Shown here: positions 1 through 42,106 of the stretch, piece by piece
How the letters are laid out: each line of letters begins with the position of its first letter
Position numbering within the stretch: the first letter of the stretch is position 1
Assembly (NCBI GenBank): GCA_002687255.1
Contig: NYZR01000013.1
Coordinates: 1 to 42,106, forward strand
Length of the DNA stretch: 42,106 nucleotides
Source of the DNA: Candidatus Pacearchaeota archaeon
GTDB taxonomy: Archaea; Nanobdellota; Nanobdellia; Pacearchaeales; GW2011-AR1
Direction of reading: 5' to 3'
Position numbers and translations under genes: made by a program
The notes under the pieces: model-generated
The model's database searches: none
What the model was told of the DNA's origin: nothing
Seen by the model: only the letters and a program-made list of their open reading frames with translations

Positions 1-165
1 GGCGAGACGCTGGGCGCGTGGGCGTTGACCGAGCCGGCGGCCGGCAGCGACGCGGGCGCCACCCGCACCACGGCCGCTCGTGACGGCGAGACGTGGGTGC
101 TGAACGGCGTCAAGACCTTCACGACGCATGGCGGCCTCGGAGGCGTGATGGTGGTCGTGGCGGTG
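1..165 (+). CDS. acyl-CoA dehydrogenase fragment (partial, GC-rich, compositionally foreign)
   Basis: Frame 1 reads [44 protein letters not shown], containing the ACAD LTEPxAGSD motif. Composition is much more GC-rich than the rest of the window and changes abruptly near nt 165. Confidence 0.55.
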
Positions 166-609
166 ATCTTTCTGGTGTTCTTAGGGATTAGTTTAAGGAA
201 TCCTGTGGTTGAAGTGGGGAAGGAGAGTCGAGAGGTGCAGATGTTCTTGAGTTCTTTGCTGGATATAAGTTCGGATTGTGCTTTGGGCTTTGAGCCGAAT
301 TTTGCTGATGTGGATACGTTGATTAGTGAGTGTCATCAGAGTAGTGGGAAGAAGTGCGTGGATGATCGGAGGGTTTGCGATATTGCTGAGGAGGTTGTTG
401 GTGCTGCTCTAAAACAGGGTTGGCATGTGGGGAATGCAAGTGTGTTGAAAGGGTATGAGTTCGTGGTGGTGTATGCTACTAATGGGTCTGAGGATGTTTC
501 TGTTTTGGGTGTTTCTGAGGGGAATTGTGTTGGTGAAAAGAGTGGGGCGAGCACGGTTCGGCCGGCGTTTCCGGGGACTTTAGTGACGAAGATGGAGCTT
601 TGCTATTGA
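166..609 (+). CDS. hypothetical Cys-containing protein, 5'-truncated at the composition junction; paralog of 3881..4495 and 4565..5209
   Basis: Open frame continues to the stop at 609. It has a hydrophobic stretch (VIFLVFLGI) followed by a Cys-containing soluble part, similar in layout to the two neighbouring membrane-anchored ORFs. Confidence 0.4.
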
Positions 610-617
610 GGACGTGG

Positions 618-998
618 TTAGATTTTTAGGTGGATGTTGATGCTGTCTACTACTACGACCGGTTTCAGGCGTTCTCGGTTCCCCGTTTTCTCGGCGATCA
701 TGTCGATGAAGCCGAATCTGTCCAGTAATTTGATGTCCTGAGAGACGGATTTGAAGTCTCTTTTGAGGATTTTGGCGAGTTCGTAGATGGATCCTGGTTT
801 TTTTACCTTGATGACATGTAGCATGCGGGCTTTTTCGTTGTTGAGGAGTCTTCTGAGAGCTGTGAGGCCTTCGAAATCATAATCTTTCTTCTCTCCTGCA
901 AATCTTTTGAAGATCACATTGAATGATCCCTCTTTGTCGACGATAAAAATTTCTCTGATCTTTGTTTTTGGTGCCATGATATATATGGGGTTGTCCAT
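618..998 (-). CDS. winged-helix DNA-binding protein (ArsR/MarR-like, COG4190-like)
   Basis: 126-aa ORF. The segment LLNNEKARMLHVIKVKKPGSIYELAKILKRDFKSVSQDIKLLDRFGFI is typical of wHTH proteins. The start may instead be Met8 at 977. Confidence 0.6.
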   Translation of the reverse strand: MDNPIYIMAPKTKIREIFIVDKEGSFNVIFKRFAGEKKDYDFEGLTALRRLLNNEKARMLHVIKVKKPGSIYELAKILKRDFKSVSQDIKLLDRFGFIDMIAEKTGNRERLKPVVVVDSINIHLKI

Positions 999-1344
999 AC
1001 CTTATATACCTTTTGGTTCTTATGGGAATGGGGGGGTTTTTTAGCCCCATATTTCTTTTTATCTGGTTGAGAATACCCCACATGGTGGAATTGCGTCCTT
1101 TGTTGTGTTCCCTTAGGCTTGTTTTCACTGCTAGTGACACCGGAAGCTTTATAAACTGGAATATAGCTTTCCTCAGTAAAGGGTGTTATTTAGGGGTTAA
1201 TTGGGCAAAGCTTTTTAAAGGGATATTTTCTCGTGTATATACTCTTACAGTTAAGCTGTATGACAGGTGGCTGTATACACCACTTCCTCTATGAGGCGCC
1301 CTTCGGCGGTCAAAGAGCTGAAAACTGAAAGGGGGTTTAATATA

Positions 1345-3774
1345 ATGAAAAAATATGTTTATCGGATTGCGTCTGTTGTCGCGAGTGCGGCCCTTCTAGG
1401 TTCTACTGCAGCTTTGGCTGCCGCAGCAAGTTACCCAGCTCCTTTCGTTCAGAATGGTGCTGCTGATGTTGCTGTTGTTTGGGGTGCAAATGCTGCACCT
1501 ACTGATTTAGTAGCAGTGGCTGACATTACGTCTCACTTGCAGGCTGAGCTTGCTTCACAGACAGCAACCGGTGGCGGTACTGGTCCCTCCAGTGTATCTG
1601 GTGGTGATTTCGTTCAACTTTCTAAGTCGAGCGATAACATCAACCTGAGAGATAACGTGAACACCGTATTCGGTGCGACGGTCGATGATGAAGACCTGGG
1701 CACGTTGCTCGCAGATGGGACGTACCGTAACGACGAAAACACTGAGTTCGATTTCGAACAAAAGATTAGCCTTGGTACGAATTTGATTTTGAGCTTCTTT
1801 GCTGACTCGGACCACAATAGTAAGGAACCATCCGTTGGTTTCAACCTGAGCTCTAACGTTCATGTGTTGAACTATTCTGTTGATTTCCTAACTGATGCTG
1901 AGTCTGATGTGAGCGGCGGAGATCTTGTTGATATTGAGACGACTGATCTTACCATTCTAGGTAAGACCTACTACGTTCTTGACTTTGACAACTCTACGTT
2001 GAAGCTTACCCTTTTGGATTCTGCTGCCAAGCTAAATCTTGTTGAGGGTGCATCCGAAACTGTTTCCTTTAACGGAAAGAGTTACGATGTTAGTATTAAC
2101 TTCGTAGGATCTGCTACTCAAACAAGAATTAACGTGGACGGCGAAATCACTAACACACTAAATGTTGGTGAGACTTACCGACTGAGCGATGGAACGTATG
2201 TGGGTGTCAGAGATATCCTATACGACTCCAAAGACAGTGGCGTGAGCAAAGTTGACGTGAGCCTTGGTTCTGGTAAAGTAGAGATTGAGAACGCAGTGGA
2301 CATCCAGTTGAATGATGAAACCATTAGTGGTGTTTCTGGGTTCGTTGCACGAGGCTCCGTAACAGGAGGTAAAGAGACCATTGATAAAATCCAAATTGAA
2401 TGGAATACCGATGAAGAAGAGTTTGTTTCCCCAGGAAGCGACTTGACCTTCCCCGGCTTTGGTGCTGTAAAGCTCTCCATGGGAGAGTTTGTGCGACCTA
2501 CACAGGAAGTTATTGAAATCACGAATGATGGAACTGACTCTATGGAGTTGAAGGTTCCTATCAAAGACGGAACAGTAACAATTCCACTTCTTGGTGCTAA
2601 CTCGACAGGTGAATACGTCCGAATTGGTGGCGACGCAGCCGATCAAATCCTGAGAACTAAATCAGATGATCGAGCTAACTTGATCTTTAATATCTCTGCC
2701 TCAGGCAGTAGTAATAAGGACAAGTATTTTGTTGCTTCCTATAACACATCCCGTGACGCAGAGTCTTATCTCTTGCGAGCGAGTGTTGTGGTAAAGGACG
2801 GTAAAAACAAGACCACGGTTCAAAAGAACGTCGGTGGGACTTGGGTTGATACCTGTACTGATAAGTCCAACGGAGATAGTTGTAGTATCGGAAACGTAGA
2901 GTTAACAATTAACGATGTGTATAAGCTGAGTGATGACAAATATGTCAACTTCACCGCTGGTACCAATGTTGATTTCAACACCTTATTTACGAAGGAAGGT
3001 TTGGCTATTCACTTGCCTTATGAAGTGAACGGCTCTGGCTTGCTTGGTGGTGTTGGTACAATTAACTTTACACAAGGATCTGCTGTTGCAGGTCACAGTT
3101 CTGACACGTTCGATCTTACCTTCGTTGAGGAGGATAAGGACGGAAATGTTGGTGCTGGTAACCGATTCAACGTCACGTTGAATGATCAGTCTGACGGCGA
3201 TGTCGAAGTAAGCGCAATTGTTCCAGGTTCTGACACACACAAGGAGATAGATGACGACAACAATGTTGTTGCCCTAGTTCAATCTGATCTCGCATCTCAG
3301 ATGCGAAGGATTGGAGATTCTAGCTCCCAGCGACAAGCAGAAGTTACTTACTACGGTGAGGAAACTTATGCTGACGTCTTTTTGACTGCAGTTGGTGCCA
3401 ACGTAGTTGGTGGCGGCGGTAGTGGAGGCGGTTCTGTCCTTGGGTCAGTCTCTGTTTCAGATGCTGAAGTTGCTTCTGTTGCAGGTAAGAACTTGATTGT
3501 CGTTGGTGGTAGCTGTGTGAACAGTGTAGCTGCAGATTTGGTTGGCGGTGCTCTATGTGGTGCTGACTGGGAAGCTGCTACGGGTGTTGGCGCAGGTCAG
3601 TATTTGATTCAAACGTTCTCCCGAAGTGGGGGCAACGTTGCTACTCTTGTAGCAGGATACAATGCTGGTGATACTACGAACGCTGCTAAATACGCTACTA
3701 CCCAGACGGTTGATACGTCTGTAGGTAAGAAGTATGTCGGTACGACTGCCACAACTGCAAGCATGGTTGCTTAA
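1345..3774 (+). CDS. S-layer protein (archaeal S-layer N- and C-terminal domains)
   Basis: GGGGG Shine-Dalgarno before the ATG at 1345. Signal peptide MKKYVYRIASVVASAALLGSTAALAAAA. N-terminus reads YPAPFVQNGAADVAVVWGANAAPTDLVAVADI, and the C-terminus reads KNLIVVGGSCVNSVAADL...LVAGYNAGDTTNAAKY, both typical of archaeal S-layer proteins. Confidence 0.8.
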   Translation: MKKYVYRIASVVASAALLGSTAALAAAASYPAPFVQNGAADVAVVWGANAAPTDLVAVADITSHLQAELASQTATGGGTGPSSVSGGDFVQLSKSSDNINLRDNVNTVFGATVDDEDLGTLLADGTYRNDENTEFDFEQKISLGTNLILSFFADSDHNSKEPSVGFNLSSNVHVLNYSVDFLTDAESDVSGGDLVDIETTDLTILGKTYYVLDFDNSTLKLTLLDSAAKLNLVEGASETVSFNGKSYDVSINFVGSATQTRINVDGEITNTLNVGETYRLSDGTYVGVRDILYDSKDSGVSKVDVSLGSGKVEIENAVDIQLNDETISGVSGFVARGSVTGGKETIDKIQIEWNTDEEEFVSPGSDLTFPGFGAVKLSMGEFVRPTQEVIEITNDGTDSMELKVPIKDGTVTIPLLGANSTGEYVRIGGDAADQILRTKSDDRANLIFNISASGSSNKDKYFVASYNTSRDAESYLLRASVVVKDGKNKTTVQKNVGGTWVDTCTDKSNGDSCSIGNVELTINDVYKLSDDKYVNFTAGTNVDFNTLFTKEGLAIHLPYEVNGSGLLGGVGTINFTQGSAVAGHSSDTFDLTFVEEDKDGNVGAGNRFNVTLNDQSDGDVEVSAIVPGSDTHKEIDDDNNVVALVQSDLASQMRRIGDSSSQRQAEVTYYGEETYADVFLTAVGANVVGGGGSGGGSVLGSVSVSDAEVASVAGKNLIVVGGSCVNSVAADLVGGALCGADWEAATGVGAGQYLIQTFSRSGGNVATLVAGYNAGDTTNAAKYATTQTVDTSVGKKYVGTTATTASMVA

Positions 3775-3785
3775 TCTACCTTAAT

Positions 3786-3830
3786 GGGGCTTTTGCCCCT
3801 TTTTTCTTTTTTTTCTTTTTTCTTTCTTTT
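3786..3830 (+). terminator. hairpin plus long T-tract terminator after the S-layer gene
   Basis: GGGGC-TTTT-GCCCC stem-loop directly followed by a ~30-nt T-rich run. Confidence 0.5.
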
Positions 3831-3850
3831 CTCTCTCGGTTGAGGGAATG

Positions 3851-3858
3851 TTTTTATA
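3851..3858 (+). promoter_or_regulatory. TATA box for 3881..4495 (leaderless spacing)
   Basis: TTTTTATA lies 23-30 nt upstream of the ATG at 3881. The same spacing recurs at most first cistrons in the window. Confidence 0.45.
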
Positions 3859-3880
3859 GCCGTTCTTTCTTGGTGCTTGT

Positions 3881-4495
3881 ATGAGAGCAGTTGGCACAGA
3901 AGCGCAGCTTGATCGGAGTAGAAAGCGGAATGGGATTATTATTAGTGTGTTGATGTTAGTGTTGTTGGTGGCTAGCTCTGTTGGGTTTGCTTTTCTTTCG
4001 AGTAATCATACGAGTGGTTCTCAGCAAGTTGCTGGGTCTGAGGGCGCTTATGAGGGTTCTGGTGTTGGGGGTTGGGTAGTTCCTGTTCTTGGTCGGGAAG
4101 TAAGGTTGACGTTTGGTCTTGAAGAAGTTGCTGAGATCCCTGTTGCTTTGACGACAGGTATAGAAGCGTATCAAGGGAAGACCTTGTATCTTGCGGTGGA
4201 GAATCCTGGGATCGAGGCAGAGTTGCGGAGCACTATTGGAGTCTTCACTGATCGGATTCAATTGGCTTGCTACGGGGAATGTGAGTTGGATTTGCCGGAG
4301 AAGGATTGTTCGGAGAACGTGATTGTCTGGACGGATGGCGTTGCCGAAGCAAGTTCGGCAGGCCCTCGCAGCTCGGACAAGGTGAACGCTGCTTCGGACG
4401 TTGGCGGGCAGGTGACGCAGGGAGAAGGGTGTGTGTTTATTGAAGGAGATTTAAGGGCTGTTGATGCTTTTCTTTATAAGGTGTTTGGTTACTAA
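3881..4495 (+). CDS. membrane-anchored hypothetical protein (possible class III/pilin-like signal KRNG-IIISVLMLVLLV) carrying an in-frame repeat insertion
   Basis: 204-aa ORF with a TATA at -25, an N-terminal TM segment and a Cys-containing ectodomain. Paralog of 4565..5209. Confidence 0.6.
   Translation: MRAVGTEAQLDRSRKRNGIIISVLMLVLLVASSVGFAFLSSNHTSGSQQVAGSEGAYEGSGVGGWVVPVLGREVRLTFGLEEVAEIPVALTTGIEAYQGKTLYLAVENPGIEAELRSTIGVFTDRIQLACYGECELDLPEKDCSENVIVWTDGVAEASSAGPRSSDKVNAASDVGGQVTQGEGCVFIEGDLRAVDAFLYKVFGY
4343..4399 (+). repeat. structured 57-nt repeat, copy E1 (in frame, 19 codons)
   Basis: GCCGAAGCAAGTTCGGCAGGCCCTCGCAGCTCGGACAAGGTGAACGCTGCTTCGGAC. Near-identical to 36926..36982, and its core is related to 27934..27998 and 12286..12320. 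Confidence 0.7.
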
Positions 4496-4498
4496 ACA

Positions 4499-4519
4499 GA
4501 AACTGTGTCACACAGTTTC
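4499..4519 (+). terminator. perfect 9-bp stem hairpin downstream of 3881..4495
   Basis: GAAACTGTG-TCA-CACAGTTTC starts 4 nt after the stop codon. There is no T-tract, so it could also be a protein-binding palindrome. Confidence 0.35.
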
Positions 4520-4564
4520 ATGTATTAGTCGAAAGATTTAAGAGGGCTTGGTTGATAGAAGATT

Positions 4565-5209
4565 ATGGCGGCTAGAAAGAAGAAAGAAAAACCATTGTTG
4601 GCTAAAGAGACCAAACACATCTTGATCGGTCTTGCTGTTTTGGCGGTGTTGTTTTTGATTTTGACGTCGGTGTTTGGCAAGTTGGGGACGTTTGAGTATG
4701 AGGGTATGACGTTTGTTCAAGAGAAGTTTGGACAGTTGGATGTGTTCCGGTATACGTATTTTTATGAGGGGATTGAAGGAGATATTCTCCAGTATAACAT
4801 GTTCCTGCGGGTTGACCCTAGGACGAATGAGGTTCCGGTGACGGGCGAGATCGAGCTGCCGGCGAAGAGTCGGCAGATGTATGTGAGTATTGATACTACA
4901 GGGATGGCTCAGTGTGAGTTGAGTGCTGTAGGGATTTCTAGTTTGTCGGCGTTCTTGACGAATAATCAGTATCCTGTGAAGGGGGCGACGCCGTTTGAGG
5001 CAGAGGCGGAGTTGAGAGATATTCCTTTTGCTGACTGCCAGAGCCATCCGGAGAATGCTGTTTTCGTTGTGAAGACTGGTGATGAGACGAAGGTGGAGAA
5101 GCAAGGGAATTTCTGTTGGGTGTTGCAGGCTGCGGATTGTGAGATTGTTGAGGTAGTGGAGAAGTTTGAGGTTGAAACTATTATTCAGGCTAGGGCGAGA
5201 GAGGCTTAG
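4565..5209 (+). CDS. membrane-anchored hypothetical protein (paralog of 3881..4495)
   Basis: 214-aa ORF with a TATA-like AGATTTAAGA about 25 nt upstream, an N-terminal TM segment (ILIGLAVLAVLFLILTSVF) and conserved Cys spacing shared with the neighbour. Confidence 0.6.
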   Translation: MAARKKKEKPLLAKETKHILIGLAVLAVLFLILTSVFGKLGTFEYEGMTFVQEKFGQLDVFRYTYFYEGIEGDILQYNMFLRVDPRTNEVPVTGEIELPAKSRQMYVSIDTTGMAQCELSAVGISSLSAFLTNNQYPVKGATPFEAEAELRDIPFADCQSHPENAVFVVKTGDETKVEKQGNFCWVLQAADCEIVEVVEKFEVETIIQARAREA

Positions 5210-5210
5210 T

Positions 5211-5745
5211 CTAAATAAATTGTAAGAGGCCACTTAGCATTTTTATCTTCATTTTTATTCCCCTCACGACGGGGTTCTTTCTTGTATGATGTTCAGTTTC
5301 TACAAGGATTGCATCAATTCCTTTGTCTCTCGCTGATTTGTAGTCCCAGAAGTAATTATCACCAACCATTAACGCTTTGCTCTTTGGTATATTTCTTTTC
5401 TTGAGAATTTTTAGGATAAGATCTCCTTTGGCCTCGTGCAGAGTTTGAGTTGCATGCACCTCGTCAAAGAGGTCTTTGAGGTTGAATAGTTTGACTTTCT
5501 CATTCAGCACTTCTTGAGCCTCCCTTGGAGGGTGTGGGTGAGTTGAGAGGATGACAGTTAGTATGCCTTTCCTTCTTATCTTCCTTAATGTTGAAATTGT
5601 TGTTGGGGTTAATGTGAAGTGTTTGTTATGCTCCTTATGGCCTCCTGGAAGTTGATAGACTCACCAGGCTCCTTCTTTGTGTTTTGTCTTCTTAGGATAC
5701 CAAATTGTTCCATCACCGTCGAAGAAGATTATTTTCTTTTTTCAT
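5211..5745 (-). pseudogene. HAD-superfamily phosphatase, disrupted (start out of frame in an A6 run plus an in-frame TGA)
   Basis: A single frame reads KKKIIFFDGDGTIWYPKKTKHKEGAW-TGA-VYQLPGG...ILTVILSTH...MVGDNYFWDYKSARDKGIDAILV, with HAD motifs I-IV. The ATG at 5745 is one nt out of frame with it. Confidence 0.55.
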
Positions 5746-6368
5746 TTTTTCTGTCTCTTCTTTTTGAGCAGATACACCAGGATAATCAGAAGGATAACTG
5801 CAAGCGTGGCCAGCGTTATGGTTGAAAGATGTTGATGCAAGACAGCTTCGTTTTCTCCGAAGAGTATGCCGAGGTAGACGAGGATGGCAGACCAGATGCC
5901 TGCTCCTGCTGCGGTGTATGCTATGAACTTGCCTAGGTGCATTTTGGCGAAGCCTGCCGGGAGAGAGATGAGTTGTCTGATGCCTGGGATAAGTCTGCCG
6001 GTGAATGTGGTGATGGCTCCGTGTTTTTGGAAGTAGTCATCTGACTTTTTGATGCTTTCATTTGAGATGAATAAGAACTTGCCGTATTTGTCTGCTAGTC
6101 TCGAGGCCGCTCTGCGGCCGAGATGGAGGGCGAGGGCGTAGTTGATGAGGGCTCCTGCGATTGAGCCGAGAATGGCTACTAGTAAGACTATGATGAAACT
6201 CATCTGACCACGGGCTATGAGGACGCCTGCGGGGATGAGTGAGGCTTCGCTCGGGAAGGGGATGAATGAAGATTCTATGGCCATCAGGATGAAGAGCCCG
6301 AGGTAGCCGAGGGAATCTATGAGAGAGATAAGCCATTCGAGTGCTTGAGGGATGAATTCTAGAGGCAT
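5742..6368 (-). CDS. dedA: DedA/SNARE-associated family membrane protein
   Basis: LGYLGLFILMAIESSFIPFPSEASLIPAGVL is typical of DedA, and there are multiple TM segments. Start placed at MPLEF (6368). The TGA stop overlaps the HAD ATG as ATGA. Confidence 0.75.
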   Translation of the reverse strand: MPLEFIPQALEWLISLIDSLGYLGLFILMAIESSFIPFPSEASLIPAGVLIARGQMSFIIVLLVAILGSIAGALINYALALHLGRRAASRLADKYGKFLFISNESIKKSDDYFQKHGAITTFTGRLIPGIRQLISLPAGFAKMHLGKFIAYTAAGAGIWSAILVYLGILFGENEAVLHQHLSTITLATLAVILLIILVYLLKKKRQKK

Positions 6369-6372
6369 GTGT

Positions 6373-6675
6373 TCAGGAAGGGGGGAAGGTATAAGAAGGT
6401 TCTTGTTTTGTTTTTTCTCTGAGTGCCTCAATTCTTTCTGTCGTTGATGCCATCTTTTTTCTATTGTTTCTGAGAGCCTCAGTTATCTCTTCAGTCATGA
6501 GAATTGCGCCACGGATGGTTGCTGCCCTTCGTTGTCCATGTGTGAGTAATTCCAGACCTTCTGGGAAATTATCCCCTGCCCCTGGACATTCATGATGCAA
6601 ATATCTGAGAAGATGCCCTTTGTGTTGGTCGGAGAGAGACCAATAGGCCTGTTGTATTGCTCCCAGATGTCCCAT
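6373..6675 (-). CDS. hypothetical protein (100 aa)
   Basis: ORF with a TATA (ATCTTATAAAC on the coding strand) about 25 nt upstream of its ATG. No family recognised. Confidence 0.45.
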   Translation of the reverse strand: MGHLGAIQQAYWSLSDQHKGHLLRYLHHECPGAGDNFPEGLELLTHGQRRAATIRGAILMTEEITEALRNNRKKMASTTERIEALREKTKQEPSYTFPPS

Positions 6676-6730
6676 TGAAGGTTATCTCTTTTTATGTTTA
6701 TAAGATTTTGCTATTTTCGAAAAATTCTCT

Positions 6731-7741
6731 TTAGGTATAACGCCAACCATGTTTATCTCCGGCGGAAAGTTTGTTATTTCTCCATGAATTTATCCAACCT
6801 GGAACATCCCCATTTACCACAATATACTTTCCGGCTATTTTAATACGTGCGGAGCTGGGCTGTTTAATTTTTCCCATGGATGCTGCATGACCCTCAACAC
6901 ATAGAGATCCTCCCCCTGCCTTGTCTCCCGTAAACTCTCCGGATGACCCTCCGATCATTATTTCTCCCGTTCCTTCATTCATATGGTCTCCTGCGTAACC
7001 TCCGGCGTTTCCCCTAATTTCAAGAGTTCCTGCTCGCATGTATGGGCCTGCATGATCTCCGGCTGAACCCATCACTTTTGTGGATCCTCCCCTTGCCCCG
7101 TAATTGATATGGGAACTTGCACTTCCTTCATGGATGATAATGTCTCCGTCAGTTTTATTTTTTCCGGCGTAATTCCCCAGAGAGCCTCCAGATATTACCT
7201 TTCCCCCTTTTTGTCCTTCCGCAAGATTATCTCCTGCCCCGTTAAGATAAGTTATTTCTCCACCTGTTATGCCAATTGCTGCGCAATTTCCTGCCTTGTT
7301 CTTAACAATTACTCGCCCTCCCGTCATGCCTCTGAAGGAATGATGGCCTGGGTCTCCCAAAACGGTGAGGTTGGTAGAATTCCGGAATCCTATGTGATCA
7401 TTGGAGAATCTTGCTTGGTTGAGATCAAGTGTTAGGTCGGACTCTGATGTGTGTCTGGCATTGCAGTATGCCGAAATGATTTCTGCAGCATGTGCCCTCA
7501 TACTTGTATTATTTTCTGTGCTTAGAGCTTCTACAAGTTTGTCGAGCATGACTTGGGAGCCCTCATTAAAGTCTTTTATTCGAAGGATAGATTCCAGGGT
7601 GCTGTGAAAATCTATCCCGTCCCCACCTTTATCATCTATTTCAAGTGCCTGTGCGAGGATCCCTCCAATATCGAGAGCGCCCTCCTTGTATGATCTTAGC
7701 CCTTCCCTTGGCGGTTCCGCAAGTGATGTGTCGGATGACAT
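6731..7741 (-). CDS. GXGXG-repeat beta-helix protein (GltB C-terminal / FwdC-like domain) with a unique N-terminal ~120 aa
   Basis: Repeated G.AG...G..M.GG.I.V.G units, for example GMTGGRVIVKNKAGNCAAIGITGGEITYLNGAGDNLAEGQKGGKVI and GTLEIRGNAGGYAGDHMNEGTGEIMIGG. Confidence 0.65.
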   Translation of the reverse strand: MSSDTSLAEPPREGLRSYKEGALDIGGILAQALEIDDKGGDGIDFHSTLESILRIKDFNEGSQVMLDKLVEALSTENNTSMRAHAAEIISAYCNARHTSESDLTLDLNQARFSNDHIGFRNSTNLTVLGDPGHHSFRGMTGGRVIVKNKAGNCAAIGITGGEITYLNGAGDNLAEGQKGGKVISGGSLGNYAGKNKTDGDIIIHEGSASSHINYGARGGSTKVMGSAGDHAGPYMRAGTLEIRGNAGGYAGDHMNEGTGEIMIGGSSGEFTGDKAGGGSLCVEGHAASMGKIKQPSSARIKIAGKYIVVNGDVPGWINSWRNNKLSAGDKHGWRYT

Positions 7742-7819
7742 GTTTCCTCATCGTAGGTTGTTCTTTTAAATATTATGGTGATGGGGAAAGTTTATATACT
7801 GATTATTCTGGAACGGTTG

Positions 7820-8044
7820 ATGAATCAAAGAGATGTTGACACCAGCAAGATGAGTTATCTCGAGTTCAGAGAGTTTGCTAGAAAGTATGAGGGGGGTGAG
7901 ACAGAAGATCCGGGCAGTCATGAAAGTTCAGAAGGTGAGCTTCGAGCCGATCCCCCGAGGCTCTCTACAAAGGATGGCAAATATTTTCCAGACCCTTTTG
8001 GTAGCTCTCCTTTTCTTTCAGGCACCATCCTCAGAGAAAGCTAA
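7820..8044 (+). CDS. small acidic hypothetical protein (74 aa)
   Basis: ATG lies 24 nt downstream of GTTTATATAC. No homology recognised, so the call is weak. Confidence 0.3.
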   Translation: MNQRDVDTSKMSYLEFREFARKYEGGETEDPGSHESSEGELRADPPRLSTKDGKYFPDPFGSSPFLSGTILRES

Positions 8045-8054
8045 TTTTCTTTCT

Positions 8055-8576
8055 TCAAGATTTCTTTATGTTAGGGTGTATAATACCTCGGATGTCTGTG
8101 TAGATGGGAATGGCTTTGATGCGGAAGATCTTGATGTTGGCTAGCCAGAGGATTGCTACGAGGGCTGTGGAGCCGAGATACCAGGTGAGCTGGTGTGTGA
8201 GGTCGAAGTAGGCATAGCCGACGAAGAGCAGTTTGGCGAATATGAGGATCCTTAGTGTGTTTATGACAAGAAAGCTTGCTAGTAAGAAGATCAGCGATTG
8301 GAGACGCTTTGTGAGGGGCATGGGGGTGGTGAGATTGAGCGCTGTGAGTGCGTAGTAAGCTGCTCCTGCGACGCATGCCGGGATGATGGATGCGTAGTAT
8401 CCTTTGAAGAATATCGTGTTTCCTTCTAGGAGGACTGCTGAGTATGCTTGTTGGAGGACGAAGAAGACAGGGTGGACTGTGAGGGGAGTGAAGATGGTGT
8501 AGAAGAGCCAGAGGTTTCCTAGACTGAGGAGGATGAGGAGAGAGTAGCGGAGGGCTATTGATCTGAGGAGTTGCAT
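8055..8576 (-). CDS. small exosortase/archaeosortase-family protein
   Basis: 173-aa polytopic membrane protein with the family's three signature positions in order: Cys (IIPACVAGAAYY), Arg (VINTLRILIF) and His (FDLTHQLTWYLG). Confidence 0.6.
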   Translation of the reverse strand: MQLLRSIALRYSLLILLSLGNLWLFYTIFTPLTVHPVFFVLQQAYSAVLLEGNTIFFKGYYASIIPACVAGAAYYALTALNLTTPMPLTKRLQSLIFLLASFLVINTLRILIFAKLLFVGYAYFDLTHQLTWYLGSTALVAILWLANIKIFRIKAIPIYTDIRGIIHPNIKKS

Positions 8577-8602
8577 GCTTGTTTCAGGAGAAGGGGATTT
8601 AA

Positions 8603-9016
8603 TTAGTCTTGTGCGCCATTGTTCTCTCTGATACTGCTGAGGACTACAGGTATCTTTCCGTTTACCTTTATGAGGTTTTGAATCAGCACTGCGCTCGTTA
8701 CGTCAGTTCCTCTGAGCATTTTATCATATTTTCCATCAAGGACTATTAATTGCGTCGCTGTCTCTGTTCCCAAGAGGTTATAATCATCTCTGAAAAGGAA
8801 ATCTTCTGTTGCTAATCTTCTCCCCTTGGGTGTGTGATTTAGCGCAGGATCTTGAATTTTCCGCTTGTATATCTCTCTTGCCTCTTCCCAGGGTATCCCC
8901 TTGTCTGAATCGTCTGAGAAAGCCTCTAAAAGTCTGCTGTGTTCCTCTGCGGAGAGAGCGGTAGCAGGATCAAAATAATTTAAATTTTCTAACGTTGGCC
9001 GAGGAGAACGGGGCAT
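8603..9016 (-). CDS. hypothetical soluble protein between the surface protein and the sortase-like gene
   Basis: 137-aa ORF. Its ATG is 1 nt from the stop of 9018..10979 and its stop lies 26 nt upstream of the sortase-like gene, so it appears operonic. Confidence 0.55.
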   Translation of the reverse strand: MPRSPRPTLENLNYFDPATALSAEEHSRLLEAFSDDSDKGIPWEEAREIYKRKIQDPALNHTPKGRRLATEDFLFRDDYNLLGTETATQLIVLDGKYDKMLRGTDVTSAVLIQNLIKVNGKIPVVLSSIRENNGAQD

Positions 9017-9017
9017 C

Positions 9018-10979
9018 TTATCTATTGCTCAATCGAACTGCAACCACGATGATCAAGATGATCAAGACGACATTGATTATGCCGATGACCCAGAGGGTGT
9101 TGTTGCCGCCGACGCTAAGGCCGGAGCCTGCGATGTTGACTGCTACAGATCGAGAGTCTAATTGTGAACCTGCTTGTGTCTGAACGGTGAAGGTCTGTTG
9201 TCCACTTGCTTCAGGGTTGACGTTGAAGGTTATGAGAACGTCTTTTGTCTCACCAGATTGGAGAGTGAGAACACGGTCGGAGATGCTCCCTAGAGTTCCC
9301 CAGGACTCGAAGTTCTTGGCGTCGATCACGAAGCTGGTTGCTTCTGAGTTTAGGTTACTGATTGTTGCTTTGACTGTCAGTGGTTGACCTGCTTTAGCTT
9401 CAGAATTTGAATCAAGTGCTGCTGAGATGCTTGCTGCCTGTGTTGTGCTTGAACCAGAGGTTGCGCTACAGCCGATTACATTGAAAGGAATCTTTTCTTC
9501 GTCGTCTAGACTGTCACGGTATTCGTCGTCTCGTGGCCGGTAGTCGTATTCTGCATCAAGCTCTAGGACGTAGGTCTTGTCCTTTGCATCTTGTGGCACT
9601 TGGAAGCTGAAACTGATCGTGTCTTCGTCTCCTTGATCTAGGTCTGTTTTGATCTCCCTGAAGAGGTCGATGTCGAGTTCCTTGTTTACCACAGAAACTT
9701 TTACCTGATCTTGGTCTTCGTCTCCGATGTTTACCACGTCGAGTGTCATGGAAACCGTGTCTCCGCAGGTTGATTCAGAAGGTTCGAATCGGATCTTATT
9801 GAATGCTATGAACTTTCCCTCGTCGTCTTCTCTTGAAACGGTGATCTCCTCAAAGAAGTCCTTGTTCAAATCTGTGGAAGAGTCTGTGCAGATTACTGAT
9901 TCTCCTTCTTGGTCGCTGAATGTTTTTACTGCGAGCTTGTAAGATCCGTCATCGAAGTCTGCTGGCACATCGAAGATGAATGTTGCAGTGTCATCCTTGT
10001 CATCGCTGATGTCTCCAAGATCGATTTCCTCTTTATCTGAATTATCGAAGTCTAGATCGTTGATATCGTTTGTTCCGCTTGTATCGAAGAGGCCCAACTC
10101 TACACGGACATCCTTCACCTTGTCATTACCGTCGTTATCTACTTTTACTTCTACTTCGATCTGATCTAGGATGAACCATTCTTCGTCGTCTCCGCTGCTG
10201 TCACCTTTGTTGTTGATGTTTATATCAAGTGAGAGATTGCCCCCTTGTGGGCCGTTTGAACAGAATGTCTTGTCAATGTTATAGGTTGTTGTGCTCACCA
10301 ATCCGGCCGTTGAGTCGTTTGCTGTGACTGTTACTGTGTGTGTTCCGAAGATGGCGCTTGCGAAGTCTGGGACGATTGTGATGAGCTTTGCTGCTCCTGC
10401 CGCAAGAGAGAATGAGCTTCCGAGGTTTGAAGTTCCGTCAAGAAGTTGTAATGGTATGTTGCCTGTTGTTGAAATGTTGAGGTTGGAGAGTGCGGAGTTT
10501 CCAGTGTTGGTTACATTTATAGATCCGTTTACCCCATGAGTTGGTGCTTTTATGCTTGACTGGCTGAGACCTGTTGAAGAGAGAATGGGAACTGTGAAGG
10601 TGGCGCTCCTTGGGTCTCCGGAGCCAGTATCGTCTGCTACGATTGTTCCTGCGATGGATCCTGTCTGGAATTTGTCAAATGTGACTGTTACGGTGACTAG
10701 CTGAGACGCAGGAGCAAGGGTGAGGTTTCCGATTGATGTCTCCGGGGTGGCAAGAGTTGCTGTTCCTGTTGAAACTGTTGAAGCGCCGAAGCTCACGTTC
10801 GCATCAACTGATCCTTCGTTCGTGACGTTTGCTGTGAAGGTGAAAGTGCCTGCGTCATGAGATACGTTTGCTGGAACATTTAGAAGTTCGAGAGAAAGCG
10901 AGGCTGCGCTCACCATAGAAATTGCAAACAGGACAGAGAACAAAGCGGTCAAGACGAAAATTGTGTTTCGAGCTTTCAT
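9018..10979 (-). CDS. large secreted surface protein with CARDB-like repeats and a C-terminal TM anchor (candidate sortase substrate)
   Basis: Signal peptide MKARNTIFVLTALFSVLFAISMVSAAS. Contains Ig-like/CARDB-like segments (VSMTLDVVNIGDEDQDQVKVSVVN) and D/E-rich linkers. The C-terminus is GGNNTLWVIGIINVVLIILIIVVAVRLSNR, a TM segment plus a basic tail. Confidence 0.75.
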   Translation of the reverse strand: MKARNTIFVLTALFSVLFAISMVSAASLSLELLNVPANVSHDAGTFTFTANVTNEGSVDANVSFGASTVSTGTATLATPETSIGNLTLAPASQLVTVTVTFDKFQTGSIAGTIVADDTGSGDPRSATFTVPILSSTGLSQSSIKAPTHGVNGSINVTNTGNSALSNLNISTTGNIPLQLLDGTSNLGSSFSLAAGAAKLITIVPDFASAIFGTHTVTVTANDSTAGLVSTTTYNIDKTFCSNGPQGGNLSLDININNKGDSSGDDEEWFILDQIEVEVKVDNDGNDKVKDVRVELGLFDTSGTNDINDLDFDNSDKEEIDLGDISDDKDDTATFIFDVPADFDDGSYKLAVKTFSDQEGESVICTDSSTDLNKDFFEEITVSREDDEGKFIAFNKIRFEPSESTCGDTVSMTLDVVNIGDEDQDQVKVSVVNKELDIDLFREIKTDLDQGDEDTISFSFQVPQDAKDKTYVLELDAEYDYRPRDDEYRDSLDDEEKIPFNVIGCSATSGSSTTQAASISAALDSNSEAKAGQPLTVKATISNLNSEATSFVIDAKNFESWGTLGSISDRVLTLQSGETKDVLITFNVNPEASGQQTFTVQTQAGSQLDSRSVAVNIAGSGLSVGGNNTLWVIGIINVVLIILIIVVAVRLSNR

Positions 10980-11130
10980 TTTATGTTGTAACTTTTCGAT
11001 TACACTTCTTTATAAAGATTTGTATACTTTGGTGCAATGGAAGATTTTTGTTATTCGATGTCAGGGGGTGTTTTATCGTCGGAAAATAAGGGAAGTGAAG
11101 GTTTAAATAGATGTTGATGCTCTGGTAGAT

Positions 11131-11499
11131 ATGGCGATTCGGTCTCGTGAGAATCTGTTTGGGGCATGGGCTTTTTTGGCCGGGATTATCTTAGCCGTTG
11201 TTGTGGGGTTGTTCGCAGGGTCTAATATTAACCCACTTATCTTAGGCATTTTGGCTTTGTTAGGATTAGTTGTTGGGTATTTCGTTTCTGAGAAAGATGT
11301 GCATACCTTTTTGATTGCTTCGGTGTCTTTGGTGATTGTTTCGTTTGCTGGGATTCAAGGCCTTGTTCTTAGTGCAGCTATTGTGGGTATTGATATAGGT
11401 CAGATTATTGCTTCGGTTTTGGGGGCGCTTTTGGTGTTGTTTGTTCCTGCTACGATTATTGTGGCTTTGAAGACTGTTTTTGCTATTGCTCAGAATTAA
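11131..11499 (+). CDS. small polytopic membrane protein
   Basis: 122-aa ORF with about 4 TM segments and GGTTTAAATAG about 25 nt upstream of the ATG. Confidence 0.6.
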   Translation: MAIRSRENLFGAWAFLAGIILAVVVGLFAGSNINPLILGILALLGLVVGYFVSEKDVHTFLIASVSLVIVSFAGIQGLVLSAAIVGIDIGQIIASVLGALLVLFVPATIIVALKTVFAIAQN

Positions 11500-11541
11500 G
11501 CGGGGTTGTTGTTTTTGTTGAGCGAGCTTTTCAAACTTTTC

Positions 11542-11823
11542 TTAAGAAGGGGAGGTTCGAAGGAGAATTGTAGGTGCAAATCTTTGAGTCACTAGAGGTT
11601 TGTAGATGAAATTATGGACGTCACATATATAAACTGCTTTTGCACCCTTTGTTCTTGCCGTGCTGGCGATCTTCCTTTCTAATGCTTCTCTTGAACTTCC
11701 TAAACCGAGAAGACCATACTTTGAAATGTAGTGGGTGTCCCCTACTTCCTTCATCTGGCCTGTGCTTCGTGCATTCTCGAATTCCTGAAGGTTTAGAAAA
11801 TGTATGCCATCTCTCTGTTCCAT
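11542..11823 (-). CDS. hypothetical protein co-transcribed with sepF
   Basis: 93-aa ORF starting 2 nt after the SepF stop. No family recognised. Confidence 0.5.
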   Translation of the reverse strand: MEQRDGIHFLNLQEFENARSTGQMKEVGDTHYISKYGLLGLGSSREALERKIASTARTKGAKAVYICDVHNFIYKPLVTQRFAPTILLRTSPS

Positions 11824-11825
11824 CT

Positions 11826-12227
11826 TTATTCTGCCGGTGTGCCTGAGCCGCCGATAAAATCAGTCTTTTCGGGTTTGTCTTGGGAGATGTGGGTCTTGTG
11901 GATTTCTGCGAATTGTGGGGTTGCGATGAGGGTGTTTTCTCCGAAGCCGGCGATGGATCCTGACATGGCGTCCACAGTCTTTTTGACTTTTGCTACGGCT
12001 CGCTTGAGTTCGATGACGTCTTTCTTTTTGAGGGGATTGATGTCTATGACTGCTATGGTGTAGCCGTCCCTTAATGCTGAGAGAACATGATTAGCGTCGT
12101 CGAAGTTTTTCAGAACAAATGGCTTGACTTGGACTTTGTTTTCCTCCTTGGGGGTGTTATTGACGTCTATCTCTAGGAACTCTTCTTCGTCGTCTTTCCC
12201 GAACATTTTTTTGAAATCGAAGGCCAT
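11826..12227 (-). CDS. sepF: SepF-like cell-division protein (FtsZ anchor)
   Basis: VKPFVLKNFDDANHVLSALRDGYTIAVIDINPLKKKDVIELKRAVAKVKKTVDAMSGSIAGFGENTLIATP matches the SepF/DUF552 core pattern. Confidence 0.7.
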   Translation of the reverse strand: MAFDFKKMFGKDDEEEFLEIDVNNTPKEENKVQVKPFVLKNFDDANHVLSALRDGYTIAVIDINPLKKKDVIELKRAVAKVKKTVDAMSGSIAGFGENTLIATPQFAEIHKTHISQDKPEKTDFIGGSGTPAE

Positions 12228-12250
12228 TAGATTTTTTGTTTTGGAATCTA

Positions 12251-12336
12251 TTTAAAGATTTGTGTGATGAACGCAAATCCTAGACTCTCGCCGCTCACAC
12301 CTCATGAGCGCAGCATCGAGTTTAAAGATTTGTGTG
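12251..12336 (+). repeat. repeat copy E2 (54-nt insert) flanked by a perfect 16-bp direct duplication TTTAAAGATTTGTGTG
   Basis: Identical 16-mers lie at 12251-12266 and 12321-12336. The insert at 12267-12320 ends with CTCGCCGCTCACACCTCATGAGCGCAGCATCGAG, which matches 30/34 with the core of 27934..27998. Confidence 0.6.
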
Positions 12337-12400
12337 GTCTGAGATAGGAAAGAGATTATTTATGCTTTTGGTTTGCTTTGATTACCATAATATTTAAGAA

Positions 12401-12706
12401 ATGCTGTTTCCCTTTGTTTGTATGGCAAGCGATCTAACTTGTGCGGCATGCGAAGGCATTATCTCTGGGGGATATGTTATTGTTGGGCGTGCTGGCAGTC
12501 GTTCAGATTCAGGAGAGGTGGTGTTACATGCAGAATCATTGAGAGAGGAGGCCGAGGAGGTTGCTGTTACTTTGAAAGCTATGGAGGATCCTGGGAGTTG
12601 TATTGGAAGGTATATTCATGAAGATGACAGGCGAAATCTTTATCATCCTGAGGTTGTTCATTTTGATAGAGTTGGAGTTGGGCAGGGAACAGAAAGGGTA
12701 GTTTAG
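12401..12706 (+). CDS. hypothetical protein (start uncertain; possibly MASDLTCAACEG at 12422)
   Basis: 101-aa ORF convergent with prefoldin and overlapping it by 4 nt. No family recognised. Confidence 0.35.
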   Translation: MLFPFVCMASDLTCAACEGIISGGYVIVGRAGSRSDSGEVVLHAESLREEAEEVAVTLKAMEDPGSCIGRYIHEDDRRNLYHPEVVHFDRVGVGQGTERVV

Positions 12707-13059
12707 TTTCTAGGCGGTCGTTCTTCTTTCTTCTCGTTTGTCTTTGCCATGGCTGCCTGGAGCTCATCTCTCAGCTTCGTTGCTTTTTCTGTGAGAAGTG
12801 CTTCTTGTTTTTCAATGGAAGAAAGTCGGAGGTCGGCGAGTTTCTTTTTTTCTTCTAGGTCTTTTTCTAGGGTGGCTTTGTCTGTTTTCAGCATGACATT
12901 GCCGAGGGTTTTGTAGACGTCGCCCTCTGCGCTTTTGAGTTCTTCTAAGGCGGTGTTGGTTTCGTTGAGTTCTAATTGCATTTGTTGTTTCTGCATCATG
13001 AAGCCTTGTAGCTGTTGTTCCGTGCTTTGCAATTGTTGGATAGTTTCTTGTTGTTCCAT
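12703..13059 (-). CDS. pfdB: prefoldin beta subunit
   Basis: 118-aa coiled-coil protein. LQGFMMQKQQMQLELNETNTALEELKSAEGDVYKTLGNVMLKTDK is typical. It sits in the conserved position downstream of rpoP. Confidence 0.8.
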   Translation of the reverse strand: MEQQETIQQLQSTEQQLQGFMMQKQQMQLELNETNTALEELKSAEGDVYKTLGNVMLKTDKATLEKDLEEKKKLADLRLSSIEKQEALLTEKATKLRDELQAAMAKTNEKKEERPPRN

Positions 13060-13063
13060 GGGA

Positions 13064-13201
13064 TTAGGCCGCCTTTAGTTTTACGACGTGTCTTCGAGGC
13101 TTGTAGAAGATCTTGCTTCCACAGTGTGGGCAGACGAATCGCTTGTCAAGGACTTTGCTCGTGATTGATTTTTCGCAGTTGAAGCATTTGTATTGTGCCA
13201 T
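13064..13201 (-). CDS. rpoP: DNA-directed RNA polymerase subunit P (Rpo12)
   Basis: A 45-aa ORF not in the supplied track: MAQYKCFNCEKSITSKVLDKRFVCPHCGSKIFYKPRRHVVKLKAA, with a CxxC...CxxC zinc ribbon and YK.R. Confidence 0.8.
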   Translation of the reverse strand: MAQYKCFNCEKSITSKVLDKRFVCPHCGSKIFYKPRRHVVKLKAA

Positions 13202-13238
13202 TATGATAGTTGAAGAGGGGTGTTTAAAAAGGTTTTGA

Positions 13239-13625
13239 TCACCCTTTAGTTACTGCCCAGTCCAGAAATTCTGCTCTTCTTCTTTTTTCTTGCTCTTCTT
13301 TCTTCGATCCGACAACCTGTAGTTCACTATAGTTTAGAAGAGAGAGTCTTTTCACCCCATCAATCATATGGATGACTCCTTCTATACTATCACTATCACT
13401 TATAGATTCGTATTCTCTGATGGAGAGTTTACCTTCCCCTGCTTGTTTTTCGGTGTCCCAGTTTATCTCTTCCACCCCCTGATAAATAGCGTATGTTCTC
13501 CCATCATTCTTACCTCTTGTCAATGCTATCAAGGTGTCTCCTTCATGAAGGTCTCTCACTTGGTGATTGGTTGTTCCAGCTCCTATTGATACGATCTCGC
13601 CTTGTTCTGATTGCTGTGGTGTCAT
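13239..13625 (-). CDS. hypothetical protein occupying the slot between rpl37ae and rpoP
   Basis: 128-aa ORF, tightly packed (5 nt after the L37ae stop). No Brix-like or other family recognised. Confidence 0.55.
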   Translation of the reverse strand: MTPQQSEQGEIVSIGAGTTNHQVRDLHEGDTLIALTRGKNDGRTYAIYQGVEEINWDTEKQAGEGKLSIREYESISDSDSIEGVIHMIDGVKRLSLLNYSELQVVGSKKEEQEKRRRAEFLDWAVTKG

Positions 13626-13630
13626 GTTTC

Positions 13631-13855
13631 TTATTTGCTGGAAACGGTGTAGGCTCCGTCGGCGAAGATCTTGCCGGTTTTGAGGCAGCGCCAGATGCCT
13701 GCTGCTATTCGCTTTGCTTGGGCTCTAGGATGAAATGGAGAGGGTTGTCTGCGTCGTTGTGTGGCTTCGACTTTGTTGAAGACCTTTCGTGCTCGTGTTC
13801 CGATGCCGCCGCTAAATCTGCCGGCTGCTTTGATCTTTTTTGTTTTTGCTGTCAT
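13631..13855 (-). CDS. rpl37ae: ribosomal protein L37ae (eL43), zinc-ribbon cysteines mostly replaced
   Basis: KKIKAAGRFSGGIGTRARKVFNKVEATQ...AAGIWRC...FADGAYT matches L37ae. The usual CPxCG is SPFHP here, and the second CxxC is CLKTG. Confidence 0.8.
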   Translation of the reverse strand: MTAKTKKIKAAGRFSGGIGTRARKVFNKVEATQRRRQPSPFHPRAQAKRIAAGIWRCLKTGKIFADGAYTVSSK

Positions 13856-13886
13856 GGTTGGGTTGGGTTGGGAGGGTTTTTAAATG

Positions 13887-14141
13887 TTACATATTCCTCA
13901 GCCAGTAGATAACTTCTCTTACAGGGCGTGTTAGGTAAGTTACTGGTTTTGAATAGTTTTGACTCAGGTCTTGTTCAATCTCTTTTCTCGTTTGATTTCC
14001 CCTTATAACAGAATCTTCAAAAAGAATGTTTCCTGTAAATGTAACTGCTGTGGTTAGTGCTAAGAGAGAAAGTGTTGACGTGAGGAGGTTAGACCTCTGG
14101 TGCGTTTTTTTATCTTCTCTTGGGTTTTGTTCTTCTTCCAT
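13887..14141 (-). CDS. small membrane protein (start taken at MEEEQNPRED)
   Basis: 84-aa ORF with one TM segment (LLTSTLSLLALTTAVTF). The upstream part of the longer track ORF overlaps a GC-rich structured region. Confidence 0.4.
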   Translation of the reverse strand: MEEEQNPREDKKTHQRSNLLTSTLSLLALTTAVTFTGNILFEDSVIRGNQTRKEIEQDLSQNYSKPVTYLTRPVREVIYWLRNM

Positions 14142-14149
14142 GGTGTGTA

Positions 14150-14286
14150 TGGGGGGCTGCCGGGTGCTCGCTGACCTTCGGTCATCGGCAACCCCAACTC
14201 CTTTGGAGTGTGGGGTATTGTGAACCGGTGGCACGGCGTAAAATCGGGGAGCCGATTAGACCACCAACGAAGTTGTGTGGTCTCAA
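14150..14286 (-). ncRNA. candidate structured RNA / decayed tRNA-like sequence downstream of tRNA-Pro
   Basis: Locally GC-rich. Strong hairpins on the minus strand include ACCCCA-C-ACTCC-AAA-GGAGT-TGGGGT, TGACC-GAA-GGTCA, AATCGG-CTCC-CCGATT and a 9-bp GGGGTTGCC/GGCAGCCCC helix. It also contains tRNA-Pro-like pieces (TGGTCTAATCGG, CCGGTTCACAAT, CCCGGCAGCCCC). Confidence 0.25.
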
Positions 14287-14359
14287 TGGGGCTGCCCGGA
14301 TTTGAACCGGGGTCGGCAAGTCCCAAACCTGCAATCATACCAGACTAGACCACAGCCCC
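14287..14359 (-). tRNA. tRNA-Pro (anticodon UGG)
   Basis: GGGGCTG TG GTCT AGTCTGGTA TGAT T GCAGG TTTGGGA CTTGC CGAC CCCGG TTCAAAT CCGGG CAGCCCC A. Folds as a full cloverleaf of 73 nt, with no encoded CCA. Confidence 0.9.
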
Positions 14360-14462
14360 AATGAAATTAGTTGTTTGAGACAACAGGGCTTTTTAGCCCT
14401 GGGCATGAACACCCTAACCATTGTGGCAGGGTAGTTCAGGTGGTATAAAAAGCTTTGCTGGG

Positions 14463-14864
14463 TTATCTAATCAGTTTTACGATCTGATCTAACAGGAGTC
14501 GGTCTCCTGGGATAAGTTTGAGCTCTTTTGTTTCAGAGAGGTTCATGAACACTGCATTCCCCTCCGTGGCGTTAATCATTTCCTTTCCTGGCAGGGGTGC
14601 TAAGAACATGTTCCTTTCTGCCATAAGGTTATACCCAGGGATCTCTGACTCTGTCTTTTTGAAGAAAGTGAAGTGTTGAAGATCGAGGCCTAGTTCTTCC
14701 ATTATCTCTCTTTTCAATGCTTGCTCTGGAGTCTCTCCTTTCTCGATGCCTCCTCCGAAGAATCCATACTCTTCGCCCCATTTGCTTATTTCTCTTCTGT
14801 CTTGTAAGAGGAGGTTACCTTTATTGTCGTGGAAAAGAACAAGAGCCACTCTTCGTTTTTTCAT
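14463..14864 (-). CDS. NUDIX hydrolase
   Basis: Nudix box GGGIEKGETPEQALKREIMEELGL. Start taken at MKKRRVALVLF (14864), 1 nt after the L11 stop. The longer track ORF is a K/R-rich read-through overlapping rpl11. Confidence 0.8.
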   Translation of the reverse strand: MKKRRVALVLFHDNKGNLLLQDRREISKWGEEYGFFGGGIEKGETPEQALKREIMEELGLDLQHFTFFKKTESEIPGYNLMAERNMFLAPLPGKEMINATEGNAVFMNLSETKELKLIPGDRLLLDQIVKLIR

Positions 14865-14865
14865 T

Positions 14866-15612
14866 TTATTCCTTCTTTTCTTCTGTTTTTGCATCAGCGT
14901 TTTCAGCTGGCGCCTCTCCTTCTGCAGGTGCTTCGCCTTCTGCCGGCGCTTCTCCATCGGCAGGAGCTTCAGCGCCATCTTCGCCTTCTGCTCCTTCGGC
15001 TGCCTTAGCGGCCTCCTTCGCCGCTGCTGCCTCCGCTTCTGCTGCTTCTTCCTCAGCCCTCTGTTTGTCTTGTGCCTTGGTGATCTTCTTGAATGCTGTG
15101 TCGAGTTTGGCTTTCTTTGTCGGATCCAGGTCTGTTTTTTCTGCGTTGATTTCTGTGTCAAAGTCTCCTTTGTCGATTGCTTTTTCTATGTCTGCTGCTG
15201 GTTTGCTTTCGATCAGAACGCCGAGGGAAACACAAGTGCCTACGACGGTTTTGACGGCTGCCTTGAGTGTTTTGTCTAAGAGATTAGGGAGTTTTGTTTT
15301 TGCGACGGCGATGACTTGCTCGATGGCGAGGTTGCCCACTTTATACTTGTGTGCTTCTGCTGATCCTTTTTCGAGTTTGAGTTCTTTCTTTACTAATTCA
15401 GATACTGGGGGAGAAGATACTGAGATTTCTACGGCTTTTGTGTCAGGATCTACGTCCAGGACGACGGGGACTTTCATTCCGGAGAATCCTTTTGTGGCTT
15501 CGTTGACGTCGGTGATTAATTGGCCGAGGTTGATACCTAAGGGGCCCAGCTGTTGTGCTACTGCCGGGCCGGGTTGCATCTTGCCGCCCTCAACAAGTAG
15601 TTTTACTTCCAT
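14866..15612 (-). CDS. rpl11: ribosomal protein L11 with a ~90-aa acidic/Ala-rich C-terminal extension
   Basis: MEVKLLVEGGKMQPGPAVAQQLGPLGINLGQLITDVNEATKGFSGMKVPVVLDV is canonical uL11. The protein is 248 aa, against roughly 160 for typical archaeal L11. Confidence 0.9.
   Translation of the reverse strand: MEVKLLVEGGKMQPGPAVAQQLGPLGINLGQLITDVNEATKGFSGMKVPVVLDVDPDTKAVEISVSSPPVSELVKKELKLEKGSAEAHKYKVGNLAIEQVIAVAKTKLPNLLDKTLKAAVKTVVGTCVSLGVLIESKPAADIEKAIDKGDFDTEINAEKTDLDPTKKAKLDTAFKKITKAQDKQRAEEEAAEAEAAAAKEAAKAAEGAEGEDGAEAPADGEAPAEGEAPAEGEAPAENADAKTEEKKE
14907..14978 (-). repeat. 18-nt coding tandem repeat (about 4 units, GEAPAE) in the L11 tail
   Basis: Units are gctggcgcctctccttct, gcaggtgcttcgccttct, gccggcgcttctccatcg and gcaggagcttcagcgcca. 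Together they encode APADGEAPAEGEAPAEGEAPAE. Confidence 0.7.
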
Positions 15613-16174
15613 TAGAATCCGTCCTCCAGTGGTAGAATGTTTCCTGTTCCGCCTTGGCCTGCGCTGAGGGCTGGGCCGTCTGTATCCTCTTCTTCCTTCT
15701 TCTCTTCGTCCTGCCCTTCTTCTCCTTCTTCTCCTTCTTCACGTCGGATCACTTTGATGTGCTCCATCTTTACGGTCACTGGGATGGGGACGGAGGCTCC
15801 GAGGAGGGAGACCACGACTTCGCCCTTTTGTTTGTCTACTCGTGTGACTTTTGCTTTTTCACCTTTGAGGTGTGACCAATCATTTCGACTATGTCATTTG
15901 CTTCGATGTTGACTTCCTCAGCCTTCGGCTCGAGCATGGATTGGACTTCTTCGTAAGGGACGTCTTGTCCTAATATGCCTTTGACGTAAGGGAGATTGTA
16001 AGCTGCTTCTTCTGCTGCGTCACGATCTTCTGCTTCTAGAATGAGATAGCCTTTTAGGCCGTGTGGTCTTACTACTGTTTGGACGGCTAATTGTTTCTTT
16101 CGAGCCCTGTCTGCGATCATCTCGAGTGCTCGGTCTTCTTTGTTTGTTGTTACTTTGATGATGTAGATTGCCAC
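15612..16174 (-). CDS. spt5: transcription elongation factor Spt5 (NusG): NGN + KOW, interrupted by a 1-nt frameshift, with an acidic C-terminal tail
   Basis: The NGN domain lies in ORF 15836..16174. The KOW sequence (KGEKAKVTRVDKQKGEVVVSLLGASVPIPVTVK) continues in the -1 frame down to 15612. The stop overlaps the rpl11 ATG as TAATG. Confidence 0.8.
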
Positions 16175-16265
16175 GGTGTTTCCACTACTTCGAGACTTTG
16201 AAAAAAGGAGAAGTAGATAAAGTTTGTGGTCTGGGAAGGTTTATAAATGTTCTGTTAGGCAAAGA

Positions 16266-16601
16266 ATGATGAAATGGAAACAGACCCATGTGCACTTAGA
16301 TTCTGGGTGGACAGGTCGCTTCGCTGCTTATAGTAAAAGGAGGGTGTCTCTTGCTGAACCTGAGAGAACTCCTTCTTATTGGGATCTCCCTAGAGAAGAG
16401 GTGATTAGCCCAGAAGAGGCTTTATTACATCATTGTGAATCGATGGAAGAGGAGATATTCTCTAGAGGAGGTTTTCAGATTGTTACAGAGAATGGTTTGA
16501 GGCAAATGAGTAGATTAAATTCTGAAATATCTATGGAGAATGTTGAAGCTCTTTATTTATCTGAACTCCGCCCTCATCAAGCTTCTCCAGATACTCTTTG
16601 A
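16266..16601 (+). CDS. hypothetical protein (111 aa)
   Basis: ATG lies about 25 nt downstream of GGTTTATAAATG. Its last ~20 codons lie antisense to the relic copy of the regulator's 3' end. Confidence 0.4.
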   Translation: MMKWKQTHVHLDSGWTGRFAAYSKRRVSLAEPERTPSYWDLPREEVISPEEALLHHCESMEEEIFSRGGFQIVTENGLRQMSRLNSEISMENVEALYLSELRPHQASPDTL

Positions 16602-16620
16602 TTCTGCTGACGGTTTGCGG
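16573..16620 (-). repeat. displaced copy (R1) of the 3' coding end of the wHTH regulator gene
   Basis: 40/48 identical to 17582..17629. On the minus strand it encodes PQTVSRIKEYLEKLDE, against PQTVSRIKEYLGKLDE in the intact gene. 7 of the 8 differences are synonymous. Confidence 0.7.
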
Positions 16621-16656
16621 GAAAGTGTTAAATAGTGTGGACGGCACTCTCCCTTC

Positions 16657-17091
16657 ATGGGCGGTGTTCAAGAGAAAGAAGATTCTGCGATCTTCTCCTT
16701 GAGACCCAGGGTAAGTGATATCGAAAATGGTGTCGCCTTCTTGGACTTTTTTAAGAATAGATATGACAACCCTATCGAGACTTTTAATTTTTGTAACTGT
16801 GTCGTTCTGGAAGCCCCGTATGTCCCACCAATTGAGTCTCCTGGAGATTATAGGATAAGATATTATGCAAACTTTGGTGGTGAAGACGAAGAGGGTTCAT
16901 CTTCGCTGGGGCTTATCCTTCCAGGAAGTTGCTTGATGCTAACTCTTGGGGACAGAGAGGGGTTTACCTTCCAGGATTCTTCCTTTAGTGGACGCCCTCC
17001 AGAGATATATTCTTTTCAGAGAGAGCACTTCAATCTTTTTGAGGTTTGTATTGAGGCAAGAAATGAGATCAATAGGATTTTAGAGAGTTAG
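16657..17091 (+). CDS. hypothetical protein (cassette gene 1)
   Basis: 144-aa ORF with its ATG 25 nt downstream of TTAAATAG. No family recognised. Confidence 0.5.
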   Translation: MGGVQEKEDSAIFSLRPRVSDIENGVAFLDFFKNRYDNPIETFNFCNCVVLEAPYVPPIESPGDYRIRYYANFGGEDEEGSSSLGLILPGSCLMLTLGDREGFTFQDSSFSGRPPEIYSFQREHFNLFEVCIEARNEINRILES

Positions 17092-17146
17092 TCTCCGAGA
17101 TTGGTGATGTATTCTTTGATTTTTCTAAAGGGAGTGCGATGACTAT

Positions 17147-17539
17147 TTACTGATTCTTAAGATCTTGTATCTCCTTGATCATTCCATCCAATCCGTGCTT
17201 CGCTACTTTCATTTCATCTATGTATCTTGCATCGTTTTCTTCTGCTATTCCTCTTGCGCTTTCTCTTGTAGAGAGCACCCAAATGTTTTTTGCTTCTGGA
17301 TCGCTTTGCCTGGTTTGCTTTATTGCTTCACCCACTAAGAGACTTGGGTTCTCTCCTGGTTTTTGGGGAAACTCTCCGTCTAGAAGATAGACTGTTGCTC
17401 TTGTGTCTTTTAGAAGTTCTTCAAATTCTTGCAAAGATCCAACTCCCCTATAGATTAGGGCTCTTCTACTCATTGCCTGCTCCACTGTGCCTCTAAGATC
17501 TTCAAGATCTTCGATGTGAATTACATCATAATGTTGCAT
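17147..17539 (-). CDS. stand-alone receiver (REC)-like domain protein (cassette gene 2)
   Basis: VIHIEDLEDL (acidic pocket), VYLLDGEFP (Asp57-equivalent) and IWVLSTRES (Thr/Ser position) fit a CheY-like fold. TTAAATAG lies about 25 nt upstream. Confidence 0.55.
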   Translation of the reverse strand: MQHYDVIHIEDLEDLRGTVEQAMSRRALIYRGVGSLQEFEELLKDTRATVYLLDGEFPQKPGENPSLLVGEAIKQTRQSDPEAKNIWVLSTRESARGIAEENDARYIDEMKVAKHGLDGMIKEIQDLKNQ

Positions 17540-17563
17540 CTTTCAGAGATTCTTGCAGCCTAT

Positions 17564-18025
17564 TTAAGAATTTGTGTGTTCTTCGTCGAGCTTCCCAAGA
17601 TACTCCTTGATTCTGCTGACAGTTTGAGGCAGCAAGAAGTTTTCTATTTTGGTTTCGAACAATTCGGAGAGGGGAGCGAATTCTGCTATTCGGTATTGGT
17701 TGTTGTGTTTGTCTACTAACATGGAGTCTCGGAGTCTTTTCAGCTGTCTTCTGATGTTGGATTCGGCTAGTCCTTTTTCGTCCAATGATTGTTCTTTTCG
17801 TTGGGTTTGGACTTGGTCACGGATTTGGAAGGAGGTGAGCCAGGTTTTGTTTTTTCTTGCTGCTTCTAAGACGTGGAGGATGTCGACCATGATGTCTCGT
17901 GAGTCTCCTGGTTGGAGGAGGCCTAATGATAAGCAGATTTTTCTCATAAGGTCTCTTGGCTGAGTGTCGTAGGGTTTTTCGTAGCGGCGGAGGGTGAGTT
18001 CGCCGAGGGGGGTTTCTTTTACCAT
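17564..18025 (-). CDS. archaeal wHTH transcription regulator (COG1318-like)
   Basis: LTLRRYEKPYD...ICLSLGLLQPGDSRDIMVDILHVL...SNIRRQLKRLRDSMLV is typical of a conserved archaeal HTH family. Confidence 0.65.
   Translation of the reverse strand: MVKETPLGELTLRRYEKPYDTQPRDLMRKICLSLGLLQPGDSRDIMVDILHVLEAARKNKTWLTSFQIRDQVQTQRKEQSLDEKGLAESNIRRQLKRLRDSMLVDKHNNQYRIAEFAPLSELFETKIENFLLPQTVSRIKEYLGKLDEEHTNS
17582..17629 (-). repeat. intact-gene copy (R2) of the duplicated regulator 3' end
   Basis: Partner of 16573..16620, and part of CDS 17564..18025. Confidence 0.7.
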
Positions 18026-18046
18026 TCTTCATTCAGTATATGAATT

Positions 18047-18055
18047 CTTATAAAG
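18047..18055. promoter_or_regulatory. single shared TATA element for divergent leaderless genes 17564..18025 and 18076..18435
   Basis: The CTTATAAAG core TTATAA is centred about 25.5 nt from both start codons (18025 and 18076). Confidence 0.4.
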
Positions 18056-18075
18056 CTAGTGGCTCTTTTCGGAGG

Positions 18076-18435
18076 ATGGAACTTGTTGCTTTTGTCGGGC
18101 CGGATCAGGAGAGTTGGGGGCAGATTACGGCGTTGATGAATCGGTTGCCGGAGTGTGAGAAAGTTGTTTTGGTTGTTGCCAAGGGTGTTTCTGGTTTTCC
18201 GGTTGATGGGAAGACGAACGTAGTTGAGGTTGATGCTTCGTTGCCTCTGGTGCAGTTGAAAGAGGCGATGTGGTCTGGATTGAAGAAGGAATTGGACGGA
18301 GCTTTTGAAGTTGCTGTGACCTTGGCTTCTGGAACGGGGAAAGATCATATGGCTTTGGTAGGGGCTTTGTTATCTGTTCCTGTGGGGATTCGGATTGCAG
18401 TGTTTACGAAGGAAGGGGTAAGGTTTGTTACCTAA
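18076..18435 (+). CDS. hypothetical small Rossmann-like protein
   Basis: 119 aa counted from MELVAFVG. Alternating beta/alpha pattern with an ASGTGKDHMAL motif. No family assigned. Confidence 0.5.
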   Translation: MELVAFVGPDQESWGQITALMNRLPECEKVVLVVAKGVSGFPVDGKTNVVEVDASLPLVQLKEAMWSGLKKELDGAFEVAVTLASGTGKDHMALVGALLSVPVGIRIAVFTKEGVRFVT

Positions 18436-19857
18436 TTATAAAAAGAGAAAGATCCACTTGACCATGAGGGCTGCTACTAACAAGAGGATGATCCAGGTTG
18501 ACCAGGCGAAGGCTTTTCGGCCGATTTTGTCGGAGCCTGTTAGGGCTGCGATGGTGAGGTAGAAGAAACGGCCGCCGTCAAAGATGCCTACAGGCAACAT
18601 GTTCACTAGGGCTACGGAGATGCAGATTAGGACAGTCCACCAGAGGAAGTTGTAGATGAACCAGCCGAAGTTTCCGAGTTCTGAAGTGTAGTAGACTTGT
18701 GGGTTTTTGATGAGGGTTCCGAGGTTGTAGACTTTGCCCATGAGGGAATCTCGGTTTTGAGGGATGGAGCCGATGCCGAGGAAAGCTACCCCTTGTCGGT
18801 CTGCTAATGTGAGAGATGTCGTGGTGATTTCGGCTTCGGTGGTTTGTGCGTCCTTAATGTAGGCTGTTCTGACAAGCACTGTTTGTCCGGGTTGGACGTG
18901 GTCACGGAGGGTGTGTTGGAGTTCTTCTAGAGAGGTGATCTCGTGATCGTCGATGTGTGTTATCGCCCCTGCGAGTTTGGCGTTAAAGGCAGGGGTGTCT
19001 GAGAAAGCTTCTATCTGTTCGATGCCTTGTTCCTGAGCTGCTTGGAAGAGTTGTGGAGAGGTGTAGTAGATTTCTTGTTCGAAGGTTATCGGTATGAGTT
19101 CTATCTCTTGATTGTGGAATTGTTGCGAGGTGAAGTTGAAGGCGGGGCCTGCTACCTGAGATTGTGCTGGCTGGATTGCAGAGACGGCGTAGGTGCTGAA
19201 GAGCACGCCGGCTGGTGTGAAGAATGCTGAGAAGAAGAGAAACATGATGATGGCGAAGAGTATTGTAGTCAAGACGTTGGCGAACGTGCCGGCTGCGAGG
19301 ATCGCCATTTGTGGCATCTTGGGAAGTTTATTCATGGCTTTTTCATCAGGCTCGACGAAGGCGGCGAGGAAGGGGCCGAGAAAGCCGAAGCCTGTGGAGT
19401 GGACTCTTAATGAGTTGAGTCGGGCGAAAATTCCGTGGGCGAATTCGTGAGGGATGGCTATGATTGCTATAATTAGGATCCAATACGTAAATGGAAAACT
19501 GGGGAGGAAGGAGATGTTGAACAGCTCTGGGAGGTAGGGGATGAGAGGGAGGAGGACGGGGACTTTGATCGCTGCGGCTGCTATCGGGGAAGTGAGGTAG
19601 ACCCAAGAGAATTGCAGGAGGAAGTAGATCATGGCCGCCATGAGGATGAATCCTGAGAGAATTACGAGGTATTGCGCTGGTTTGAGCCAGCTTGCGTGTT
19701 TTTTTGCGAACTCATCTATTCTTTTTACGCCCCATTGCGTTCGGTAGAGGTAGAGGAGGCCTTGTCTCTGCAAACGGGAGCGTTTGGCGTAGAGGAAGCC
19801 GACTACTAAGAGTGTGAATGCTGCTAAAAAGATTAGGTCGTAGATTAGGAAGCTCAT
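18436..19857 (-). CDS. site-2 protease (M50 family) with an inserted PDZ-like region
   Basis: HEFAHG (HExxH) lies in a TM segment, and the second motif is NMLPVGIFDGGRF. The protein is polytopic. Confidence 0.85.
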   Translation of the reverse strand: MSFLIYDLIFLAAFTLLVVGFLYAKRSRLQRQGLLYLYRTQWGVKRIDEFAKKHASWLKPAQYLVILSGFILMAAMIYFLLQFSWVYLTSPIAAAAIKVPVLLPLIPYLPELFNISFLPSFPFTYWILIIAIIAIPHEFAHGIFARLNSLRVHSTGFGFLGPFLAAFVEPDEKAMNKLPKMPQMAILAAGTFANVLTTILFAIIMFLFFSAFFTPAGVLFSTYAVSAIQPAQSQVAGPAFNFTSQQFHNQEIELIPITFEQEIYYTSPQLFQAAQEQGIEQIEAFSDTPAFNAKLAGAITHIDDHEITSLEELQHTLRDHVQPGQTVLVRTAYIKDAQTTEAEITTTSLTLADRQGVAFLGIGSIPQNRDSLMGKVYNLGTLIKNPQVYYTSELGNFGWFIYNFLWWTVLICISVALVNMLPVGIFDGGRFFYLTIAALTGSDKIGRKAFAWSTWIILLLVAALMVKWIFLFL

Positions 19858-19940
19858 TCGTTGAGTAGTAAAGGGGGGTTTTTAAGAGTTGTTGGAGGGC
19901 TAAGACATGGTTGTAAGAAAAAAGAAGTTCATAAACCTGT

Positions 19941-20681
19941 CTAATTTTTTTGCGGAGCTTCGCTTCTTTCGGAAGCTCGCAAACCTCCAAAGACAAAGCC
20001 GAAGTCGTAGCCGTCGCTCCTGCCGTAGCCATCGACACGCAACTGGCGGAAGCCCGTGTCGGCACTCAGCCTGACAACCCGGAGGAGCGTCTCTTGTGGA
20101 ATGTCGAAGCCCCCTACATGCACACCGTTGGTGTATTGTTCATCGCTTGCGAGTTCCTTTAAATTTAATGCGGTGCCTTTGGTATGTTCGAGAATATTTG
20201 CGAGTCCTTCGCTAGCGAATTTCCCTGCCTCTTGGATCCCTCTTGTGAAGGAGTCATATTCTGCGAAGCCGAAGTCTTGTTCTCCGAGGTAGATGTGTCC
20301 GTTGCTAAAAGGGATTTTTTCTGCTTGTTCGAGCTTTTTCTTGAATTCTGCTTCGCTTCGGACGTTGACAGCCACACCCTGTGGAGTCCTGGCGATTCGT
20401 GCAAGTTGGAGAGTCCCTGGGTTGAGGATTTTTTCTTGTGCTGACTTGATATCGTATGCCATCGCTTGTATTTGCTCTGAGGAAGTAAGAGGTTCAAAGG
20501 TTACGTCTGGTTGTTTTGCAGAGTGCCAGTAATGCTTCTGCATGTTTGCTTCGTTGGGATCGAGTGTTTCTGGTCCGAAGAGTGTGATGTCTCTTTTTTG
20601 TCCGTTGATTTCTATTTCTGGGAGGAGGTGAATATCTGGGAGCGCTGGTCTTTCTTCTGCTGTTCTCATTGCATATGCCAT
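19941..20681 (-). CDS. hypothetical protein (246 aa)
   Basis: ORF with TATTTAAAC about 25 nt upstream of its ATG. No family recognised. Confidence 0.55.
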   Translation of the reverse strand: MAYAMRTAEERPALPDIHLLPEIEINGQKRDITLFGPETLDPNEANMQKHYWHSAKQPDVTFEPLTSSEQIQAMAYDIKSAQEKILNPGTLQLARIARTPQGVAVNVRSEAEFKKKLEQAEKIPFSNGHIYLGEQDFGFAEYDSFTRGIQEAGKFASEGLANILEHTKGTALNLKELASDEQYTNGVHVGGFDIPQETLLRVVRLSADTGFRQLRVDGYGRSDGYDFGFVFGGLRASERSEAPQKN

Positions 20682-20789
20682 TGTTTCCTTTGCTCTCTGA
20701 GGTATTTAAACTTTTCTATTTGTTGTCCTTTCTAAGTTGTGACATTTTCTGATCGGAAGACTTAAATACTTTCTGTCTTACTTTCTTAC

Positions 20790-21047
20790 ATGGATGTGGA
20801 GTTTACTCGATTGTCCTCGAAAGGACAAGTGGTTATTCCTCGGAAGATTCGGGAGTCGTTGCACTGGGAAGTGGGCACGCCGTTTCGGGTGATGAAGGAA
20901 GGTGATGCAGTGATGATTGAGAAAATTGAGTTGGGAAGGAAGTCGTGGGATGAGGTGGCTGCGCCGTTTAGGAAAGCTGCTGAGGAAGCCGAGTTTACCC
21001 AAGAGGATTTATCACAGCTCATTCGTGATGTGCGTCGAAAGAAATGA
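20790..21047 (+). CDS. vapB: AbrB/SpoVT-type antitoxin
   Basis: MDVEFTRLSSKGQVVIPRKIRESLHWEVGTPFRV is a SpoVT/AbrB swapped hairpin. Its stop overlaps the PIN gene start as ATGA. Confidence 0.8.
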   Translation: MDVEFTRLSSKGQVVIPRKIRESLHWEVGTPFRVMKEGDAVMIEKIELGRKSWDEVAAPFRKAAEEAEFTQEDLSQLIRDVRRKK

Positions 21048-21460
21048 GAGTTGTGTTTGACACGAATGTCTGGCTTTCGGCGTTGTTTTGGAAGGGTGAG
21101 GCTGCTTCCTTGGTGAGATTGGCTGAACGGGGAAGAGTCGGAGTGTTCGTGAGTGAAGATTTACTTGCTGGGTTGGTTGAGGTGTTGCAGAAGGAGGCGA
21201 AGTTTCAGCAATTCTTAGGTGAGAGAAAGTTGGAGATTGAAGGGGTTGTTCGGGCGGTGCTTGATCTTGCCGATCTTGTGGATGTTCGAAGGAGGGTTTG
21301 TGTTGTTGAGGATGATCCCGATGATGACCGTGTGCTTGAGGTTGCTGTTGCTTCGGGGGCGAAGTATGTTGTTTCGTATGATCGACACTTGCTTTCTCTT
21401 GAGAAGTTTGATGGGATTGAGATGGTTCATCCAAAGGCATTTTTGGAGAGGTTATCTTAG
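21044..21460 (+). CDS. vapC: PIN-domain toxin
   Basis: MRVVFDTNVWLSAL...DDPDDDRVLEVAVASGAKYVVSYDRHLL shows the PIN acidic residues (TIGR00305-like). Confidence 0.8.
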   Translation: MRVVFDTNVWLSALFWKGEAASLVRLAERGRVGVFVSEDLLAGLVEVLQKEAKFQQFLGERKLEIEGVVRAVLDLADLVDVRRRVCVVEDDPDDDRVLEVAVASGAKYVVSYDRHLLSLEKFDGIEMVHPKAFLERLS

Positions 21461-21477
21461 AGAGATTTCATGAGAGA

Positions 21478-21538
21478 GTTATTCATTACACTATTTCTTC
21501 TTCAGAGGTCTGAAAGATTTGCCTTGGCAGCCCTTGCA
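21478..21538 (-). repeat. displaced copy (A) of the rpl40e 3' end (last 15 codons + stop + 14 nt)
   Basis: 55/61 identical to 22491..22551. It encodes CKGCQGKSFRPLKKK-stop, and all 5 coding differences are synonymous. Confidence 0.8.
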
Positions 21539-21545
21539 AAAACAA

Positions 21546-22454
21546 TTATCCATCGAGATACTTCTCAACAATATACTGCACGAATTCCCTCTCGTCTTTT
21601 TCGATTTGGTAGAAGTCGAGGGCGTTGTAGTAGGCTTCGAGGTCGGTGACTGGGATGTCTATTGGAGGATAGTTTTTTTTCCAGAGGATCCAGTTCATGA
21701 GGAGTCGTGAGAGGCGGGAGTTGCCATCGACGAAGGGCTGGAGTGAGATGAGTTTTGCGTGCACGAGTGCGGCGAGTTCGAGCGGATGAAGTTTTCTCTG
21801 GTGTTGTGCATACCATGACAGAAATTGATCGAGTTCTTTTTCGACGTGTTGCCATTTGGGCGGCAGGTAAATCGTGCCTGCGATCTTCACGTCCCTCTTG
21901 AGTTCACTCCTGAATTTTCCGGCGATGCTGTCGTCTATCCCTGCGAGCAGTGTTTTGTGTAATTTTTTGAGGAAGGCTTTTGTGAGAGGGCCTATGTATT
22001 GGGTGATCATGAGAAACCCTTTCTCGTGGTTTTCGAGTTCTTTGGCGATGCGTAGCGATTTCATTTCCTTCGGGATGATCCCTTCCTTCAGGATGAGGAA
22101 TGTCTGTCTTAATGTGACTGGAACGCCGGAGAGTTTGCTACTGTCGTAGGTGTATCTGATCATGAACTCTTCTTGCTTTTGTTCTCTCTCGGTCTTGCTG
22201 AGTTTTTTGAGTTCCTTCTGGTATGTTTCCTTTTTGTTCTCTATGTTTTTGACTATGTCGTCAGATAGGTAACGATGATTGTCTTTTTTGATGTCGTTGA
22301 GAAATTCTTCTTTCATTTTTTTTAGGTCTTCTTCTGGTGGAAGGGTCTTGCCTATATACTTGCTCTTTTGTCTGATGTTCTTCCCCTCCCTTATGTTGTG
22401 GACGAGGATCCAATAGGATTTCCCTTTAGTTGTTATCTTTCTTGCAAAAACCAT
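21546..22454 (-). CDS. Fic/DOC family protein with a degenerate active-site motif (QPFVDGNSRLSR)
   Basis: The Fic core is recognisable. The start is set at MVFARK (22454), 26 nt from the TATA GTTTAAATAT. The canonical HPFxDGNGRxxR has His replaced by Gln and GNGR replaced by GNSR. Confidence 0.8.
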   Translation of the reverse strand: MVFARKITTKGKSYWILVHNIREGKNIRQKSKYIGKTLPPEEDLKKMKEEFLNDIKKDNHRYLSDDIVKNIENKKETYQKELKKLSKTEREQKQEEFMIRYTYDSSKLSGVPVTLRQTFLILKEGIIPKEMKSLRIAKELENHEKGFLMITQYIGPLTKAFLKKLHKTLLAGIDDSIAGKFRSELKRDVKIAGTIYLPPKWQHVEKELDQFLSWYAQHQRKLHPLELAALVHAKLISLQPFVDGNSRLSRLLMNWILWKKNYPPIDIPVTDLEAYYNALDFYQIEKDEREFVQYIVEKYLDG

Positions 22455-22490
22455 GGGAAAGTTATTCACTACAGATATTTAAACCTTTTG

Positions 22491-22551
22491 GTTAGTCATT
22501 ACACTACTTCTTTTTCAGCGGCCTGAAAGATTTGCCTTGGCAGCCTTTGCA
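22491..22551 (-). repeat. intact-gene copy (B) of the duplicated rpl40e 3' end
   Basis: Partner of 21478..21538. The two copies are spaced 1013 nt apart. Confidence 0.8.
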
Positions 22552-22668
22552 GACGACTTTGCCGTTCAAGACCTTGAGGGAAGTGGTTCGGGTTTTTCGG
22601 CTGCACTTCTTGCAGACGAAGATGTTTTGGAAGAGTCGCTTTTGTGCTGCGGGGAGTTTTGTTGCCAT
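22504..22668 (-). CDS. rpl40e: ribosomal protein L40e
   Basis: A 54-aa ORF not in the supplied track: MATKLPAAQKRLFQNIFVCKKCSRKTRTTSLKVLNGKVVCKGCQGKSFRPLKKK, with a CxxC...CxxC pattern and a basic C-terminus. Confidence 0.85.
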   Translation of the reverse strand: MATKLPAAQKRLFQNIFVCKKCSRKTRTTSLKVLNGKVVCKGCQGKSFRPLKKK

Positions 22669-22670
22669 GT

Positions 22671-22928
22671 TTATTCCCAGCCTCCTCTTTCTACCATGGT
22701 GCCGATGATGCCGTAGCCGATGATGTCTTTCCAGCTGTCTTCTCTGCTTTCTTTATCGTCTATATCTTTTTCGATCATGTTCTTGAGGCGCTCTACTTTT
22801 TCTTGGAGTCTGATGAGGATGCCTTGCTTTCCGATGCTGGTGATGTTTCCGTCGCCGTAGCTTTTGTTTTTCTCCTTGAGGAGTTCTTTTACTTCGTCTG
22901 CGATGGCTTCCATTAGTGGTTCATTCAT
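22671..22928 (-). CDS. DUF1599-like small protein
   Basis: KNKSYGDGNITSIGKQGILIRLQEKVERLKNMI...EDSWKDIIGYGIIG fits the DUF1599 pattern (KN.dYG...G..iRl.dK..Rl...D...D...Y). Confidence 0.5.
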   Translation of the reverse strand: MNEPLMEAIADEVKELLKEKNKSYGDGNITSIGKQGILIRLQEKVERLKNMIEKDIDDKESREDSWKDIIGYGIIGTMVERGGWE

Positions 22929-23317
22929 TATAGCACCCTCATGATAGCCTTGCTACCTTCGATGTCCCAGTATTCGACTTCTTTTTCTGGTGCGAGTTCT
23001 GTTTTGAGTTCTTCGTCGAAGGGGAGATCCAGGGTTTCGTAGGATTCGAGATCCATGACGGAGGCTGTAGTGTCGGAGACGGAGAGGACTTGTCCTTTCT
23101 TCTTGAGAACGAGTGGGACTTCGAATCGTTCGTGGCCTGGGACGGCGATGACTTTCTTTTTTCCGGAGAAGATTGCTTTTGCTTCGATTCGACACTTGGC
23201 GTGGCCGTGCTTTCCTGTCTTAGAAATGTCGTTGGATTTGACCGTGTAGGCTTCGCCTTCTATGGTAATGGTTGTCCCAGGTTTTGCTTGGGATGCGTCG
23301 ATTAGTTTGAGGGGCAT
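22928..23317 (-). CDS. eif5a: translation initiation factor 5A (aIF5A)
   Basis: Contains the hypusine loop SKTGKHGHAKCRI and has a typical length of 129 aa. Confidence 0.9.
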   Translation of the reverse strand: MPLKLIDASQAKPGTTITIEGEAYTVKSNDISKTGKHGHAKCRIEAKAIFSGKKKVIAVPGHERFEVPLVLKKKGQVLSVSDTTASVMDLESYETLDLPFDEELKTELAPEKEVEYWDIEGSKAIMRVL

Positions 23318-23338
23318 GCTTGGGTTTGGAAGGAAAGG

Positions 23339-23347
23339 TTTATAAAA
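23339..23347. promoter_or_regulatory. single shared TATA element for divergent genes eif5a (23317) and the REC gene (23368)
   Basis: TTTATAAAA is centred about 25-26 nt from both start codons, which are 51 nt apart, as at 18025/18076. Confidence 0.4.
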
Positions 23348-23367
23348 TTATGGTGGGGTGGGGTGAT

Positions 23368-23724
23368 ATGGCAAGAATATTGGTTGTTGAGAATGAGAGA
23401 GATTATTGGCAGGTTTTAGCATGTCTCTTACAGGAAGGAGGCCATCGTCCTTCATTTGCTGAAGATGATTGCAGAGGCCTTATTAAGCTTAGAGAAAGGT
23501 CTTTTGATGTTGCATTAGTGGATATGGGGGTTTCAACGGGTTTTTCTAATCGGGCGATAAATTATGCTAATGATGAAACACAGACGGTTCCCATAATTAT
23601 GTCTGGTCATGGTCAACAAATTGTTAGAACTCATTTTTCAGAGAAAGATTTTCCTTATTTCTTTTACAAACATCGTGAGGAAGAACTTAACCAAATTATA
23701 GAAGATGCTTTGTTTTCTAGGTAG
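23368..23724 (+). CDS. stand-alone receiver (REC) domain protein
   Basis: MARILVVENE, FDVALVDMGV (phospho-acceptor Asp), VPIIMSGHG and FFYKH (Lys) give the CheY-like signature. The acidic pocket is EN rather than DD. Confidence 0.65.
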   Translation: MARILVVENERDYWQVLACLLQEGGHRPSFAEDDCRGLIKLRERSFDVALVDMGVSTGFSNRAINYANDETQTVPIIMSGHGQQIVRTHFSEKDFPYFFYKHREEELNQIIEDALFSR

Positions 23725-23772
23725 TTTTTTTAAACCCTTTTTCCCTCTATTGGTTCTGGTTAGCGTGAGGGT

Positions 23773-24195
23773 GTGAGTTGTGTGGAGGCATTTCAGCACG
23801 AGTATTCTTATAAACCAAGAGGTTTACCCTCTTCTATGGCGTTGGTTCTTCACCTTGATGATGAGATTCCTGTTCTTGAGGCTGCCGGAAATCAGATAGG
23901 GGAACTCGGTCACAGATATGGGGGATTTCATGATGTAAATGAGGCCAAGGCTGAAATAAGGGCTAACAGGTTTGATGCCCTTATCGTTGAGCCTTCGCCC
24001 GAAGGATATTGTGGCCAAGATCCTGTTTCTGTCATCGAATTATTTAGAGAGCTACATCCTGAGTCTCCGATCCAGTTTCAGACAGTTCTGGAAGAAATAC
24101 ATGTGAAAGAGTTAATGAGGGAGTATTCTGCGACCTATAGTCAAAAGGCTACTAGTTCTCATCCCTTTGATGATTTCTTGGCGCCTCTTGATTAA
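23773..24195 (+). CDS. receiver-like (pseudo-receiver) domain protein; start uncertain
   Basis: LVLHLDDEIPVLE and FDALIVEPS (Glu in place of the phospho-acceptor Asp), with conserved T and K positions plausible. Confidence 0.5.
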   Translation: MSCVEAFQHEYSYKPRGLPSSMALVLHLDDEIPVLEAAGNQIGELGHRYGGFHDVNEAKAEIRANRFDALIVEPSPEGYCGQDPVSVIELFRELHPESPIQFQTVLEEIHVKELMREYSATYSQKATSSHPFDDFLAPLD

Positions 24196-24225
24196 GTGTG
24201 TCCCTTGGGACGGAAAGAGAGCATA

Positions 24226-24331
24226 GAGAACTTTGCGAAAATAGCAAAATTCTCAGAGCGAACTTTGAAAGAGCGAAATCTCGCACTTTTAGCCGCTGCG
24301 AATTTCGCAAATTGATTTATTCAAAGTTCTC
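24226..24331. repeat. 106-nt MITE-like / regulatory repeat block bounded by 10-bp inverted repeats
   Basis: GAGAACTTTG...CAAAGTTCTC termini, with CATA on both flanks. Internal repeated GAGCGAA(A/C)T units and a 13-bp palindrome TGCGAATTTCGCA at 24298-24310. Confidence 0.35.
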
Positions 24332-24370
24332 CATACAAAAATTTATAACCTCTCATCTTCATCGTTGATT

Positions 24371-24739
24371 ATGGCAGAAGAACGTAAAGTTCATGCAGAT
24401 AGTGCGCTCATCGATGCGAGTCTTGCTCTGCCTACTGGCGTTTGTGGTGGAGTTGCAGGATTCTGTGCTAGTTACTGTTATCCCTTCGCCGTCCCTTTTG
24501 TTGTTGAAAAGATTCGAGAGGGTGTGGTTGATACCTGCACCAGGTTTGGCGCTACCGTAGGATTTTTTGCTGGTTATGGTTATGGTCTCTGGGATATCAC
24601 TCATCGGATCGTTGAGCAACCCTCAAATCCGGTTAGTTATGCTCCGATCGCTGCTAATCTTTTTTTTGGTGCGGTAGAGATTGGGGCGAGGATGGGTCGC
24701 AAATCGGAGAAAAGGTCTCAATTAGGATCTTCTAGCTAA
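24371..24739 (+). CDS. small membrane protein
   Basis: ATG lies 26 nt downstream of ATTTATAAC. Contains hydrophobic Gly/Cys-rich segments. Confidence 0.5.
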   Translation: MAEERKVHADSALIDASLALPTGVCGGVAGFCASYCYPFAVPFVVEKIREGVVDTCTRFGATVGFFAGYGYGLWDITHRIVEQPSNPVSYAPIAANLFFGAVEIGARMGRKSEKRSQLGSSS

Positions 24740-24750
24740 CATTAGTCTTT

Positions 24751-25209
24751 TTACATCTCTCCTTCTGAGTCGAGAAAGGTTACGGTATATTCTTGCATTA
24801 GTTTATAGTCTCCTACGAAAAAATGAGATCCTCTTTGTAGGGCGAGGGTTTCTACATTTCGATGATTTCTGTCCTCTAAGTAGATTCTCGGCTCTCTTCC
24901 CGGGACGAATCCCACTTTCTCTTCTTCTTCGGTAGGCAGGGCCTCTTCTTCTCTGATTACCCTTGCTGTCAGGACGGTTGAATCTAACTGAACCACCACC
25001 CTGTCCCTGCCATGATCCTCGGGAGTCTCCTCCCTTATCTCCCCCCTATCAACGAGATAGGTTGTATCTGGAAAAACCCGTTGCCCTGTTATTGTTGGAG
25101 GGCTGGGTCTGCTGTCCCTTGCATCTATTTCAAGTATTTTCTGAGGGAGATCTTCTGTTCCGGATCCGTCTTCTTCATTGGAAGGAATTCTCCAAATTGT
25201 ATAGGCCAT
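24751..25209 (-). CDS. hypothetical acidic protein (152 aa)
   Basis: ORF with a TATA about 25 nt upstream. No family recognised. Confidence 0.5.
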   Translation of the reverse strand: MAYTIWRIPSNEEDGSGTEDLPQKILEIDARDSRPSPPTITGQRVFPDTTYLVDRGEIREETPEDHGRDRVVVQLDSTVLTARVIREEEALPTEEEEKVGFVPGREPRIYLEDRNHRNVETLALQRGSHFFVGDYKLMQEYTVTFLDSEGEM

Positions 25210-25273
25210 ACCCTTTTCTGTTGAAGTTTTTTATAAACGTTACTCTTTTAAACGTTCTTTTTCTGGGCTGCAC

Positions 25274-25984
25274 ATGGTTACAGTGAAGAAAGGCGATTAT
25301 GTGTCGGTGGAGTTTAGTGGTTACACGGATGGCGAGTTATTTGATTCGAATGTTGCTAAGGATTTGAAGAAGCTTGATCCGGAGGGCAAGCAAGAGGCTA
25401 AGCCTCTTGAAGTGATTGTTGGGGAGGGGATGGTTGTTCCTGGGTTTGATGCTGGGTTGGAAGGGGCCGAGGTGGGGAAGGAAAAGAAGATAGAGGTTTC
25501 TGCTGCTGAGGGTTATGGTGAGAGGCATAAGAGTCTTGTTAGGGTGATTCCGTTGAAAGTGTTTACGGAGCAGAATGTGACTCCGCAGCCAGGGATGTCT
25601 CTTATGCTTCAACAGGGAATGATGAAGATTTTGTCTGTCGGTGGCGCTCGGGTGACGGCTGATATGAATCATCCTCTTGCAGGGAAGGATTTGACTTTTA
25701 CTTTTGTGGTGAAGAAGAAGATCACTGATGAGAAAGCAAAAGTTGGGTTGGTTTTGAAGATGTTGTTTAGGCAGGTTCCTTCTCATAGGGTTGAGGATAA
25801 TGCCAAGGAAGCTAGTTCCTCGGACACCTCAAACACCAAGAAAGGTGATGGTGTTCGAGGGAGGGTTGTGGTTGAAGGGCCTAAGGCGTTGGAGCAGTTT
25901 GTTGCTGCTTTTGGGGAGAAGTTCAAGGGGTTGGTTGGGAAGGATTTGGCTTGGGAAGAGAAGGACGAAAAGAAAAGTAACTAG
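25274..25984 (+). CDS. FKBP-type peptidyl-prolyl isomerase (SlyD-like with insert-in-flap) plus a basic/acidic tail
   Basis: VKKGDYVSVEFSGYTDGELFDSN...VIVGEGMVVPGFDAGLEGAEVGKEKKIEV...DMNHPLAGKDLTFTFVV. Confidence 0.8.
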   Translation: MVTVKKGDYVSVEFSGYTDGELFDSNVAKDLKKLDPEGKQEAKPLEVIVGEGMVVPGFDAGLEGAEVGKEKKIEVSAAEGYGERHKSLVRVIPLKVFTEQNVTPQPGMSLMLQQGMMKILSVGGARVTADMNHPLAGKDLTFTFVVKKKITDEKAKVGLVLKMLFRQVPSHRVEDNAKEASSSDTSNTKKGDGVRGRVVVEGPKALEQFVAAFGEKFKGLVGKDLAWEEKDEKKSN

Positions 25985-26676
25985 TGGTTATTACAAGCGG
26001 TCGATCTTACCTCATCTAGAAAGGATTTTAGATTCTCAAGGCCCGCCCCCTTCATTTCTTCCCCGTGTAGATCATCTTGGCATGACTCAAATGCTTGCTT
26101 GAATTTCCAGAGGCCTTCGTATGGCTCTTCCTCATCTTCCCGAGTATAGTTATTGATTCTTGTCAACCCTTCGCTACCGATGTAGACTCCGAAAATTGGC
26201 GTAGCATTTTCATAAAAAATAGAATTCCCTCCAGTCAGTCTTGCGGTCGAGAATTCTTCTTCCGCACTCGCAAATGAAAGGCAATCATTATTCCAAATTT
26301 CTAAACATTCGCTGCCTCGTTCTCCAAAGTCTCTTCCTGAGATAACTTCATCTGCCATCTCTTCTGCAGACTTTAAGCCGAGGCCTACCTTGTGATTAGA
26401 TGTATCTATAGCATACCTCATCCCAAGATGTTTGAAATTATCTGAGAACCTCTGGAAGAAGGGATGTCTTCCTCTAAACCATTGGAGATCTGATATTTCT
26501 CCCAGTTCATAGGCTTGCCATTTTTCCCAGTTTGGAGATGTTGACTTCACCTCTGTTAAGGTGTCTTCTAATTCTGCAGCCAGGTCTGCATCCTCTGCGT
26601 AGATCCTGGAATCTAGCTTAATTCCAGCCTCCCTTAGCCAAGATTCCACTGTTCTCTCTAATTCTGTTTTTATCAT
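25981..26676 (-). CDS. hypothetical protein (231 aa)
   Basis: ORF with an AGGAGA Shine-Dalgarno and a TATA upstream. No family recognised. Confidence 0.55.
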   Translation of the reverse strand: MIKTELERTVESWLREAGIKLDSRIYAEDADLAAELEDTLTEVKSTSPNWEKWQAYELGEISDLQWFRGRHPFFQRFSDNFKHLGMRYAIDTSNHKVGLGLKSAEEMADEVISGRDFGERGSECLEIWNNDCLSFASAEEEFSTARLTGGNSIFYENATPIFGVYIGSEGLTRINNYTREDEEEPYEGLWKFKQAFESCQDDLHGEEMKGAGLENLKSFLDEVRSTACNNH

Positions 26677-26841
26677 GATTATCTCCTGTGGAATTAACTT
26701 TTAAAACTTCTTCTTTTACTTCCTGTCGTATTACTACAACAATTCTTATAAACACGATAACTCTGGAGACAAGATGACGAAGAATCAGAGATTCTTCGGC
26801 TTGCAAACTCCTGACGGCCGGGCGTCGGGAAGGAGTTAGCA

Positions 26842-27948
26842 ATGGCCGAGGATGACGTTGTTGTTGAGTCACAAGAAGGGCCTCCGGCAGGGAGTGATAT
26901 CGATCAGGAATTGGAGAGTTTGTTGCAGCAGCAGAGCACTCGAGTGAAAGTGGTTGGGTGTGGTGGGGGTGGGGGCAACTGCGTAAGTCGGATGAAGGAG
27001 ATTGGTATTAAAGGGTGTGAGATTCTGGCCATTAATACGGATGCGCAGGACTTGTTGTATACGAATGTAGACGGGAAGATTCTTGTGGGGCGGGAGCTGA
27101 CAAGCGGTCTTGGAGCGGGGAGTAATCCGAAGATCGGAGAAGAGGCGGCTCGGGAGAGTGAGGCAGAGATTAAGAAGAAGTTGGCGAAGAGCGATATGGT
27201 CTTTATTACCTGCGGTTTGGGTGGAGGGACGGGCACCGGGGCGGCGCCGGTGGTTGCGGAGTTGGCGAAGAAAGGGGGGGCGTTGACGATTGGTGTAGTT
27301 ACCTTGCCGTTTACGGTTGAGGGGCAGAAGCGAATTGAGAACTCGCAGTATGGCCTGGATAAGATGGCTTCTACTTGTGATACCTTGATTGTGATTCCGA
27401 ATGATAAGTTGTTGGAGTTGGCTCCGGAGTTGCCCATTCATACGGCGTTTAAAGTGGCTGACGAGATTCTGACGAATGCGGTGAAGGGGATTACGGAGTT
27501 GATTACCAAGTCTGGTTTGGTGAATTTGGATTTTGCGGATGTGAAGGCGGTGATGTCTCATGGCGGCGTTTCTTTGATTGGTATTGGCGAGTCGGATACG
27601 CAGGAGCGGGCGAAGGATGCTGTGGATAAGGCGATTAACAATCCTTTACTTGATGTAGATATTTCTCAGGCTCAGGGGGCGTTGGTGAATATTATTGGAG
27701 GGAATGATATGTCGTTGGAAGAGTATAAGCAGGTGATGGAGGTGATCGGGACGAAGGTAGCGCCGGATGCGAAGTTGATTTCTGGGGCGCACATCTCGCC
27801 GGATTTGGAGAATACGATTAAGGTGTTGTTGATTGTGACTGGTGTAAAGAGTTCTCAGATTGTTGGGGCAGAGGATGGGATTGGGGTGAGTGAGACGCAG
27901 GCTTTGGAGAAGGAGTTGGGGATTGATTTCGTTGCCGATGATCGCTAG
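26842..27948 (+). CDS. ftsZ: cell division GTPase FtsZ
   Basis: GCGGGGGN, the tubulin signature [13 protein letters not shown], and NTDAQ. GGAAGGAG Shine-Dalgarno upstream. Confidence 0.95.
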
Positions 27949-27998
27949 GCGATCATCGGCTCCTCGCTGCTCACACCGCATGAGCGCAGCTTCGGATG
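27934..27998 (+). repeat. structured repeat copy E3 spanning the ftsZ stop codon
   Basis: GCCGATGATCGC-TAG-GCGATCATCGGC forms a perfect 12-bp stem with the stop codon in the loop. It is followed by TCCTCGCTGCTCACACCGCATGAGCGCAGCTTCGGATG, the core shared with E1, E2 and E4. Confidence 0.65.
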
Positions 27999-28015
27999 AT
28001 GACGACAGGTAAACC

Positions 28016-28450
28016 ATGAAAATAGAAGCACTTAACGAAGAAGGAATGAATCGCCTGAGATTGCTCGCCCAGTCTGAGTTGACATTAACGTTAGGTGCCA
28101 CGGAAGAGTTTCCTCATGTGCCTTCGTCATTGCTCCTGAGTTTTAGTGGGAGATATAGTCCTTATTTCTGCGGGGCTCTCCTTCCTGTTTTTTCTCTTGC
28201 TCCTGGCGATGAGCATCCTCTTGGGTATTCTTTTAGACAGAGGGTTGATACTCCTCTCCTAAGTAATGTTGTTGATTTCGTCTCCCCTCCCAATGGATCA
28301 GTCACTCGTATCTCTCTTTTTGCTGGACCATATGAACTCCATCGTCAGCAAGAGACCTTCCTTAAAAGAGGGATTGATTATGTTGAGATGTCTACAGAAG
28401 ACTATCTTGCTCTTGTGAGGGATTCAAGAGAGGGAGATGTTGCTGTTTGA
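28016..28450 (+). CDS. hypothetical protein co-transcribed with ftsZ
   Basis: 144-aa ORF with no TATA between it and ftsZ. No family recognised. Confidence 0.5.
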   Translation: MKIEALNEEGMNRLRLLAQSELTLTLGATEEFPHVPSSLLLSFSGRYSPYFCGALLPVFSLAPGDEHPLGYSFRQRVDTPLLSNVVDFVSPPNGSVTRISLFAGPYELHRQQETFLKRGIDYVEMSTEDYLALVRDSREGDVAV

Positions 28451-28495
28451 AGAGAGCACCGAAACGTTTAAATACGTAATGCACGTAATGCACTT

Positions 28496-28717
28496 ATGGT
28501 TAGTATGACGTTAGCGATACCTGAAGATATGAAGAAGGAACTTGATGAGTTTCCTGAGATGAATTGGAGCGAAGTAGCTCGGGCTGCGATGCGGAAGAGG
28601 CTTGAGTTTCTCAAACAGATTAAGGAATTTACGAAGGACAGTGAGATGACGATGGAAGATGCGATTGAGTTAGGTCGGAAAGTTAATAAGGGTCTTGCTC
28701 GGAGATACCGAAAATAA
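28496..28717 (+). CDS. small ribbon-helix-helix-like protein
   Basis: MTLAIPEDMKKELDEFPEMNWSEVARAAMRKRLE resembles a CopG/RHH N-terminus. GTTTAAATAC lies 25 nt upstream. Confidence 0.5.
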   Translation: MVSMTLAIPEDMKKELDEFPEMNWSEVARAAMRKRLEFLKQIKEFTKDSEMTMEDAIELGRKVNKGLARRYRK

Positions 28718-28840
28718 GTAAGAATTTTGTCAGTCTTGGATGCGCCTAAAGATTTGGGTTGCCTGCGTGGAGGAGGAGGAGGAGCATAATGAACATTAGG
28801 ATGAGAGGCCATTGATCTTTAATGAATTTTATTATTGGGT

Positions 28841-29035
28841 TCATTTTCTTTTCCCTCTTAGGTAATACAGGAACATAAGATGGAAATCTATATAAATGAT
28901 TGCCCAAAGAGTGACTTCGAGGAACGTTGGTTCCCTGATTTGGTATAGGTAGTATATTAGAGCTATGAGGACTCCGAGAAATGTGGAGAAGGCAATCATG
29001 CTGGTTGCGATCGCTGTTATTTCTTTCGTGTTCAT
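28841..29035 (-). CDS. small two-TM membrane protein
   Basis: 64-aa hydrophobic ORF with a TATA-like CCTTATAG about 25 nt upstream. Confidence 0.4.
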   Translation of the reverse strand: MNTKEITAIATSMIAFSTFLGVLIALIYYLYQIREPTFLEVTLWAIIYIDFHLMFLYYLRGKRK

Positions 29036-29117
29036 TTCTTTGGTTGAAAGATCATAGCTATAAGGATTTGCGTGATGGAACGCATAGGTTTAAAAGTTCC
29101 TAGTTTTTTAGTTGCTT

Positions 29118-29294
29118 ATGGGAGTTGGAGAGAAGATCGGGAGTTTTTTTGTGCAGTGTCGGCGGGTGTGGCACGTCCTCCGAAAACCGACGGGTGAGGA
29201 GTTTGCGTCGATTGCGAAGGTGTCAGCGATTGGGATTGCTGGGATTGGGCTGATTGGGTTTATTATTTCTGACGTCATAAAATTTTTCACCTAG
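29118..29294 (+). CDS. secE: protein translocase subunit SecE/Sec61-gamma
   Basis: FFVQCRRVWHVLRKPTGEEFASIAKVSAIGIAGIGLIGFIISDVIKFF is typical of archaeal SecE. GGTTTAAAAG lies 25 nt upstream of the ATG at 29118. Confidence 0.75.
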   Translation: MGVGEKIGSFFVQCRRVWHVLRKPTGEEFASIAKVSAIGIAGIGLIGFIISDVIKFFT

Positions 29295-29423
29295 GTTCAA
29301 AATTTTAGAACCCCAAGGATTCACTCATGGCTTGAACATCCTTGGAGTTATTAAGTTCTTTACGTAGTTATGCATACAGAGACAAAGCACAAACCTATTA
29401 AATAATCCATGAGGTCTGTATAC

Positions 29424-30326
29424 ATGGCTAAGAATACATTGGATAAACAGGACTCTAAGAAGATCCCTGCTAATCTTGTTGGGATGAAGTTTGATCCATT
29501 AGCTTCAGTGGATAAGTCTGCTGTATTAAATTATTTCCCTGAAGAACAAGGTGTTTTGCTTGAGGTTGCTGAGAGATACGTTGAGAAAGCATTAACAGAA
29601 TCTACAGGCGACTGCTTTGTAGATCCTGGATGTGGGTCTGCCATACTTAGCCTTGCTGTAGCAAAAAAGTTTGAGAGAGATTTTAGGAAAAGCATACAGA
29701 AAGTTTATGCAATTGACATCAATAAGAAGGCAATTAAATATGCAAAAAGCAACGTTCTGAAGAACGGCTTCTCAGATATATACTCCTTCGCATGTGAGCC
29801 CTATGAAATTGAGAGTGTTCCAAAAAATTCTGCTATGCTTATCAGCCATAATGTTCCATACCATCCAACGCATCCGAAATATGAAGGAAGAGTTTTCACC
29901 TCTTGCGGAGGAGGTGAGGGCGGACAGAAGTTATTAAGAGAATTTCTAAGAGTCTCTAGTTTCCACCTTGCTCCAAGAGGAGTCTTGTATGGAATTGTTA
30001 ATTGTAGAGGTGGTGAGGATCCTGAATTTTTTGACTACATTAGAGATTTCTATCCCACCGATTCGATTTATTGGTATCCTATTCACGATCCATGTAGCAC
30101 ACGTGAATTTCTATCCCACATTACCAGAGGGCAAGAACCTGAATGGGTCGAGAAGATCGCAAAGGATTATCCTAAAAATCATGTCGGCATCTATGTTATT
30201 GTTAGAGATTGTGATGGTGGGAAAATTTCTGTCAAAAAGGAAAAATTAAAGTTAGCCACTGCCGGCTGGCAATGGAGGTTTAATGCTCACAGGATTATAC
30301 AAGACCAAGCCATACAGGCAACTTGA
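29424..30326 (+). CDS. SAM-dependent methyltransferase of the NPPY (N6-adenine/N5-glutamine, HemK-like) type
   Basis: Motif I is VDPGCGSAILSL and motif IV is SHNVPYHP. Confidence 0.7.
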   Translation: MAKNTLDKQDSKKIPANLVGMKFDPLASVDKSAVLNYFPEEQGVLLEVAERYVEKALTESTGDCFVDPGCGSAILSLAVAKKFERDFRKSIQKVYAIDINKKAIKYAKSNVLKNGFSDIYSFACEPYEIESVPKNSAMLISHNVPYHPTHPKYEGRVFTSCGGGEGGQKLLREFLRVSSFHLAPRGVLYGIVNCRGGEDPEFFDYIRDFYPTDSIYWYPIHDPCSTREFLSHITRGQEPEWVEKIAKDYPKNHVGIYVIVRDCDGGKISVKKEKLKLATAGWQWRFNAHRIIQDQAIQAT

Positions 30327-30339
30327 CCCTATCTTTTTC

Positions 30340-31041
30340 TCATTTTTTCAATGTGTATATCACCCATATTGGAATCTTGGTCTCAGAATACCATTTGAAG
30401 GGTTCATTCCCCGTGGCTAAAGGTTTTCGAGTTTCAACTAGCCGCAACCTTGCCTTTTCGAAGGCCGCTTTGTAATCTTGGTCTGTCCAAATATGGCCGT
30501 AGAGGACAATGTCCGTTCCACGAACAACGGCCTTTCCTTTATCTCCACTTTTCAGATTTTTATTTTCGGGCCAGTCACAAATGAAAGATGCCCAATTATT
30601 CTTGTGAGCCTCTGGTGTCCCATCAACAATTATGATTGCGCCTCCTGGCCGCAACACCCTTTTCATTTCTTTCAAAACTTTTATCATCTCCTGTGATGTG
30701 GAGATCTCTAAGAACACTATGCTGGAGAAGATAAGATCAAAGCTGTTTTCTGGATATGGGAGGATGCCACTCTTGATCTGTTGGTAGGTGCCTTCTGGAT
30801 CTCTCTTTCTTGATTCCATAATCATGTCTTTGCTAATATCCACTCCAACCACATCCAGTCCCTGACTTTTTAGAAACCTCGTAGGTCTTCCCCCTCCACA
30901 ACCATAGTCAAGAGCCGTTTTCCCCCTAACATGTTGCCTAATAAGTTCAGGGATGTCACGGTAAGCCAGCCAGAATGAATCAACAATACCTAGGTCTGCA
31001 TAAGCTTTCCCAAACTTCTCATAATCATTATCCCTTGCCAT
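30340..31041 (-). CDS. class I SAM-dependent methyltransferase
   Basis: ALDYGCGGGRPTRFL (motif I), VVGVDISKDM and LRPGGAIIIV. Confidence 0.8.
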   Translation of the reverse strand: MARDNDYEKFGKAYADLGIVDSFWLAYRDIPELIRQHVRGKTALDYGCGGGRPTRFLKSQGLDVVGVDISKDMIMESRKRDPEGTYQQIKSGILPYPENSFDLIFSSIVFLEISTSQEMIKVLKEMKRVLRPGGAIIIVDGTPEAHKNNWASFICDWPENKNLKSGDKGKAVVRGTDIVLYGHIWTDQDYKAAFEKARLRLVETRKPLATGNEPFKWYSETKIPIWVIYTLKK

Positions 31042-31198
31042 GCTGGAGACAATCTTCCATCATTTAAGAATTTTTACAATGCATTCTCTGTTGATGTAGG
31101 AAGATTTATATAGCCATTTTGTCCGAGAAGAAGGTCTAACTACATCCTTGCTCGCTGGATTTCTTGGCGAGATGAGGCATGCTGTAGGGGATACGAAG

Positions 31199-31819
31199 AT
31201 GAAACTTGATGAAGCATTGAAGGAAATTCGGAAAGGGAAGGAACGTAAGTTCGATCAGTCGGTAGACTTGTTGATTAATCTTCGAGGGGTTGACCTGAAG
31301 AGGGATAATGTTAATGTGGTGGTTACTTTGCCGCATGCTCTCGGAAGTAAGAAAGTATGTGGGTTTTTGACGAAGAAAAGCGATCTTGTTACTTCTGTTC
31401 TTGAGCCTGATTTTCAGGGCTATGCAAAAGATCCGAAGAAGTTGAAGAAGTTGGCTGATGAGTATGACTTCTTTATTGCGGCTGCTCCGTTGATGCCGAA
31501 GGTTGCTACGACGTTTGGTAGAGTGCTGGGGCCTGCAGGGAAGATGCCTTCGCCGCAGTTGGGAATTTTGGCTCCGGAAAGTGATGAGTCGATTCAGAAA
31601 GTGTTGAAGGAGATTGGGAGTTCGGTGAAGTTGCGGGCGAAGGAAACGAGCTTGAAGTTGAGTATTGGGAAATTGAGTATGGAAGACGCTGCGATTTCTG
31701 AGAACCTGCGGGCGATTGTAAAGGGTGTGCTTGGTGTTCTTCCGAGCAATAGAGAGAGTGTGAAGAATGTTCTTGTCAAAACGACGATGGGGAAGCCTGT
31801 CGCCGTGGAGGGTTGGTAA
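31199..31819 (+). CDS. rpl1: ribosomal protein L1
   Basis: MKLDEALKEIRKGKERKFDQSVDLLINLRGVDLKR and the rest are canonical uL1. Confidence 0.9.
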   Translation: MKLDEALKEIRKGKERKFDQSVDLLINLRGVDLKRDNVNVVVTLPHALGSKKVCGFLTKKSDLVTSVLEPDFQGYAKDPKKLKKLADEYDFFIAAAPLMPKVATTFGRVLGPAGKMPSPQLGILAPESDESIQKVLKEIGSSVKLRAKETSLKLSIGKLSMEDAAISENLRAIVKGVLGVLPSNRESVKNVLVKTTMGKPVAVEGW

Positions 31820-31873
31820 TTATGAAAATCAGAGATTTTCAAATGTTCGCAATAGGAGGTATTGCTTCGCACT

Positions 31874-32866
31874 ATGGCTGCTGAAAAGAAGTTAGGGGCT
31901 GCGCAGGTTGCGGCGTGGAAGACTGAGTCGGTGAAGAAGTTGGCGGAGCAGATGAAAGGAGCGAAGACGGTGTTGTTGGCCTCGATTAAGGGGTTGCCGA
32001 GCGGACAGTTCCATGCGATTAAGAAGCAGTTGCGAGGGAAGGCTGAGATTGCTGTGGGGAAGAAGTCTATTGTGTTGAGGGCGTTGGAAGCTACGGAGAA
32101 GGGGGCGCTGCAGAATTTGAAGAAGGAGATTGGAGCGGACATTGCGTTGTTGTTTTCTGATATGGATGCGTTTGCTTTGTCTGGGCTGTTGACCGAGAGT
32201 CAGAGTAAGATGAAGGCTAAGGTTGGAGATATTGCTCCGGAAGATCTGGTTATTGAGCCGGGGCCAACTGACATGTTGCCGGGGCCGGCGATTTCTGAAT
32301 TGGGTGCGGTTGGACTGCAGGTTGCTGTGGAGGATGGGAAGATTGCGATTAAAGCTGCGCATACGGTTGTTAAGGAAGGGGAAGAGATTTCTGCTAATGT
32401 TGCTGATGTTCTTGGGAAGTTGAATATTGAGCCAATGAAAGTTGGGTTCGGCCCTTTGGCTGCTTATGATGCTGAGGCTGATAAGGTGTATGTGGGTATT
32501 CGGATTGATAAGGAAGGTGCTTTGGAAGCTTTGCGAGAGGCTCTTGGGAAGGCTTTAGGGTTTGCTGTTTCTAAGAGGGTTATTAATTCTGGGACTGTGG
32601 GTTACTTTTTGGCGAAGGCGGAGGCTGGGGCTAAGGCGGTTGAGGGGAAGGTGCAGGAAGAGGGTTCTGAGTCTGAGGGGAAGGAAGATAGCTCTAGTGA
32701 ATCTTCTTCGGAAGGGAATAATGATAAGGAAGAACAACCGGGTAGTGAGGAAGGTGCTGGCGGGGATGATGGTGAGAATGGTGGGGATGCTGGTGCTGCT
32801 GAGGCTGATAAGGCTGAGGAGAAGAAGGAAGAATCAGATGAGGGGGGAAAGAAAGATGGCGATTAG
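31874..32866 (+). CDS. rpl10: ribosomal stalk protein P0 (uL10)
   Basis: AGGAGGT Shine-Dalgarno upstream. VAAWKTESVKKLAEQMKGAKTVLLASIKGLPSGQFHAIKKQLRGKA is typical. The acidic tail ends in KKDGD without the usual hydrophobic terminal motif. Confidence 0.9.
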   Translation: MAAEKKLGAAQVAAWKTESVKKLAEQMKGAKTVLLASIKGLPSGQFHAIKKQLRGKAEIAVGKKSIVLRALEATEKGALQNLKKEIGADIALLFSDMDAFALSGLLTESQSKMKAKVGDIAPEDLVIEPGPTDMLPGPAISELGAVGLQVAVEDGKIAIKAAHTVVKEGEEISANVADVLGKLNIEPMKVGFGPLAAYDAEADKVYVGIRIDKEGALEALREALGKALGFAVSKRVINSGTVGYFLAKAEAGAKAVEGKVQEEGSESEGKEDSSSESSSEGNNDKEEQPGSEEGAGGDDGENGGDAGAAEADKAEEKKEESDEGGKKDGD

Positions 32867-33110
32867 TTTTCCTGGGACTAACTATGGACGTTCTGGAAGA
32901 GTTCACCCAGATAGTATTGCTTCAGTTTCTTACCTCACCCTTATGGGGCTACAAGAGAGAGGCAAACTTAGAGAAGGCGTGATGAGGGCAGATGTTGATG
33001 GTTTCGTTGTTGGAGTGACCTATGATGGGAGAATCATTTTTGCTCCTGACGAATTTGAGTATGAATGTGATGGATTTGATGATACAACTACACAAGGGGG
33101 CTCTAGATAA
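32856..33110 (+). CDS. unknown small protein A inserted between rpl10 and rpl12
   Basis: 84 aa. The ATG overlaps the P0 stop (ATGGCGATTAG), with a GAGGGGGG Shine-Dalgarno upstream. No family recognised. Confidence 0.55.
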   Translation: MAISFPGTNYGRSGRVHPDSIASVSYLTLMGLQERGKLREGVMRADVDGFVVGVTYDGRIIFAPDEFEYECDGFDDTTTQGGSR

Positions 33111-33111
33111 A

Positions 33112-33537
33112 ATGAATGTGTTGGGCGGCTTGGTTGCTGCGGAGAGAATGTTGAGAAGGATTAAGGAAGGAGAAAGGAGGCGGGAGGGCAAGATTGTGGA
33201 ACTGGGTGATGGCTTCGACTTAAGCAGTCTTGAACAGGAGGATGTTGTGAGGTTTGGATACGAGGGTTGTGGGGGATTTAAGGTTGTAGAAAGTGCTGAT
33301 GAGAGTATGATTTCTATTTACGGCCCCCTGATCAATAGGCTCAATAGAGCCATAGAGATTAGATCCTGTGCGACCATTGAATCGAGAATCGATAAAACGT
33401 GCCTTATCATGCCTAGAGAGAACCATGAGATACTTAGGAGAGGGGATGAAGGATATGATGAAAAGGCACGAACCCTTGCAGGATTAGGTTTTAGGGAATT
33501 TTCAGATTACATCATTGAAAAGGAGGACGCTAAATAA
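33112..33537 (+). CDS. unknown protein B inserted between rpl10 and rpl12
   Basis: 141 aa. The ATG lies 1 nt after the stop of A, with an AGGGGG Shine-Dalgarno. Its stop overlaps the rpl12 ATG (TAATG). No family recognised. Confidence 0.6.
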   Translation: MNVLGGLVAAERMLRRIKEGERRREGKIVELGDGFDLSSLEQEDVVRFGYEGCGGFKVVESADESMISIYGPLINRLNRAIEIRSCATIESRIDKTCLIMPRENHEILRRGDEGYDEKARTLAGLGFREFSDYIIEKEDAK

Positions 33538-33842
33538 TGGAATATGTTTATGGTGCTTTGCTCTTGCATAAGCTTGGTCAGCCGGTCACTGCGGAGAGTT
33601 TGACGAAAGTCATTTCTGCTGCTGGTGCTGAAGTTGACGAGGCTAAAGTGAAGACACTGATTGCTAGCCTTGAAGGTGTGGACATCGGTGCTGAGCTTGA
33701 GAACGCAAGTGCGGTAGCCGCTGCTCCTGCAGCTGGCGGTGCTGGCGGAGATGCTGGTGCTGCTGAGGCCGATAAGGCTGAGGAGAAGAAGGAAGAAAAG
33801 GCTGAAGAAAGTGCTGCTGGATTAGGCGCCCTCTTCGGTTAA
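33537..33842 (+). CDS. rpl12: ribosomal stalk protein P1 (aL12)
   Basis: MEYVYGALLLHKLGQPVTAESLTKVISAAGAEVDEAKVKTLIASLEGVDI, followed by an acidic tail ending in AAGLGALFG. Confidence 0.9.
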   Translation: MEYVYGALLLHKLGQPVTAESLTKVISAAGAEVDEAKVKTLIASLEGVDIGAELENASAVAAAPAAGGAGGDAGAAEADKAEEKKEEKAEESAAGLGALFG

Positions 33843-33990
33843 CCTTTCTTGATTGGTTACTGAAGGGGCTCTTGTAGCTTCGGTGCTGGTGTAGTTCTAG
33901 GAAGGCTTAAAGATTCTTTCAGAATCTTGAGGCCTTCAAGTTCGATAGAACGTGAAGGTTTATAAGTCTTTGACGAGAGTTCTGTATATC

Positions 33991-34069
33991 GCAATGATGA
34001 ACATTGCGGCACCGAGGAGGCGAGCTCCTCGGACGCACAACATCTCGAACGCATGAACGATGTTGATGT
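33991..34069 (+). promoter_or_regulatory. hairpin-rich leader between the TATA (33959-33966) and tRNA-Ser
   Basis: Three consecutive stem-loops: GCAATG-ATGAA-CATTGC, CCGAGGAG-GCGAG-CTCCTCGG and CAACATC-(14 nt)-GATGTTG. Confidence 0.3.
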
Positions 34070-34152
34070 GCCGGCATTGGGCAGTGGCCGCCCGGCAGGC
34101 TTGAACCCTGCTTTCCATTACGGATATCTCGGTTCGATTCCGAGTGCCGGCG
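34070..34152 (+). tRNA. tRNA-Ser (anticodon UGA), class II with a long variable arm
   Basis: GCCGGCA TT GGGC AGTGGCC GCCC G GCAGG CTTGAAC CCTGC TTTCCATTACGGATAT CTCGG TTCGATT CCGAG TGCCGGC G. 83 nt. Confidence 0.9.
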
Positions 34153-34251
34153 TTCTATGGAAACCAAGGTTTCCCTTAGGAACCCTTCCTTTAAGAGACT
34201 AACAGTTTCCTTTGCTAACCTTCCTTTTAGTTAGTCCGCTACGCTTGGCGT

Positions 34252-34521
34252 TTAACTAAACAAACCCTTCCAGAATGATTCTTTCTTGTTGGTGACGGTG
34301 GTTGCTAGTTCTTCGGGTTCGACGATTTCATAAGTGATTCTTGGTTTGGTTTTTAGGACAGGGGCTTGGTCGGCGAGTTCTTCATCTACTCGTTTGAAGG
34401 CTCGCTCGATTTCTGTTCGGGAGTGACCTTGGTTGAGAAGGGCGACACGGAGAGAGTCTTTGGTGTAGCCTTTTTTGAGGTTCTTTTTTATGTAGACTGC
34501 TAGGTCGGTGAGATAGGTCAT
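34252..34521 (-). CDS. small hypothetical protein (89 aa)
   Basis: ORF with TTTATAAA about 25 nt upstream of its ATG. No family recognised. Confidence 0.5.
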   Translation of the reverse strand: MTYLTDLAVYIKKNLKKGYTKDSLRVALLNQGHSRTEIERAFKRVDEELADQAPVLKTKPRITYEIVEPEELATTVTNKKESFWKGLFS

Positions 34522-34553
34522 ACTTTCTTTAGTGGTTGGCGTTTTATAAAGAT

Positions 34554-35774
34554 TTATTTGCTTTGCTGCTTTTTGTAGTAAGCCATGGCTGCTTTGAGTT
34601 TTTCTGGTTTGGTTGCGTAGAGTGTGAGGAGGGGGTCTCCTTTTTTGACTTTGCCTTGTGTGTGTTTGTAGAGATAGAGTCCTGCTGATTTTGTTTCGGG
34701 GCAGCCGAGAAGACGGGCGAGGTGGTTGATATCATGATTGTTGATGTGCTGTATTTTTCCTGAACGAGGAGCAGCGATGGTGTGTTGGTGTTTTGCCGGT
34801 TGCAACTTTGTATTCTTCCGGCCTTGTGTGTCAAGTATTTTGTTGAATGCTTGGAGGGCTTTCCCTGATCTGAGGAGAGATACTGCAAGGGTTTTTCCTT
34901 GGCCTTTTTTTGCTTTCTTTGTTAGTTCTAGTAGTTCAGCGGCAAGGAAAAGAGATTTCTTCTCGAGGTCTTTTGGTTGGTCTTTTTGTTGGAGCACGGC
35001 GAGGACATCTCTAGCCTCAAGGATCGGGCCGATGCCGTGACCAATCGGTTCAGATCCTGGGGTGAGGACAACGTGCATAGTGAGCTTGAATTGCTTTCCT
35101 AGGGCTAGAAATTTCTTTTTGAGACGGAGGGCTTTTTGTTTGGTGACTTTTGCTTCAGGGCCGAACGGTATGTCAACAAGCACGTGGGTGCTTCCCGCAG
35201 CGAGTTTTTTGCTGAGAATGGATGCAATGAGCTGTGCTTCCGGATCGAGATCTAGTATGCGCCCTACTCTGATGAGTTTGTCGTCTGCGGGAGCCATACC
35301 CAGGGCGCCGCCCCAGGCAAGACAGGCATTTGCTTTTTTGACTATGGTTTGGAGTGTTGTTGAGGGGAAATCCACTTTTGCTAAGACCTCCATGACGTCT
35401 GCGGTTCCCGCTGCGGAGGTGATCGCTCTTGAGGAAGTTTTTGGCAGGGTGAGTCCGGCTGCAGCGCAGATAGCTACGACGATTGGTGTGGTTCTGTTTC
35501 CGGCGACGCCGCCGATCGAATGTTTGTCTGCTATTACTTTTTGTGCCCATTTTAGCGTCACGCCGGAGCGCCACATGGCCTCGGTGAGGTAAGCAGTTTC
35601 TTGTAAAGACAGAGATTTTTCTTTGACTGCCATGATAAAGTAGGCTATCTCTGCTTCTGATAAAGAACCAGATACGATCTCGTTGATGATAGTTTCTATT
35701 TCTTTTTTTGAAAGAGATTGGTTATGGAGCTTCTTGCTGATGAGTGCTACGCTTTTTGGCTGGTGGTTGTTCAT
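34554..35774 (-). CDS. deoA: AMP phosphorylase / thymidine phosphorylase family enzyme (short form)
   Basis: DKHSIGGVAGNRTTPIVVAICAAAGLTLPKTSSRAITSAAGTADVMEVL is the archaeal DeoA signature. Start at MNNHQP after a GAGGAA Shine-Dalgarno. At 406 aa it lacks the long N-terminal domain of characterised AMP phosphorylases. Confidence 0.8.
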   Translation of the reverse strand: MNNHQPKSVALISKKLHNQSLSKKEIETIINEIVSGSLSEAEIAYFIMAVKEKSLSLQETAYLTEAMWRSGVTLKWAQKVIADKHSIGGVAGNRTTPIVVAICAAAGLTLPKTSSRAITSAAGTADVMEVLAKVDFPSTTLQTIVKKANACLAWGGALGMAPADDKLIRVGRILDLDPEAQLIASILSKKLAAGSTHVLVDIPFGPEAKVTKQKALRLKKKFLALGKQFKLTMHVVLTPGSEPIGHGIGPILEARDVLAVLQQKDQPKDLEKKSLFLAAELLELTKKAKKGQGKTLAVSLLRSGKALQAFNKILDTQGRKNTKLQPAKHQHTIAAPRSGKIQHINNHDINHLARLLGCPETKSAGLYLYKHTQGKVKKGDPLLTLYATKPEKLKAAMAYYKKQQSK

Positions 35775-35790
35775 AAATAATTCCTCTTTT

Positions 35791-36816
35791 TTAGGCGAAC
35801 AGTTGATCGAGCTTGCCTTCTTGATAGGCCTGTAAGAAGACGAGGAAATAGGCCAGGATGAGTGGGCCGATGATGAGACCAAGGATGCCGAAGATGAAGA
35901 GGCCGCCGATCATTCCAACTAAGATGACCACTGGGGAAATGTCTGTGTTCTTGGAAACAATATAAGGTCTGAGGATGTTGTCTATTCCGTTAACGATGAC
36001 GGCATTGTAGATGAAGAAAGCTACTGCTACGACTGCGCTTCCCTTGATTAGGAGATATATCGTGACGGGCACCCAAACGAGAGTTGGGCCTACAATAGGA
36101 ATAATTGCCAAGACTGTTGCCAGGAGAGTAAGGATGAGGGCGTTTGGAACGCCGAAAAGTAACAAACCTAGGCCTGCTAAAATACCTTGAGCTATTCCTA
36201 TGATAATCTGCCCGTAGACTATTGAGTTGGTAATGTCCTTGAAGTGTTTGATGAGTTGCTGCTCTTTTACGACACTTAGCGGAGATAGGCTTTTTACAAA
36301 GCCCTGAAGTTTTTCTGTGTCTCTTATTGTGAAGAAAAATACAAAGAGCACAATTACTGAGTGTAAGAGAAGCGTTGGGAAGTTGAGGAGAAACGCTGCG
36401 AGGTTGTTGAGAATTGTTGAGGCAAGTTTGCTAATAAAACTGTTCGAGGCTACTGTGACTTGAGTCGTGAATGTTTCTGAGGCTGTTGGGAAAAGGCTGG
36501 TGACCAATGAAGGTATGTCTGCTGTCTGAGAAAGTGTGAAGACCTCGAAGACTTGTTGTGTGACTATGGGCACGAGGAACCAGAAAGGGAGAGCTACGAT
36601 GAGGAATGCGATTATGCAGATAACGCTTGCCATGACATTCTTGCTCTTCATTCTTTTCATTAGCTTTCTCCGGACAGGCATGAAGATATACGCAAGTAGG
36701 AGGCCGCCGATGATTGAGAAGATTATTGGTTTTATGAGAAAGAAGGCTAGAATGGCGAGGGCTGCGAGAATGGCTGTTCCTGCGATTTTTCTCATGTCTT
36801 TTTCGCTGAGTGCCAT
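35791..36816 (-). CDS. AI-2E family transporter (PerM/YhhT-like)
   Basis: 341-aa polytopic protein with a typical C-terminal half (ILATVLAIIPIVGPTLVWVPVTIYLL...PVVILVGMIGGLFIFGILGLIIGPLIL). Confidence 0.8.
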   Translation of the reverse strand: MALSEKDMRKIAGTAILAALAILAFFLIKPIIFSIIGGLLLAYIFMPVRRKLMKRMKSKNVMASVICIIAFLIVALPFWFLVPIVTQQVFEVFTLSQTADIPSLVTSLFPTASETFTTQVTVASNSFISKLASTILNNLAAFLLNFPTLLLHSVIVLFVFFFTIRDTEKLQGFVKSLSPLSVVKEQQLIKHFKDITNSIVYGQIIIGIAQGILAGLGLLLFGVPNALILTLLATVLAIIPIVGPTLVWVPVTIYLLIKGSAVVAVAFFIYNAVIVNGIDNILRPYIVSKNTDISPVVILVGMIGGLFIFGILGLIIGPLILAYFLVFLQAYQEGKLDQLFA

Positions 36817-36892
36817 GTCGGGGTGAAGGTTTGGGTTTATATAAATGTAAGGATCGGGGAAGTTTTATAAAGCAATTTTTTCTTTGTGGGTG

Positions 36893-37654
36893 ATGTCGAG
36901 CGTTGTAAAGAAGATTTTTGACACTGCCGAAGCAAGTTCGGCAAGCCCTCGCAGCTCGGACTCTGTGAACGCTGCTTCAGATGGAGAAATTGATGAAGAG
37001 GTGCATGGGGCGTTGGTGAAATTTAGTAAGGGGTCTTTTCCGGATAGATGGTTAGTTGAGTCGAAGAAGCAGAAAGATAAGTGGGCGGTGAAGACGAGTG
37101 CGGAGTTTGCGAATTTTCTTGTTCGGGAATGTTTGCCTGCTGAGGGGAATGTGGAGGTGAAGGGTGTTGTTGTTTCTACGGAGAAGCTTGCTGATGTGTT
37201 GGATTTGCCTGTGGAGCGGGTGAAGCAGTTTATGGGAATCAAGCAGAATATTATTTCTGGGGAGATTGAAGTTGAGAAGATTCGGGAGGCTATGGAGAAA
37301 TACCCTCGGGCGTTTTTTGCGTTGTCGTTTTCTACGGATGATTGTGTCTTGAAGATCAAAGCAAAGGCACCGAAGAGTGCGAAGCCGAGCACGAAGGGCG
37401 ATAAGGAAGTGAAGATTGATTTTTGTTCGGTGAAGACGACTAACGAAGAGTTGGTGAGGGATTTGTTGTTCGATTGTCTTGCTGCGAAGCACGTGAGGGT
37501 GTCACATGAGTTTGTTATTTCTGAGATTGAGTTGCCTGCTGGTGTTGAGGATCCTGTGGAGATTCGAGAGAGGGCTGTTCGGAAGGGTGTGTTGAAGCGG
37601 ACTGTTGTTGCTGATGGTGCTGAGAAGCAGAGTGAAGCAGAGTTTGCTGCTTAG
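36893..37654 (+). CDS. hypothetical protein carrying repeat copy E4 near its N-terminus
   Basis: ATG lies about 25 nt downstream of GTTTTATAAAG. The 253-aa ORF has no recognised family. Confidence 0.55.
   Translation: MSSVVKKIFDTAEASSASPRSSDSVNAASDGEIDEEVHGALVKFSKGSFPDRWLVESKKQKDKWAVKTSAEFANFLVRECLPAEGNVEVKGVVVSTEKLADVLDLPVERVKQFMGIKQNIISGEIEVEKIREAMEKYPRAFFALSFSTDDCVLKIKAKAPKSAKPSTKGDKEVKIDFCSVKTTNEELVRDLLFDCLAAKHVRVSHEFVISEIELPAGVEDPVEIRERAVRKGVLKRTVVADGAEKQSEAEFAA
36926..36982 (+). repeat. structured 57-nt repeat, copy E4 (in frame, 19 codons)
   Basis: GCCGAAGCAAGTTCGGCAAGCCCTCGCAGCTCGGACTCTGTGAACGCTGCTTCAGAT. Encodes AEASSASPRSSDSVNAASD, against AEASSAGPRSSDKVNAASD in E1. Confidence 0.7.
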
Positions 37655-37684
37655 GTTTATATAGGAGATTTCATACCTTTTTCT

Positions 37685-38806
37685 ATGGGTAAAGCTCTTT
37701 TGTCTTCCTTGGTTGCTTTGTTTGTTTTGGTATTAATCGCCTATAACTTAACTTCTTCCGGGATAACTTTTATTTTACATTTGCTCTTGCTCATACTGGG
37801 GCTCTCTATCTCTATTTTGATGACTAATCGTGTGACTAAATCTAAGAATACTTTAAAGTCAAAAATTTACTTCTCTTTTATCTTGCCCTCGTTTATATTC
37901 TTCTCTATAATATTCTCCACTTTTCTTGGAACCCACCATGATATCGAACAATATGGGATAATTCCATCTCTTTTTTCTATGTCTGCGATCATAGTTGGGG
38001 TGATCAGTCTGATAATCGGGGTCGTTTTGTCTCTGAAGAGAAAGAATAGTGGAGACCTTGAATACGATCTAAAACCCACCCTCAAAATTCTGAGCGTGAT
38101 CTTCATACTCCTCTTCGTTCTGTTCTTCTACAACAGAATGTTATTGGGTCTTGCACTCTCAACAGAAGCAAAATCCCTATGCCATCTCACGATCTCTCCG
38201 GAGATTAATTCTCTCCTCTTTAATGCAGGAATCAAAGAAAGGTGTTTGTTTTTGACTTCTATGAAAGAGTCTAAAACAGGGGAGATCACCTGCGGAGAAC
38301 TTGAAGGCAGAGGGGCTAAGAATTCTTGTTACAGTAATACTGCTAAAGAAAGGAGAGATGTGAAGATTTGTGTGGACAACGTCATTCCAGAAGGAAGTTC
38401 ATCAGAATACTATGAATGTTCTTCGGCCATTAATCATCTAAAAGATGATCTTTATGAGATCCTAAAAGACCCTCTGCATCCTGATATTATGTATGCTGTC
38501 AAATCGACACCTGAACTTGGAATCTATTTATCAGGAGCAGGATCTGCTAAATATGCCAGATACTTGCCCCTAGTTGAGAACGTGGCTGCACAGGGTAATT
38601 TGGACGTAAGAAAAGCAGCCCTAGATATCCTAATCAATAGGGCGGCCTCGAAACCATTTGAAGAGGAAAAAAGAATTCTAAGAGAAGAGGTTTTGCCTAT
38701 TATTGGGGAGGATCCAGCACTACAGGAATACACAGAGATGATCAATCAGATTTTGAGTGCTGTTCTCCTGGAACCGATTCCTGGTGTTTCTGTGCCAACA
38801 CCATAA
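37685..38806 (+). CDS. polytopic membrane protein with a C-terminal helical-repeat (HEAT-like) soluble domain
   Basis: 373 aa, with about 5 N-terminal TM segments followed by a Cys-containing helical domain. TTTATATAGG lies upstream. Confidence 0.6.
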   Translation: MGKALLSSLVALFVLVLIAYNLTSSGITFILHLLLLILGLSISILMTNRVTKSKNTLKSKIYFSFILPSFIFFSIIFSTFLGTHHDIEQYGIIPSLFSMSAIIVGVISLIIGVVLSLKRKNSGDLEYDLKPTLKILSVIFILLFVLFFYNRMLLGLALSTEAKSLCHLTISPEINSLLFNAGIKERCLFLTSMKESKTGEITCGELEGRGAKNSCYSNTAKERRDVKICVDNVIPEGSSSEYYECSSAINHLKDDLYEILKDPLHPDIMYAVKSTPELGIYLSGAGSAKYARYLPLVENVAAQGNLDVRKAALDILINRAASKPFEEEKRILREEVLPIIGEDPALQEYTEMINQILSAVLLEPIPGVSVPTP

Positions 38807-38908
38807 CTTCTTCAATAATCTGAGATTGTCAAGTGATTTTGTTAGTTTGATGTTGAGCAAGCTTCTTTTTCTCTTGATTCATGTGAGGGAAAGGTTTATA
38901 ATCTCCTT

Positions 38909-38942
38909 GGAGTATTCATGGTTACTTACTTAGGAATACTCC
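38909..38942 (+). promoter_or_regulatory. 9-bp inverted repeat between the TATA and the ATG of the wHTH gene (candidate operator or leader hairpin)
   Basis: GGAGTATTC-(16 nt)-GAATACTCC ends 1 nt before the ATG at 38944. The TATA GGTTTATAA lies at 38892-38900. Confidence 0.3.
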
Positions 38943-38943
38943 T

Positions 38944-39129
38944 ATGAAATCTCATAGTTTGAAACTGTTGATGTTGTTGAAAGAGCAGAAAGTCGTGACG
39001 AGCTCGGAGGCTGCTCGAGCGCTGAAGGTTTCGTGGAATACTGCTGATAATTATCTGAAAGAGTTGCTTATTGAGGGAAGTGTTGAGCGGTTAAAGAAAC
39101 AGGGGGTGACGTTATGGGTTTTGAAATGA
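38944..39129 (+). CDS. small winged-helix DNA-binding protein
   Basis: LLMLLKEQKVVTSSEAARALKVSWNTADNYLKELLIEGSVERLKKQGVTLWVL has HTH plus wing. Its stop overlaps the next ATG as ATGA. Confidence 0.55.
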   Translation: MKSHSLKLLMLLKEQKVVTSSEAARALKVSWNTADNYLKELLIEGSVERLKKQGVTLWVLK

Positions 39130-39890
39130 GGTTTTCTAGAAGGGGGCAGGCTACGATCTGGGTGTTGGTTGCGTTAGTGATTGTGGTGGCCCTTGCTGTT
39201 TTGTTCTTTTTGCGAGGAGGGGAGGGGCCGAAGGTAGATTTTCAGCAGAGGTTTTCTCCACAAGGATTTTTGGAGCGGTGTGTTCGTGAGAATGTGGAAG
39301 ATGTTATTGAGGTGATGGGGCCTCGAGGAGGGTTTGTGGCGCCGCAGCATTCCCAGATGTTTGATGGGCAGGAAGTGACATATCACTGTTATACCAGGGG
39401 GAACTACTTACCTTGTGTGCAGCAGCATCCGATGTTATTGCGGGAGATGGCTGTGGAAATAAAGAATGAGACGTTCGATGAAATTCAAGGTTGTTATGGC
39501 TTGTTGGAACAAGAAGTGGGAAAGCGTCAGGGTTCTATGGAGACAGACGTTTTGGACATGAACGTTGCTCTGGCAAGGGATCGGATCATCGTTGAGCTGT
39601 TGGGGAGAACGACTATTTCTATCGAAGGTGGAACTGTGAGTTTTGATTCTTTTGAAGTCGAGGTGATGAGTCCTTTAACGAAACTGGCGAATGTGGCGAT
39701 GGAGATTGCAAGTCAAGAGGCGAAGTATTGTTACTTCTCGTATGATGGATATCAGTTGTTGTATCCGAGATTTGACATTCGGAAAACGGTGATGGGTGAT
39801 GATGTTCGTGTGTATACGATTGAAGATAAACCGTCGAAGCAGAAATTCTCATTAGCTATAAGGAGTTGTGCGATACCGCCTGGGATTTAG
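39126..39890 (+). CDS. type IV pilin-like (class III signal peptide) secreted protein
   Basis: MRFSRRGQATIWVLVALVIVVALAVLFFL has a basic N-terminus, an RG/Q prepilin-peptidase-type site and a hydrophobic helix. The body contains Cys. Confidence 0.55.
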   Translation: MRFSRRGQATIWVLVALVIVVALAVLFFLRGGEGPKVDFQQRFSPQGFLERCVRENVEDVIEVMGPRGGFVAPQHSQMFDGQEVTYHCYTRGNYLPCVQQHPMLLREMAVEIKNETFDEIQGCYGLLEQEVGKRQGSMETDVLDMNVALARDRIIVELLGRTTISIEGGTVSFDSFEVEVMSPLTKLANVAMEIASQEAKYCYFSYDGYQLLYPRFDIRKTVMGDDVRVYTIEDKPSKQKFSLAIRSCAIPPGI

Positions 39891-42106
39891 ATGATGTTGA
39901 AGAGGATTGCTCTGTTGGAAGTGTTCTTGTTAGTTGTGGCGACGTTTGCTTTTGCTTCGATTTTGTCTGATGCTTTTACAGGGTCTGTGGTTCCTGAGCA
40001 AGATCGGAAGAGGAGTTTGTTGCCGCCGTTGCTTTCTGGGCTGGGGAGATTGGTGTTTAGTGAAAGAGGACTTGTTTCGGCGTTAGAGGCGGATGACTTG
40101 CAAGAGGGAGCGCATACGTGTCTGCTTGGGAATGATGGGGCGTTCTGCCAAGAGTATATTGCTAGTGATTGCGCTGATGCGTGTTCTGAAGCATGTGTGC
40201 CGACGACTCGGGAGTTTGTCGCTGCGTGTAAGCCGGGGACGTGTTTCGATCCGGTTGAAGGGACTTGTCAAGCTGGAGCTCCGAGAGTGTTATGTGAGGA
40301 ACATGGAGGGGAATGGCTCGAAGACAGATTTGAGAATGTGGCACAGTGTCGGGAGGGCTGTTGTGTGTTGGGAGATCAGACAGATTTTACGACGGAACGG
40401 CAGTGCAGTCGGCAGAGCAATGTCTTAGGGGTTTCTTTTGATTATCGTCCGGAGATTCGGACGGAGATCGAATGTCTTGCTCTGGCGAGGACGCAAGAGG
40501 AAGGGGCGTGCGTTTTCGAAGAAACTGTTGATGGATTGGATCAGCGGAATTGTGTTTTCTCTACTCGGTCTGCGTGTCTTGCTGTTTCGGAGGCAGAGTT
40601 CCATCCCGGGCTGTTGTGCTCAAATCCAGAGCTAGGGACGATTTGTGTCCGGCAATCGAGCACCGCTTGTGTGGAGGATCGGGATGAAGTGTATTGGTTT
40701 GATAGCTGTGGTAATCGGGAGAACATTTATGATGCTAACAAGGCTGCGAGCTTCAACGACGGACGAGTGCAGCCCAAGAACGAGGCGTGTGAGTTGGTTG
40801 TTGGAGGGAATGAAGTCGCTCGGCAGAGCACGTGCGGGAATTGTAATTATTTGTTAGGGAGTAGGTGTGGGACTAGGGGTGGAGGTGAGAGACTTGCTGA
40901 TGGGTCTCAAGAAGTGGTGTGTCGTGCTTTAGGGTGTAAGGATGATCAGGGCAAGGAGCGAAAGAATGGAGAGAGTTGGTGTGTGTATCAGAGTAAGTTG
41001 GGGACGGATGGAAATCCTCCGGAGAGGTCTGTGGCTGTTCCGGGGAGTAGGCACTATCGGCAGGTGTGTCTTGATGGAGAGGTTCGGACGGAGCCGTGTG
41101 CTGATTTTCGGAATGGTATTTGTGTGGAAGATCGAGTTGACTTGCCTTCTGGTGGAGAGTTTGCGAACGCAGCCTGTCGGACGAACTTGTGGCAGCAGTG
41201 TTTGGATTACAACTCACAGATTGAGGATGATCCTGACGAAGGTGTTAGGTTATGTAATGAAAATCCGGATTGTTATATGAATGAAGTTAATCTTGTTCGA
41301 AAAGATAAGGATAATTTCAAGTTTAGCATGTGTGTGCCTGCGCATCCTGCAGGATTTAATTTGCGGACTCGAAATACCGGTCTGGGGGCTTCGGGGATTT
41401 GTGGGATTGCGAGCCAGACGTGCACATATTTTGAGGTTAAGACGCTGACTAGTGGGTGGAAGTGTAAGAGAAACTGTGCGTGTAAGGGGGCAGAGTTTAC
41501 CGAGGATATGCATGATCTGTGTATGTCGTTGGGAGATTGTGGAAGTTCTGTGAATTATGAAGGGACGTATACTAAGAATCATGGGGTTAAGGGGGGAGCT
41601 GATTTGGGAGGGAGTTATGTGAATCGGTTACAGACTTATGATGATGTTGATGCTGGAGAGTATTTGGAGGCTGATTTTGCTGCTCTGTTGGGGATTTTGA
41701 GTGGGGCTCCTGGGGTTGGAGAGGGGATTGGTGAGCCGGAGGCTCCGGAGGATGAGACCAAGGATGAGAGGAGGATTATCCTTCATACTTCTGGAGGGGT
41801 GGGTGTTGCTCTTGCTTCACTGGCCTACATTGCTCCTGCTGCGTTTGGTTCTGTTGGGCTTGGTGCTGGAAGCGTCCTTTCAGCCCTGGGCATACATGGG
41901 GGTGGATTTGGTCTTGGAGCCAGTCCGACCTTTGGTGGTGTTGGATTCGGAGGGGCAGCGATGGGCGCTGCTGTAGGATTTGCTGTTACTGGTCTTCTGA
42001 TTAATATGCTTGGGATAGGGCCTGGTTTAGATCAGGGGGTTGCCTATACCTTGATTGCTGCGGGAGCTCTTGCAGGTGGTGCTCTTGGTTTGGGTGTTGC
42101 TGGGGC
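39891..42106 (+). CDS. large Cys-rich secreted protein followed by a Gly-rich hydrophobic region (3'-partial, runs off the window)
   Basis: The ATG immediately follows the TAG of the previous gene, and the frame stays open to the window end (not in the track). Signal/anchor is MMLKRIALLEVFLLVVATFAFA. There are dozens of Cys in CxxxC/CxC contexts, then GVGVALASLAYIAPAAFGSVGLGAG... Confidence 0.65.
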   Translation, partial: MMLKRIALLEVFLLVVATFAFASILSDAFTGSVVPEQDRKRSLLPPLLSGLGRLVFSERGLVSALEADDLQEGAHTCLLGNDGAFCQEYIASDCADACSEACVPTTREFVAACKPGTCFDPVEGTCQAGAPRVLCEEHGGEWLEDRFENVAQCREGCCVLGDQTDFTTERQCSRQSNVLGVSFDYRPEIRTEIECLALARTQEEGACVFEETVDGLDQRNCVFSTRSACLAVSEAEFHPGLLCSNPELGTICVRQSSTACVEDRDEVYWFDSCGNRENIYDANKAASFNDGRVQPKNEACELVVGGNEVARQSTCGNCNYLLGSRCGTRGGGERLADGSQEVVCRALGCKDDQGKERKNGESWCVYQSKLGTDGNPPERSVAVPGSRHYRQVCLDGEVRTEPCADFRNGICVEDRVDLPSGGEFANAACRTNLWQQCLDYNSQIEDDPDEGVRLCNENPDCYMNEVNLVRKDKDNFKFSMCVPAHPAGFNLRTRNTGLGASGICGIASQTCTYFEVKTLTSGWKCKRNCACKGAEFTEDMHDLCMSLGDCGSSVNYEGTYTKNHGVKGGADLGGSYVNRLQTYDDVDAGEYLEADFAALLGILSGAPGVGEGIGEPEAPEDETKDERRIILHTSGGVGVALASLAYIAPAAFGSVGLGAGSVLSALGIHGGGFGLGASPTFGGVGFGGAAMGAAVGFAVTGLLINMLGIGPGLDQGVAYTLIAAGALAGGALGLGVAG

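Follow-up and report, generated by a model that had tools for sequence, protein, structure and literature searches.

A probable family of very small non-autonomous mobile DNA elements copied from the 3' end in a marine Pacearchaeota archaeon

The 42,106-nucleotide stretch of DNA analysed here (the window) comes from a marine Candidatus Pacearchaeota (DPANN) MAG with the locus-tag prefix CMI48, and four copies of a short repeat were found in it which, together with a fifth copy in a TARA contig, probably represent a family of very small, non-coding and non-autonomous mobile DNA elements copied from their 3' end. The elements are 56-64 nt long, the inserted DNA reaches up to 70 nt, and they have no open reading frame of their own. 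Comparison with the sequences of relatives shows each of the four window copies to be a lineage-specific insertion, with a length of 60 nt for c1 and c2, 61 nt for c3 and 70 nt for c4. The fifth copy, L131, is probably one as well, its site in an arginase-family gene being known from the L131 contig alone.

The genes of the window code for an S-layer protein, FtsZ, SepF, prefoldin, L1, L10, L11 and L12, aIF5A and a Fic protein, and the gene set is that of an ordinary DPANN archaeal chromosome. The host gene of c1 encodes a protein identical to one annotated in a Candidatus Pacearchaeota MAG (hypothetical protein CMI48_01755), and TARA Oceans contigs carry the genes of the window. Among the 30 ORFs scanned in these 42 kb, no transposase, integrase, reverse transcriptase or HUH nuclease was found. 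GC skew is positive along the entire window, the left end of which is itself a chimeric assembly.

The four copies share a 32-nt core, CTCGCNGCTCNNACNNNNTGANCGCNGCNTCG, matched at positions 4365, 12287, 27963 and 36948, always on the plus strand, for an expectation of 0.00 in shuffled sequences. The diverged copies that a previous reading, made from the sequence alone, had placed at 27934 and 12267 are thus both genuine carriers of the core, and no additional window copy was recovered by nhmmer or with a covariance model. Two subfamilies can be distinguished: A, with c1, c2 and L131 (29/32 core identity between c2 and L131), and B, with c3 and c4 (29/32), the cores of A and B being identical at 23/32 positions. 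The core resembles neither of the two tRNA genes nor any other part of the window, and a tRNA or local origin was rejected for this lack of similarity within the window.

Beyond the window, a scan of metagenome contigs with a 21-base fixed pattern returned one true new copy, L131 in TARA contig CEPX01397347.1, and two chance high-GC matches (L130 and L132). The metagenome collection covers the organism poorly, as the matches did not include the short TARA contigs that belong to the window itself. A scan of viral contigs for the element gave no match, and one of genome contigs with CTCGCNGCTCN{6,10}TGANCGCNGCNTC gave at least 116 single chance matches in high-GC bacteria (L001-L116), considered as noise, the pattern being too loose for GC-rich genomes. 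The six-frame peptides of the element, concatenated, retrieved nothing at E ≤10 from a protein database of 5.8 billion sequences, known host included, because matches of 12-19 residues fall below significance at that database size.

Copy c1 (4343..4399, plus strand, as are all features of the copies and their host genes given below) is a full-length unit of subfamily A lying in frame in the gene 3881..4495, which codes for a conserved Pacearchaeota membrane-anchored protein without Pfam family. Its 57 nt, GCCGAAGCAAGTTCGGCAGGCCCTCGCAGCTCGGACAAGGTGAACGCTGCTTCGGAC, encode the peptide AEASSAGPRSSDKVNAASD. The repeat of 19 codons described by the sequence-only reading is therefore present with the frame and peptide it gave, but the insert measured against orthologues is 60 nt long (20 codons). 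The 20 extra residues, VAEASSAGPRSSDKVNAASD, are missing in 14/14 aligned homologues, one of them at 77% identity, and 57 homologues are 160-201 aa long compared to 204 aa for the window protein. At the DNA level, the empty site was found in the syntenic contig L123, the 60-nt insertion having CGTTG at both junctions. These 5-nt repeats (4339..4343 and 4399..4403, 60 nt downstream) may be a short target duplication or microhomology, and the insertion can be placed at 4343-4402 or at any other register that the CGTTG repeat allows. That the segment is an insertion had earlier been argued from the adjacent paralog at 4565..5209, whose homology is not demonstrable (BLASTP E = 0.05-0.06); it is the true orthologues, namely these 14 homologues and L123, that bear it out. 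In the structural model (mean pLDDT 65), the insert falls in a predicted coil between two strands with a pLDDT below 50.

Copy c2 (36926..36982), also full-length and of subfamily A, follows codon 11, with the frame kept, in the gene 36893..37654 (ATG at 36893). The leaderless product of this gene has 253 aa and represents a conserved protein of about 235 aa without Pfam family. It is 51/57 identical to c1, in agreement with the near-identical in-frame copy reported earlier at this place, and repeats the 17-nt hairpin of c1 exactly at 36926. Three or four extra bases, (C)ACT, precede it (36922/36923-36925), for a total insertion of 60 nt, and the 20 residues following KKIF are missing in 12 homologues as well as in the syntenic orthologue of L138.

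Copy c3 (27934..27994), a full-length unit of subfamily B, is a 61-nt insertion into the 3' end of ftsZ (26842..27948), preceded by GTT and followed by GATGAT, so that the final four codons and the stop of this gene are now element-derived (ADDR* versus DDDDR*). Its 5' hairpin is a perfect one of 12 bp, GCCGATGATCGC-TAG-GCGATCATCGGC, with the new ftsZ stop codon inside, and its core hairpin is located at 27966-27990. The copy is missing in L133, L134 and L135, in which FtsZ is 96% identical and ends with ...DFVDDDR*. The gene of the relative terminates with GTG GAT GAT GAT AGG TAA, and in the window the 61 nt stand between GTT and GAT GAT GAC GAC AGG TAA. Two further assemblies, L136 and L137, contain c3.

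Copy c4 (12267..12320) is a 5'-truncated, intergenic member of subfamily B upstream of the sepF promoter, with its core hairpin at 12290-12314 followed by the tail ATCGAG. It is bordered by a 16-nt target-site duplication, TTTAAAGATTTGTGTG, of which the left copy (12251..12266) includes the sepF TATA box (minus strand), and the right copy (12321..12336) is 16/16 identical to the left one. The corresponding site of L123 has a single CTATATAAAGATTTATATG, and the window has TTTAAAGATTTGTGTG twice, at 12251 and 12321, with 54 nt between. The insertion thus amounts to 70 nt, the 16-nt target duplication included, and the sepF TATA region has been duplicated.

In L131, the core is in frame and in sense orientation within a gene that a PDB search with the host assigned to the arginase/agmatinase family, the N-terminus being too diverged for an independent confirmation of the insertion. 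On either side of the core stands the 15-nt direct repeat TTCGAAAAAAGCTGA, which is perfect and has a spacing of 60 nt. Like the window, the contig has a GC content of 46%, and its skew of +0.35 corresponds to the same G+T-rich strand asymmetry.

Syntenic DNA of three relatives, about 40 kb in all, yielded no copy of the element with nhmmer or with covariance model R1. In a relative without c3, the third codon positions of ftsZ are 63% identical (37% differ), compared to a difference of 10% between c1 and c2, indicating that these relatives are not particularly close and that the element was active after the split from them. The earlier proposal of a miniature mobile element tolerated in coding sequence is accordingly strengthened, with four copies missing at the orthologous sites of relatives and one copy intergenic. 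The alternative picture, of orthologues that all carry the segment with conservation at the protein level and of no further nucleotide copies, is the opposite of what was found. Inside genes, c1, c2 and L131 each amount to 60 nt and keep the frame, and these identical lengths with an open frame are explained by selection.

A full-length element consists of a 5' hairpin, with the base GCCGA/TCGGC in common and a variable top, of a conserved bulged 8-bp 3' hairpin, and of the short tail TTCGGA. Copies c1 to c3 start with GCCGA and finish with TTCGGA or something close to it, namely TTCAGA in the case of c2 and TTCG adjoining a target GA in that of c3. In c1, the 5' hairpin GCCGAA-GCAAG-TTCGGC (4343..4359), whose left part CCGAAGCA doubles as left terminal inverted repeat, is followed by the core hairpin (4368..4392; 5 bp GCAGC/GCTGC, a 2-nt 3' bulge, then 2-3 bp) and directly by the tail TTCGGA (4393-4398). 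The sequence-only reading is thus right about the hairpin, about the GCAGC...GCTGC stem and about terminal inverted repeats, which measure 8 nt (CCGAAGCA/TGCTTCGG). The 3' end is common to all five copies, and the 5' hairpin is absent from c4 and L131, which break precisely at the base of the core hairpin. Terminal inverted repeats measure 8 nt in both c1 and c2 and about 5 nt in c3, and none were seen in c4 and L131.

The structure obtained independently with RNAalifold matches the one derived by eye and has 12 pairs. Eight of these form a hairpin (5 bp and 3 bp, separated on the 3' side by a 2-nt bulge), which stands on a 2x3 internal loop and on a lower stem of 4 pairs. Paired cells make up 91.7% in this structure, compared to 23-53% when the partners are slid. 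Pair 14-34 is A-U in one subfamily and U-A in the other, and the lower stem covaries with the flank, its 3' half being made of tail and flank; the covariation amounts to one or two independent events. Compared to shuffled sequences, c3 (z = -2.8) and c4 (z = -4.2) fold better, and c1 (z = -0.05) and c2 (z = -0.59) no better. By inspection, a K-turn, a C/D-box RNA and a CRISPR repeat were discarded, as the core shows neither tandem G-A pairs nor C/D boxes in register and forms no array.

The junctions are heterogeneous. Target duplications measure about 4-5 nt in c1, 0-3 in c2, 0-6 in c3, 16 in c4 and 15 in L131, and filler is found at the 5' junction of c2 (CACT), c4 (ATGA) and L131 (GGGGGGC). 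Identity between tail and target extends over 0-6 nt, the host sequence of L131 already being TTCGAA. Both c4 and L131 display, from 5' to 3', the duplicated target, 4-7 extra bases, an imperfect inverted copy of the target, the core, and the target again. The inverted copy in c4, ACGCAAATC-CTAGACTC, agrees at 14/18 positions, with one gap, with the reverse complement of tail plus target, and the one in L131 at 10/12. Such copies adjoin the core and prolong its hairpin into the flank, and they are imperfect as opposed to the perfect direct duplications (16/16 in c4, 15/15 in L131). The 5' flanks are CGTT (c1 and c3), CACT, TGTG and CTGA, with no common tetranucleotide. In 5/5 copies the sense strand lies on the G+T-rich strand, an arrangement expected about 1 time in 16 by chance and confounded with gene orientation, since all four genic copies are in sense.

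The common 3' end, the 5' truncation at the base of the hairpin, the variable duplications accompanied by microhomology and filler, and the low-fidelity inverted target copy point to copying from the 3' end combined with polymerase-type end joining. A new copy would be made from the 3' end of the element, with its sense strand (as RNA or as single-stranded DNA) for template and a target 3'-OH for primer, the latter provided for instance by a nick or by a nascent lagging strand. The new strand could then fold at the core hairpin, snap back and copy the target, after which a few untemplated bases would be added and the strand joined to the upstream DNA. Such a process would be closer to target-primed reverse transcription or to synthesis-dependent MMEJ than to the cut of a fixed-stagger transposase, for which duplications of 0-16 nt, filler, tail microhomology and inverted target copies are a poor fit. 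The enzyme would be supplied in trans and encoded outside the window. The G+T-rich strand is presumably the leading-strand sequence, and the same-strand orientation fits priming by nascent lagging strands, for a sample of five copies confounded with gene orientation. In a gene-dense genome, the genic copies that survive would be those keeping the frame free of stops, or those at the extreme end of a gene, and they would add a disordered Ser/Ala-rich loop of 20 residues to the protein.

Some observations speak against copying from the 3' end. Of the five known copies, two have the key junction features; the 30 window ORFs scanned include no reverse transcriptase, transposase or HUH nuclease; the clean 8-nt inverted repeats of c1 and c2 and the 4-5-nt direct repeat of c1 are as in a conventional MITE; and c4 and L131 break at the identical point, which a separate short source element would explain equally well. 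A classical MITE would be an internally deleted IS derivative with ends (G/T)CCGAAGCA...TGCTTCGG(A), moved by a DDE transposase acting in trans, and c4 and L131 would then stem from host repair of aberrant or one-ended events. This agrees with the inverted repeats of c1, c2 and, over 5 nt, c3, with the defined ends shared by c1 to c3 (5' GCCGA, 3' TTCGGA), with the CGTTG direct repeat flanking c1, and with a small, ORF-free, strain-specific element in multiple copies (n=5). Such an origin nevertheless seems rather unlikely considering that the duplication length is not fixed, that c4 and L131 have target-derived inverted copies in place of the left inverted repeat, that filler is present at the c2 junction, and that the 42-kb window contains no transposase gene. 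The earlier designation "MITE-like" consequently holds for the 8-nt inverted repeats of c1 and c2, but not for the weak repeats of c3, for c4 and L131 which have none, or for duplications ranging from 0 to 16 nt.

An element of the IS200/IS605 or REP-RAYT type (PATE-like), moving as single-strand DNA by means of a Y1/HUH transposase that would recognise the imperfect hairpins and insert it into the lagging-strand template, could account for the two imperfect hairpins, one of them bulged, for the location of 5/5 copies on the same compositional strand (a small sample, confounded with gene orientation), and for the CGTT preceding both c1 and c3. The two hairpins are however dissimilar, no 5' target tetranucleotide is common to all copies, the GTAG and CGTC tags of the REP type are absent, and elements of the IS200/IS605 type make no target duplication, contrary to the perfect 16- and 15-nt ones of c4 and L131. 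This origin is thus regarded as improbable. A casposon or Cas1-type integration, considered on account of the 15-16-nt duplications, was likewise rejected, the duplications of c1 to c3 being of 0-6 nt.

An action at the RNA level would be either that of an intervening sequence, removed for instance by the archaeal splicing endonuclease so as to leave the protein unchanged, or that of a functional structured RNA or cis-regulatory motif; the sequence-only reading had suggested an intervening sequence and a structured RNA motif. The sense orientation of every genic copy, the 60-nt lengths that preserve the frame, and a conserved hairpin with one compensatory change are compatible with such an action. 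A scan of all registers of each copy, on the other hand, revealed no bulge-helix-bulge arrangement with 4/4 central pairs and both flanking helices at the boundaries, and the target duplications indicate an insertion at the DNA level and not an intron. Two copies moreover stand outside coding sequence, where the frame is irrelevant, c4 in a promoter region and c3 mostly behind its own stop codon, and positions within genes have no common feature. The fold of c1 and c2 is no better than that of shuffles, and selection is sufficient to account for the kept frame. As for a known structured RNA, Rfam 15 searched with the full window and with the element alone gave no match at the gathering threshold or at E ≤10, except a meaningless mir-598 of 17 bits. 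An action at the RNA level therefore appears very improbable.

That there would be no element at all, the repeat being a Ser/Ala-rich protein linker arisen by convergence or domain shuffling or else an assembly artefact, is hardly credible: the encoded peptide is indeed of low complexity and the chimeric left end of the window indicates that the assembly is not flawless, but conservation is at the nucleotide level, including in the intergenic c4 and in c3, which is in another frame after the stop, thereby excluding a protein-level module, and the same insertions recur in independent assemblies (TARA scaffolds, MEGAHIT, SPAdes and one NCBI record), thereby excluding an artefact.

Returning to copying from the 3' end, a more precise version of it, put forward tentatively, is that of the first archaeal SINE-like, target-primed "hairpin retroposon", or of its DNA equivalent arising by template switching at replication forks. 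A bulged hairpin of about 35 nt with its tail would be copied from the 3' end on a 3'-OH of the target, followed by snap-back, untemplated addition and joining. If true, this would be a mode of mobility undescribed for prokaryotic miniature elements, in an ultra-small DPANN genome where genes are most of the landing sites.

DPANN archaea have tiny gene-dense genomes that are usually described as poor in mobile DNA, and a mini-element has here been active in one of them since its split from related, co-occurring strains. It has altered proteins, including the C-terminal tail of FtsZ, and duplicated the sepF promoter, offering a clean natural case of selfish DNA giving rise to insertions in proteins and to duplicated promoters. 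Copying from the 3' end with snap-back, if confirmed, would be a mechanism new for prokaryotic miniature elements and would give a handle on the polymerase or reverse transcriptase making such joins in archaea. The Ser/Ala-rich inserts of 20 residues in metagenome proteins would be worth recognising as element-derived, and the element could be used as a strain-level marker in TARA Oceans data.

Several known systems can be compared with the element. Retroposons of the non-LTR/SINE type move by target-primed reverse transcription, and group II introns can retrotranspose independently of an endonuclease at replication forks. The element resembles these retroposons by its common 3' end, 5' truncation, variable duplications, 3' microhomology, untemplated 5' bases and strand bias, a likeness resting on five copies of which two are truncated, both at one point. 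It differs from them by inverted copies of the target, and not of the element, which are unlike the usual product of twin priming, and an RNA intermediate, poly-A, an internal promoter and a reverse transcriptase are not among its observed features. To our knowledge, no retroposon of this type is known in archaea.

Archaeal bulge-helix-bulge introns, among them the cbf5 mRNA intron, have a 4-bp helix between two 3-nt bulges that lie on opposite strands, one at each boundary. The element shares with them a short hairpin-bearing segment within an archaeal gene, but its consensus combines a 2x3 internal loop with a 2-nt bulge on the same strand, and it has copies outside transcribed coding sequence (for the context of these introns, see PMC6125680).

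Insertions produced by synthesis-dependent MMEJ or polymerase snap-back contain direct and inverted copies of the flank, untemplated runs and microhomology (PMC4912351, PMC5728401, PMC2943611), a junction pattern that is exactly the anatomy of c4 and L131. For snap-back and templated synthesis at junctions there are precedents (PMC4912351, PMC5728401, bioRxiv 10.1101/2022.03.14.484287), the enzymes being Pol theta or reverse transcriptases like those of group II introns, one of the latter acting in repair (bioRxiv 10.1101/2022.03.14.484287). These are however one-off repair scars, whereas the same conserved hairpin core is delivered every time in the present case, suggesting the involvement of a self-propagating unit.

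Archaeal MITEs, such as the SM elements of Sulfolobus and those of Haloquadratum and Halobacterium, are about 80-350 bp long, mostly intergenic, derived from identifiable IS families and associated with fixed target duplications (PMC10969869). The Pacearchaeota element is likewise archaeal, non-autonomous and multicopy, with inverted repeats in c1 and c2, but its duplications vary from 0 to 16 nt and an IS parentage is not among the shared traits. The RPEs of Rickettsia are short palindromic non-coding repeats of about 100-150 bp without a transposase of their own, which are ancient, shared between species and known to have landed repeatedly, with the frame kept, in protein genes of a reduced genome that are unrelated to each other and often essential (PMC10969869). 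The likeness lies in the in-frame insertion in unrelated protein genes (c1, c2 and L131, with c3 at the end of ftsZ) and in the tolerated peptide. On the other hand, the Pacearchaeota element is of 56-64 nt, archaeal and strain-specific, being set apart by size and host, and its junctions are heterogeneous with target-derived inverted copies. Taken together, these comparisons make the in-frame spread of RPEs and other intragenic MITEs (PMC10969869) the nearest known parallel, one with the behaviour in common but with another size, host domain and junction anatomy.

Between the sepF promoter and prefoldin, the window carries some 340 bases more (12337-12702) than the contig of a syntenic relative (L123). 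This extra DNA, which holds a small plus-strand gene without a Pfam family (12422..12706) and in which a leftover piece of prefoldin's 3' end persists at 12353-12373 (GATTATTTATGCTTTTGGTTT), is a second insertion that adjoins c4, the truncated intergenic copy of the hairpin element, and is unrelated to it.

A Fic/DOC-family gene on the minus strand (21546..22469) is flanked on both sides by the two copies, 90% identical, of a 61-nt direct repeat (21478-21538 and 22491-22551), the right one overlapping the 3' end of a small minus-strand gene coding for a Zn-ribbon-like protein. The arrangement resembles a gene cassette whose integration duplicated the attachment site.

The strand asymmetry of the window is unusually strong for an archaeon, with an overall GC skew of +0.21 and AT skew of -0.17; every 2-kb bin displays positive GC skew and negative AT skew irrespective of gene orientation.

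At the left end, the first ~143 bases (1-143) are 76% GC and code for an acyl-CoA-dehydrogenase-like peptide fused to the archaeal ORF 25..609. A TARA scaffold covering this locus (L126) has at the same position an unrelated sequence of 44% GC, and its identity with the window starts only at about 146, at a short GTGATGGTGGTCGTGG common to both. Positions 1-143 are most likely a chimeric contig end. At the right end, a long cysteine-rich ORF for a secreted or membrane protein (39891-42106) continues past the window and, being open-ended, was omitted by the ORF tool.

Ribosomal protein L11 is encoded on the minus strand (14866-15612) as a 248-residue ORF of which the Pfam L11 domains span residues 3-133 only, and the L11 gene of L138, a contig of another syntenic relative, codes for 223 residues. 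In these archaea L11 is thus extended, for no evident reason, by some 60-100 residues at its C-terminus.

Amid its ribosomal-protein genes, L138 also carries two LAGLIDADG homing-endonuclease ORFs (L138 2161-2970 and 13899-14474) which are not present in the window; several types of mobile DNA therefore distinguish these co-occurring Pacearchaeota strains from one another.

Follow-up and report, generated by a model that had tools for sequence, protein, structure and literature searches.

A short palindromic element probably inserted, with a 16-bp target duplication, into the sepF core promoter of a marine Pacearchaeota-like DPANN archaeon

The question raised by the sepF locus is how a perfect 16-nt direct repeat came to bracket a 54-nt segment immediately upstream of the gene. 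The DNA analysed here (the window, 42,106 nt in full) belongs to an uncultured marine DPANN archaeon. Its SepF and FtsZ have their best matches among proteins labelled Candidatus Pacearchaeota or Nanoarchaeota, and identical contigs are present in a number of seawater assemblies, several of TARA Oceans among them. The sequence TTTAAAGATTTGTGTG is present in two exact copies on the plus strand, at 12251-12266 and 12321-12336, with starts 70 nt apart; these coordinates, taken from a preliminary description of the locus, were reproduced. The explanation favored here, with moderate confidence, is that the intervening DNA, E2, is a copy of a dispersed repeat family (E) that was inserted into the sepF core promoter of this Pacearchaeota-like archaeon with duplication of a 16-bp target. 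The features of the locus that bear on this reading are the following:

11826-12227, minus strand: sepF gene, 133 aa (Pfam SepF, E=2.6e-9).
12251-12266, minus strand: proximal 16-mer, reading CACACAAATCTTTAAA on the sepF strand; together with 12249-12250 it makes the sepF BRE/TATA promoter AAATCTTTAAATA (12261-12249).
12267-12286, plus strand: 5' segment of E2, holding ACGCAAATCCT (12271-12281), which pairs with AAGATTTGTGT (12255-12265) around a GATGA loop.
12287-12320, plus strand: core of E2, a 3' hairpin conserved throughout the E family, CTCGCNGCTC..TGA.CGCNGC.TC, scored at 51.5 bits by covariance model R1.
12321-12336, minus strand: distal 16-mer, identical to the promoter target that it duplicates, with a TATA reading TTTAAACT and two mismatches to the promoter consensus.

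The pair of 16-mers is the longest exact short-range direct repeat of the 42-kb window, the runners-up reaching 13 nt. When up to two mismatches are allowed, the 16-mer has four matches in the window against 0.05 expected, a number reached by none of 100 shuffles, and a left/right direct repeat of 16 nt flanking E2 was obtained in none of 2000 shuffles. Both ends of the 54-nt insert (12267-12320) are directly abutted by a 16-mer, as a target duplication would be.

The duplicated sequence coincides with a promoter motif that recurs throughout the window. A window scan yields the consensus AAA[TG][CG]TTTA[TA]A[TA]A before many genes, with the ATG 21-23 nt downstream (examples at 11021, 12261, 13235, 17573, 20715, 22488, 23334 and 34555), and this motif is, as judged from sequence, the BRE/TATA promoter of leaderless genes. 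No mismatch to the consensus is present in the proximal copy, whose 13-nt motif is separated from the sepF ATG by 21 nt; the TATA element occupies 12249-12256 on the minus strand and the ATG starts at 12227. SepF homologues number more than 1000 in Pacearchaeota/Nanoarchaeota metagenomes, and an extended motif, ACA[GC][CA]AAT[AC]TTTATA..., lies at equal distance before sepF in most of 77 related loci. Owing to the consensus match, the standard ATG spacing and the conservation in relatives, the earlier assignment of the sepF TATA box to the duplicated target is confirmed. The proximal copy would thus be the working sepF promoter and the sepF mRNA is probably leaderless; with this promoter intact, expression of sepF has probably been preserved. 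A further sequence, CACACAAATTCTTAAATA (17561-17578), matches the sepF 16-mer at 14/16 positions and precedes an unrelated 130-aa gene (17147-17539, minus strand) for which no Pfam match is found, the ATG of which also lies 21 nt past the 13-nt promoter motif. The CACACAAAT extension common to the two promoters may be a regulator site.

The most direct evidence for insertion comes from the relatives. All six contigs that encode the identical SepF have the same sequence over whatever part of the region each covers, and E2 with both 16-mers is identical in all assemblies and runs covering it. The closest relatives are two loci (L007 and L008; SepF 89% identical) that carry one copy of the promoter motif, diverged from the window 16-mer at 3 of 16 positions, and lack exactly 70 nt (54 + 16) including the insert. 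In both, prefoldin is followed by a 66-nt spacer and then by sepF, and the alignment is clean on either side of the 70-nt gap: the relative reads ...ttctagCATATAAATCTTTATATAgcaaac...ATG, whereas the window reads ...ctcagacCACACAAATCTTTAAA, the 54-nt E2 on the reverse strand, and CACACAAATCTTTAAATAgattcc...ATG. The proximal copy runs on into sepF and the distal copy into ancestral upstream sequence, with 12337-12374 aligning to the L007 spacer and prefoldin gene end. The single motif copy and the exact 70-nt gap argue for insertion with a 16-bp target duplication, as had been proposed for the flanking repeat, and the uninterrupted site that the preliminary description suggested looking for is therefore present in L007 and L008. 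Minority variants with an empty site were not seen in the Logan contigs of six runs (X1-X4, X6, X7), a search covering contigs only, at a depth of 3-7x.

The same alignment bears on two other readings of the repeat. A simple local tandem duplication with a 70-nt period, generated by slippage and followed by divergence, would account for the short period and the perfect repeat ends, but it is extremely improbable, because no more than 16 nt of the 70-nt period recur, the remaining 54 nt being part of a dispersed family that has members as far as ~25 kb away, and because what would be the second "unit" is ancestral flanking sequence, alignable with L007. No array is found by TRF at this position, and the longer tandem array whose presence in relatives had been raised earlier as a possible counter-indication is not seen there, TRF again reporting nothing. 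The two 16-mers might instead be independently maintained promoters or operators, kept identical by selection or gene conversion. The strong conservation of the extended sepF motif across the clade speaks for such a reading, as does the 14/16 version with equal spacing at the unrelated gene 17147-17539. It is nevertheless very unlikely, given that separate promoter instances in the window share at most 14/16 positions, that the nearest relatives have a single copy while the second one coincides exactly with the insert, that the distal TATA is truncated by the insert junction, and that two spaced copies without E2 occur in none of the 77 relatives.

Insertion with target duplication would leave two direct copies of the promoter element. 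The distal TATA reads TTTAAACT and not TTTAAATA, because its final two bases derive from E2. If the distal copy were active, transcription would start near 12296, within E2, and give a sepF leader of ~70 nt. The idea that each side of this divergent intergenic region gained its own copy of the promoter element does not hold, since the 16-mers are direct repeats that both face sepF and the divergent gene has its own promoter. The features on that side are these:

12354-12374, minus strand: relic of the ancestral prefoldin 3' end with its stop codon (aaaccaaaagcaTAAataatc), now non-coding; the same string ends prefoldin in L007 and L008.
About 12385-12399, plus strand: BRE/TATA-like promoter ccataATATTTAAGA, read from sequence, of the divergent 94-aa orphan gene (ATG at 12422).
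12422-12706, plus strand: 94-aa orphan ORF, called as a gene on four of the six contigs bearing this sepF (L001-L004).

The promoter of the divergent gene, ATATTTAAGA, ends 22 nt before the ATG at 12422, in the geometry seen at other promoters of the window, and the distal 16-mer lies 86 nt from that ATG and is oriented away from the direction of the gene. The orphan ORF has no tblastn match in any relative locus. It sits in a ~370-nt block that is inserted in the prefoldin 3' end and is missing from all relatives, in which prefoldin directly abuts the sepF promoter. This block (within 12354-12750) gives prefoldin a new C-terminus and is flanked by ATGGCAAAG (12742-12750) and ATGGtaatCAAAG (12376-12388), in minus-strand reading. 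An integron attC-like cassette boundary was considered for E and rejected, as E1 and E4 lie in frame within genes and ancestral spacer separates E2 from the block with the 94-aa ORF.

Within the insert, the 3' part matches the core of E3, as the preliminary description had noted, with a score of 29/34 (12287-12320 versus 27963-27996) rather than the 30/34 given there. The whole layout is 16-mer, GATGA loop, inverted ACGCAAATCCT, core and again 16-mer. In the stem formed by ACGCAAATCCT and AAGATTTGTGT, 9 of 11 positions are paired, and 24 of 3000 shuffles give an equally good stem (p ~0.008). The 5' segment also resembles, by eye, the E1-type 5' segment CGAAGCAAGTTC (10/13, with one gap). Unlike E1 and E4, E2 has no recognisable terminal inverted repeats, and it is best described, from its sequence, as a somewhat degenerate copy of the family.

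It is hardly credible that E2 is instead a small RNA gene, for example of C/D-box-like type, with the 16-mer as its promoter. GUGAUGA (12262-12268) and CUGA (12340-12343) do flank E2, and the palindromic TATA core makes rightward transcription conceivable. Against this, Rfam returns nothing at E<0.5 and only weak sub-threshold matches, the box spacing is wrong, inspection reveals neither a D'/C' pair at 12-nt guide distances nor a terminal stem, and E1 and E4 are located inside ORFs. The only RNA genes of the window are two tRNAs (Rfam, ARAGORN), and Rfam contains no match for the element. Two further structural candidates were discarded: the core lacks the tandem G-A pairs of a K-turn, and no pairing of exon flanks that would form a bulge-helix-bulge intron removing E1 was found on inspection.

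The family to which E2 belongs is recognised by the core pattern CTCGCNGCTCNNACNNNNTGANCGCNGCNTC, which has four matches in the window (4365, 12287, 27963 and 36948), all on the plus strand, with 0 expected. E units are 54-62 nt long and have two parts, a 5' hairpin segment that varies among copies and, after it, a conserved 3' hairpin core of 34 nt. The core is built of a 5-bp GCWGC/GCWGC stem, then a 2-nt bulge, then a 3-bp stem. Covariation in the core amounts to one compensatory pair (A-U to U-A) between subfamilies, which is not significant with four sequences. The 5' ~20 nt form, or contribute to, a second hairpin, with a sequence that is not the same in all copies. The hairpin TGCCGAA-GCAAG-TTCGGCA is shared by E1, E4 and three copies from outside the window (F, G and J), and E3, E2 and the additional copies H and I each have their own. 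At least five further copies (F-J) were found with E1- and E3-type queries on Logan contigs, at equally low depth and in the same metagenomes (runs X1-X4, X6 and X9). Copy G occurs with two diverged versions of its flank, which suggests that the family is common to more than one strain or lineage. In copies G and J, the right flank starts with CTTCG, a repeat of the element's own 3' end.

The distribution of the family beyond these metagenomes is narrow. No copy was detected by the core covariance model in ~0.55 Mb of DNA from relatives, the strict core pattern yields 12 bacterial matches, attributable to chance only, among 185,579 GTDB species genomes, and it has no match in IMG/VR. Transposase, reverse transcriptase, integrase and RAYT/Y1 domains are absent from the ~40 ORFs of the window. 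On these sequence features the E family is a new, non-autonomous and lineage-specific palindromic insertion element, confined to a single lineage of marine DPANN archaea. The four copies in the window all point the same way and lie on the strand with strong G>C and T>A skew, an arrangement compatible with a single-strand-based mechanism, with n=4 only. Strand asymmetry extends across the whole window regardless of gene orientation, with a GC skew of +0.06 to +0.34 and T>A.

The preliminary description regarded E2 as the sole direct evidence in the window that the family is, or was, mobile. This is too restrictive, as the in-frame insertions E1 and E4 and the absence of E3 from a relative demonstrate mobility independently. 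The three other window copies are as follows:

4340-4399, plus strand: E1, 60 nt, 20 codons in frame within the gene of a conserved 204-aa protein, with the element proper at 4342-4398.
27934-27996, plus strand: E3, with a perfect 12-bp hairpin at 27934-27960 that has the ftsZ stop TAG in its loop, and the core at 27963-27996.
36923-36982, plus strand: E4, 60 nt, in frame as codons 10-29 in the gene of a conserved 253-aa protein, with the element proper at 36925-36981.

The 20 residues encoded by E1 are missing from all nine homologues of relatives, and those of E4 from all ten homologues aligned. Both elements are read in the same frame, giving the Ser/Ala-rich peptide AEASSxxPRSSDxVNAASD in unrelated host proteins, and both end in 8-bp terminal inverted repeats (CCGAAGCA/TGCTTCGG), which are only partial in E3. 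At ftsZ, a relative (L105-L107; FtsZ 96% identical) lacks the ~61 nt found in the window at 27934-27994; its ftsZ ends ...GTGGATGATGATAGGTAA and is followed by a 30-nt spacer. In the window, E3 supplies a new acidic ftsZ tail, GCC GAT GAT CGC TAG, and the old tail with its TAA stop, GATGATGACGACAGGTAA, persists as a non-coding relic at 27995-28012, just before the ATG of the next gene at 28016. FtsZ tails beyond ELGIDF[VL] vary among relatives and are short and acidic, which makes it plausible that the new tail is tolerated. At the sepF promoter, the ftsZ 3' end and the two conserved proteins alike, the host reading frames are left open. The gene content from ftsZ to ribosomal protein L1 differs between the window and L105.

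Several other features of the window were recorded. A 61-nt direct repeat (21478-21538/22491-22551; 90% identical, 1013 nt apart) brackets a gene with a Fic/DOC domain (21546-22469, minus strand). A 47-nt direct repeat (16574-16620/17583-17629; 85% identical, 1009 nt apart) lies in or beside small ORFs without a Pfam match, which may be paralogous genes. At its C-terminus, ribosomal protein L11 (14866-15612, minus strand) is extended by ~110 aa that are rich in Ala, Glu and Lys and include GEAPAE repeats. The listed NUDIX ORF (14463-15161) overlaps L11 with its upstream part, in another frame, so that the true NUDIX start is probably further downstream.

The flanking duplications differ considerably among copies of the family. 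The flanking repeats of E1 (5 nt, CGTTG), E3 (5-6 nt, GATGA) and E4 (≤2 nt) are within chance; the apparent GATGAT duplication at E3 shrinks to ~4 nt after conserved element bases are discounted and is not significant. No duplication is visible in the 30-nt flanks of copies H and J. Copy I is situated at another TATA-box promoter, with flanks that read AGTTTTATAAAGCTTC-CTGC-GAAGCTTTAA-[core]-TATAAAGCATTC. Here TATAAAGC is duplicated on both sides over 8 bp (11/12 with one indel), in the same geometry as at E2, and an inverted copy of the target forms a 9-bp hairpin with the left copy. The expectation that other family members would also show flanking duplications is thus borne out by copy I, with a different length, and not by E1, E3, E4, H or J. 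Taken as a family-wide signature, a 16-bp duplication must be given up: the lengths are 16 (E2) and 8 (I), the others being no more than 5-6 nt and at chance level. The E2 duplication is an outlier, because the flanks of E1, E3 and E4 are no better than chance, and the variation between copies means that a fixed-stagger transposase footprint is not supported.

The layout of copy I also bears on the most substantial alternative, in which the sepF promoter was already palindromic and the core together with the second direct copy was added in one complex template-switch event of replication or repair, the outcome being a direct-inverted-direct triplication of the target around the core. Inverted promoter copies are indeed found upstream of sepF in relatives without an E element, namely L009 (13-bp stem), L090 (11 bp), L080 (11 bp) and L046 (10 bp), and part of the E2 insert could accordingly be ancestral. 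The pairing of the E2 5' segment with the proximal 16-mer (9/11, p ~0.008) is in line with such an event, and the order target, loop, inverted target, core, target recurs in copy I, which has a sequence of its own and lies at another promoter. However, an extra loss would be needed, given that an inverted copy is missing from L007 and L008, the closest relatives, the 5' segment also aligns with the E1-type segment and may simply be element sequence, and the E3 hairpin is wholly absent from the close relative L105, which indicates that there it arrived with the element. On balance this reading is unlikely, although it is the strongest of the alternatives. The palindromic sepF promoter of the E-less relatives (L009 650-740, L090, L080 and L046), for example TAAAGATTTGTGT-8 nt-ACACAAATCTTTA, may itself be an operator or a bidirectional promoter.

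Insertion of an E-family element with target duplication, the preferred reading, can be formulated as a sequence of steps. E2 would have entered the extended BRE/TATA element of sepF, the 16-bp target being duplicated, so as to leave one intact promoter copy at the normal distance from the leaderless sepF start and a second copy, with a slightly spoiled TATA, displaced 70 nt upstream. The duplication may have arisen when a staggered or resected break was repaired, or by template switching during replication, and the insertion process would be one whose duplications vary in length. Long duplications are seen at promoters only and exact 60-nt insertions in genes only, presumably because only promoter- or frame-preserving events survived: at a promoter, the survivors would be events that regenerated an intact BRE/TATA beside the gene, and within genes those whose length is a multiple of three. 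The variable duplication lengths, together with the copy-specific 5' hairpins, hint at something other than a standard transposase reaction. A more specific and quite unlikely proposal is that E is a new kind of element, namely a transposase-less DPANN element that builds its hairpin from the target itself, in the order target, loop, inverted target, core, target. If so, direct-inverted-direct triplication by fold-back/template-switch synthesis would generate duplications that differ in length and could duplicate entire promoters, those of sepF and of copy I being examples. The genomes of DPANN archaea are tiny and streamlined, and their mobile DNA is poorly known; the E family provides a naturally occurring example of how archaeal promoters can be remodelled by very short palindromic insertions, through BRE/TATA duplication, and of how such insertions can add peptide segments to proteins.

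Target duplications that differ in length among copies, and that may be longer than 10 bp, are a feature of the IS1634/IS1549 group of IS4 and of the target-primed insertion of LINE/SINE elements, in which they are made by large autonomous elements or by reverse transcriptase. E would resemble these systems in the variability of its duplications and differ from them in that neither an autonomous element nor a reverse transcriptase was found in the window.

REPs are described in PMC3733652 as extragenic sequences of 20-40 nt with a GTAG or CGTC head. Like REP/BIME sequences (RAYT, IS200/IS605-like), E forms imperfect hairpins with a conserved bulge, and its single orientation would fit single-strand mobilisation. 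Measured against that description, E falls outside the group: inspection reveals no GTAG/CGTC head, two of the four copies are intragenic, and the window contains no RAYT gene.

Closer parallels are provided by two further groups. Prokaryotic MITEs such as the Neisseria Correia element are frequently adjacent to promoters, with possible effects on transcription (PMC10969869). E shares with them small size, multiple copies and the lack of an encoded transposase, as well as terminal inverted repeats in E1 and E4. It departs from them in that Correia and classical MITEs duplicate their target over a fixed length and retain terminal inverted repeats at both ends, whereas the duplications of E measure 16, 8 and ≤5 nt and E2 has no such repeats. 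No cognate parent IS with matching ends is seen in the window, whose ~40 ORFs contain no transposase domain.

Rickettsia palindromic elements (RPEs) are short palindromic repeats found in frame in unrelated protein genes, where a peptide is added and the protein is kept (PMC10969869). E1 and E4 resemble them in their in-frame peptide insertion, evident from the 9 of 9 and 10 of 10 homologues without the peptide, and both families are non-autonomous and lineage-restricted. RPEs, in contrast, are ~100-150 bp long, bacterial and organised in defined sequence families, whereas E is 55-60 nt long, archaeal (DPANN) and unrelated in sequence, so that it matches RPEs neither in family nor in size nor in a Rickettsia host; it also differs by sitting in promoters and at gene ends and by its variable 5' hairpin. 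Collectively, these comparisons suggest that E would work most like RPEs, where it inserts in frame, and most like promoter-proximal MITEs such as Correia, where it lies beside a promoter.

Follow-up and report, generated by a model that had tools for sequence, protein, structure and literature searches.

How do two small genes come to lie between a conserved regulator gene and a second, partial copy of that gene's own 3' end? The arrangement occurs in the window, the whole 42,106-nt stretch of marine Pacearchaeota DNA analysed here. To our knowledge, little is known about accessory-gene gain in DPANN archaea, which have tiny genomes and are uncultured. Partial gene copies of this kind, called relics below, are dated, directional footprints of gene gain.

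Codon-by-codon comparison of positions 16573-16620 with 17582-17629, the 3' coding end of the regulator, gives 40 identical bases of 48. A repeat search delimits the pair as listed in Table 1 (47 nt, 85% identity, spacing 1009 nt); blastn returns E=2.6e-8 for it, and a shuffle test of the regulator 3' end against the 3 kb downstream of the regulator gives z=22. Seven of the eight differences are synonymous, all of them at third positions, and the sole non-synonymous one exchanges G and E at a site that is variable across the family. The longest identical run is 14 nt. The relic encodes PQTVSRIKEYLEKLDE, followed by a tail of its own, GGVQINKELQHSP, and a stop at 16531; the relic-type regulator ending reads ...KLDEGGVQINKELQHSP. 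The 48-nt match with its synonymous bias, the separate tail and stop, and a copy spacing close to the 1013 nt of a second repeat in the window, at rpl40e and a Fic gene, had been described in an earlier sequence-only reading of this DNA and are all reproduced here.

Table 1. Features of the regulator locus and of the companion rpl40e/Fic locus, in window coordinates.
Feature	Position	Strand	Remarks
Spt5 (NGN domain)	15612..16174	-	Pfam Spt5-NGN, synteny; conserved downstream anchor of the hot spot
orf110, doubtful 110-aa ORF	16269..16601	+	last 9 codons antisense to relic; DNA absent from L003
Relic tail GGVQINKELQHSP and stop codon	16531..16573	-	unrelated to the intact gene's tail
Relic, attR-like	16574..16620	-	second copy of regulator codons 133-148
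geneA TTAAATAG box	16628..16635	+	22-29 nt upstream of geneA ATG; 8 nt off relic edge
geneA, 144-aa ORFan	16657..17091	+	convergent with geneB, own TATA box
geneB, stand-alone receiver (CheY-like) domain protein, 130 aa	17147..17539	-	co-directional with regulator
geneB TTAAATAG box	17560..17567	-	21-28 nt upstream of geneB ATG
Intact regulator tail EHTNS and stop codon	17564..17582	-	non-homologous; cargo side of repeat
Intact target gene, 153 aa, conserved Pacearchaeota protein	17564..18025	-	probable winged-helix regulator
Left repeat copy, attL-like	17583..17629	-	codons 133-148 of intact regulator
Companion relic of rpl40e 3' end	21478..21538	-	z=38
Companion cargo, Fic-domain gene	21546..22469	-	NCBIfam and PADLOC Fic / SoFic; Pfam Fic on L004
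Companion left copy	22491..22551	-	last 16 codons of rpl40e (22504..22668) and 13 nt past stop

The gene whose end is duplicated has 5753 homologs, most of them ~75% identical, with a conserved C-terminus, PQT[VI]ERIKEYLxKLD, and then a variable tail of 0-10 aa. None of the top homologs carries the tail of the relic. From its family matches, the protein is probably a winged-helix regulator: the Pfam matches are weak (HTH_45, HVO_A0261_N and ArsR), that to HTH_45 being sub-threshold (E=0.002; 18.6 bits vs a cut-off of 25.5), the family profile has no sequence match in the PDB, and two homologs carry the JGI name ArsR-family.

A duplicated gene end might be all that is left of a decayed full-length paralog, and a check for this had been set in advance by the sequence-only reading. 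For this check, tblastn and a profile HMM of 120 family members were run against all six frames of 16100-17563. The profile matches the relic at positions 132-148 only, that is, the last 17 positions, and a decayed tandem paralog is therefore rejected. Similarity upstream of 16620 is not significant (shuffle p=0.37 and 0.88), and a candidate extension of the relic into the geneA promoter (STLFNT vs SELFET, across a 6-codon gap) was discarded on that ground. The same values, with an HMM alignment that stops at 132, lend no support to the earlier proposal that relic coding sequence makes up the geneA TATA box. A third, older relic between geneA and geneB (17110-17131; KIKEYITNLGD) was likewise rejected, with p=0.14 and nothing found by HMMER.

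The site without cargo is preserved in relatives. Locus L003, a relative at ~81% nucleotide identity, aligns to 18443-17580 and 16222-15620 of the window, and these anchors lie 295 nt apart vs 1358 nt in the window, in agreement with the ~1 kb cassette proposed earlier. The gene order rpl40e-M50-up131-regulator-Spt5-L11 is kept without the cargo genes in ~80 other Pacearchaeota loci, and no homolog of geneA or geneB was found in ~85 related loci. The window thus carries an insertion of ~0.96 kb, running from 17582 down to 16621 and holding two small genes. Eight further contigs (L004-L010, L096), obtained from several other samples and with other assemblers, show the identical structure. Within the species, neither an excised nor an empty allele was found: every contig with an identical regulator or rpl40e protein has the cargo.

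The gap between the regulator and Spt5 is an insertion hot spot, occupied elsewhere by IS transposases and by a restriction-modification pair. Compared with L004, the Spt5 gene in the window has lost 1 nt at 15868 and is frameshifted. The doubtful orf110 is called as a gene on L004; it has a codon score of -0.16 and no family match in Pfam, NCBIfam or PADLOC, and homology to a 76-aa ORF (L001) or a 75-aa ORF (L003) downstream of the regulator was dismissed for want of similarity. The L003 spacer is unalignable to 16222-16573. This stretch beyond the relic, too, is missing from L003, so more than one event has shaped the locus. No known RNA family was detected in 16100-18100.

Gene-end duplication around cargo recurs at two other sites. 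In the window, the 3' end of rpl40e is repeated around the Fic-domain gene (61 nt, 90% identity, spacing 1013 nt, longest identical run 23 nt), and all five coding differences between the intact copy and the relic are synonymous. This parallel, already drawn by the sequence-only reading, is joined by a third, independent case at the distant locus L073, where the same regulator gene is followed by different cargo, a winged-helix gene and a DUF6036 nucleotidyltransferase; the L073 relic has many non-synonymous changes. The repeats of the three cases measure 47, 61 and 66 nt, and in each of them a compact cargo directly abuts the relic and pseudogene debris is absent. A scan of ~250 gene ends in ~85 loci yielded only these three relics at conserved gene ends.

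Two of the three lie 4 kb apart in one genome, at the near-equal offsets of 1009 and 1013 nt, as might be expected if one linked replacement had made both. A ~4 kb fragment from a second strain, reaching from rpl40e codon 39 through the regulator, geneB and geneA, would then have replaced the recipient's M50-up131-regulator core, with illegitimate joints at both ends. We consider this very unlikely: it requires two precise illegitimate joints, both sparing essential genes, the equal offsets would remain a coincidence of cargo sizes, and a single site can evidently be hit by itself, as in L073.

Over both window repeats, 12 of the 13 coding differences are synonymous (P=2.7e-5 under neutral drift of one copy). 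This indicates that both copies evolved as functional gene ends, in separate lineages, and that the relic was displaced recently. The near-purely synonymous divergence of the relic is as expected for an origin in another lineage. The relic matches L003 at 41/48 and the resident copy at 40/48; with the intact copy, the relic and L003 all equidistant, distance singles out neither copy as the native one. The affinities of the regulator gene to L001 and L003 form a mosaic, a pattern suggestive of recombination among these lineages.

This synonymous bias also bears on a duplication in situ followed by drift, in the form either of a long target-site duplication or of a tandem regulator duplication whose upstream part was overwritten. 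Direct repeats that flank an insert do resemble a target-site duplication, and the L073 relic, with its many non-synonymous changes, would suit such an origin. However, the bias is hardly compatible with neutral drift of one copy (P ~3e-5), no paralog remains by tblastn or HMM, and there are neither terminal inverted repeats nor a transposase. In addition, 47-66 nt far exceeds any target-site duplication known to us. An origin in situ is thus highly improbable.

By strand, geneA and geneB are convergent, and not divergent as first described, which puts one promoter at either outer margin of the cassette. The TATA-like boxes reported upstream of each gene are borne out: TTAAATAG occurs four times in the window, where about one occurrence is expected, and all four copies sit 21-29 nt upstream of ORF starts. 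At the geneB edge, the regulator stop codon TAA (17566-17564) is embedded in the geneB TATA box, and the cargo side supplies the regulator's stop codon.

Taken in aggregate, these data favour, with a probability of roughly 0.6, an att-like single-crossover integration of a small cargo that brought with it a xenologous gene end. The ~0.96 kb of foreign DNA lies in the 3'-distal coding region of the conserved regulator gene. The incoming DNA, presumably a circular intermediate, would have contained its own version of the 16 repeated codons, derived from another lineage. One reciprocal crossover of the att or Campbell type, between this version and the chromosomal gene end, would then produce a functional gene with cargo-side last codons and stop, followed by the cargo and by the displaced second copy of the gene end, seen as the relic. 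The catalyst may have been a site-specific recombinase supplied in trans to a cassette without an integrase gene. Alternatively, host homologous recombination may have exploited the homology of the conserved gene end, and we lean slightly towards the latter because the two window repeats share no core.

Several elements of this proposal have precedents. As in archaeal integrated elements, direct repeats flank the insert, one of them over the 3' end of a conserved gene; an element-side stop codon restores the reading frame; and relatives have an empty site, with orthologous genes targeted by unrelated elements across lineages (Krupovic et al. 2019, PMC6563490). Crenarchaeal att sites are reported at 29-69 bp (PMC6563490), a range that includes all three repeats described here. 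Unlike those elements (PMC6563490), the insert is just ~1 kb and lacks integrase and replication genes, the repeats reach 85-90% identity instead of matching perfectly, and the host is a DPANN archaeon with two sites in one genome that have no common core.

Searches for mobilisation machinery found no integrase, transposase or Cas1 gene in the three inserts or among ~45 scanned window ORFs, and no terminal inverted repeats at the cargo ends. Neither a common sequence nor a strong attC-like hairpin is evident in the repeats. A recombination core shared by the two cassette boundaries, as the sequence-only reading envisaged, did not emerge, the regulator and rpl40e repeats having no common k-mer of 6 nt or more. 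Neither the gene-end motif nor geneA occurs on viral contigs, and no phage or plasmid matches were obtained; the geneB alignment is too diverse for a locus scan. The lack of a recombinase gene, of an excised allele, of a viral or plasmid carrier and of a core common to the two repeats counts against the favoured reading, as does the absence of 16222-16573 from L003. So does the 14-nt longest identical run, which is short for homologous recombination and uninformative for a site-specific core.

A Campbell-type single crossover duplicates a homologous segment around the insert, needs no dedicated recombinase and leaves both repeats as donor/recipient hybrids. Measured against that model, the homology here is short (47-66 nt), and its identical runs measure 14-23 nt. 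Like homology-facilitated illegitimate recombination, the process is known mainly from laboratory suicide vectors and bacterial natural transformation, and we know of no report that cassettes spread naturally in this way among DPANN archaea.

Homology-facilitated illegitimate recombination could itself have acted here, on linear DNA from a related lineage and with no mobile element. The donor would have had geneB and geneA natively just downstream of its regulator; one end would have recombined homologously within the regulator, and the other would have joined illegitimately in the recipient's last 16 codons, duplicating them. Such an event would suit the absence of a recombinase gene and of a core common to the two window sites, as well as the mosaic affinity of the regulator. 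The stop codon within the TATA box resembles a natively evolved compact gene junction, and the synonymous-only divergence fits equally well. Yet in all three events the joint lies within the final 16-22 anchor-gene codons and directly abuts the end of the last cargo gene. Random illegitimate joints would be expected to scatter, so this clustering counts against the proposal. No donor regulator-geneB junction was found among the 5753 homologs or the 85 loci, and recombination of this type usually yields deletions, not duplications. We regard it as unlikely, while giving it some weight.

Less probable still is that the inserts are remnants of larger integrase-encoding elements, such as proviruses or plasmids, which kept attL and attR and lost all but the useful cargo. 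Islands formed by site-specific integration commonly contain degenerated elements and partial copies of the target gene (doi 10.1101/2020.12.28.424599; PMC6563490), and DPANN genomes are streamlined and presumably deletion-biased. Against this stand the compact cargo, flush with the relic and free of pseudogene debris in three of three cases, and the state of the window relics, which have no frame-breaking change and at most one non-synonymous change. Relics so nearly intact must be young, leaving little time for clean erosion.

Integrase-less cassettes have counterparts elsewhere. CIMEs (cis-mobilizable, integrase-less elements) and integron cassettes are small cargoes between recombination sites that are mobilised by a recombinase encoded elsewhere, and the window inserts are likewise small cargo units bounded by repeats. 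Unlike integron cassettes, they have no attC-like hairpin and no common site sequence, and no integron integrase or helper was found; where those cassettes are promoterless, both cargo genes here have TATA boxes of their own. In contrast to both systems, the sites are the coding ends of different genes. Casposons and other transposons are marked by short identical target-site duplications, terminal inverted repeats and a casposase or transposase, whereas the window inserts have no short identical duplication, no inverted repeats and no transposase or Cas1. Those elements also insert at the 3' ends of conserved genes, for example ef-2 (PMC6563490). In Prochlorococcus genomic islands, partial tRNA copies mark the integration of tycheposons (doi 10.1101/2020.12.28.424599). 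The likeness to tycheposons lies in accessory or defence-like cargo within a streamlined marine genome; the difference is that tycheposons have tyrosine recombinases and use tRNA/tmRNA genes, whereas here protein-coding housekeeping genes are targeted and a recombinase is lacking.

At these loci, core genes such as rpl40e and a universal regulator are entry points, immediately behind which accessory genes of the signalling, Fic or toxin-antitoxin-like kind are gained. The relics show that the donors were related lineages and that one and the same event brought in the DNA and repaired the core gene. If integrase-independent, this would be a simple and general route of cassette exchange in streamlined genomes, with a searchable signature: a partial 3' gene copy with synonymous-only differences, 1-2 kb downstream of the intact gene. 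A broader and rather doubtful extension is that Pacearchaeota host integrase-less cassettes of ~1 kb, or multiples of it, that use the last 16-22 codons of housekeeping genes as homology handle and spread by single crossover between lineages. Each cassette would complete the target gene with a stop codon of its own, which in the present case is merged with the cargo promoter, and the gene end that it displaces would persist as a relic. The cassettes would represent a recombinase-independent or host-recombinase-dependent system, functionally parallel to integron cassettes and tRNA-targeting islands.

As to the cargo, the label "receiver-like" given to geneB is upheld. The protein has 83 distant relatives, and Pfam Response_reg matches 18 of the 46 that were aligned; comparison with response regulators in the PDB gives E=5.6e-5. 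An AlphaFold2 model (pLDDT 97.8) finds only receiver domains among its top Foldseek matches (TM 0.6-0.72, prob 1.0); a single-sequence AlphaFold2 model was uninformative (pLDDT 49). D11 and D54 are nearly invariant in the family, as is a Lys column near residue 109, which by our reading corresponds to K111 in geneB. On the modelled structure and these residues, a true receiver fold is confirmed for geneB, of the (beta-alpha)5 type with acidic pocket, Lys and a predicted phospho-acceptor Asp. An ORF at 23320..23724 was considered as a geneB paralog in the window and set aside as not closely related. For geneA, no homologs beyond same-strain copies were found among 5.8 billion proteins, and there is no match in Pfam, NCBIfam or PADLOC; with a codon score of ~0, its coding status is plausible. 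The codon log-likelihood ratio of geneB is gene-like (+0.21). GC3 is 0.41 in geneA and 0.33 in geneB, vs ~0.5 for core genes.

The ~1-kb cassette at the 3' end of the regulator gene in this marine Candidatus Pacearchaeota (DPANN) genome is an insertion. L003, the closest relative with flanking DNA (86% protein and ~81% nucleotide identity), aligns to window positions 18443-17580, which contain the regulator and the neighboring gene up131, and to 16222-15620, at Spt5; the distance between these anchors is 295 nt in L003 versus 1358 nt in the window. Together with the cargo-free loci and the lack of any remaining paralog, this essentially upholds the sequence-only reading of an inserted cassette bracketed by a duplicated regulator 3' end. 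The DNA between the second copy of that end (the relic) and Spt5, 16222-16573, is likewise missing from L003; therefore, more than one event has occurred at the locus. Eight further contigs, which represent several different samples and assemblers (Tara scaffolds, k127 'marine.metagenome' assemblies, NODE-type assemblies and an NCBI record), have the identical structure down to the cargo/relic junction; it is not an assembly artefact. Within 16100-18100, no known RNA families were found, and phage and plasmid collections gave no match to the region.

In the 24 genome loci and 61 metagenome loci compared, the common gene order is rpl40e, M50 peptidase, up131 (opposite strand), regulator, Spt5 and L11. 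The regulator-to-Spt5 gap varies from -17 to 1928 nt among these loci and is therefore a general insertion hot spot. In other Pacearchaeota it holds DDE transposases of IS elements (L013 4878-5786; L069 4604-5503), a BglII-type restriction-modification pair (L035 2356-3786) and unknown genes. None of the compared loci contains homologs of the cassette genes geneA and geneB, the doubtful ORF orf110, Fic or the 246-aa gene p246. Immediately past the regulator homolog, L034 (4524-5054; ~120-nt units coding a repeated peptide) and L029 (6204-6762; 74-nt units) carry long repeats in tandem or near tandem. The rpl40e-to-M50 gap is 10-60 nt nearly everywhere and ~2650 nt in the window. There (19858-22503), Fic and the relic of rpl40e share the gap with the unknown 246-aa gene (19941..20681) and a toxin-antitoxin pair of the AbrB/PIN type (20790..21460), in effect a small selfish or defence-type gene island. 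Relative to L004, from the same population, the window Spt5 (15612..16174, minus strand) is missing the base at 15868; this separates an NGN portion of 112 aa from a KOW portion of 67 aa, and the cause is a strain-level frameshift or an error of assembly.

Features of the window locus and of the related groundwater locus L073
Feature	Coordinates	Strand	Remarks
L11	14866..15612	-	
Spt5-NGN	15836..16174	-	
Regulator repeat pair	16574-16620 / 17583-17629		47 nt, 85% identity, spacing 1009
geneA	16657..17091	+	144 aa
geneB	17147..17539	-	130 aa
Regulator	17564..18025	-	
M50 peptidase	18436..19857	-	
rpl40e repeat pair	21478-21538 / 22491-22551		61 nt, 90% identity, spacing 1013
rpl40e	22504..22668	-	
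L073 regulator	3480..3944		
L073 relic	5911-5976		66 nt, 79% identity, spacing 2036
L073 cargo 1			144-aa unknown; its ATG overlaps regulator stop
L073 cargo 2			215-aa winged-helix protein
L073 cargo 3			226-aa DUF6036 nucleotidyltransferase (toxin-antitoxin-like)

The regulator belongs to a highly conserved family (5753 matches, mostly ~75% identity) whose C-terminus, PQT[VI]ERIKEYLxKLD, is followed by a variable tail of 0-10 residues. At 100% identity, the window protein matches the NCBI entry 'hypothetical protein CMI48_01880 [Candidatus Pacearchaeota archaeon]', and it is also present in Tara and ENA. A direct-repeat search of the window identifies the regulator and rpl40e pairs (blastn E=2.6e-8 and 1.5e-17) as the two strongest repeats within 3 kb, low-complexity acidic-tail repeats excepted. 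A 55-nt repeat of 95% identity (32779-32833 / 33743-33797) codes the common acidic C-terminal tails of the ribosomal stalk proteins L10 and L12; it was rejected as an insertion relic, being ordinary paralogy. Codon by codon, the regulator copies differ at 8 of 48 positions, seven of them synonymous third positions; the sole exception is a G/E change at a family-variable position. The rpl40e copies differ at 5/48 coding positions, all synonymous, and at 1 of 13 nt past the stop. The longest identical runs are 14 nt (regulator) and 23 nt (rpl40e), and the two repeats share no 6-mer. The relic encodes PQTVSRIKEYLEKLDE, after which a separate tail, GGVQINKELQHSP, runs to a stop at 16531. The 40/48 match, the synonymous 7/8, the divergent tail and stop, and the near-equal spacings of the two pairs had all been described from sequence and are recovered here.

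The profile alignment of the relic region proposed with that reading bears on whether the relic is a decayed full-length tandem paralog. By tblastn the regulator matches only over residues 120-148 at best, and a profile HMM built from 120 members of the family and searched, every filter disabled, over six frames of 16100-17563 matches profile positions 132-148 only. Tandem duplication followed by decay is therefore unsupported; that candidate is rejected, and insertion stands.

The coding differences are informative about the history of the copies. Taken over both window repeats, 12/13 are synonymous, as compared to ~21% expected of random changes in these codons and ~35% if one copy were free and the other constrained; the chance of at least 12 is 8e-8 and 2.7e-5, respectively. 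Both copies therefore diverged as functional gene ends. The latter value makes duplication in situ with subsequent drift very improbable. This pattern constitutes clear evidence that one of the two gene ends came from another lineage; the copies derive from different but related lineages, the relic having been only briefly out of service. Consistent with separate histories, the relic is about equally near the L003 gene end (41/48) and the resident copy (40/48), and all three carry the rare Val-Ser-Arg codons of the marine subclade. The regulator gene itself is mosaic in affinity, its informative sites siding with L001 at gene positions 164-222 and with L003 at 255-321, which suggests recombination within the gene between related lineages.

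When each locus's own regulator 3' end was compared with the 3 kb downstream, one more clear case emerged (z=17): L073 (Ga0209542_10005100), a groundwater Pacearchaeota contig whose regulator is 71% identical. It adds a third, independent instance of this architecture, at the orthologous gene; its relic has many non-synonymous changes and is older than those of the window. Among 189 other conserved gene ends, the same scan found only the window rpl40e relic (z=38). The architecture, at ~3 in 250 gene ends, is therefore rare, yet recurrent. The window genome contributes two of the three cases, 4 kb from each other, which would fit a single linked replacement producing both relics; we nonetheless regard this as a far-fetched explanation. 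In all three, the cargo begins with a gene in the orientation of the target and ends with one flush with the relic. The latter observation argues against erosion of a once larger element, an improbable origin. The spacings (1009, 1013 and 2036, or 2 x 1018) form a pattern that, spotted post hoc with n=3, may be coincidence. Between L12 and the gene for a nucleoside phosphorylase in L075, a 50-nt direct repeat of 90% identity (6088-6137 / 6653-6702) surrounds a gene of 101 aa and a tRNA-like stretch; no gene 3' end is involved, and this may be another bracketed insertion.

The order of intact gene, cargo and displaced gene end, with discrete repeat edges, is exactly what a single reciprocal crossover would yield between the chromosomal site and a copy of it on incoming, presumably circular, DNA. 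Of 68 thaumarchaeal integrated elements, 14 are inserted at protein-coding gene 3' ends; unrelated archaeal elements target orthologous genes, can exchange the target stop codon for their own, and in crenarchaea use att sites of 29-69 bp (PMC6563490). The present locus resembles these in its gene-end target, element-side stop and repeat length and, with L073, in the unrelated cargo at orthologous genes. Unlike them, the inserts are 1-2 kb and integrase-free, and two sites in one genome lack a common core. No recombinase gene is present in any of the three inserts, and ~45 scanned window ORFs include no integrase or transposase. Given the geometry and these likenesses, we therefore favor integration, by a single crossover of att or Campbell type, of small cargo DNA bearing the gene end of another lineage (probability about 0.6). 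Catalysis may have come from an integrase supplied in trans to cassettes that lack one, or from the host's homologous recombination with the conserved gene end serving as the handle; we lean slightly toward the latter. The weightiest rival, though an unlikely one, has linear DNA of a related lineage joined homologously on one side and illegitimately on the other; the eroded element ranks next, and duplication in situ and linked replacement rank last. The locus is best filed under a known type of footprint, the att-like partial gene duplicates left by integration; new here is a cargo that is unusually small, lacks an integrase and sits at protein-coding housekeeping genes in a DPANN archaeon.

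The TTAAATAG box occurs four times in the window (~1 expected), in each case 21-29 nt before the start of an ORF; one copy precedes geneA and another geneB, in agreement with the boxes first noted there. The genes had been read as divergent; they are instead convergent, with promoters at the outer edges of the cassette. Nor is the proposal that the geneA TATA box is built of relic sequence supported, as similarity stops short of the box (p=0.37, 0.88); the family HMM alignment to the relic ends at profile position 132. At the other edge, the regulator's final five codons (EHTNS) and stop lie on the cargo side, outside the repeat, and the TAA forms part of the geneB box. Cargo GC3 is 0.33-0.41 versus ~0.5 in core genes. 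geneA is an ORFan matched only by same-strain copies and has a neutral codon score; geneB scores like a genuine gene. orf110 (16269..16601), antisense to and overlapping the relic, was predicted as a gene on one contig, but its codon score is poor and no relatives were found.

The description of geneB as receiver-like is confirmed. Word-indexed search matches geneB alone; full HMMER finds 83 distant relatives of ~125 aa, whose alignment retains D11 and D54 and an almost invariant Lys column near residue 109 (K111 in geneB, by our reading). Pfam Response_reg is matched by 18/46 relatives, the profile of the alignment matches solved response regulators (E=5.6e-5), and an AlphaFold2 model from the relatives' alignment (pLDDT 97.8) retrieves receiver domains as all top Foldseek matches in the PDB. 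A second small ORF, 23320..23724 (+), has a weak Response_reg match (E=8e-4) and was rejected as a close geneB paralog. In another archaeal contig (L097, 2676-3410), the closest relative of geneB (34% identity) immediately follows the gene for ribosomal protein S10; no relic of that gene's end was detected, and a Fic gene lies 1.5 kb from this relative.

Follow-up and report, generated by a model that had tools for sequence, protein, structure and literature searches.

Integrative elements lie between direct repeats, which restore the 3' end of their target gene, and att sites typically measure 40-80 nt. DPANN archaea, with their tiny genomes, contain few recognisable mobile elements. Fic proteins of the SoFic and FICD type include single-gene anti-phage defence systems and AMP transferases. 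In fungal mitochondria, mobile ORFs (mORFs) are found at atp6 of Allomyces macrogynus (ORF360) and at atp6, atp9, cox2 and nad3 of Glomus sp.; they encode LAGLIDADG or GIY-YIG homing endonucleases, the cleavage by which was shown biochemically (PMC3630166). In T6SS effector-immunity loci, orphan arrays are formed by sequential displacement (PMC5361080), and integrons have been reported from archaea (PMC9668308). Here, we describe a stretch of ~1 kb in a marine DPANN archaeon that is a self-contained single-gene cassette inserted after rpl40e, to which the fungal mORFs with a C-terminal duplication are the closest known parallel.

In the window (the whole stretch of 42,106 nt that was analysed), two direct copies of a 61-nt sequence, 55 of 61 positions identical and 1013 nt apart from start to start, enclose one gene with a TATA box and a match to the Pfam Fic family (PF02661, 3.6e-21) (Table 1). 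Each copy encodes CKGCQGKSFRPLKKK plus TAG on the reverse strand, and the five coding differences between the copies (three in K codons, one in R and one in P) are all synonymous. These features had been claimed in an earlier sequence-only reading of this DNA and are confirmed, and so are the 15 codons and the stop codon assigned to each copy. The 14 nt of target 3' flank assigned to it are not: the post-stop flank is 13 nt long and represents the distal operator of the Fic promoter rather than rpl40e sequence. A 23-mer from the repeat core occurs exactly twice in the window, compared to 0 occurrences expected from shuffles. The repeats bracket the Fic insert and regenerate the target gene, and the 61-nt repeat is a recombination scar joining two diverged alleles of one junction, which consists of the last 48 nt of rpl40e and the first Fic operator. 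Downstream of the orphan operator, a leader and an ATG resemble the leader and start codon of Fic (repeat family 19/22 identical), and comparable remnants are present in two other Fic loci, L138 and L164.

Table 1. Features of the Fic locus and of the second repeat-flanked insert in the window
Feature	Position	Strand	Description
Gene for 54-aa zinc-ribbon protein, probably rpl40e (eL40)	22504-22668	-	Host gene; last 15 codons and stop in right copy
Right (functional) repeat copy	22491-22551	-	rpl40e codons 40-54 and TAG (22504-22551); distal Fic operator TGTAATGACTAAC (22491-22503)
Fic promoter	22455-22503	-	Distal operator 22491-22503; TATA box TTTAAATA 22476-22483; proximal operator TGTAGTGAATAAC 22461-22473; 6-nt leader
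Fic-family ORF, 302 aa, followed by T-run	21546-22454	-	FICD-like fold; catalytic His replaced by Gln
Left (orphan) repeat copy	21478-21538	-	rpl40e' codons 40-54 (21494-21538); TAG (21491-21493); lone operator-like TGTAATGAATAAC (21478-21490)
Leader-plus-ATG remnant	21469-21477	-	TCTCTC ATG after orphan operator; Fic leader and start codon are TTTCCC ATG
Rest of accessory island between rpl40e and M50 gene	19858-21460		Pfam
vapC (PIN_3)	21044-21460	+	Pfam; within accessory island
mazE/abrB antitoxin gene	20790-21047	+	Pfam; within accessory island
Unknown 246-aa gene	19941-20681	-	Within accessory island
Peptidase_M50 gene	18436-19857	-	Ancestral downstream neighbour of rpl40e; gene calls with Pfam
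Conserved 153-aa core gene	17564-18025	-	3' part 17583-17629 is the functional repeat copy
Second-case insert	16621-17582		Two ORFs: 130 aa (17147-17539, -) and 144 aa (16657-17091, +)
Second-case orphan 3' end	16531-16620	-	PQTVSRIKEYLEKLDE (16574-16620, repeat copy), then different tail to stop 16531-16533

An assembly artefact or chimera was ruled out, because independent contigs cross the junctions: contigs of 99.9-100% identity, spanning one or both junctions, come from at least six independent TARA, ENA and JGI assemblies. When the same population was searched by exact-protein look-ups of L40e, Fic, VapC and aIF5A, only the filled arrangement was returned; all near-identical contigs represent the filled state, with no sign among them of an empty site, an excised circle or a hybrid junction. 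A diversity-generating retroelement with a TR/VR pair was likewise dismissed: going from the functional copy to the orphan, the mismatches (A>G, G>A, G>T, A>G, G>A and C>A) are not confined to adenines, and the window ORFs scanned have no Pfam match to a reverse transcriptase.

The host gene product is likely eL40. The gene follows aIF5A in 76 DPANN loci, and a C4 pattern and an (F/L)RPxKKK tail (FRPxKKK here) are conserved in the protein. A profile of 24 orthologues gave weak matches to archaeal eL40 chains in the PDB (E 0.014-0.8) and the protein had no match in Pfam or NCBIfam; its earlier naming as rpl40e is retained as likely. A search for L40e homologues returned only 3 proteins and was uninformative. 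A second rpl40e end was found in none of the 76 GTDB loci of relatives. In 73 of 73 relatives, rpl40e is adjacent to a Peptidase_M50 gene, mostly with a gap of 0-80 nt. Here the gap is 2647 nt, and the accessory island with Fic splits the two otherwise neighbouring genes. The closest relatives, L188 and L189 (90.8% nucleotide identity), lack Fic after rpl40e, and rpl40e lies directly beside the M50 gene in L190-L192. An empty site in relatives, with rpl40e next to vapC, had been anticipated; the site is indeed variable, but the ancestral neighbour is Peptidase_M50 instead of vapC.

Comparison with L188 showed that the two repeat copies have different affinities. The orphan copy is identical to the rpl40e end of L188 at 48 of 49 positions, a match that rests on 48 nt (roughly P=0.05), whereas the functional copy is identical at 44 of 48, with all 4 differences at synonymous sites. 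When the four coding repeats were pooled, 21 of 25 differences were synonymous and 4 were not (P=2.4e-6 against a null of 37.5% synonymous changes, the expectation for neutral orphan decay after in-situ duplication). Moreover, similarity between the window and L188 is mosaic, ranging from 78% to 98% by segment, which shows that these lineages have recombined. By sequence comparison, the two copies diverged as working gene ends in separate lineages, the orphan apparently being of the type of the sister lineage without Fic at this site. The synonymous bias and the match of the orphan to L188 bear out what the sequence-only reading had deduced from the five synonymous differences.

The same data weigh on an in-situ origin, in which a transposition-type target-site duplication or a local tandem duplication would have been followed by divergence, with allelic replacement possibly adding to it. 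While the repeats flank the insert exactly, and repeat identities at Fic loci of 81% to 98% (100% with the wider-spaced pair of locus L121) are readable as an age series, the 21:4 bias contradicts such an origin, as does an orphan nearly unchanged relative to L188 beside a functional copy that differs at 4 synonymous sites. The variable repeat lengths and the lack of terminal inverted repeats and transposase argue in the same direction, and a rescue would take an extra replacement at each of four loci, with its boundary inside the 1-kb cassette each time. For the coding cases an in-situ origin is largely refuted, and overall we consider it extremely improbable.

The cassette encodes a protein with the Fic fold, whose best match by both sequence and structure is FICD (1.7e-26 in a profile search against the PDB; Foldseek 3e-12 and TM 0.67-0.70 for an AlphaFold2 model with a mean pLDDT of 81). 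It also matches the SoFic model of PADLOC (1.7e-25), but the catalytic His is missing: QPFVDGNSR is aligned with HPFIDGNGR of FICD, and the family motif is QPFVDGNSRLSR instead of the catalytic HxFx(D/E)GNGRxxR. All 29 aligned members have Gln at this position (Gln239), where FICD has its His. The protein also lacks the inhibitory Glu, and its AlphaFold2 model has an extra basic N-terminal beta-sheet domain. Searches of Pfam, NCBIfam, PADLOC, PHROGs and the PDB detected no domain other than Fic, and thus no homing endonuclease of the LAGLIDADG, GIY-YIG or HNH type.

In the Fic promoter, an 11-13-nt direct repeat stands on either side of the TATA box with a spacing of 29-31 nt, a layout found in 71 of 71 distinct homologue loci. 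Promoter and ORF form one conserved unit in all of these loci, whereas upstream of the distal operator the sequence varies from locus to locus. Together with the adjacency of rpl40e and M50 in the relatives, this supports the earlier description of Fic as a single-gene cassette that carries its own promoter and was inserted. The putative operators are lineage-specific, the two of each promoter co-varying. Because of these lineage-specific operators and the modelled basic N-terminal domain, the Fic protein probably binds DNA. Its role is probably that of an autoregulated defence- or toxin-like factor, not of a mobility enzyme.

These properties also bear on a homing-like spread, in which a cassette-encoded or trans-acting nuclease would cut the unoccupied allele and repair would copy in the cassette with a foreign gene end, pushing the native end downstream. 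The geometry is the same as at the atp6 locus of Allomyces and the four Glomus loci, and both the near-identity of the orphan to L188 and a DNA-binding Fic protein would be consistent with homing. However, the cassette encodes the Fic fold only, without a nuclease domain; different cargo is carried by toxin-antitoxin and HEPN cassettes and by a second insert in the window (see below); the targets have no common sequence; and the unoccupied site of L188 lacks an operator-like motif. We regard homing as very unlikely.

The Fic family is large, with 616 homologues widespread in DPANN archaea, and hardly any of 76 Fic genes share a context. Of 53 Fic genes flanked by 200 nt or more on each side, 9 (8 independent loci, ~16%) have direct repeats around them, with scores above all 365 control comparisons. 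At the 8 independent loci the repeats are unrelated in sequence and 40-84 nt long (27 nt in L102), the overall range being 27 to ~100 nt. The repeated targets comprise the 3' ends of aIF6, a Dph5-like gene and Dph2, the promoter and 5' end of an aldehyde dehydrogenase gene, intergenic DNA and, in 2 loci, the Fic promoter itself. At all 8 loci the repeats enclose Fic alone, with a spacing of 961-1204 nt, the search having used flanks of +/-400-600 nt, which biases it towards short spacing. Arrays of cassettes with repeats in between occur in L127 and L108, and toxin-antitoxin and HEPN cassettes were also seen. The scar of one cassette family at many genes indicates gene mobility with no recombinase encoded by the insert or detected by Pfam in the ~50 ORFs scanned in the window.

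Site-specific integration of the att type, as proposed in the sequence-only reading, would make the repeats attL and attR and the insert a cis-mobilisable element minus integrase, mobilised in trans by a tyrosine or serine recombinase. Direct repeats that restore the 3' end of a target gene are indeed the classical footprint of this process, and 40-80 nt are typical of att sites. Nevertheless, repeat sequence, repeat length and target type differ from locus to locus, neither a common core nor a hairpin is shared by the independent insertions, and in 2 loci the repeat is the cassette's own promoter. The insert is free of integrase, transposase and tRNA, as had been stated, and no Pfam match to integrase, transposase or Cas1 was found among the ~50 ORFs scanned across the 42-kb window. 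In addition, the Fic family was not found on IMG/VR viral contigs. Neither terminal inverted repeats of the cassette nor an attC-like hairpin or other structure in the junction regions (DNA-fold z-scores of -0.4 to +0.5) was detected, and an Rfam search had a tRNA as its sole match. The comparison does not support the att-type reading, which we judge highly improbable.

The window contains a second case with the same geometry, which had been noticed at 16531-17629 and proved real. Its repeat of 47-48 nt, with a spacing of 1009 nt, comes from the 3' end of a conserved 153-aa gene with homologues in 36 DPANN loci (55-75% identity), and the two copies show 7 synonymous differences and 1 non-synonymous difference. 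The 130-aa and 144-aa proteins of the insert matched nothing in Pfam, NCBIfam, PADLOC or PHROGs and had no homologue in the fetched relatives. With this case and the 8 independent Fic loci elsewhere, the suspicion of a recurring phenomenon was well founded. A survey of 1 Mb of DPANN loci for repeats of 28-200 nt yielded 19 direct and 0 inverted repeats; those outside the window were intergenic motifs or paralogues, and none marked a gene-end cassette. As a separate observation, the P0/P1 repeat of the window (32779/33743) is partly explained by simple paralogy, and its segment is a recent copy because it is missing from P0 of L188.

We propose, with a probability of roughly 0.5, that the cassette moves together with a short piece of its neighbour and integrates by host homologous recombination inside that piece. 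The cassette would pass between related DPANN lineages carrying a short piece of the neighbouring gene, and recombination within this piece could proceed by Campbell or 'ends-in' integration of a circular or permuted molecule, or by equivalent break repair from a donor allele. One copy would then complete rpl40e and the other would remain as an orphan, with no need for a dedicated integrase. The homology-driven mechanism, any circular intermediate and the direction of transfer are inferred. Several points count against the proposal: the population yielded the filled state alone; for homologous recombination, arms of 27-84 nt (84-98% identity) are short; the proposal does not account for arrival at new sites, yet the contexts are nearly all different and repeats occur at only ~16% of loci; the three downstream promoter remnants all stop within ~10 nt of the ATG, which would be unusual if a displaced copy had decayed at random; the match of the orphan to L188 covers 48 nt; and a recombinase encoded outside the 42-kb window may act in trans.

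The orphan resembles the 5' boundary of a second Fic unit, because it has the same junction of rpl40e stop and operator, followed by a leader and ATG. This operator-leader-ATG remnant suggests that an earlier Fic copy at the site was displaced and lost. It would also be expected from one-ended homologous plus illegitimate joining of linear donor DNA, or from an unequal crossover of two diverged rpl40e-Fic chromosomes, either giving a tandem from which the second Fic was deleted and involving no circle. In favour of such an origin, the Fic stop of L138 and L164 is immediately followed by a complete second promoter module, distant Fic paralogues lie nearby in 5 loci, and orphan arrays are known from T6SS effector-immunity genes. 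Illegitimate joins are expected to be random, yet Fic alone is enclosed at the 8 independent loci, within the spacing and flank limits given above, and at least two further deletions would be needed in the window. Homology-facilitated illegitimate recombination, moreover, usually deletes recipient DNA rather than duplicating it. We consider both of these origins unlikely and favour homologous recombination within the carried piece.

A broader proposal, tentative and rather doubtful at present, is a recombinase-free, 'homology-addressed' form of movement in DPANN archaea, in which ~1-kb cassettes (Fic, toxin-antitoxin pairs, HEPN pairs and others) would be addressed by a short copy of the end or promoter of a conserved neighbouring gene and, by recombination within this label, hop between lineages and occasionally to new sites. 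The Fic pseudo-enzyme, as a putative DNA-binding protein, may itself help, and the operator pair sometimes serves as the repeat. The rpl40e locus and its 8 independent parallels provide a concrete footprint of one route of accessory and defence gene exchange: a single-gene cassette would be transferred along with a short part of a conserved adjacent gene, and a second end of that gene, derived from another lineage, would stay behind. The locus further defines a very large DPANN Fic family without the catalytic histidine, and its promoter with two co-varying operators offers a ready system for studying archaeal autoregulation. Orphan gene ends can also mislead gene calling, distort single-gene phylogenies and mislead assembly, the last because many contigs break there.

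Among known systems, transposons and IS elements differ from this locus, which has neither terminal inverted repeats nor a transposase and shows variable repeat lengths and a synonymous-biased divergence. Integron cassettes are likewise single-gene, promoter-to-terminator units of ~1 kb, and the arrays separated by repeats in L127 and L108 are reminiscent of them; unlike them, the Fic cassette has its own promoter and repeats that copy the local target, and neither an attC hairpin at the junctions (z about 0) nor IntI in the window was found. Integrative elements and CIMEs share the direct repeats bracketing an insert, one of which restores the gene end, and CIMEs also lack a recombinase in the insert. 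In contrast to both, the Fic element is one gene long, its repeat is partly its own operator, its targets vary per locus without a shared att core, and no Pfam integrase was found in the ~50 window ORFs. The cargo has the Fic fold of SoFic and FICD but is set apart by the invariant Gln in place of the catalytic His, the missing inhibitory Glu, the extra N-terminal beta-sheet domain and the two-operator promoter. T6SS effector-immunity, CDI and Rhs arrays, which have toxin- or defence-type cargo as well, are alike in that an incoming module recombines in a short conserved upstream stretch and the older end becomes an orphan downstream; there, however, the displaced piece is a different toxin tip with its immunity gene, whereas here it is the same housekeeping-gene peptide. 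Fungal mORFs differ in that the archaeal cargo is a Fic fold without a nuclease domain, or unrelated small genes, on an archaeal chromosome, and that the archaeal repeats also span 5' ends, promoters and intergenic DNA, with no in-frame fusion to the host gene. Nevertheless, the layout is the same, namely a gene core, an imported foreign 3' end, a mobile ORF of ~1 kb and a native orphan end, and in both systems the orphan agrees with a close relative's allele, the copies differ synonymously and acquisition took place between lineages. We therefore view the locus as a likely prokaryotic counterpart of the fungal mitochondrial 'C-terminal duplication' elements.

As the sequence-only reading described, the rpl40e 3' end occurs in the window as two direct copies, 55/61 identical and 1013 nt apart, with five coding differences that are all synonymous; the right copy ends the functional gene, and the left is an orphan beyond the Fic gene. 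A 23-mer from the repeat core occurs exactly twice in the window, with none expected by chance. Contigs of at least six independent assemblies (TARA, other ENA projects and JGI) are 99.9-100% identical to the window, and such near-identical contigs span one or both repeat junctions, thus ruling out an assembly artefact. The records assign the source, a marine DPANN archaeon, variously to Pacearchaeota, Woesearchaeota or Nanoarchaeota. One assembly (L086, ERZ5402580) carries T for C at the equivalent of window 21533 in the orphan copy, the functional-copy state, which could reflect gene conversion between the copies or population polymorphism.

The 54-aa protein is probably eL40, judging from its C4 pattern, its basic FRPxKKK tail and the position of its gene 3' of aIF5A in 76 related genomes; its profile gave only weak matches to solved eL40 chains, and no match was found in Pfam or NCBIfam. 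Between aIF5A and rpl40e sits an 85-aa gene with a match to phrog_1485 (2e-16) and a weak one to DUF1599. It was found only in the window and its sister lineage (loci L188 and L189), and is missing from the other 76 DPANN loci, in which the distance between aIF5A and rpl40e is mostly from a few to a few hundred nt and in some cases would leave room for another small gene.

Coordinates of features in the window and in DPANN comparison loci (L-numbers); the rows from aIF5A to Peptidase_M50 follow minus-strand order
Locus	Feature	Coordinates	Strand	Remark
Window	rpl40e-end direct copies	21478-21538, 22491-22551		orphan, functional
Window	aIF5A	23317-22928	-	
Window	85-aa gene	22928-22671	-	phage-like
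Window	54-aa gene	22668-22504	-	zinc ribbon, probably eL40
Window	distal operator	22503-22491	-	TGTAATGACTAAC; begins right after rpl40e stop codon
Window	Fic promoter region	22455-22503		motif likewise upstream in L091-L187
Window	Fic gene	22454-21546	-	
Window	orphan stretch	21538-21491	-	re-encodes CKGCQGKSFRPLKKK-stop
Window	hybrid operator, leader, ATG	21490-21469		promoter remnant
Window	vapC/mazE pair		convergent	beyond orphan stretch
Window	246-aa gene			before Peptidase_M50
Window	Peptidase_M50 gene			last
Window	second cassette	16531-17629		130-aa and 144-aa ORFs
Window	third direct repeat	32779-32833, 33743-33797		55 nt, 95% identical
Window	171-aa ORF	33022-33537		between P0 and P1
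Window	tRNA-Ser (tga)	34069-34153		ARAGORN
Window	tRNA-Pro	14287-14359		Rfam
L188	~105-codon ORF	7816-8175		downstream of rpl40e
L127	three repeat copies	3883-3956, 4911-4984, 5623-5664		intergenic sequence
L108	two repeat copies	2329-2376, 3212-3259		orphan end of DUF86/HEPN gene
L091	Fic gene	4016-4927		beside TrmB-IleRS pair
L114	Fic gene	1372-2283		beside TrmB-IleRS pair
L138	promoter remnant	4705-4758		directly after Fic stop
L164	promoter remnant	2016-2075		directly after Fic stop

In all 73 related loci that hold both genes, the M50 protease gene comes next after rpl40e, mostly across 0-80 nt compared with 2647 nt in the window; the ancestral neighbour is M50, not vapC as had been proposed for an empty site. 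Fic at rpl40e, or a second rpl40e end, was found in no relative, which contradicts the ancient fixed arrangement named earlier as the refuting scenario. The closest relatives found, L188 and L189, share 98% of aIF5A residues with the window and are 90.8% identical in nucleotides over aIF5A-p85-rpl40e and ~85% elsewhere, and their sequence immediately beyond the rpl40e stop codon is different, with no operator and no Fic. In L190-L192 the rpl40e stop adjoins the M50 start, and in L193 a 75-aa ORF lies between the two genes. Within the population of the window itself, neither an empty site nor a circle was seen. L188 has other cargo at this hot spot, an ORF downstream of rpl40e without a family assignment; at a poly-C run the start of this ORF falls out of frame, perhaps from a homopolymer error or a frameshift.

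The comparison covered 80 further metagenome loci and several genome contexts. One promoter architecture was common to all 71 distinct Fic loci whose upstream sequence was long enough: an 11-13-nt motif (such as GTAGTACATAAC, GTAGCCCATAAC or GTAGTGACAACC) on each side of a TTTAAATA box, the copies 29-31 nt apart and the proximal one ~6 nt upstream of ATGGT. The two copies show little or no difference within most loci, while the motif varies from locus to locus, and the pair reads as the signature of operators for a lineage-specific DNA-binding repressor. Most simply, this repressor would be the Fic protein's own N-terminal domain, which is a basic three-stranded sheet in an AlphaFold2 model and is common to the first protein of another cassette; the promoter is probably autoregulatory, with the operator pair co-evolving with the protein. 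Conservation between loci runs from the distal operator to the Fic stop codon and T-run, from which we infer that promoter and ORF move as one unit of ~1 kb. The repeat's noncoding part, earlier counted as 3' flank of rpl40e, is accordingly reassigned: its 13 nt are the distal operator and are borne by the cassette.

The origin of the two copies was examined through their differences. The orphan copy agrees with the L188 rpl40e end at 48/49 positions, while the functional copy differs from that end at 4 positions, matching the 7-13% divergence of the adjoining genes. All three ends encode one identical peptide, and the tails differ in more distant relatives. If the repeat had arisen by target-site or tandem duplication, identical at birth, and the orphan had decayed neutrally, ~37.5% of differences should be synonymous. 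Across four independent coding repeats, synonymous and non-synonymous differences numbered 5 and 0 (window rpl40e), 7 and 1 (window 153-aa gene), 4 and 0 (L166 Dph5-like gene) and 5 and 3 (L125 aIF6), in sum 21 versus 4 (P=2.4e-6), which makes in-situ duplication followed by divergence very improbable. The copies are best read as alleles from different lineages, bearing out the sequence-only reading. Independently, window-L188 similarity is a mosaic, from 78% to 98% by segment (P1 gene, 95.6%), and these lineages therefore exchange DNA.

We further searched 53 distinct Fic genes, each flanked by 200 nt or more on both sides, for repeats shared by the 400 nt before the Fic start and the region reaching from 60 nt upstream to 400 nt downstream of the Fic stop, with 365 mismatched locus pairs and reverse complements as controls. 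A direct repeat scoring above all controls was found at nine genes, eight of these loci being independent. Repeat length is 40-84 nt (27 nt in L102), identity 81-98% and spacing 961-1204 nt. They correspond to the 3' end of the upstream gene (window rpl40e; Dph2 in L098/L102) or of a convergent downstream gene (aIF6 in L125; a Dph5-like methylase in L166), to the promoter and first 15 codons of the downstream gene (L161), to intergenic or promoter DNA (L095, L127) or to the Fic promoter module itself (L138, L164). The neighbours of 76 distinct Fic genes are almost all different. The repeats share no core sequence or fixed length, the cassette junctions have neither hairpin nor terminal inverted repeat, and no recombinase, transposase, Cas1 or RT was matched in Pfam among roughly 50 window ORFs scanned; action of a site-specific recombinase in trans is quite improbable. 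Thus, of the interpretation first proposed, the recurrent cassette scar holds, in a large family and at eight independent loci, while its site-specificity finds no support; the finding is at once broader and less site-specific.

Several further arrangements were observed. Two of them resemble arrays. In L127, Fic and a DUF433/PIN-like toxin-antitoxin pair are bounded by an intergenic sequence of ~70 nt that occurs three times. In L108, a two-gene cassette next to Fic is flanked by the 48-nt orphan end of a HEPN gene, and the first protein of this cassette shares the Fic N-terminal domain. In L091 and L114, Fic lies beside the same gene pair in opposite orientations and with different operator types, suggesting independent use of one insertion site. 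The second cassette in the window, whose ORFs match no family, follows a conserved 153-aa core gene; the distance from this gene to Spt5 ranges from -17 to 4042 nt among relatives, marking another insertion hot spot. In the third direct repeat, a ribosomal P1 acidic-tail segment is copied into the P0 tail, which may be another recombination scar; L188 has neither this repeat nor the 171-aa ORF, for which no family is assigned, and its identity to the window is 95.6% in P1 and ~85% in the neighbours. The tRNA-Ser stretch is 97.7% identical in L188, and tRNA-Pro was the only Rfam hit in the window at the gathering threshold.

More than 600 homologues of the Fic protein were found at E<=1e-10. 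Among the best 120, at ~60-67% identity, almost every named one comes from a DPANN MAG, and many of these 120 sit on contigs of only 1.0-1.4 kb; none of the family occurs on IMG/VR viral contigs. An alignment with the window protein (A1) showed that throughout the family the catalytic His is replaced by an invariant Gln (QPFVDGNSR; QPFVDGNSRLSR) and that SSKLSG stands where an inhibitory TVAIEG-type motif is expected, the inhibitory Glu being missing. Despite these losses the protein is strongly conserved, with matches to the SoFic defence model (1.7e-25) and, by sequence and fold, to FICD; the family is nevertheless unlikely to act as a canonical AMP transferase.

Together, a single-gene cassette has been inserted between lineages with both junction alleles kept, and we put the general reading, a mobile cassette with a two-allele recombination scar, at about 0.85. 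The simplest mechanism giving the scar in one step is homology-driven. The cassette would be borne on one molecule together with a short segment of its former neighbour, and host homologous recombination within this segment, by Campbell or 'ends-in' integration or by an equivalent repair of a break from a donor allele, would insert the cassette into a related genome and duplicate the segment. Repeat lengths would then vary and the copies differ synonymously from birth. Targets would be arbitrary yet always a gene end or promoter, because the label is whatever adjoined the cassette and because selection preserves an intact host gene, and most Fic loci would lack a repeat because double crossover in longer flanks leaves none. 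In the window, the allele pattern is compatible, by a single site, with a reciprocal crossover between repeat positions 39 and 45, the incoming arm then being 48/48 identical to the L188 type. We give the specific homology-driven, recombinase-free route about even odds; one-ended homologous plus illegitimate joining, or unequal crossover between lineages, is an unlikely alternative.

After the orphan stretch, a single hybrid operator TGTAATGAATAAC is followed by a leader and ATG, an arrangement resembling the 5' edge of an earlier Fic unit joined at the same stop/operator junction; the present Fic therefore probably displaced a resident copy. In L138 and L164 a second copy of the Fic promoter module, with leader and ATG, also directly follows the Fic stop. 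In all three remnant loci the duplicated promoter stretch ends within ~10 nt of the ATG, which random decay would not predict.

The closest parallel to the Fic cassette is found in fungal mitochondrial mORF elements, namely Allomyces atp6/ORF360 and Glomus atp6, atp9, cox2 and nad3 (PMC3630166). There, an mORF of ~1 kb arrives with a C-terminal gene piece of foreign origin and orphans the native C-terminus ~1 kb downstream, and the orphan matches a sister species with synonymous differences (PMC3630166). The mORF product is a proven homing endonuclease (PMC3630166), whereas no nuclease is detectable in the Fic cassette, for which homing-like repair set off by a nuclease is improbable. Other systems are kin in kind: integrative elements at gene 3' ends and their integrase-less CIME derivatives, which are defined by an att core or integrase; the orphan arrays of T6SS, CDI and Rhs from sequential displacement (PMC5361080), which involve toxin-tip replacement; and integron cassettes, including archaeal integrons (PMC9668308), which depend on attC and IntI. 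None of these hallmarks was found for the Fic cassette, which represents a prokaryotic, apparently nuclease- and recombinase-free counterpart of target-end-duplicating mobile ORFs.

Follow-up and report, generated by a model that had tools for sequence, protein, structure and literature searches.

The window analysed here, a 42,106-nucleotide stretch from a Candidatus Pacearchaeota archaeon, is contig C13 of an assembly of 789 kb in 54 contigs (46% G+C, 63% complete), and carries an ftsZ gene whose extreme 3′ end coincides with one copy, E3, of a short repeat family (Table 1). The encoded protein returns a 100% match in its own genome and is 62–81% identical to the FtsZ of 30 relatives, and the Tubulin and FtsZ_C Pfam domains are present on its homologues. 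Its FtsZ relatives carry the labels Pacearchaeota or Nanoarchaeota, so the organism, which is marine, is a DPANN archaeon. The reading frame closes with GTT GCC GAT GAT CGC TAG, in which a codon begins exactly at 27934, and the last 15 nt of the gene (27934–27948) are E3 sequence.

Table 1. Features of the ftsZ locus and further copies of the repeat family in the window
Feature	Position	Strand	Basis or remark
ftsZ (FtsZ1 type, 368 aa as now read)	26842–27948	+	ORF list; homologue matches
Conserved C-terminal peptide E-L-G-I-D-F-V	27913–27933	+	Native; unaffected by E3
E3 insert	27934–27997	+	Absent from the sister lineage; family model R1, 59.8 bits
E3 hairpin 1	27934–27960	+	Arms 27934–27945 and 27949–27960; 12-bp perfect stem
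E3 hairpin 2 (family core)	27962–27995	+	RNAalifold consensus, single-sequence fold, pair counts
Displaced native ftsZ tail	27998–28012	+	GAT GAC GAC AGG TAA, DDDR-stop; out of frame, untranslated
Second lineage-specific insert, 1,075 nt	28013–29087		Sister has a 30-nt spacer; context, outside E3
E1	4340–4401	+	In frame in ORF 3881–4495; R1, 77.3 bits
E2	12267–12323	+	40 nt upstream of sepF; R1, 51.7 bits
E4	36923–36984	+	In frame in ORF 36884–37654; R1, 71.6 bits

The two arms of the first E3 hairpin, GCCGATGATCGC and GCGATCATCGGC, are fully complementary and form the longest perfect local hairpin of the 42-kb window, and the ftsZ stop codon TAG (27946–27948) constitutes its 3-nt loop, as a preliminary description of this locus had noted. 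The second hairpin is predicted to consist of outer CC/GG pairs (27962–3 with 27994–5), a GCTGC/GCAGC stem (27966–70 with 27986–90) with a 2-nt bulge at 27984–5, and inner TCA/TGA pairs (27971–3 with 27981–3) closing a loop at 27974–27980. The core as an exact word, CCTCGCTGCTCACACCGCATGAGCGCAGCTTCGGATG at 27962–27998, is unique in the window and has no match in 100 shuffles; three other places match it at 66–91% identity, and our count of the positions shared with E1 gives 27 of 37, the figure claimed beforehand. The earlier statement that no TATA box precedes the ATG at 28016 likewise agrees with our scan, in which 27949–28015 contains no TATA-like word.

Hairpin 1 of E3 exceeds the canonical form by 7 nt. 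The base of the stem, GCCGA/TCGGC, is the canonical hairpin of the family, whereas the inner part, TGATCGC-TAG-GCGATCA, is peculiar to this copy. Direct sequence comparison with the canonical GCCGA-A-GC-AAG-T-TCGGC places mirror-image expansions in the 5′ arm (TGATC) and the 3′ arm (GATCA), together with an extra GC and a loop changed from AAG to TAG. The expansion shifts the frame such that the canonical GC is read within CGC (Arg), and the loop change creates the stop.

A repeat family with two predicted hairpins

Family members were collected with BLAST and with a covariance model, R1, built from 13 copies, and the 0.79-Mb genome holds at least 13 strong copies (52–81 bits) and two weaker ones. 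A copy is laid out as a first hairpin, most commonly TGCCGAAGCAAGTTCGGCA, a linker (A/G)GCCCTCGC, a second hairpin composed of GCTGC-TCA, a loop, TGA, a 2-nt bulge and GCAGC, and the end TTCGGAY. Canonical copies measure about 57 nt, against 61–64 nt for E3; they start with GCCGAAGC and end with GCTTCGGAC, which leaves a 7-nt inverted match between the termini (CCGAAGC) that is short and overlaps the hairpins, and in E3 the terminal inverted match comes down to CCGA only.

In an alignment of 15 sequences, itself fitted to the model, 93.6% of the cells are paired and 6 of the 16 pairs have changed on both sides. The covariation score of the same model-fitted alignment is 0.277 as opposed to 0.094 in shuffles, none of 500 of which reaches it, and controls in which the pairing was slid score at most 0.079. 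The reciprocal swap within the second stem (GCTGC...GCAGC as in E3 versus GCAGC...GCTGC), which had been read as a compensatory change pointing to a conserved secondary structure, is found as a U-A pair in 11 copies and as A-U in three, and both parts of that reading stand up to the family-wide comparison. The covariation thus supports the two hairpins predicted for the family. Errors of replication templated by a hairpin (template switching) also generate paired changes in a single step, however, and for this reason compensatory change is not proof of selection acting on an RNA.

Family copies in genes, at gene ends and in promoters

About half of the family copies fall within coding sequence. 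In-frame copies, which use different frames and lie on both strands, occupy two orphan ORFs, gatA, gatB, a ppsA-like gene and, on the strand opposite to the gene, topA. In PDB alignments the gatB and gatA copies lie in insertions relative to solved homologues, and the gatB copy is contained in a 28-aa insert, NNPSPLPKQVRQALAAPGGSQLRTSAQL, that is missing both from the closest GatB homologues (80–85% identity) and from PDB GatB. All genic copies have a length divisible by three and are open in the frame of their host; other lengths are confined to non-genic copies. In gatA and gatB the frame used is the one in which a copy would normally contain a TGA, and in both the inner stem is TCC/GGA and no stop is present. 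The copies are distributed in the manner of an insertion element for which translation is tolerable.

Other copies sit at the ends of genes (ftsZ, gyrA, a thioredoxin-like gene and an ftsX-like gene) or in promoters, as does E2 in front of sepF. The latter gene is the minus-strand ORF 11826–12227 (SepF PF04472, 37.6 bits); ORF 12401–12706, also considered as sepF, was rejected as it matches neither PDB nor Pfam entries. E2 is flanked by a 16-bp direct repeat, TTTAAAGATTTGTGTG, a duplication of the TATA region that 1 of 300 shuffles attains. At the end of gyrA, a hairpin with a TAG stop in its loop is formed by the last codons (CTGAATCGCAA) and their inverted repetition (TTGCGATTCAG); this hairpin is followed by a family copy and then by a second tail, reading VRVPRDDDVPKVEETSGE-stop as compared with the VKVPRDDGNFPGPESQERN-stop in use, and both tail readings resemble the gyrA tail of the sister lineage. 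The thioredoxin-like gene is arranged comparably, with ALKVLSRC-stop, the core and then TFKVLSRC-stop (0 of 300 shuffles), the serine codon being AGT in the first tail and TCG in the second, and in the ftsX-like gene GTGGAGGC...GCCTCCAC surrounds the TGA stop. Genome-wide, stop codons occupy the loop of a perfect hairpin of at least 8 bp in 10 of 731 long ORFs, compared with 10 of 2,924 control positions, a fourfold excess (p = 0.0025). Each of the GC-rich cases (ftsZ, gyrA and the ftsX-like gene) adjoins a family copy, and the AT-rich ones look like lysine codons in pairing with terminators of the T-tract kind. The signature of the gene-end and sepF-promoter insertions, namely target duplication, inverted copying of the gene end and a stop in the loop, is unusual, and standard transposition mechanisms do not account for it.

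The flanks of the 15 copies contain no target-site duplication of fixed length, their repeats ranging from 0 to about 27 nt. Significant flank repeats accompany E2 (~16 nt), the copy on contig C20 (~12 nt) and two copies on contig C19, at 32595 (~27 nt or more) and at 7850; none accompanies the eight canonical copies that share the common hairpin 1, nor E3. In the copies with another hairpin 1, the repeats span 12–27 nt or more and overlap the 5′ arm of that hairpin. Such a pattern fits no standard cut-and-paste scheme. As for candidate enzymes, a search of the organism's own 63%-complete genome for Y1 transposases (PF01797) yielded no match while the controls responded, TnpB was not found in it either, and tyrosine recombinases (PF00589) are three in number, on contigs C3, C16 and C11.

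An empty site in the sister lineage

The closest comparison is provided by a sister lineage whose FtsZ (P0001) is 96% identical in protein and 85.6% in nucleotides. Three of its contigs (L055–L057) read GATTTTGTG GAT GAT GAT AGG TAA, the gene ending in GAG TTG GGG ATT GAT TTT GTG GAT GAT GAT AGG TAA with no element, and the stop is followed by gtttaaaag and the secE promoter, secE itself starting after 30 nt. At the same place the window reads GAT TTC GTT, then GCCGATGATCGCTAGGCGATCATCGGCTCCTCGCTGCTCACACCGCATGAGCGCAGCTTCG(GAT), then GAT GAC GAC AGG TAA, which puts E3 between a valine codon and a native Asp-Asp-Asp-Arg-TAA. By the canonical family ends (GCC...TTCGGAT) the insert measures 64 nt, or 61 nt (to 27994) if its last GAT is native, the right junction being ambiguous because GAT is repeated there; with 27995–7 included, the displaced tail reads DDDDR-stop. 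The displaced tail and the tail used by the sister differ by two synonymous third-position changes and have the same arginine and stop codons. Two independent Tara Oceans metagenome assemblies carry the ftsZ locus with E3 in identical form, which excludes an artefact of assembly; scaffolds of this population derive from SAMEA2619974 and ERR594345, and the sister is found in JGI 3300050006. FtsZ1 in 17 same-family genomes terminates in EELGI(E/D)F(F/L/V/Y) followed by one to seven mostly acidic residues, and hairpin and core are absent from the FtsZ1 end in all 17. Read against the sister genome, then, the sister locus is the empty site, so E3 supplies the last four FtsZ codons (ADDR) and the stop, as had originally been proposed; the alignment of FtsZ C-termini across relatives that the preliminary description called for identifies ADDR as element-derived, the insert-free sister reading VDDDR.

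Other histories of the tail were considered. The converse, in which ADDR is native and DDDDR imported, was rejected, since the element has GTTGCCGA as its canonical 5′ end and since the downstream tail, unlike the one in use, has the arginine and stop codons of the sister. Import of the tail on a foreign patch by homologous recombination is unsupported, the last 280 nt of the gene being its part closest to the sister (93–94%), and a search of the genome for a donor of the tail GATGATCGCTAG found none elsewhere. The only nucleotide repeat that E3 shares with its target is GATGAT, which is not significant, and a nucleotide-level target duplication was rejected on that account. A sequence at 29064–29087, on the right border of the 1,075-nt insert, was considered as a third ftsZ tail in a decayed state and dropped, as 36% of shuffles reach its score.

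The sister also carries an orthologous family copy behind gyrA (66.8 bits), from which it follows that the family predates the split of the two lineages and that E3 is younger; for the same reason the sister gyrA fails as an element-free guide to the native gyrA tail. Between the two lineages (~85% nucleotide identity), the gyrA copies have kept all stems while their loops have diverged, with two compensatory double substitutions, and this upkeep may reflect either selection on the structure in place or paired changes made in one step. The retention of the gyrA hairpins through two compensatory double changes was counted against a selfish-DNA reading, as it could mean function in place. The sister in turn carries, in its FKBP gene, a related in-frame insert of 48 nt, and the corresponding site in the lineage of the window is empty. 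Elsewhere in the order, no real match to the family was obtained in 300 other genomes from 122 genera, and pattern scans of metagenome and genome collections returned only the same organism (L041, corresponding to the C20 copy) or chance bacterial matches.

The FtsZ C-terminus and the downstream region

Binding of SepF by the C-terminal domain of archaeal FtsZ goes through a peptide with a near-invariant GID at its centre (PMC8178401). In the window the GID motif lies at 27919–27927 and E3 begins two residues after it; the surrounding ELGI(E/D)F(F/L/V/Y) is conserved in the 17 same-family genomes and in close homologues. As judged from the aligned C-termini, the predicted SepF-binding GID is intact and only the variable tail is altered, from VDDDR in the sister to VADDR. 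The suggestion that the element remodelled the partner-binding C-terminus is thus correct for the extreme tail and incorrect for the SepF-binding motif, which lies upstream of the change. A canonical 57-nt copy inserted in the phase of E3 would read AEASSA...SD, as do E1 and E4, and would place 19 residues before DDDR. The expanded hairpin with its loop stop may have been selected for restoring a short acidic tail ending in arginine. The resemblance of ADDR-stop to DDDR-stop is too close for pure chance, and selection explains only part of it. The locus defines everything after GIDFV as a dispensable part of archaeal FtsZ that can be swapped, and provides a natural series of tail variants for SepF-binding tests.

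E3 had been described as filling the space between ftsZ and the next gene. The native neighbour is secE, however, now 1.1 kb away behind the second lineage-specific insert, which spans the region from the native ftsZ stop to the secE promoter (GTTTAAAAG at 29088). This insert contains a 144-aa ORF without a Pfam match (28016–28450), a 73-aa RHH_12 ORF (28496–28717) and a minus-strand membrane ORF of 64 aa. The ORF at 28016 begins 3 nt past the old ftsZ stop, and since the arrival of E3 translation of ftsZ stops 67 nt before that start, behind strong structure. E3 would at most add a stable 3′ structure to the transcript and uncouple ftsZ from the ORF at 28016.

Proposals that E3 acts as a terminator, attenuator or processing site did not fare well. 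No T-tract follows the E3 hairpins in a terminator scan of 27700–28600, and 27961–28015 is free of T runs; oligo-T is the known archaeal termination signal. Rfam finds no family in the window at gathering thresholds, the best sub-threshold match near E3 being sR1 (27992–28060; 10.6 bits against a gathering threshold of 45, E = 2.7). A C/D-box sRNA with ATGATGA at 27995–28001 and CTGA at 28056 was rejected on that score, ATGATGA being made of the Asp codons of the native tail. Because family copies in gatA, gatB, topA and the ppsA-like gene, on either strand, would do harm if they caused termination or cleavage, we regard a dedicated role of this kind, counting any structural role in place, as unlikely.

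Origin of E3 and competing explanations

We propose that E3 is probably a mobile element, short, non-autonomous and restricted to this lineage, that inserted recently, resembles the Rickettsia palindromic elements (RPEs) and has no dedicated role in ftsZ. Such an element, with few stop codons and a length divisible by three, could land in coding sequence and be translated. After the split from the sister lineage, it entered ftsZ between the valine past the GIDF motif and DDDR-TAA, and the TAG in the loop of its longer hairpin 1 ends translation after the four element-encoded residues ADDR, so that the native DDDR-stop persists 3′ of the element as an untranslated relic. The insertion would have been tolerated in ftsZ because its hairpin loop stops translation, and the expanded hairpin with the loop stop would represent a tolerated or selected variant that restores a short acidic tail ending in arginine. 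Mobilization is likely to have occurred in trans, by a separate enzyme, and insertions at gene ends and promoters would come with target duplication and sometimes with inverted copying.

The strongest competitor holds that the folded RNA or a DNA cruciform is useful where it stands and that E3 has been co-opted as a 3′ module of ftsZ, for setting, protecting or processing the mRNA 3′ end or, given a stop codon placed in a hairpin loop, for shaping the termination of translation. The conservation of the structure with covariation would fit such a use, as would the gyrA-end orthologues, which keep their stems through two compensatory double substitutions while the loops diverge, and the enrichment of loop stops (p = 0.0025), whose GC-rich cases adjoin family copies. 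The AT-rich loop-stop hairpins nonetheless look like something different, lysine codons with T-tract terminators, and the paired changes could have arisen in one step by template switching, without selection. With about half of the copies in the coding sequence of essential genes on either strand, no oligo-T at E3 and a sister ftsZ that does without the element, we consider co-option unlikely as well. Further from the data is removal of the element from RNA in the manner of an intron, by which FtsZ would keep its native DDDR tail and genic copies would never appear in protein. Deleting 27934–27997 does yield GTT GAT GAC GAC AGG TAA in frame, and a short outer UCGUU/GACGA helix encloses the entire element in the predicted fold. 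An archaeal bulge-helix-bulge consists of two 3-nt bulges separated by a 4-bp helix, a geometry absent from the predicted fold of 27925–28015, and no Rfam intron family is matched; moreover, the genic copies are in frame and stop-free, two of them having lost a TGA, none of which excision would need. We consider this reading very unlikely.

A different mode of movement has also to be weighed, in which the element travels as a folded single strand, hairpin 1 mimics the target duplex and a Xer-like tyrosine recombinase of the host performs the integration, in analogy to the CTX-phi attP(+) at dif and to attC. Hairpin 1 would then be expected to vary and to look like the target, and insertions at gene ends to bring a replacement tail. 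The 5′ arms of non-canonical first hairpins do resemble the sequence just 3′ of the copy, significantly in the thioredoxin-like gene (score 18, 0 of 300 shuffles) and in the C20 copy (0 of 300) and by GATGAT in E3; an additional hairpin, formed by the last codons and their inverted copy, is present at the ends of gyrA and the ftsX-like gene; and three tyrosine recombinases, with no Y1 transposase or TnpB, are found in the small genome. Yet eight copies at unrelated sites carry the same hairpin 1, which is thus not re-made at each insertion, the match between E3 and its target is 6 nt long and not significant, and no recombinase is linked to any copy. The core sites R″ and R′ of an integron attC are RYYYAAC and GTTRRRY; the left boundary of E3, GTTGCCG, misses the latter, no conserved crossover motif was found, and the copies are dispersed rather than arrayed. 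Integration by a Xer-like enzyme is accordingly unlikely in our estimate, and folded single-strand integration of the CTX-phi or attC kind or snap-back copying associated with repair, taken together, would merit only a small probability. The broader conjecture that the E elements are the smallest members of a DPANN-specific form of DNA movement, by a folded strand with a target-mimicking first hairpin and either a Xer-like recombinase or snap-back repair, also appears improbable; if true, gene-end insertions would automatically bring a new tail and a loop stop and leave the old tail behind.

Under the preferred reading of E3 as an inserted non-autonomous element, the locus offers a dated before-and-after case in which a tiny mobile element rewrites the end of an essential division protein without breaking it. 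The mobile DNA of DPANN archaea is barely described, and a review of prokaryotic MITEs contains no in-frame archaeal case (PMC10969869). For annotation, the locus is a warning that short GC-rich hairpin inserts in such genomes can create or shift stop codons.

Comparison with known systems

REP/BIME sequences, served by RAYT enzymes of the Y1 HUH type, and palindromic elements derived from IS200/IS605 are short extragenic hairpin repeats, likewise recognized as structures. The E family differs from them in residing in a genome without detected Y1 or TnpB, in having no GTAG head and in placing copies within genes. The CTX-phi attP(+) and integron attC sites share with it bulged hairpins that are variable in sequence and conserved in structure, and tyrosine recombinases are encoded in the genome; as the E family has no conserved core-site motifs, cassette array or identified integron integrase, the recombinases being typed to the level of PF00589, the similarity is one of resemblance only.

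The outcome at ftsZ is closer to that of mobile ORFs and cassettes that bring a replacement C-terminus, such as fungal mitochondrial mORFs (Allomyces atp6 among them) and archaeal integrative elements in the 3′ ends of genes; the invaded gene goes on functioning because the insert provides a new ending and stop, and the native ending is displaced to just downstream. The same replacement-tail layout is seen at ftsZ, and in a longer form at the gyrA and thioredoxin-like genes. E3 differs from such cassettes in its size of 61–64 nt, in carrying no gene and in supplying a tail of four residues whose nucleotide sequence does not copy a homologous tail (arginine encoded by CGC versus AGG, stop TAG versus TAA).

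The nearest counterparts overall are the RPEs and other intragenic prokaryotic MITEs, which are likewise short, rich in palindromes, multicopy, lineage-restricted and devoid of ORFs (PMC10969869). RPEs too are found in frame in unrelated housekeeping genes that remain unbroken, as well as between genes, and have no evident cognate transposase (PMC10969869). In contrast to the RPEs, the E family shows no regular target-site duplication and instead has variable, sometimes long, target duplications at gene ends and promoters, in some cases with the last codons copied in inverted orientation so that the stop falls in a loop. RPEs are also larger, at roughly 100–150 nt versus about 57 nt, and the host of the E family is an archaeon (DPANN, Pacearchaeota). 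Likened to RPEs by description, and differing from them in host and size, the E family is thus treated as an analogue of these elements rather than a member of their class.

Duplicated Gene Tails and In-Frame Insertions

Beyond the window, copies of the short two-hairpin family, which we read as mobile and RPE-like, are found at further gene ends of the same genome (G000). At the end of gyrA, an 11-bp hairpin whose arms are formed by the last codons and an inverted copy of the same codons holds the stop codon in its loop and is followed 3′ by a family copy and then by a second, diverged copy of the gene tail. An orthologous arrangement is present in the sister lineage, a close relative with a 96% identical FtsZ and no E3 (the family copy inserted at the ftsZ end), and between the two the hairpins differ by two double substitutions, both compensatory, and the relic tails differ by 21 nt in length. 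In the thioredoxin-like gene, ALKVLSRC-stop falls inside hairpin 1 of the family copy and TFKVLSRC-stop is encoded in the flank past the element. Ser is encoded by AGT in one of these tails and by TCG in the second; the codons are synonymous yet differ at all three bases, which is not easily explained by simple duplicate decay.

GatB (contig C25) carries, besides the element, further lineage-specific insertions that even its closest homologues lack: a 21-aa insertion, PQSSKNFGGDQEPKHGAGFLT, adjoining the N-terminal Cys cluster, and a second one, ~12 aa long, near LAGLKKPSTALQSQ. A third hairpin, GCGGCCTGGAGGCCGC, lies within the element-bearing insert itself.

Genomic Setting

The genome, roughly 0.8 Mb in size, lacks Y1 and TnpB transposases and encodes three tyrosine recombinases, two of them strong Xer-like matches. 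Nearly all 1-kb bins of the window (1-42106) have a positive GC skew independently of gene orientation, the cumulative value climbs steadily to 8.6, and T is in excess over A; together, these features constitute a strand-wide G+T bias.

Locations of the features described
Feature	Location	Details
gyrA end	G000 C1:7055-7230	
gyrA end, sister	L060:3780-3915	
Thioredoxin-like gene end	G000 C19:32560-32700	
Tyrosine recombinase gene	G000 C3:4049-4522	
Tyrosine recombinase gene	G000 C16:9901-10377	
Tyrosine recombinase gene	G000 C11:4522-4998	
sepF	window 11826-12227	PF04472, 37.6 bits
E2 with flanking TATA-region duplication	window 12251-12336	duplication 16 bp, perfect
FKBP-type gene insert, sister	L055:2379-2428	48 nt, in frame
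Empty counterpart	window ~25930-25950	
Pre-ftsZ hairpin	window 26778-26798	9 bp
ftsZ-secE insert	window 28013-29087	1,075 nt
Orphan ORF	within ftsZ-secE insert	144 aa; starts 3 nt past old ftsZ stop
RHH_12 protein	within ftsZ-secE insert	73 aa
Membrane ORF	within ftsZ-secE insert	64 aa, minus strand
secE stop hairpin	window 29278-29307	9 bp, AT-rich

The ftsZ and sepF Loci

A lineage-specific insert extends exactly from the native ftsZ stop to the secE promoter, compared with a spacer of 30 nt in the sister; neither a recombinase gene nor a flanking repeat was found. Other hairpins occur nearby: TAAAATTTT...AAAATTTTA has the secE stop codon in its loop, and CGAAGAATC-AGA-GATTCTTCG precedes the ftsZ start by ~45 nt; the sister carries a nearly identical hairpin, with loop ATA, in the corresponding position.

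Family copy E2 is placed 40 nt upstream of sepF, flanked by a duplication of the TATA region. As E3 lies at ftsZ, one small element family therefore touches both FtsZ-SepF partners, which is probably a coincidence.

In the sister, a two-hairpin insert related to the family (TTCGAGGTCAAAAACCTCGAG TCCTCGGCACCAGGTGCGCCTTCGGAT) occupies the tail of an FKBP-type gene. This insert is present in the sister alone and E3 in the window alone; the two lineages thus show a reciprocal pattern of presence and absence.

Follow-up and report, generated by a model that had tools for sequence, protein, structure and literature searches.

The eukaryotic ribosomal stalk proteins P1 and P2 are paralogues and represent a case of P1-type stalk gene duplication. 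In archaea, aP0 possesses an aP1-like C-terminal region (PMC7768734), and pairs of genes whose stop and start codons overlap are translationally coupled in Haloferax volcanii, where strict coupling was shown experimentally for 13 of the 14 pairs tested (PMC6728339). Here we describe a stretch of DNA of 42,106 nucleotides from Candidatus Pacearchaeota archaeon (contig NYZR01000013.1, called the window below), in which two ORFs, A and B, stand between rpl10 (P0) and rpl12 (P1) within the stalk operon (Table 1). We think it probable, with some reserve, that A and B are ORFs of recent origin, restricted to one lineage, that arose from decayed duplicates of P1 and P0-tail sequence and that are translated and kept open through coupling.

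A sequence-only reading of this DNA had placed two unknown, tightly coupled ORFs at the rpl10-rpl12 junction, and its account of the anatomy was right: Pfam places L1, P0 and P1 around two family-less ORFs, and all start and stop positions of A and B hold. The remainder of its interpretation is only partly supported, as detailed below. In the case of L1, the mechanical ORF begins at a TTG (31148), and the ATG at 31199 is the start used by the sister lineage (L102 and L103); 199 of 206 L1 residues are identical between the window and L102. The acidic tail of P0 ends early (…EEKKEESDEGGKKDGD-stop) and is devoid of a GLGALFG motif. Within the operon nothing stands out as promoter-like or terminator-like, and an Rfam scan of 30900-34400 returned the tRNA-Ser only.

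Table 1. Features of the stalk operon and of the P0-P1 junction (positions in the window).
Feature	Position	Strand	Remarks
rpl1 (L1), first cistron of the stalk operon	31199-31819	+	PF00687, E=2e-35
rpl10 (P0), 330 aa	31874-32866	+	PF00466 and PF17777
R1, copy of the P1 tail inside the P0 tail	32779-32833	+	52/55 nt identical to P1 33743-33797
Lineage-specific segment, about 724 nt	32792-33515	+	Replaces 153 nt of acidic P0 tail of the sister lineage
ORF A, 84 aa, pI 4.6	32856-33110	+	Start overlaps the P0 stop
Module copy 1 (diverged duplicate of P0 3' end, P1 ribosome-binding site, stop and ATG)	33076-33114	+	Forms the A stop and B start
ORF B, 141 aa, pI 5.1	33112-33537	+	Stop overlaps the P1 ATG
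P1-tail-like remnant in B	33280-33329	+	KVVESAD…GPL resembles KAEESAAG…GAL; 19/22 nt identical to P1 33798-33819
Second P1-tail-like remnant, near the B C-terminus	33457-33488	+	DEKARTLAGLG resembles EEKAEESAAGLG; p=0.04 at the protein level
Module copy 2 (orthologous P1 translation-initiation region, AAAAGGAGGACGCTAAATA-ATG)	33516-33536	+	Homology with L102 and L107 resumes
rpl12 (P1), 101 aa	33537-33842	+	PF00428; C-terminal AAGLGALFG intact
tRNA-Ser(UGA), 3' of the operon	34069-34153	+	ARAGORN and Rfam; context and synteny anchor only

The three junctions are all of the kind found in cistrons coupled by termination-reinitiation, i.e., on the same strand and either overlapping or 1-2 nt apart. 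P0 and A overlap by 11 nt (A ATG at 32856, P0 TAG at 32864-32866), A and B are separated by a single nucleotide (A TAA at 33108-33110, B ATG at 33112), and B and P1 share a TAATG (B TAA at 33535-33537, P1 ATG at 33537). The G-rich Shine-Dalgarno (SD) motifs attributed earlier to both ORFs are likewise present, SD-like runs being found upstream of A (GAGGGGGG), B (AAGGGGG) and P1 (AAGGAGG). These kinds of overlap (ATG…TAG, TAA-A-ATG and TAATG, each with an SD-like motif upstream) also occur in the coupled archaeal gene pairs (PMC6728339), from which the locus differs in that its cistrons are orphan ORFs, apparently serving as a relay between ribosomal protein genes, and not conserved partners. 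The exact starts of A and B are unsettled, because the B frame is open already from 33022 and NCBI places the start of A at 32838 (90 aa).

Chance hardly explains the open frames of A and B, and their openness and codon usage are indirect signs that the two may be expressed. In shuffles that preserve composition, the frame of A was open in 0.1% of trials and that of B in 0.05%, and the in-frame codon usage of both falls within the range of real genes in the window. The GC content of the segment (0.44-0.45) and its codon usage are host-like, and the predicted proteins have a soluble, acidic composition with aromatic residues. An assembly artefact is ruled out by nine contigs from different Tara, ENA and NCBI assemblies that are 99.97-100% identical over the region; as all nine are clonal, they provide no polymorphism for a dN/dS or other selection test on A and B.

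Comparison with relatives indicates that the segment is derived. In the sister lineage P0 is directly coupled to P1, A and B are missing and the locus is syntenic, with 242 of 255 residues of the P0 core and 99 of 100 residues of P1 identical to those of the window. Sister P0 proteins (359-361 aa) read through to the P1 start. In blastn and MAFFT comparisons with L102 and L103, homology stops at about 32791 and resumes at 33516; the lineage-specific segment thus delimited has no paralogue elsewhere within the window. The insert is also absent from L048, L049 and L050 (P0 identity 59-64%), and the closest of them, L048 (64%), has a 57-nt untranslated spacer before P1. P1 DNA of the co-occurring strain L107 is 99% identical, yet this strain carries a third, different junction sequence and its homology to the window resumes at 33516; the variant-strain contigs L107-L109, sought via L1 and P0 clusters, all end inside P0. 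The P0 stop overlaps the P1 start, or falls within 2 nt of it, in most clade relatives, and rpl10 and rpl12 are thus normally contiguous in this clade, as had been stated for archaea. Judged from these alignments, the segment appears to postdate the split of the lineage from its sister. Note also that the idea of the insertion having severed a GLGALFG end from P0 was rejected, since this motif is missing from the sister P0 and from most relatives anyway.

The insert bears traces of the operon itself. R1 is not found in the P0 tail of L102, and the lineage-specific sequence starts within R1, after a shared GATGCT (from 32792). Aligned without gaps to the corresponding module of L102, module copy 1 matches at 27 of 35 nt, including 13 of 13 for TTGATGATACAAC; its score of 38 compares with a mean of 14.3 (sd 2.5, maximum 20) for 50 other gene-start contexts (z=9.5). 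The last 12 codons of A (FDDTTTQGGSR-stop) are ancestral P0 end codons, and the last residues of B (EKEDAK-stop) correspond to KKEDAK-stop of the sister P0. The duplicated P0-end and translation-initiation module (33076-33110 and 33516-33536) flanks B only, and composition is native. Boundaries copied from the operon itself point to local duplication rather than to the arrival of a foreign element.

The internal traces of P1 are fainter. The intervals 33221-33340 (p=0.0026, z=4.6; 2,682 control windows) and 33440-33515 (p=0.009, z=3.4) resemble the 3' part of P1, and the colinear chain between insert and P1 outscores each of the 449 control segments with one scoring scheme and has p<=0.025 with five schemes. 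Two stretches of the insert, 32834-32975 and 33341-33450, about 250 nt in all, lack any match; two colinear alignments, the P1 chain and module copy 1, compete for the 3' half of A, and several of the DNA similarities reach p values of only 0.02-0.1, comparably strong chance matches to L1 and P0 existing as well. When B was compared by hhalign with an alignment of 36 P1 sequences, the probability obtained was 0.7%; BLASTP gave no signal when A and B were compared with P0 and P1, and a P1 HMM run on all forward translated frames of the insert scored no better than controls. Judged by the PF00428 profile, neither ORF would be counted as a member of the P1/P2 family. The locus resembles P1-type stalk gene duplication in its shared repeated tails, the insert containing a clear copy of the P1 tail (R1) together with decayed tail-like stretches and a duplicate of the P1 start module, but differs from it in that A and B are not recognisable as P1 by profile, occur in one lineage only, and have neither the signature of the N-terminal dimerisation domain nor a C-terminal GLGALFG.

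The earlier statement that A and B belong to no recognisable family is borne out by searches in which no family, structure, virus or other protein was matched among about 15 billion sequences. Neither ORF matched Pfam, NCBIfam or PADLOC at E<=1, comparisons with PDB sequences gave nothing below E=0.3, and PHROGs returned only weak and partial matches to families without an assigned function, the best of which (E=0.002) covers 14 residues. B found only itself in 5.8 billion protein clusters, and A had no homologue besides itself in metagenome protein searches. An exhaustive HMMER search of B against 1.84 billion representatives likewise returned self-matches, plus one protein (P0007) that was rejected as repeat-inflated, being 10-fold repetitive and junk-like with 22 residues matched. 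Viral contigs yielded nothing real for either ORF; a match of A (L104) was spurious, lying out of frame within a 934-aa gene on the opposite strand. Two genes located 3' of P1 in L102 (63 and 157 aa, Asp/Glu racemase-like) were considered as relocated counterparts of A and B and showed no similarity to them. Structure prediction had been suggested earlier as a check on A and B; AlphaFold2 single-sequence models were too poor to use (pLDDT 39 for A and 43 for B), and a Foldseek search of PDB with the B model gave no match below E=0.8.

With no homologue beyond a narrow lineage, and a syntenic sister locus that lacks them, A and B qualify as orphan ORFs. They share with lineage-specific orphan genes, whether of de novo or pseudogene origin, their restriction to one population, an ancestral gene-free state displayed by the sister, native composition and, in related examples, rapid evolution. 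They differ in that a core ribosomal operon was their birthplace and the start module of a neighbour was reused for both cistron boundaries, and in that the same junction repeatedly yields such ORFs in related lineages.

These data also bear on a possible foreign origin of the segment as a selfish two-gene cassette, for instance a toxin-antitoxin or mobile ORF pair, inserted in the P0 tail and exploiting a strong operon. A small ORF followed after 1 nt by one of approximately 140 aa is a toxin-antitoxin-like layout, presence varies between strains, and the 35-nt module, being duplicated, might represent a long target-site duplication. Homing endonuclease genes and toxin-antitoxin cassettes likewise vary in presence from strain to strain, at one fixed gene-end or intergenic site of an otherwise conserved operon. 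However, no toxin, antitoxin, nuclease, integrase, transposase or defence domain was detected in A or B with Pfam, PHROGs, NCBIfam and PADLOC, where nothing beyond the weak partial PHROGs hits was obtained, PDB sequences included. Other copies and foreign composition, expected of such cassettes, are missing too: patchy homologous pairs across genomes or mobile elements were not found among the 5.8 billion clusters, the 1.84 billion representatives or the viral contigs, GC and codon usage are native, and the insert has no inverted terminal repeats. R1 and the internal P1-tail remnants, moreover, point to material from the operon itself. We thus consider a foreign cassette very unlikely. The earlier proposal of a selfish insertion is supported as regards the general idea that an insertion rides on the strong expression of the operon, as the segment is derived, lineage-specific and absent from L102, L103, L048, L049 and L050, but its selfish character is not supported, given the lack of a mobile or toxin domain and of any copy elsewhere.

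The lineage of the window is not the only one in the clade with ORFs at this junction: they occur in 9 of about 33 lineages, scattered over the P0 tree. In all eight other lineages having at least 170 nt of junction DNA, this DNA contains a single spanning ORF, unrelated-looking, coupled at both ends and open against chance expectations of 1e-3 to 1e-6 each. Between lineages the ORFs are mutually unrelated, save for the identical pair L012 and L054 and the similar pair L018 and L081. L012 differs from L055 by a clean indel of approximately 300 nt within the P0 tail, and in L012, L016 and L071 the start of the junction ORF can be recognised as a copy of the same lineage's P1 start; a P1 trace was undetectable in four other lineages. 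The junction ORFs of L018 and L081 are 34% identical, compared with 71% over 227 aa for P0 and 92% for P1, a pattern indicating fast drift with preservation of the frame.

This openness is relevant to the view that A and B are untranslated, i.e., that pseudogene debris makes up a non-coding spacer of recent expansion, its open frames being left over from the coding sequences that went into it, with P1 initiating on its own SD. The P1 SD is indeed strong (AAGGAGG), the spacer of L048 implies that coupling is not obligatory in the clade, and, if the 95% identity of R1 dates the event, the insert could be young enough for inherited frames to be open by chance. Yet the odds of finding either frame open are about 1e-3 or less, each start lies at or adjoins the preceding stop and is accompanied by an SD-like run, and eight other lineages maintain a spanning coupled ORF, including the diverged pair L018 and L081. 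An untranslated spacer is consequently improbable in our judgement.

The recurrence of junction ORFs could also be read in favour of function. The sequence-only reading had proposed stalk- or GTPase-centre-associated factors, and A and/or B may be conceived as functional, fast-evolving accessory proteins that perhaps derive from P1 by neofunctionalisation, are produced in near-stoichiometric proportion to P0 and P1 and bind the stalk or translational GTPases. Their gene-like codon usage and composition, their tight coupling within the operon and the presence of junction ORFs in nine lineages agree with this, and compensation is conceivable since the P0 of the clade has mostly lost its own factor-binding motif. 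Furthermore, an AGLGF stretch in B resembles the factor-binding AGLGALFG of P1; this stretch is, however, internal, 16 residues before the end of a protein that terminates in EKEDAK, and nothing like the P1 motif GL(G/S)xLFG was found in A or at the extreme C-terminus of B. Neither PF00428 nor the P1-family profile is matched, and the models are of low confidence. Above all, conservation is lacking, an outcome that the sequence-only reading had itself named as refuting: the survey of the junction in relatives found A and B in none, not even in the sister lineage or the co-occurring strain with its different junction, and the ORFs of different lineages are, with the two exceptions given, unrelated. 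A conserved stalk function is not supported by these data, and we regard a role as fast-evolving accessory proteins as unlikely.

In our preferred reading, in which A and B descend from decayed local duplicates, the following series of events may be envisaged. A segment of approximately 0.7 kb would have arisen inside the 3' tail-coding end of rpl10, largely as a mosaic of decayed duplicates of rpl12 pieces and of the P0-end/P1-start module, probably through recombination, unequal or illegitimate, between P0 and P1 at their similar acidic-tail repeats. P0 would now terminate early; A would restart across the P0 stop and finish on old P0 end codons, and B would begin on a copied P1 start signal and finish on the original P0 end codons that overlap the true P1 start. 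A single mRNA presumably carries all the cistrons, which would be translated by termination-reinitiation. If, as we assume, P1 translation needs ribosomes arriving from the upstream ORF, though P1 has a good SD of its own, then the intervening frames would be kept open by selection while their amino-acid sequences drift quickly, openness and not protein function being what is selected.

A more far-reaching version, which we put forward as a quite unlikely possibility, would have the P0-P1 junction act as a gene nursery in Pacearchaeota-like DPANN archaea. In this version rpl12 would have been duplicated in tandem repeatedly. Since translation of P1 would be coupled to the additional cistrons, these could not be silenced, and they would be expressed at ribosomal-protein levels yet be free to diverge. 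Some of these cistrons, possibly including A and B, would have become lineage-specific binders of the stalk or of translation factors, the P0 of this clade no longer having a factor-binding tail of its own.

If the preferred model of decayed duplicates held open by coupling is true, new protein-coding ORFs can emerge from a core ribosomal operon that is highly expressed, and the relay of ribosomes to the last functional copy would expose fast-drifting sequences to selection at high expression. As at least nine lineages of a single DPANN clade have junction ORFs, and the junction varies among co-occurring strains, these ORFs may provide replicate, datable cases of gene birth and translational coupling. 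We also would like to add a word of caution for annotation: 'hypothetical proteins' encoded in the ribosomal operons of reduced archaea may be relics of this kind, and not conserved factors.

The window comes from a metagenome-assembled genome of Candidatus Pacearchaeota, and its stalk operon carries on the plus strand two ORFs, A and B, between the genes for the stalk proteins P0 (rpl10) and P1 (rpl12) (see table). Pfam assignments and ORF coordinates reproduce exactly the gene order and tight junctions described in the sequence-only reading: the ATG of A lies ahead of the P0 TAG (ATGGCGATTAG), the TAA of A is followed after 1 nt by the ATG of B, and the last A of B's TAA is the first base of the P1 ATG. 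SD-like G-rich runs precede A, B and P1, as that reading had stated. The starts of both ORFs are uncertain, since NCBI calls A from 32838 and the frame of B is open already from 33022. Only 0.1% of shuffled sequences retain an open frame for A and 0.05% for B, which makes openness by chance unlikely, and in-frame codon usage gives scores of 0.39/0.14 (A) and 0.27/0.22 (B), inside the range of 26 real window genes. The region is identical in nine contigs that stem from different samples and assemblers, and the misassembly considered earlier can thus be dismissed. The frame of A is open for 98 further codons upstream (32562-33110) through the purine-rich P0 tail, where a hypothetical ribosomal frameshift at any point would give a P0-A fusion. 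Four further contigs (L110-L113) encode the exact L1 protein of the window and all end in the P0 N-terminal domain (residues 83-199; window ~31874-32470), a pattern pointing to heterogeneity between strains or to low coverage in the region of the stalk operon.

Features of the stalk operon in the window and ORFs at the P0-P1 junction of related loci
Feature	Coordinates	Length	Remarks
L1	31148/31199-31819		identified by Pfam
P0	31874-32866		Pfam PF00466 + PF17777
ORF A	32856-33110	84 aa	between P0 and P1; NCBI names for the A/B pair: CMI48_02000, CMI48_02005
ORF B	33112-33537	141 aa	between P0 and P1; NCBI names as for A
P1	33537-33842		Pfam PF00428
L012/L054 junction ORF	L012:4888-5211	107 aa	
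L013/L058 junction ORF	L013:3427-3606	59 aa	
L016 junction ORF	L016:4923-5183	86 aa	
L018/L072 junction ORF	L018:2671-2910	79 aa	
L051 junction ORF	L051:1176-1493	>105 aa	contig ends ahead of P1
L065 junction ORF	L065:971-1333	120 aa	
L071 junction ORF	L071:3780-3992	70 aa	
L081 junction ORF	L081:870-1094	74 aa	

A and B are true orphans, and the earlier statement that they belong to no recognisable family holds. Neither has a usable match in Pfam, PHROGs, NCBIfam, PADLOC or PDB sequences, a search of 5.8 billion clusters returned only the queries themselves, and for B an exhaustive HMMER comparison with 1.84 billion representatives added a single match, a repeat protein dismissed as spurious. 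Viral contigs gave no genuine match, no paralogue was found elsewhere within the window, and an Rfam scan of the region detected no structured RNA. AlphaFold2 single-sequence models of both ORFs were not usable, and Foldseek returned no matches for the equally unusable model of B.

The junction survey called for earlier identified a sister lineage in which A and B are absent. A search with P1 led to a 98% identical P1 on contigs L102 (JGI) and L103 (Logan), which have the gene order of the window (FtsZ … L1-P0-P1 … tRNA-Ser … thymidine-phosphorylase-like) and share with it 199/206 residues of L1, 242/255 of the P0 core and 99/100 of P1. Their P0 proteins comprise 359-361 aa, with a stop that overlaps the P1 ATG. 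DNA homology to the window stops at ~32791 and restarts at 33516, the window having ~724 nt in place of the 153-nt acidic tail of L102. Because P0 likewise leads directly into P1 in L048, L049 and L050 (P0 identity 59-64%), the insert is most parsimoniously regarded as derived, a gain in the window's lineage that is very recent on an evolutionary scale. The P1 protein of the window is also encoded on three short contigs (L107-L109), two of which come from assemblies that hold window-type contigs as well; from 33518 on, all three are ~99% identical to the window in DNA. Directly ahead of the ribosome-binding site of P1, L107 (58 nt, 1-58) and L108 (23 nt, 1-23) have a third junction sequence, reading …RARDLDSVGLISGWVNNTTKKEDAS* in L107; the junction thus varies even among co-occurring strains. 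L109 starts at the homology boundary, and all three contigs break at this junction. The proposal that A and B are functional stalk- or GTPase-centre-associated factors is weakened by their total lack of conservation and their absence from both the sister lineage and the co-occurring strain, and we consider it unlikely.

A second indel adjoins the stalk operon: L102 (5360-6093) and L103 (2221-2954) carry between P1 and tRNA-Ser an Asp/Glu-racemase-like gene (PF01177), split into 63 + 157 aa, that is absent from the window (site 33899-33908). At this indel site, 60 nt past the P1 stop, lies an inverted repeat (33901-33937; 17-nt arms, 88% complementary, 3-nt loop) that may be the transcript-end hairpin of the operon.

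At least part of the insert derives from sequence of the operon itself, as duplications at its boundaries show. Its left edge, R1 (32779-32833), is identical at 52/55 nt to the P1 tail (33743-33797) and absent from the P0 tail of L102, and the break between window and L102 falls at GATGCT, common to P0 and P1 tails. The final codons of B (EKEDAK*) with the P1 ribosome-binding site are orthologous to KKEDAK* of the sister P0. The A/B boundary (33076-33110) aligns ungapped (27/35 identical) with the sister module of P0 end and P1 start (sister TTGATGATACAAC-C-AAAAAGGAGGACGCTAAATAA, window TTGATGATACAAC-T-ACACAAGGGGGCTCTAGATAA), and scores 38, where 50 other gene-start contexts average 14.3 (sd 2.5, maximum 20; z=9.5). 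A therefore ends on ancestral P0 end codons (VDDTTKKEDAK* to FDDTTTQGGSR*), and B begins on a duplicated P1 start signal. That the bodies of A and B are decayed P1 copies is moderately supported. Two P1-tail remnants are discernible in B, at 33280-33329 (19/22 nt; segment p=0.0026 against 2,682 control windows) and 33457-33488 (DEKARTLAGLG versus EEKAEESAAGLG; segment p=0.009, protein level p=0.04). Aligned colinearly with P1 over its full length, with gaps allowed, the insert scores 47.6 (449 real control segments: mean 25.7, sd 6.4, maximum 45.8), with p <=0.025 in five scoring schemes. However, protein-level methods do not see this ancestry, ~250 nt (32834-32975, 33341-33450) match nothing, alternative alignments compete in the 3' half of A, and chance matches as strong exist to L1 and P0. 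Of the selfish insertion also proposed earlier, the derived state of the segment stands, but a foreign cassette is very improbable given native composition, boundaries consisting of operon sequence, and the absence of domains and of copies elsewhere.

In eight other lineages of the clade, out of about 33 whose P0 is 40-64% identical to that of the window, an ORF lies between P0 and P1, annotated as hypothetical or unannotated and devoid of Pfam families. All complete ones start on or beside the P0 stop and end on or beside the P1 start, and most terminate in the P0 C-terminal motif of their sister lineages (…QLNNPEESA*). They are unrelated to each other, except for L012=L054 and L018~L081, and their lineages are scattered on the P0 tree beside lineages without them. 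L012 differs from L055 by a clean ~300-nt indel in the P0 tail, about as long as one P1 gene. The ORF start context is a recognisable copy of the own P1 start module in L012 (p<0.001), L016 (0.014) and L071 (0.03); the L071 ORF starts with MEY, as P1 does, and the L012 ORF aligns colinearly with the P1 of its lineage (p about 0.01). Between L018 and L081, P0 matches at 71% over 227 aa and P1 at 92%, whereas the junction ORF matches at 34%, with indels, and is still open, so that these ORFs drift very fast with their frames preserved. It is doubtful that A and B are untranslated debris, since openness (odds of 1e-3 to 1e-6 per junction ORF) and start placement are consistent in all nine lineages, diverged pairs included.

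The canonical archaeal stalk is described as having seven GL(G/S)xLFG-type factor-binding sites, one of them on aP0, which normally has an aP1-like C-terminal region (PMC7768734). This motif is missing at the end of P0 in the window (3' end 32650-32866) and in most Pacearchaeota/Woesearchaeota-like relatives, and P1 of the same organisms keeps it; among loci L010-L095, L102 and the window, only P0 of L031 and L075 retains it.

The evidence points to A and B being young, locally generated ORFs, and neither a new ribosome factor nor a mobile element. Repetitive acidic-tail sequence common to P0 and P1 would favour unequal or illegitimate recombination, duplicating P1 along with its start module, and the redundant upstream copy would be free to lose its protein function. 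The P1 start in this clade usually overlaps the preceding stop, and of 14 such overlapping gene pairs examined in Haloferax volcanii and E. coli, 13 proved strictly coupled (PMC6728339). We propose that a stop stranding ribosomes would reduce P1 output, and that frames would therefore be kept open and re-joined by new starts at stops, yielding orphan, fast-evolving and highly expressed ORFs. A and B may have arisen through two or more such rounds, together with indels, the P0 of the window being truncated to …KKDGD* in the process. More interesting than A and B alone is the wider pattern, in which the P0-P1 junction of this DPANN clade has repeatedly given rise to coupled orphan ORFs, a variant of two known phenomena, namely translational coupling and the origin of orphan genes from decayed duplicates.
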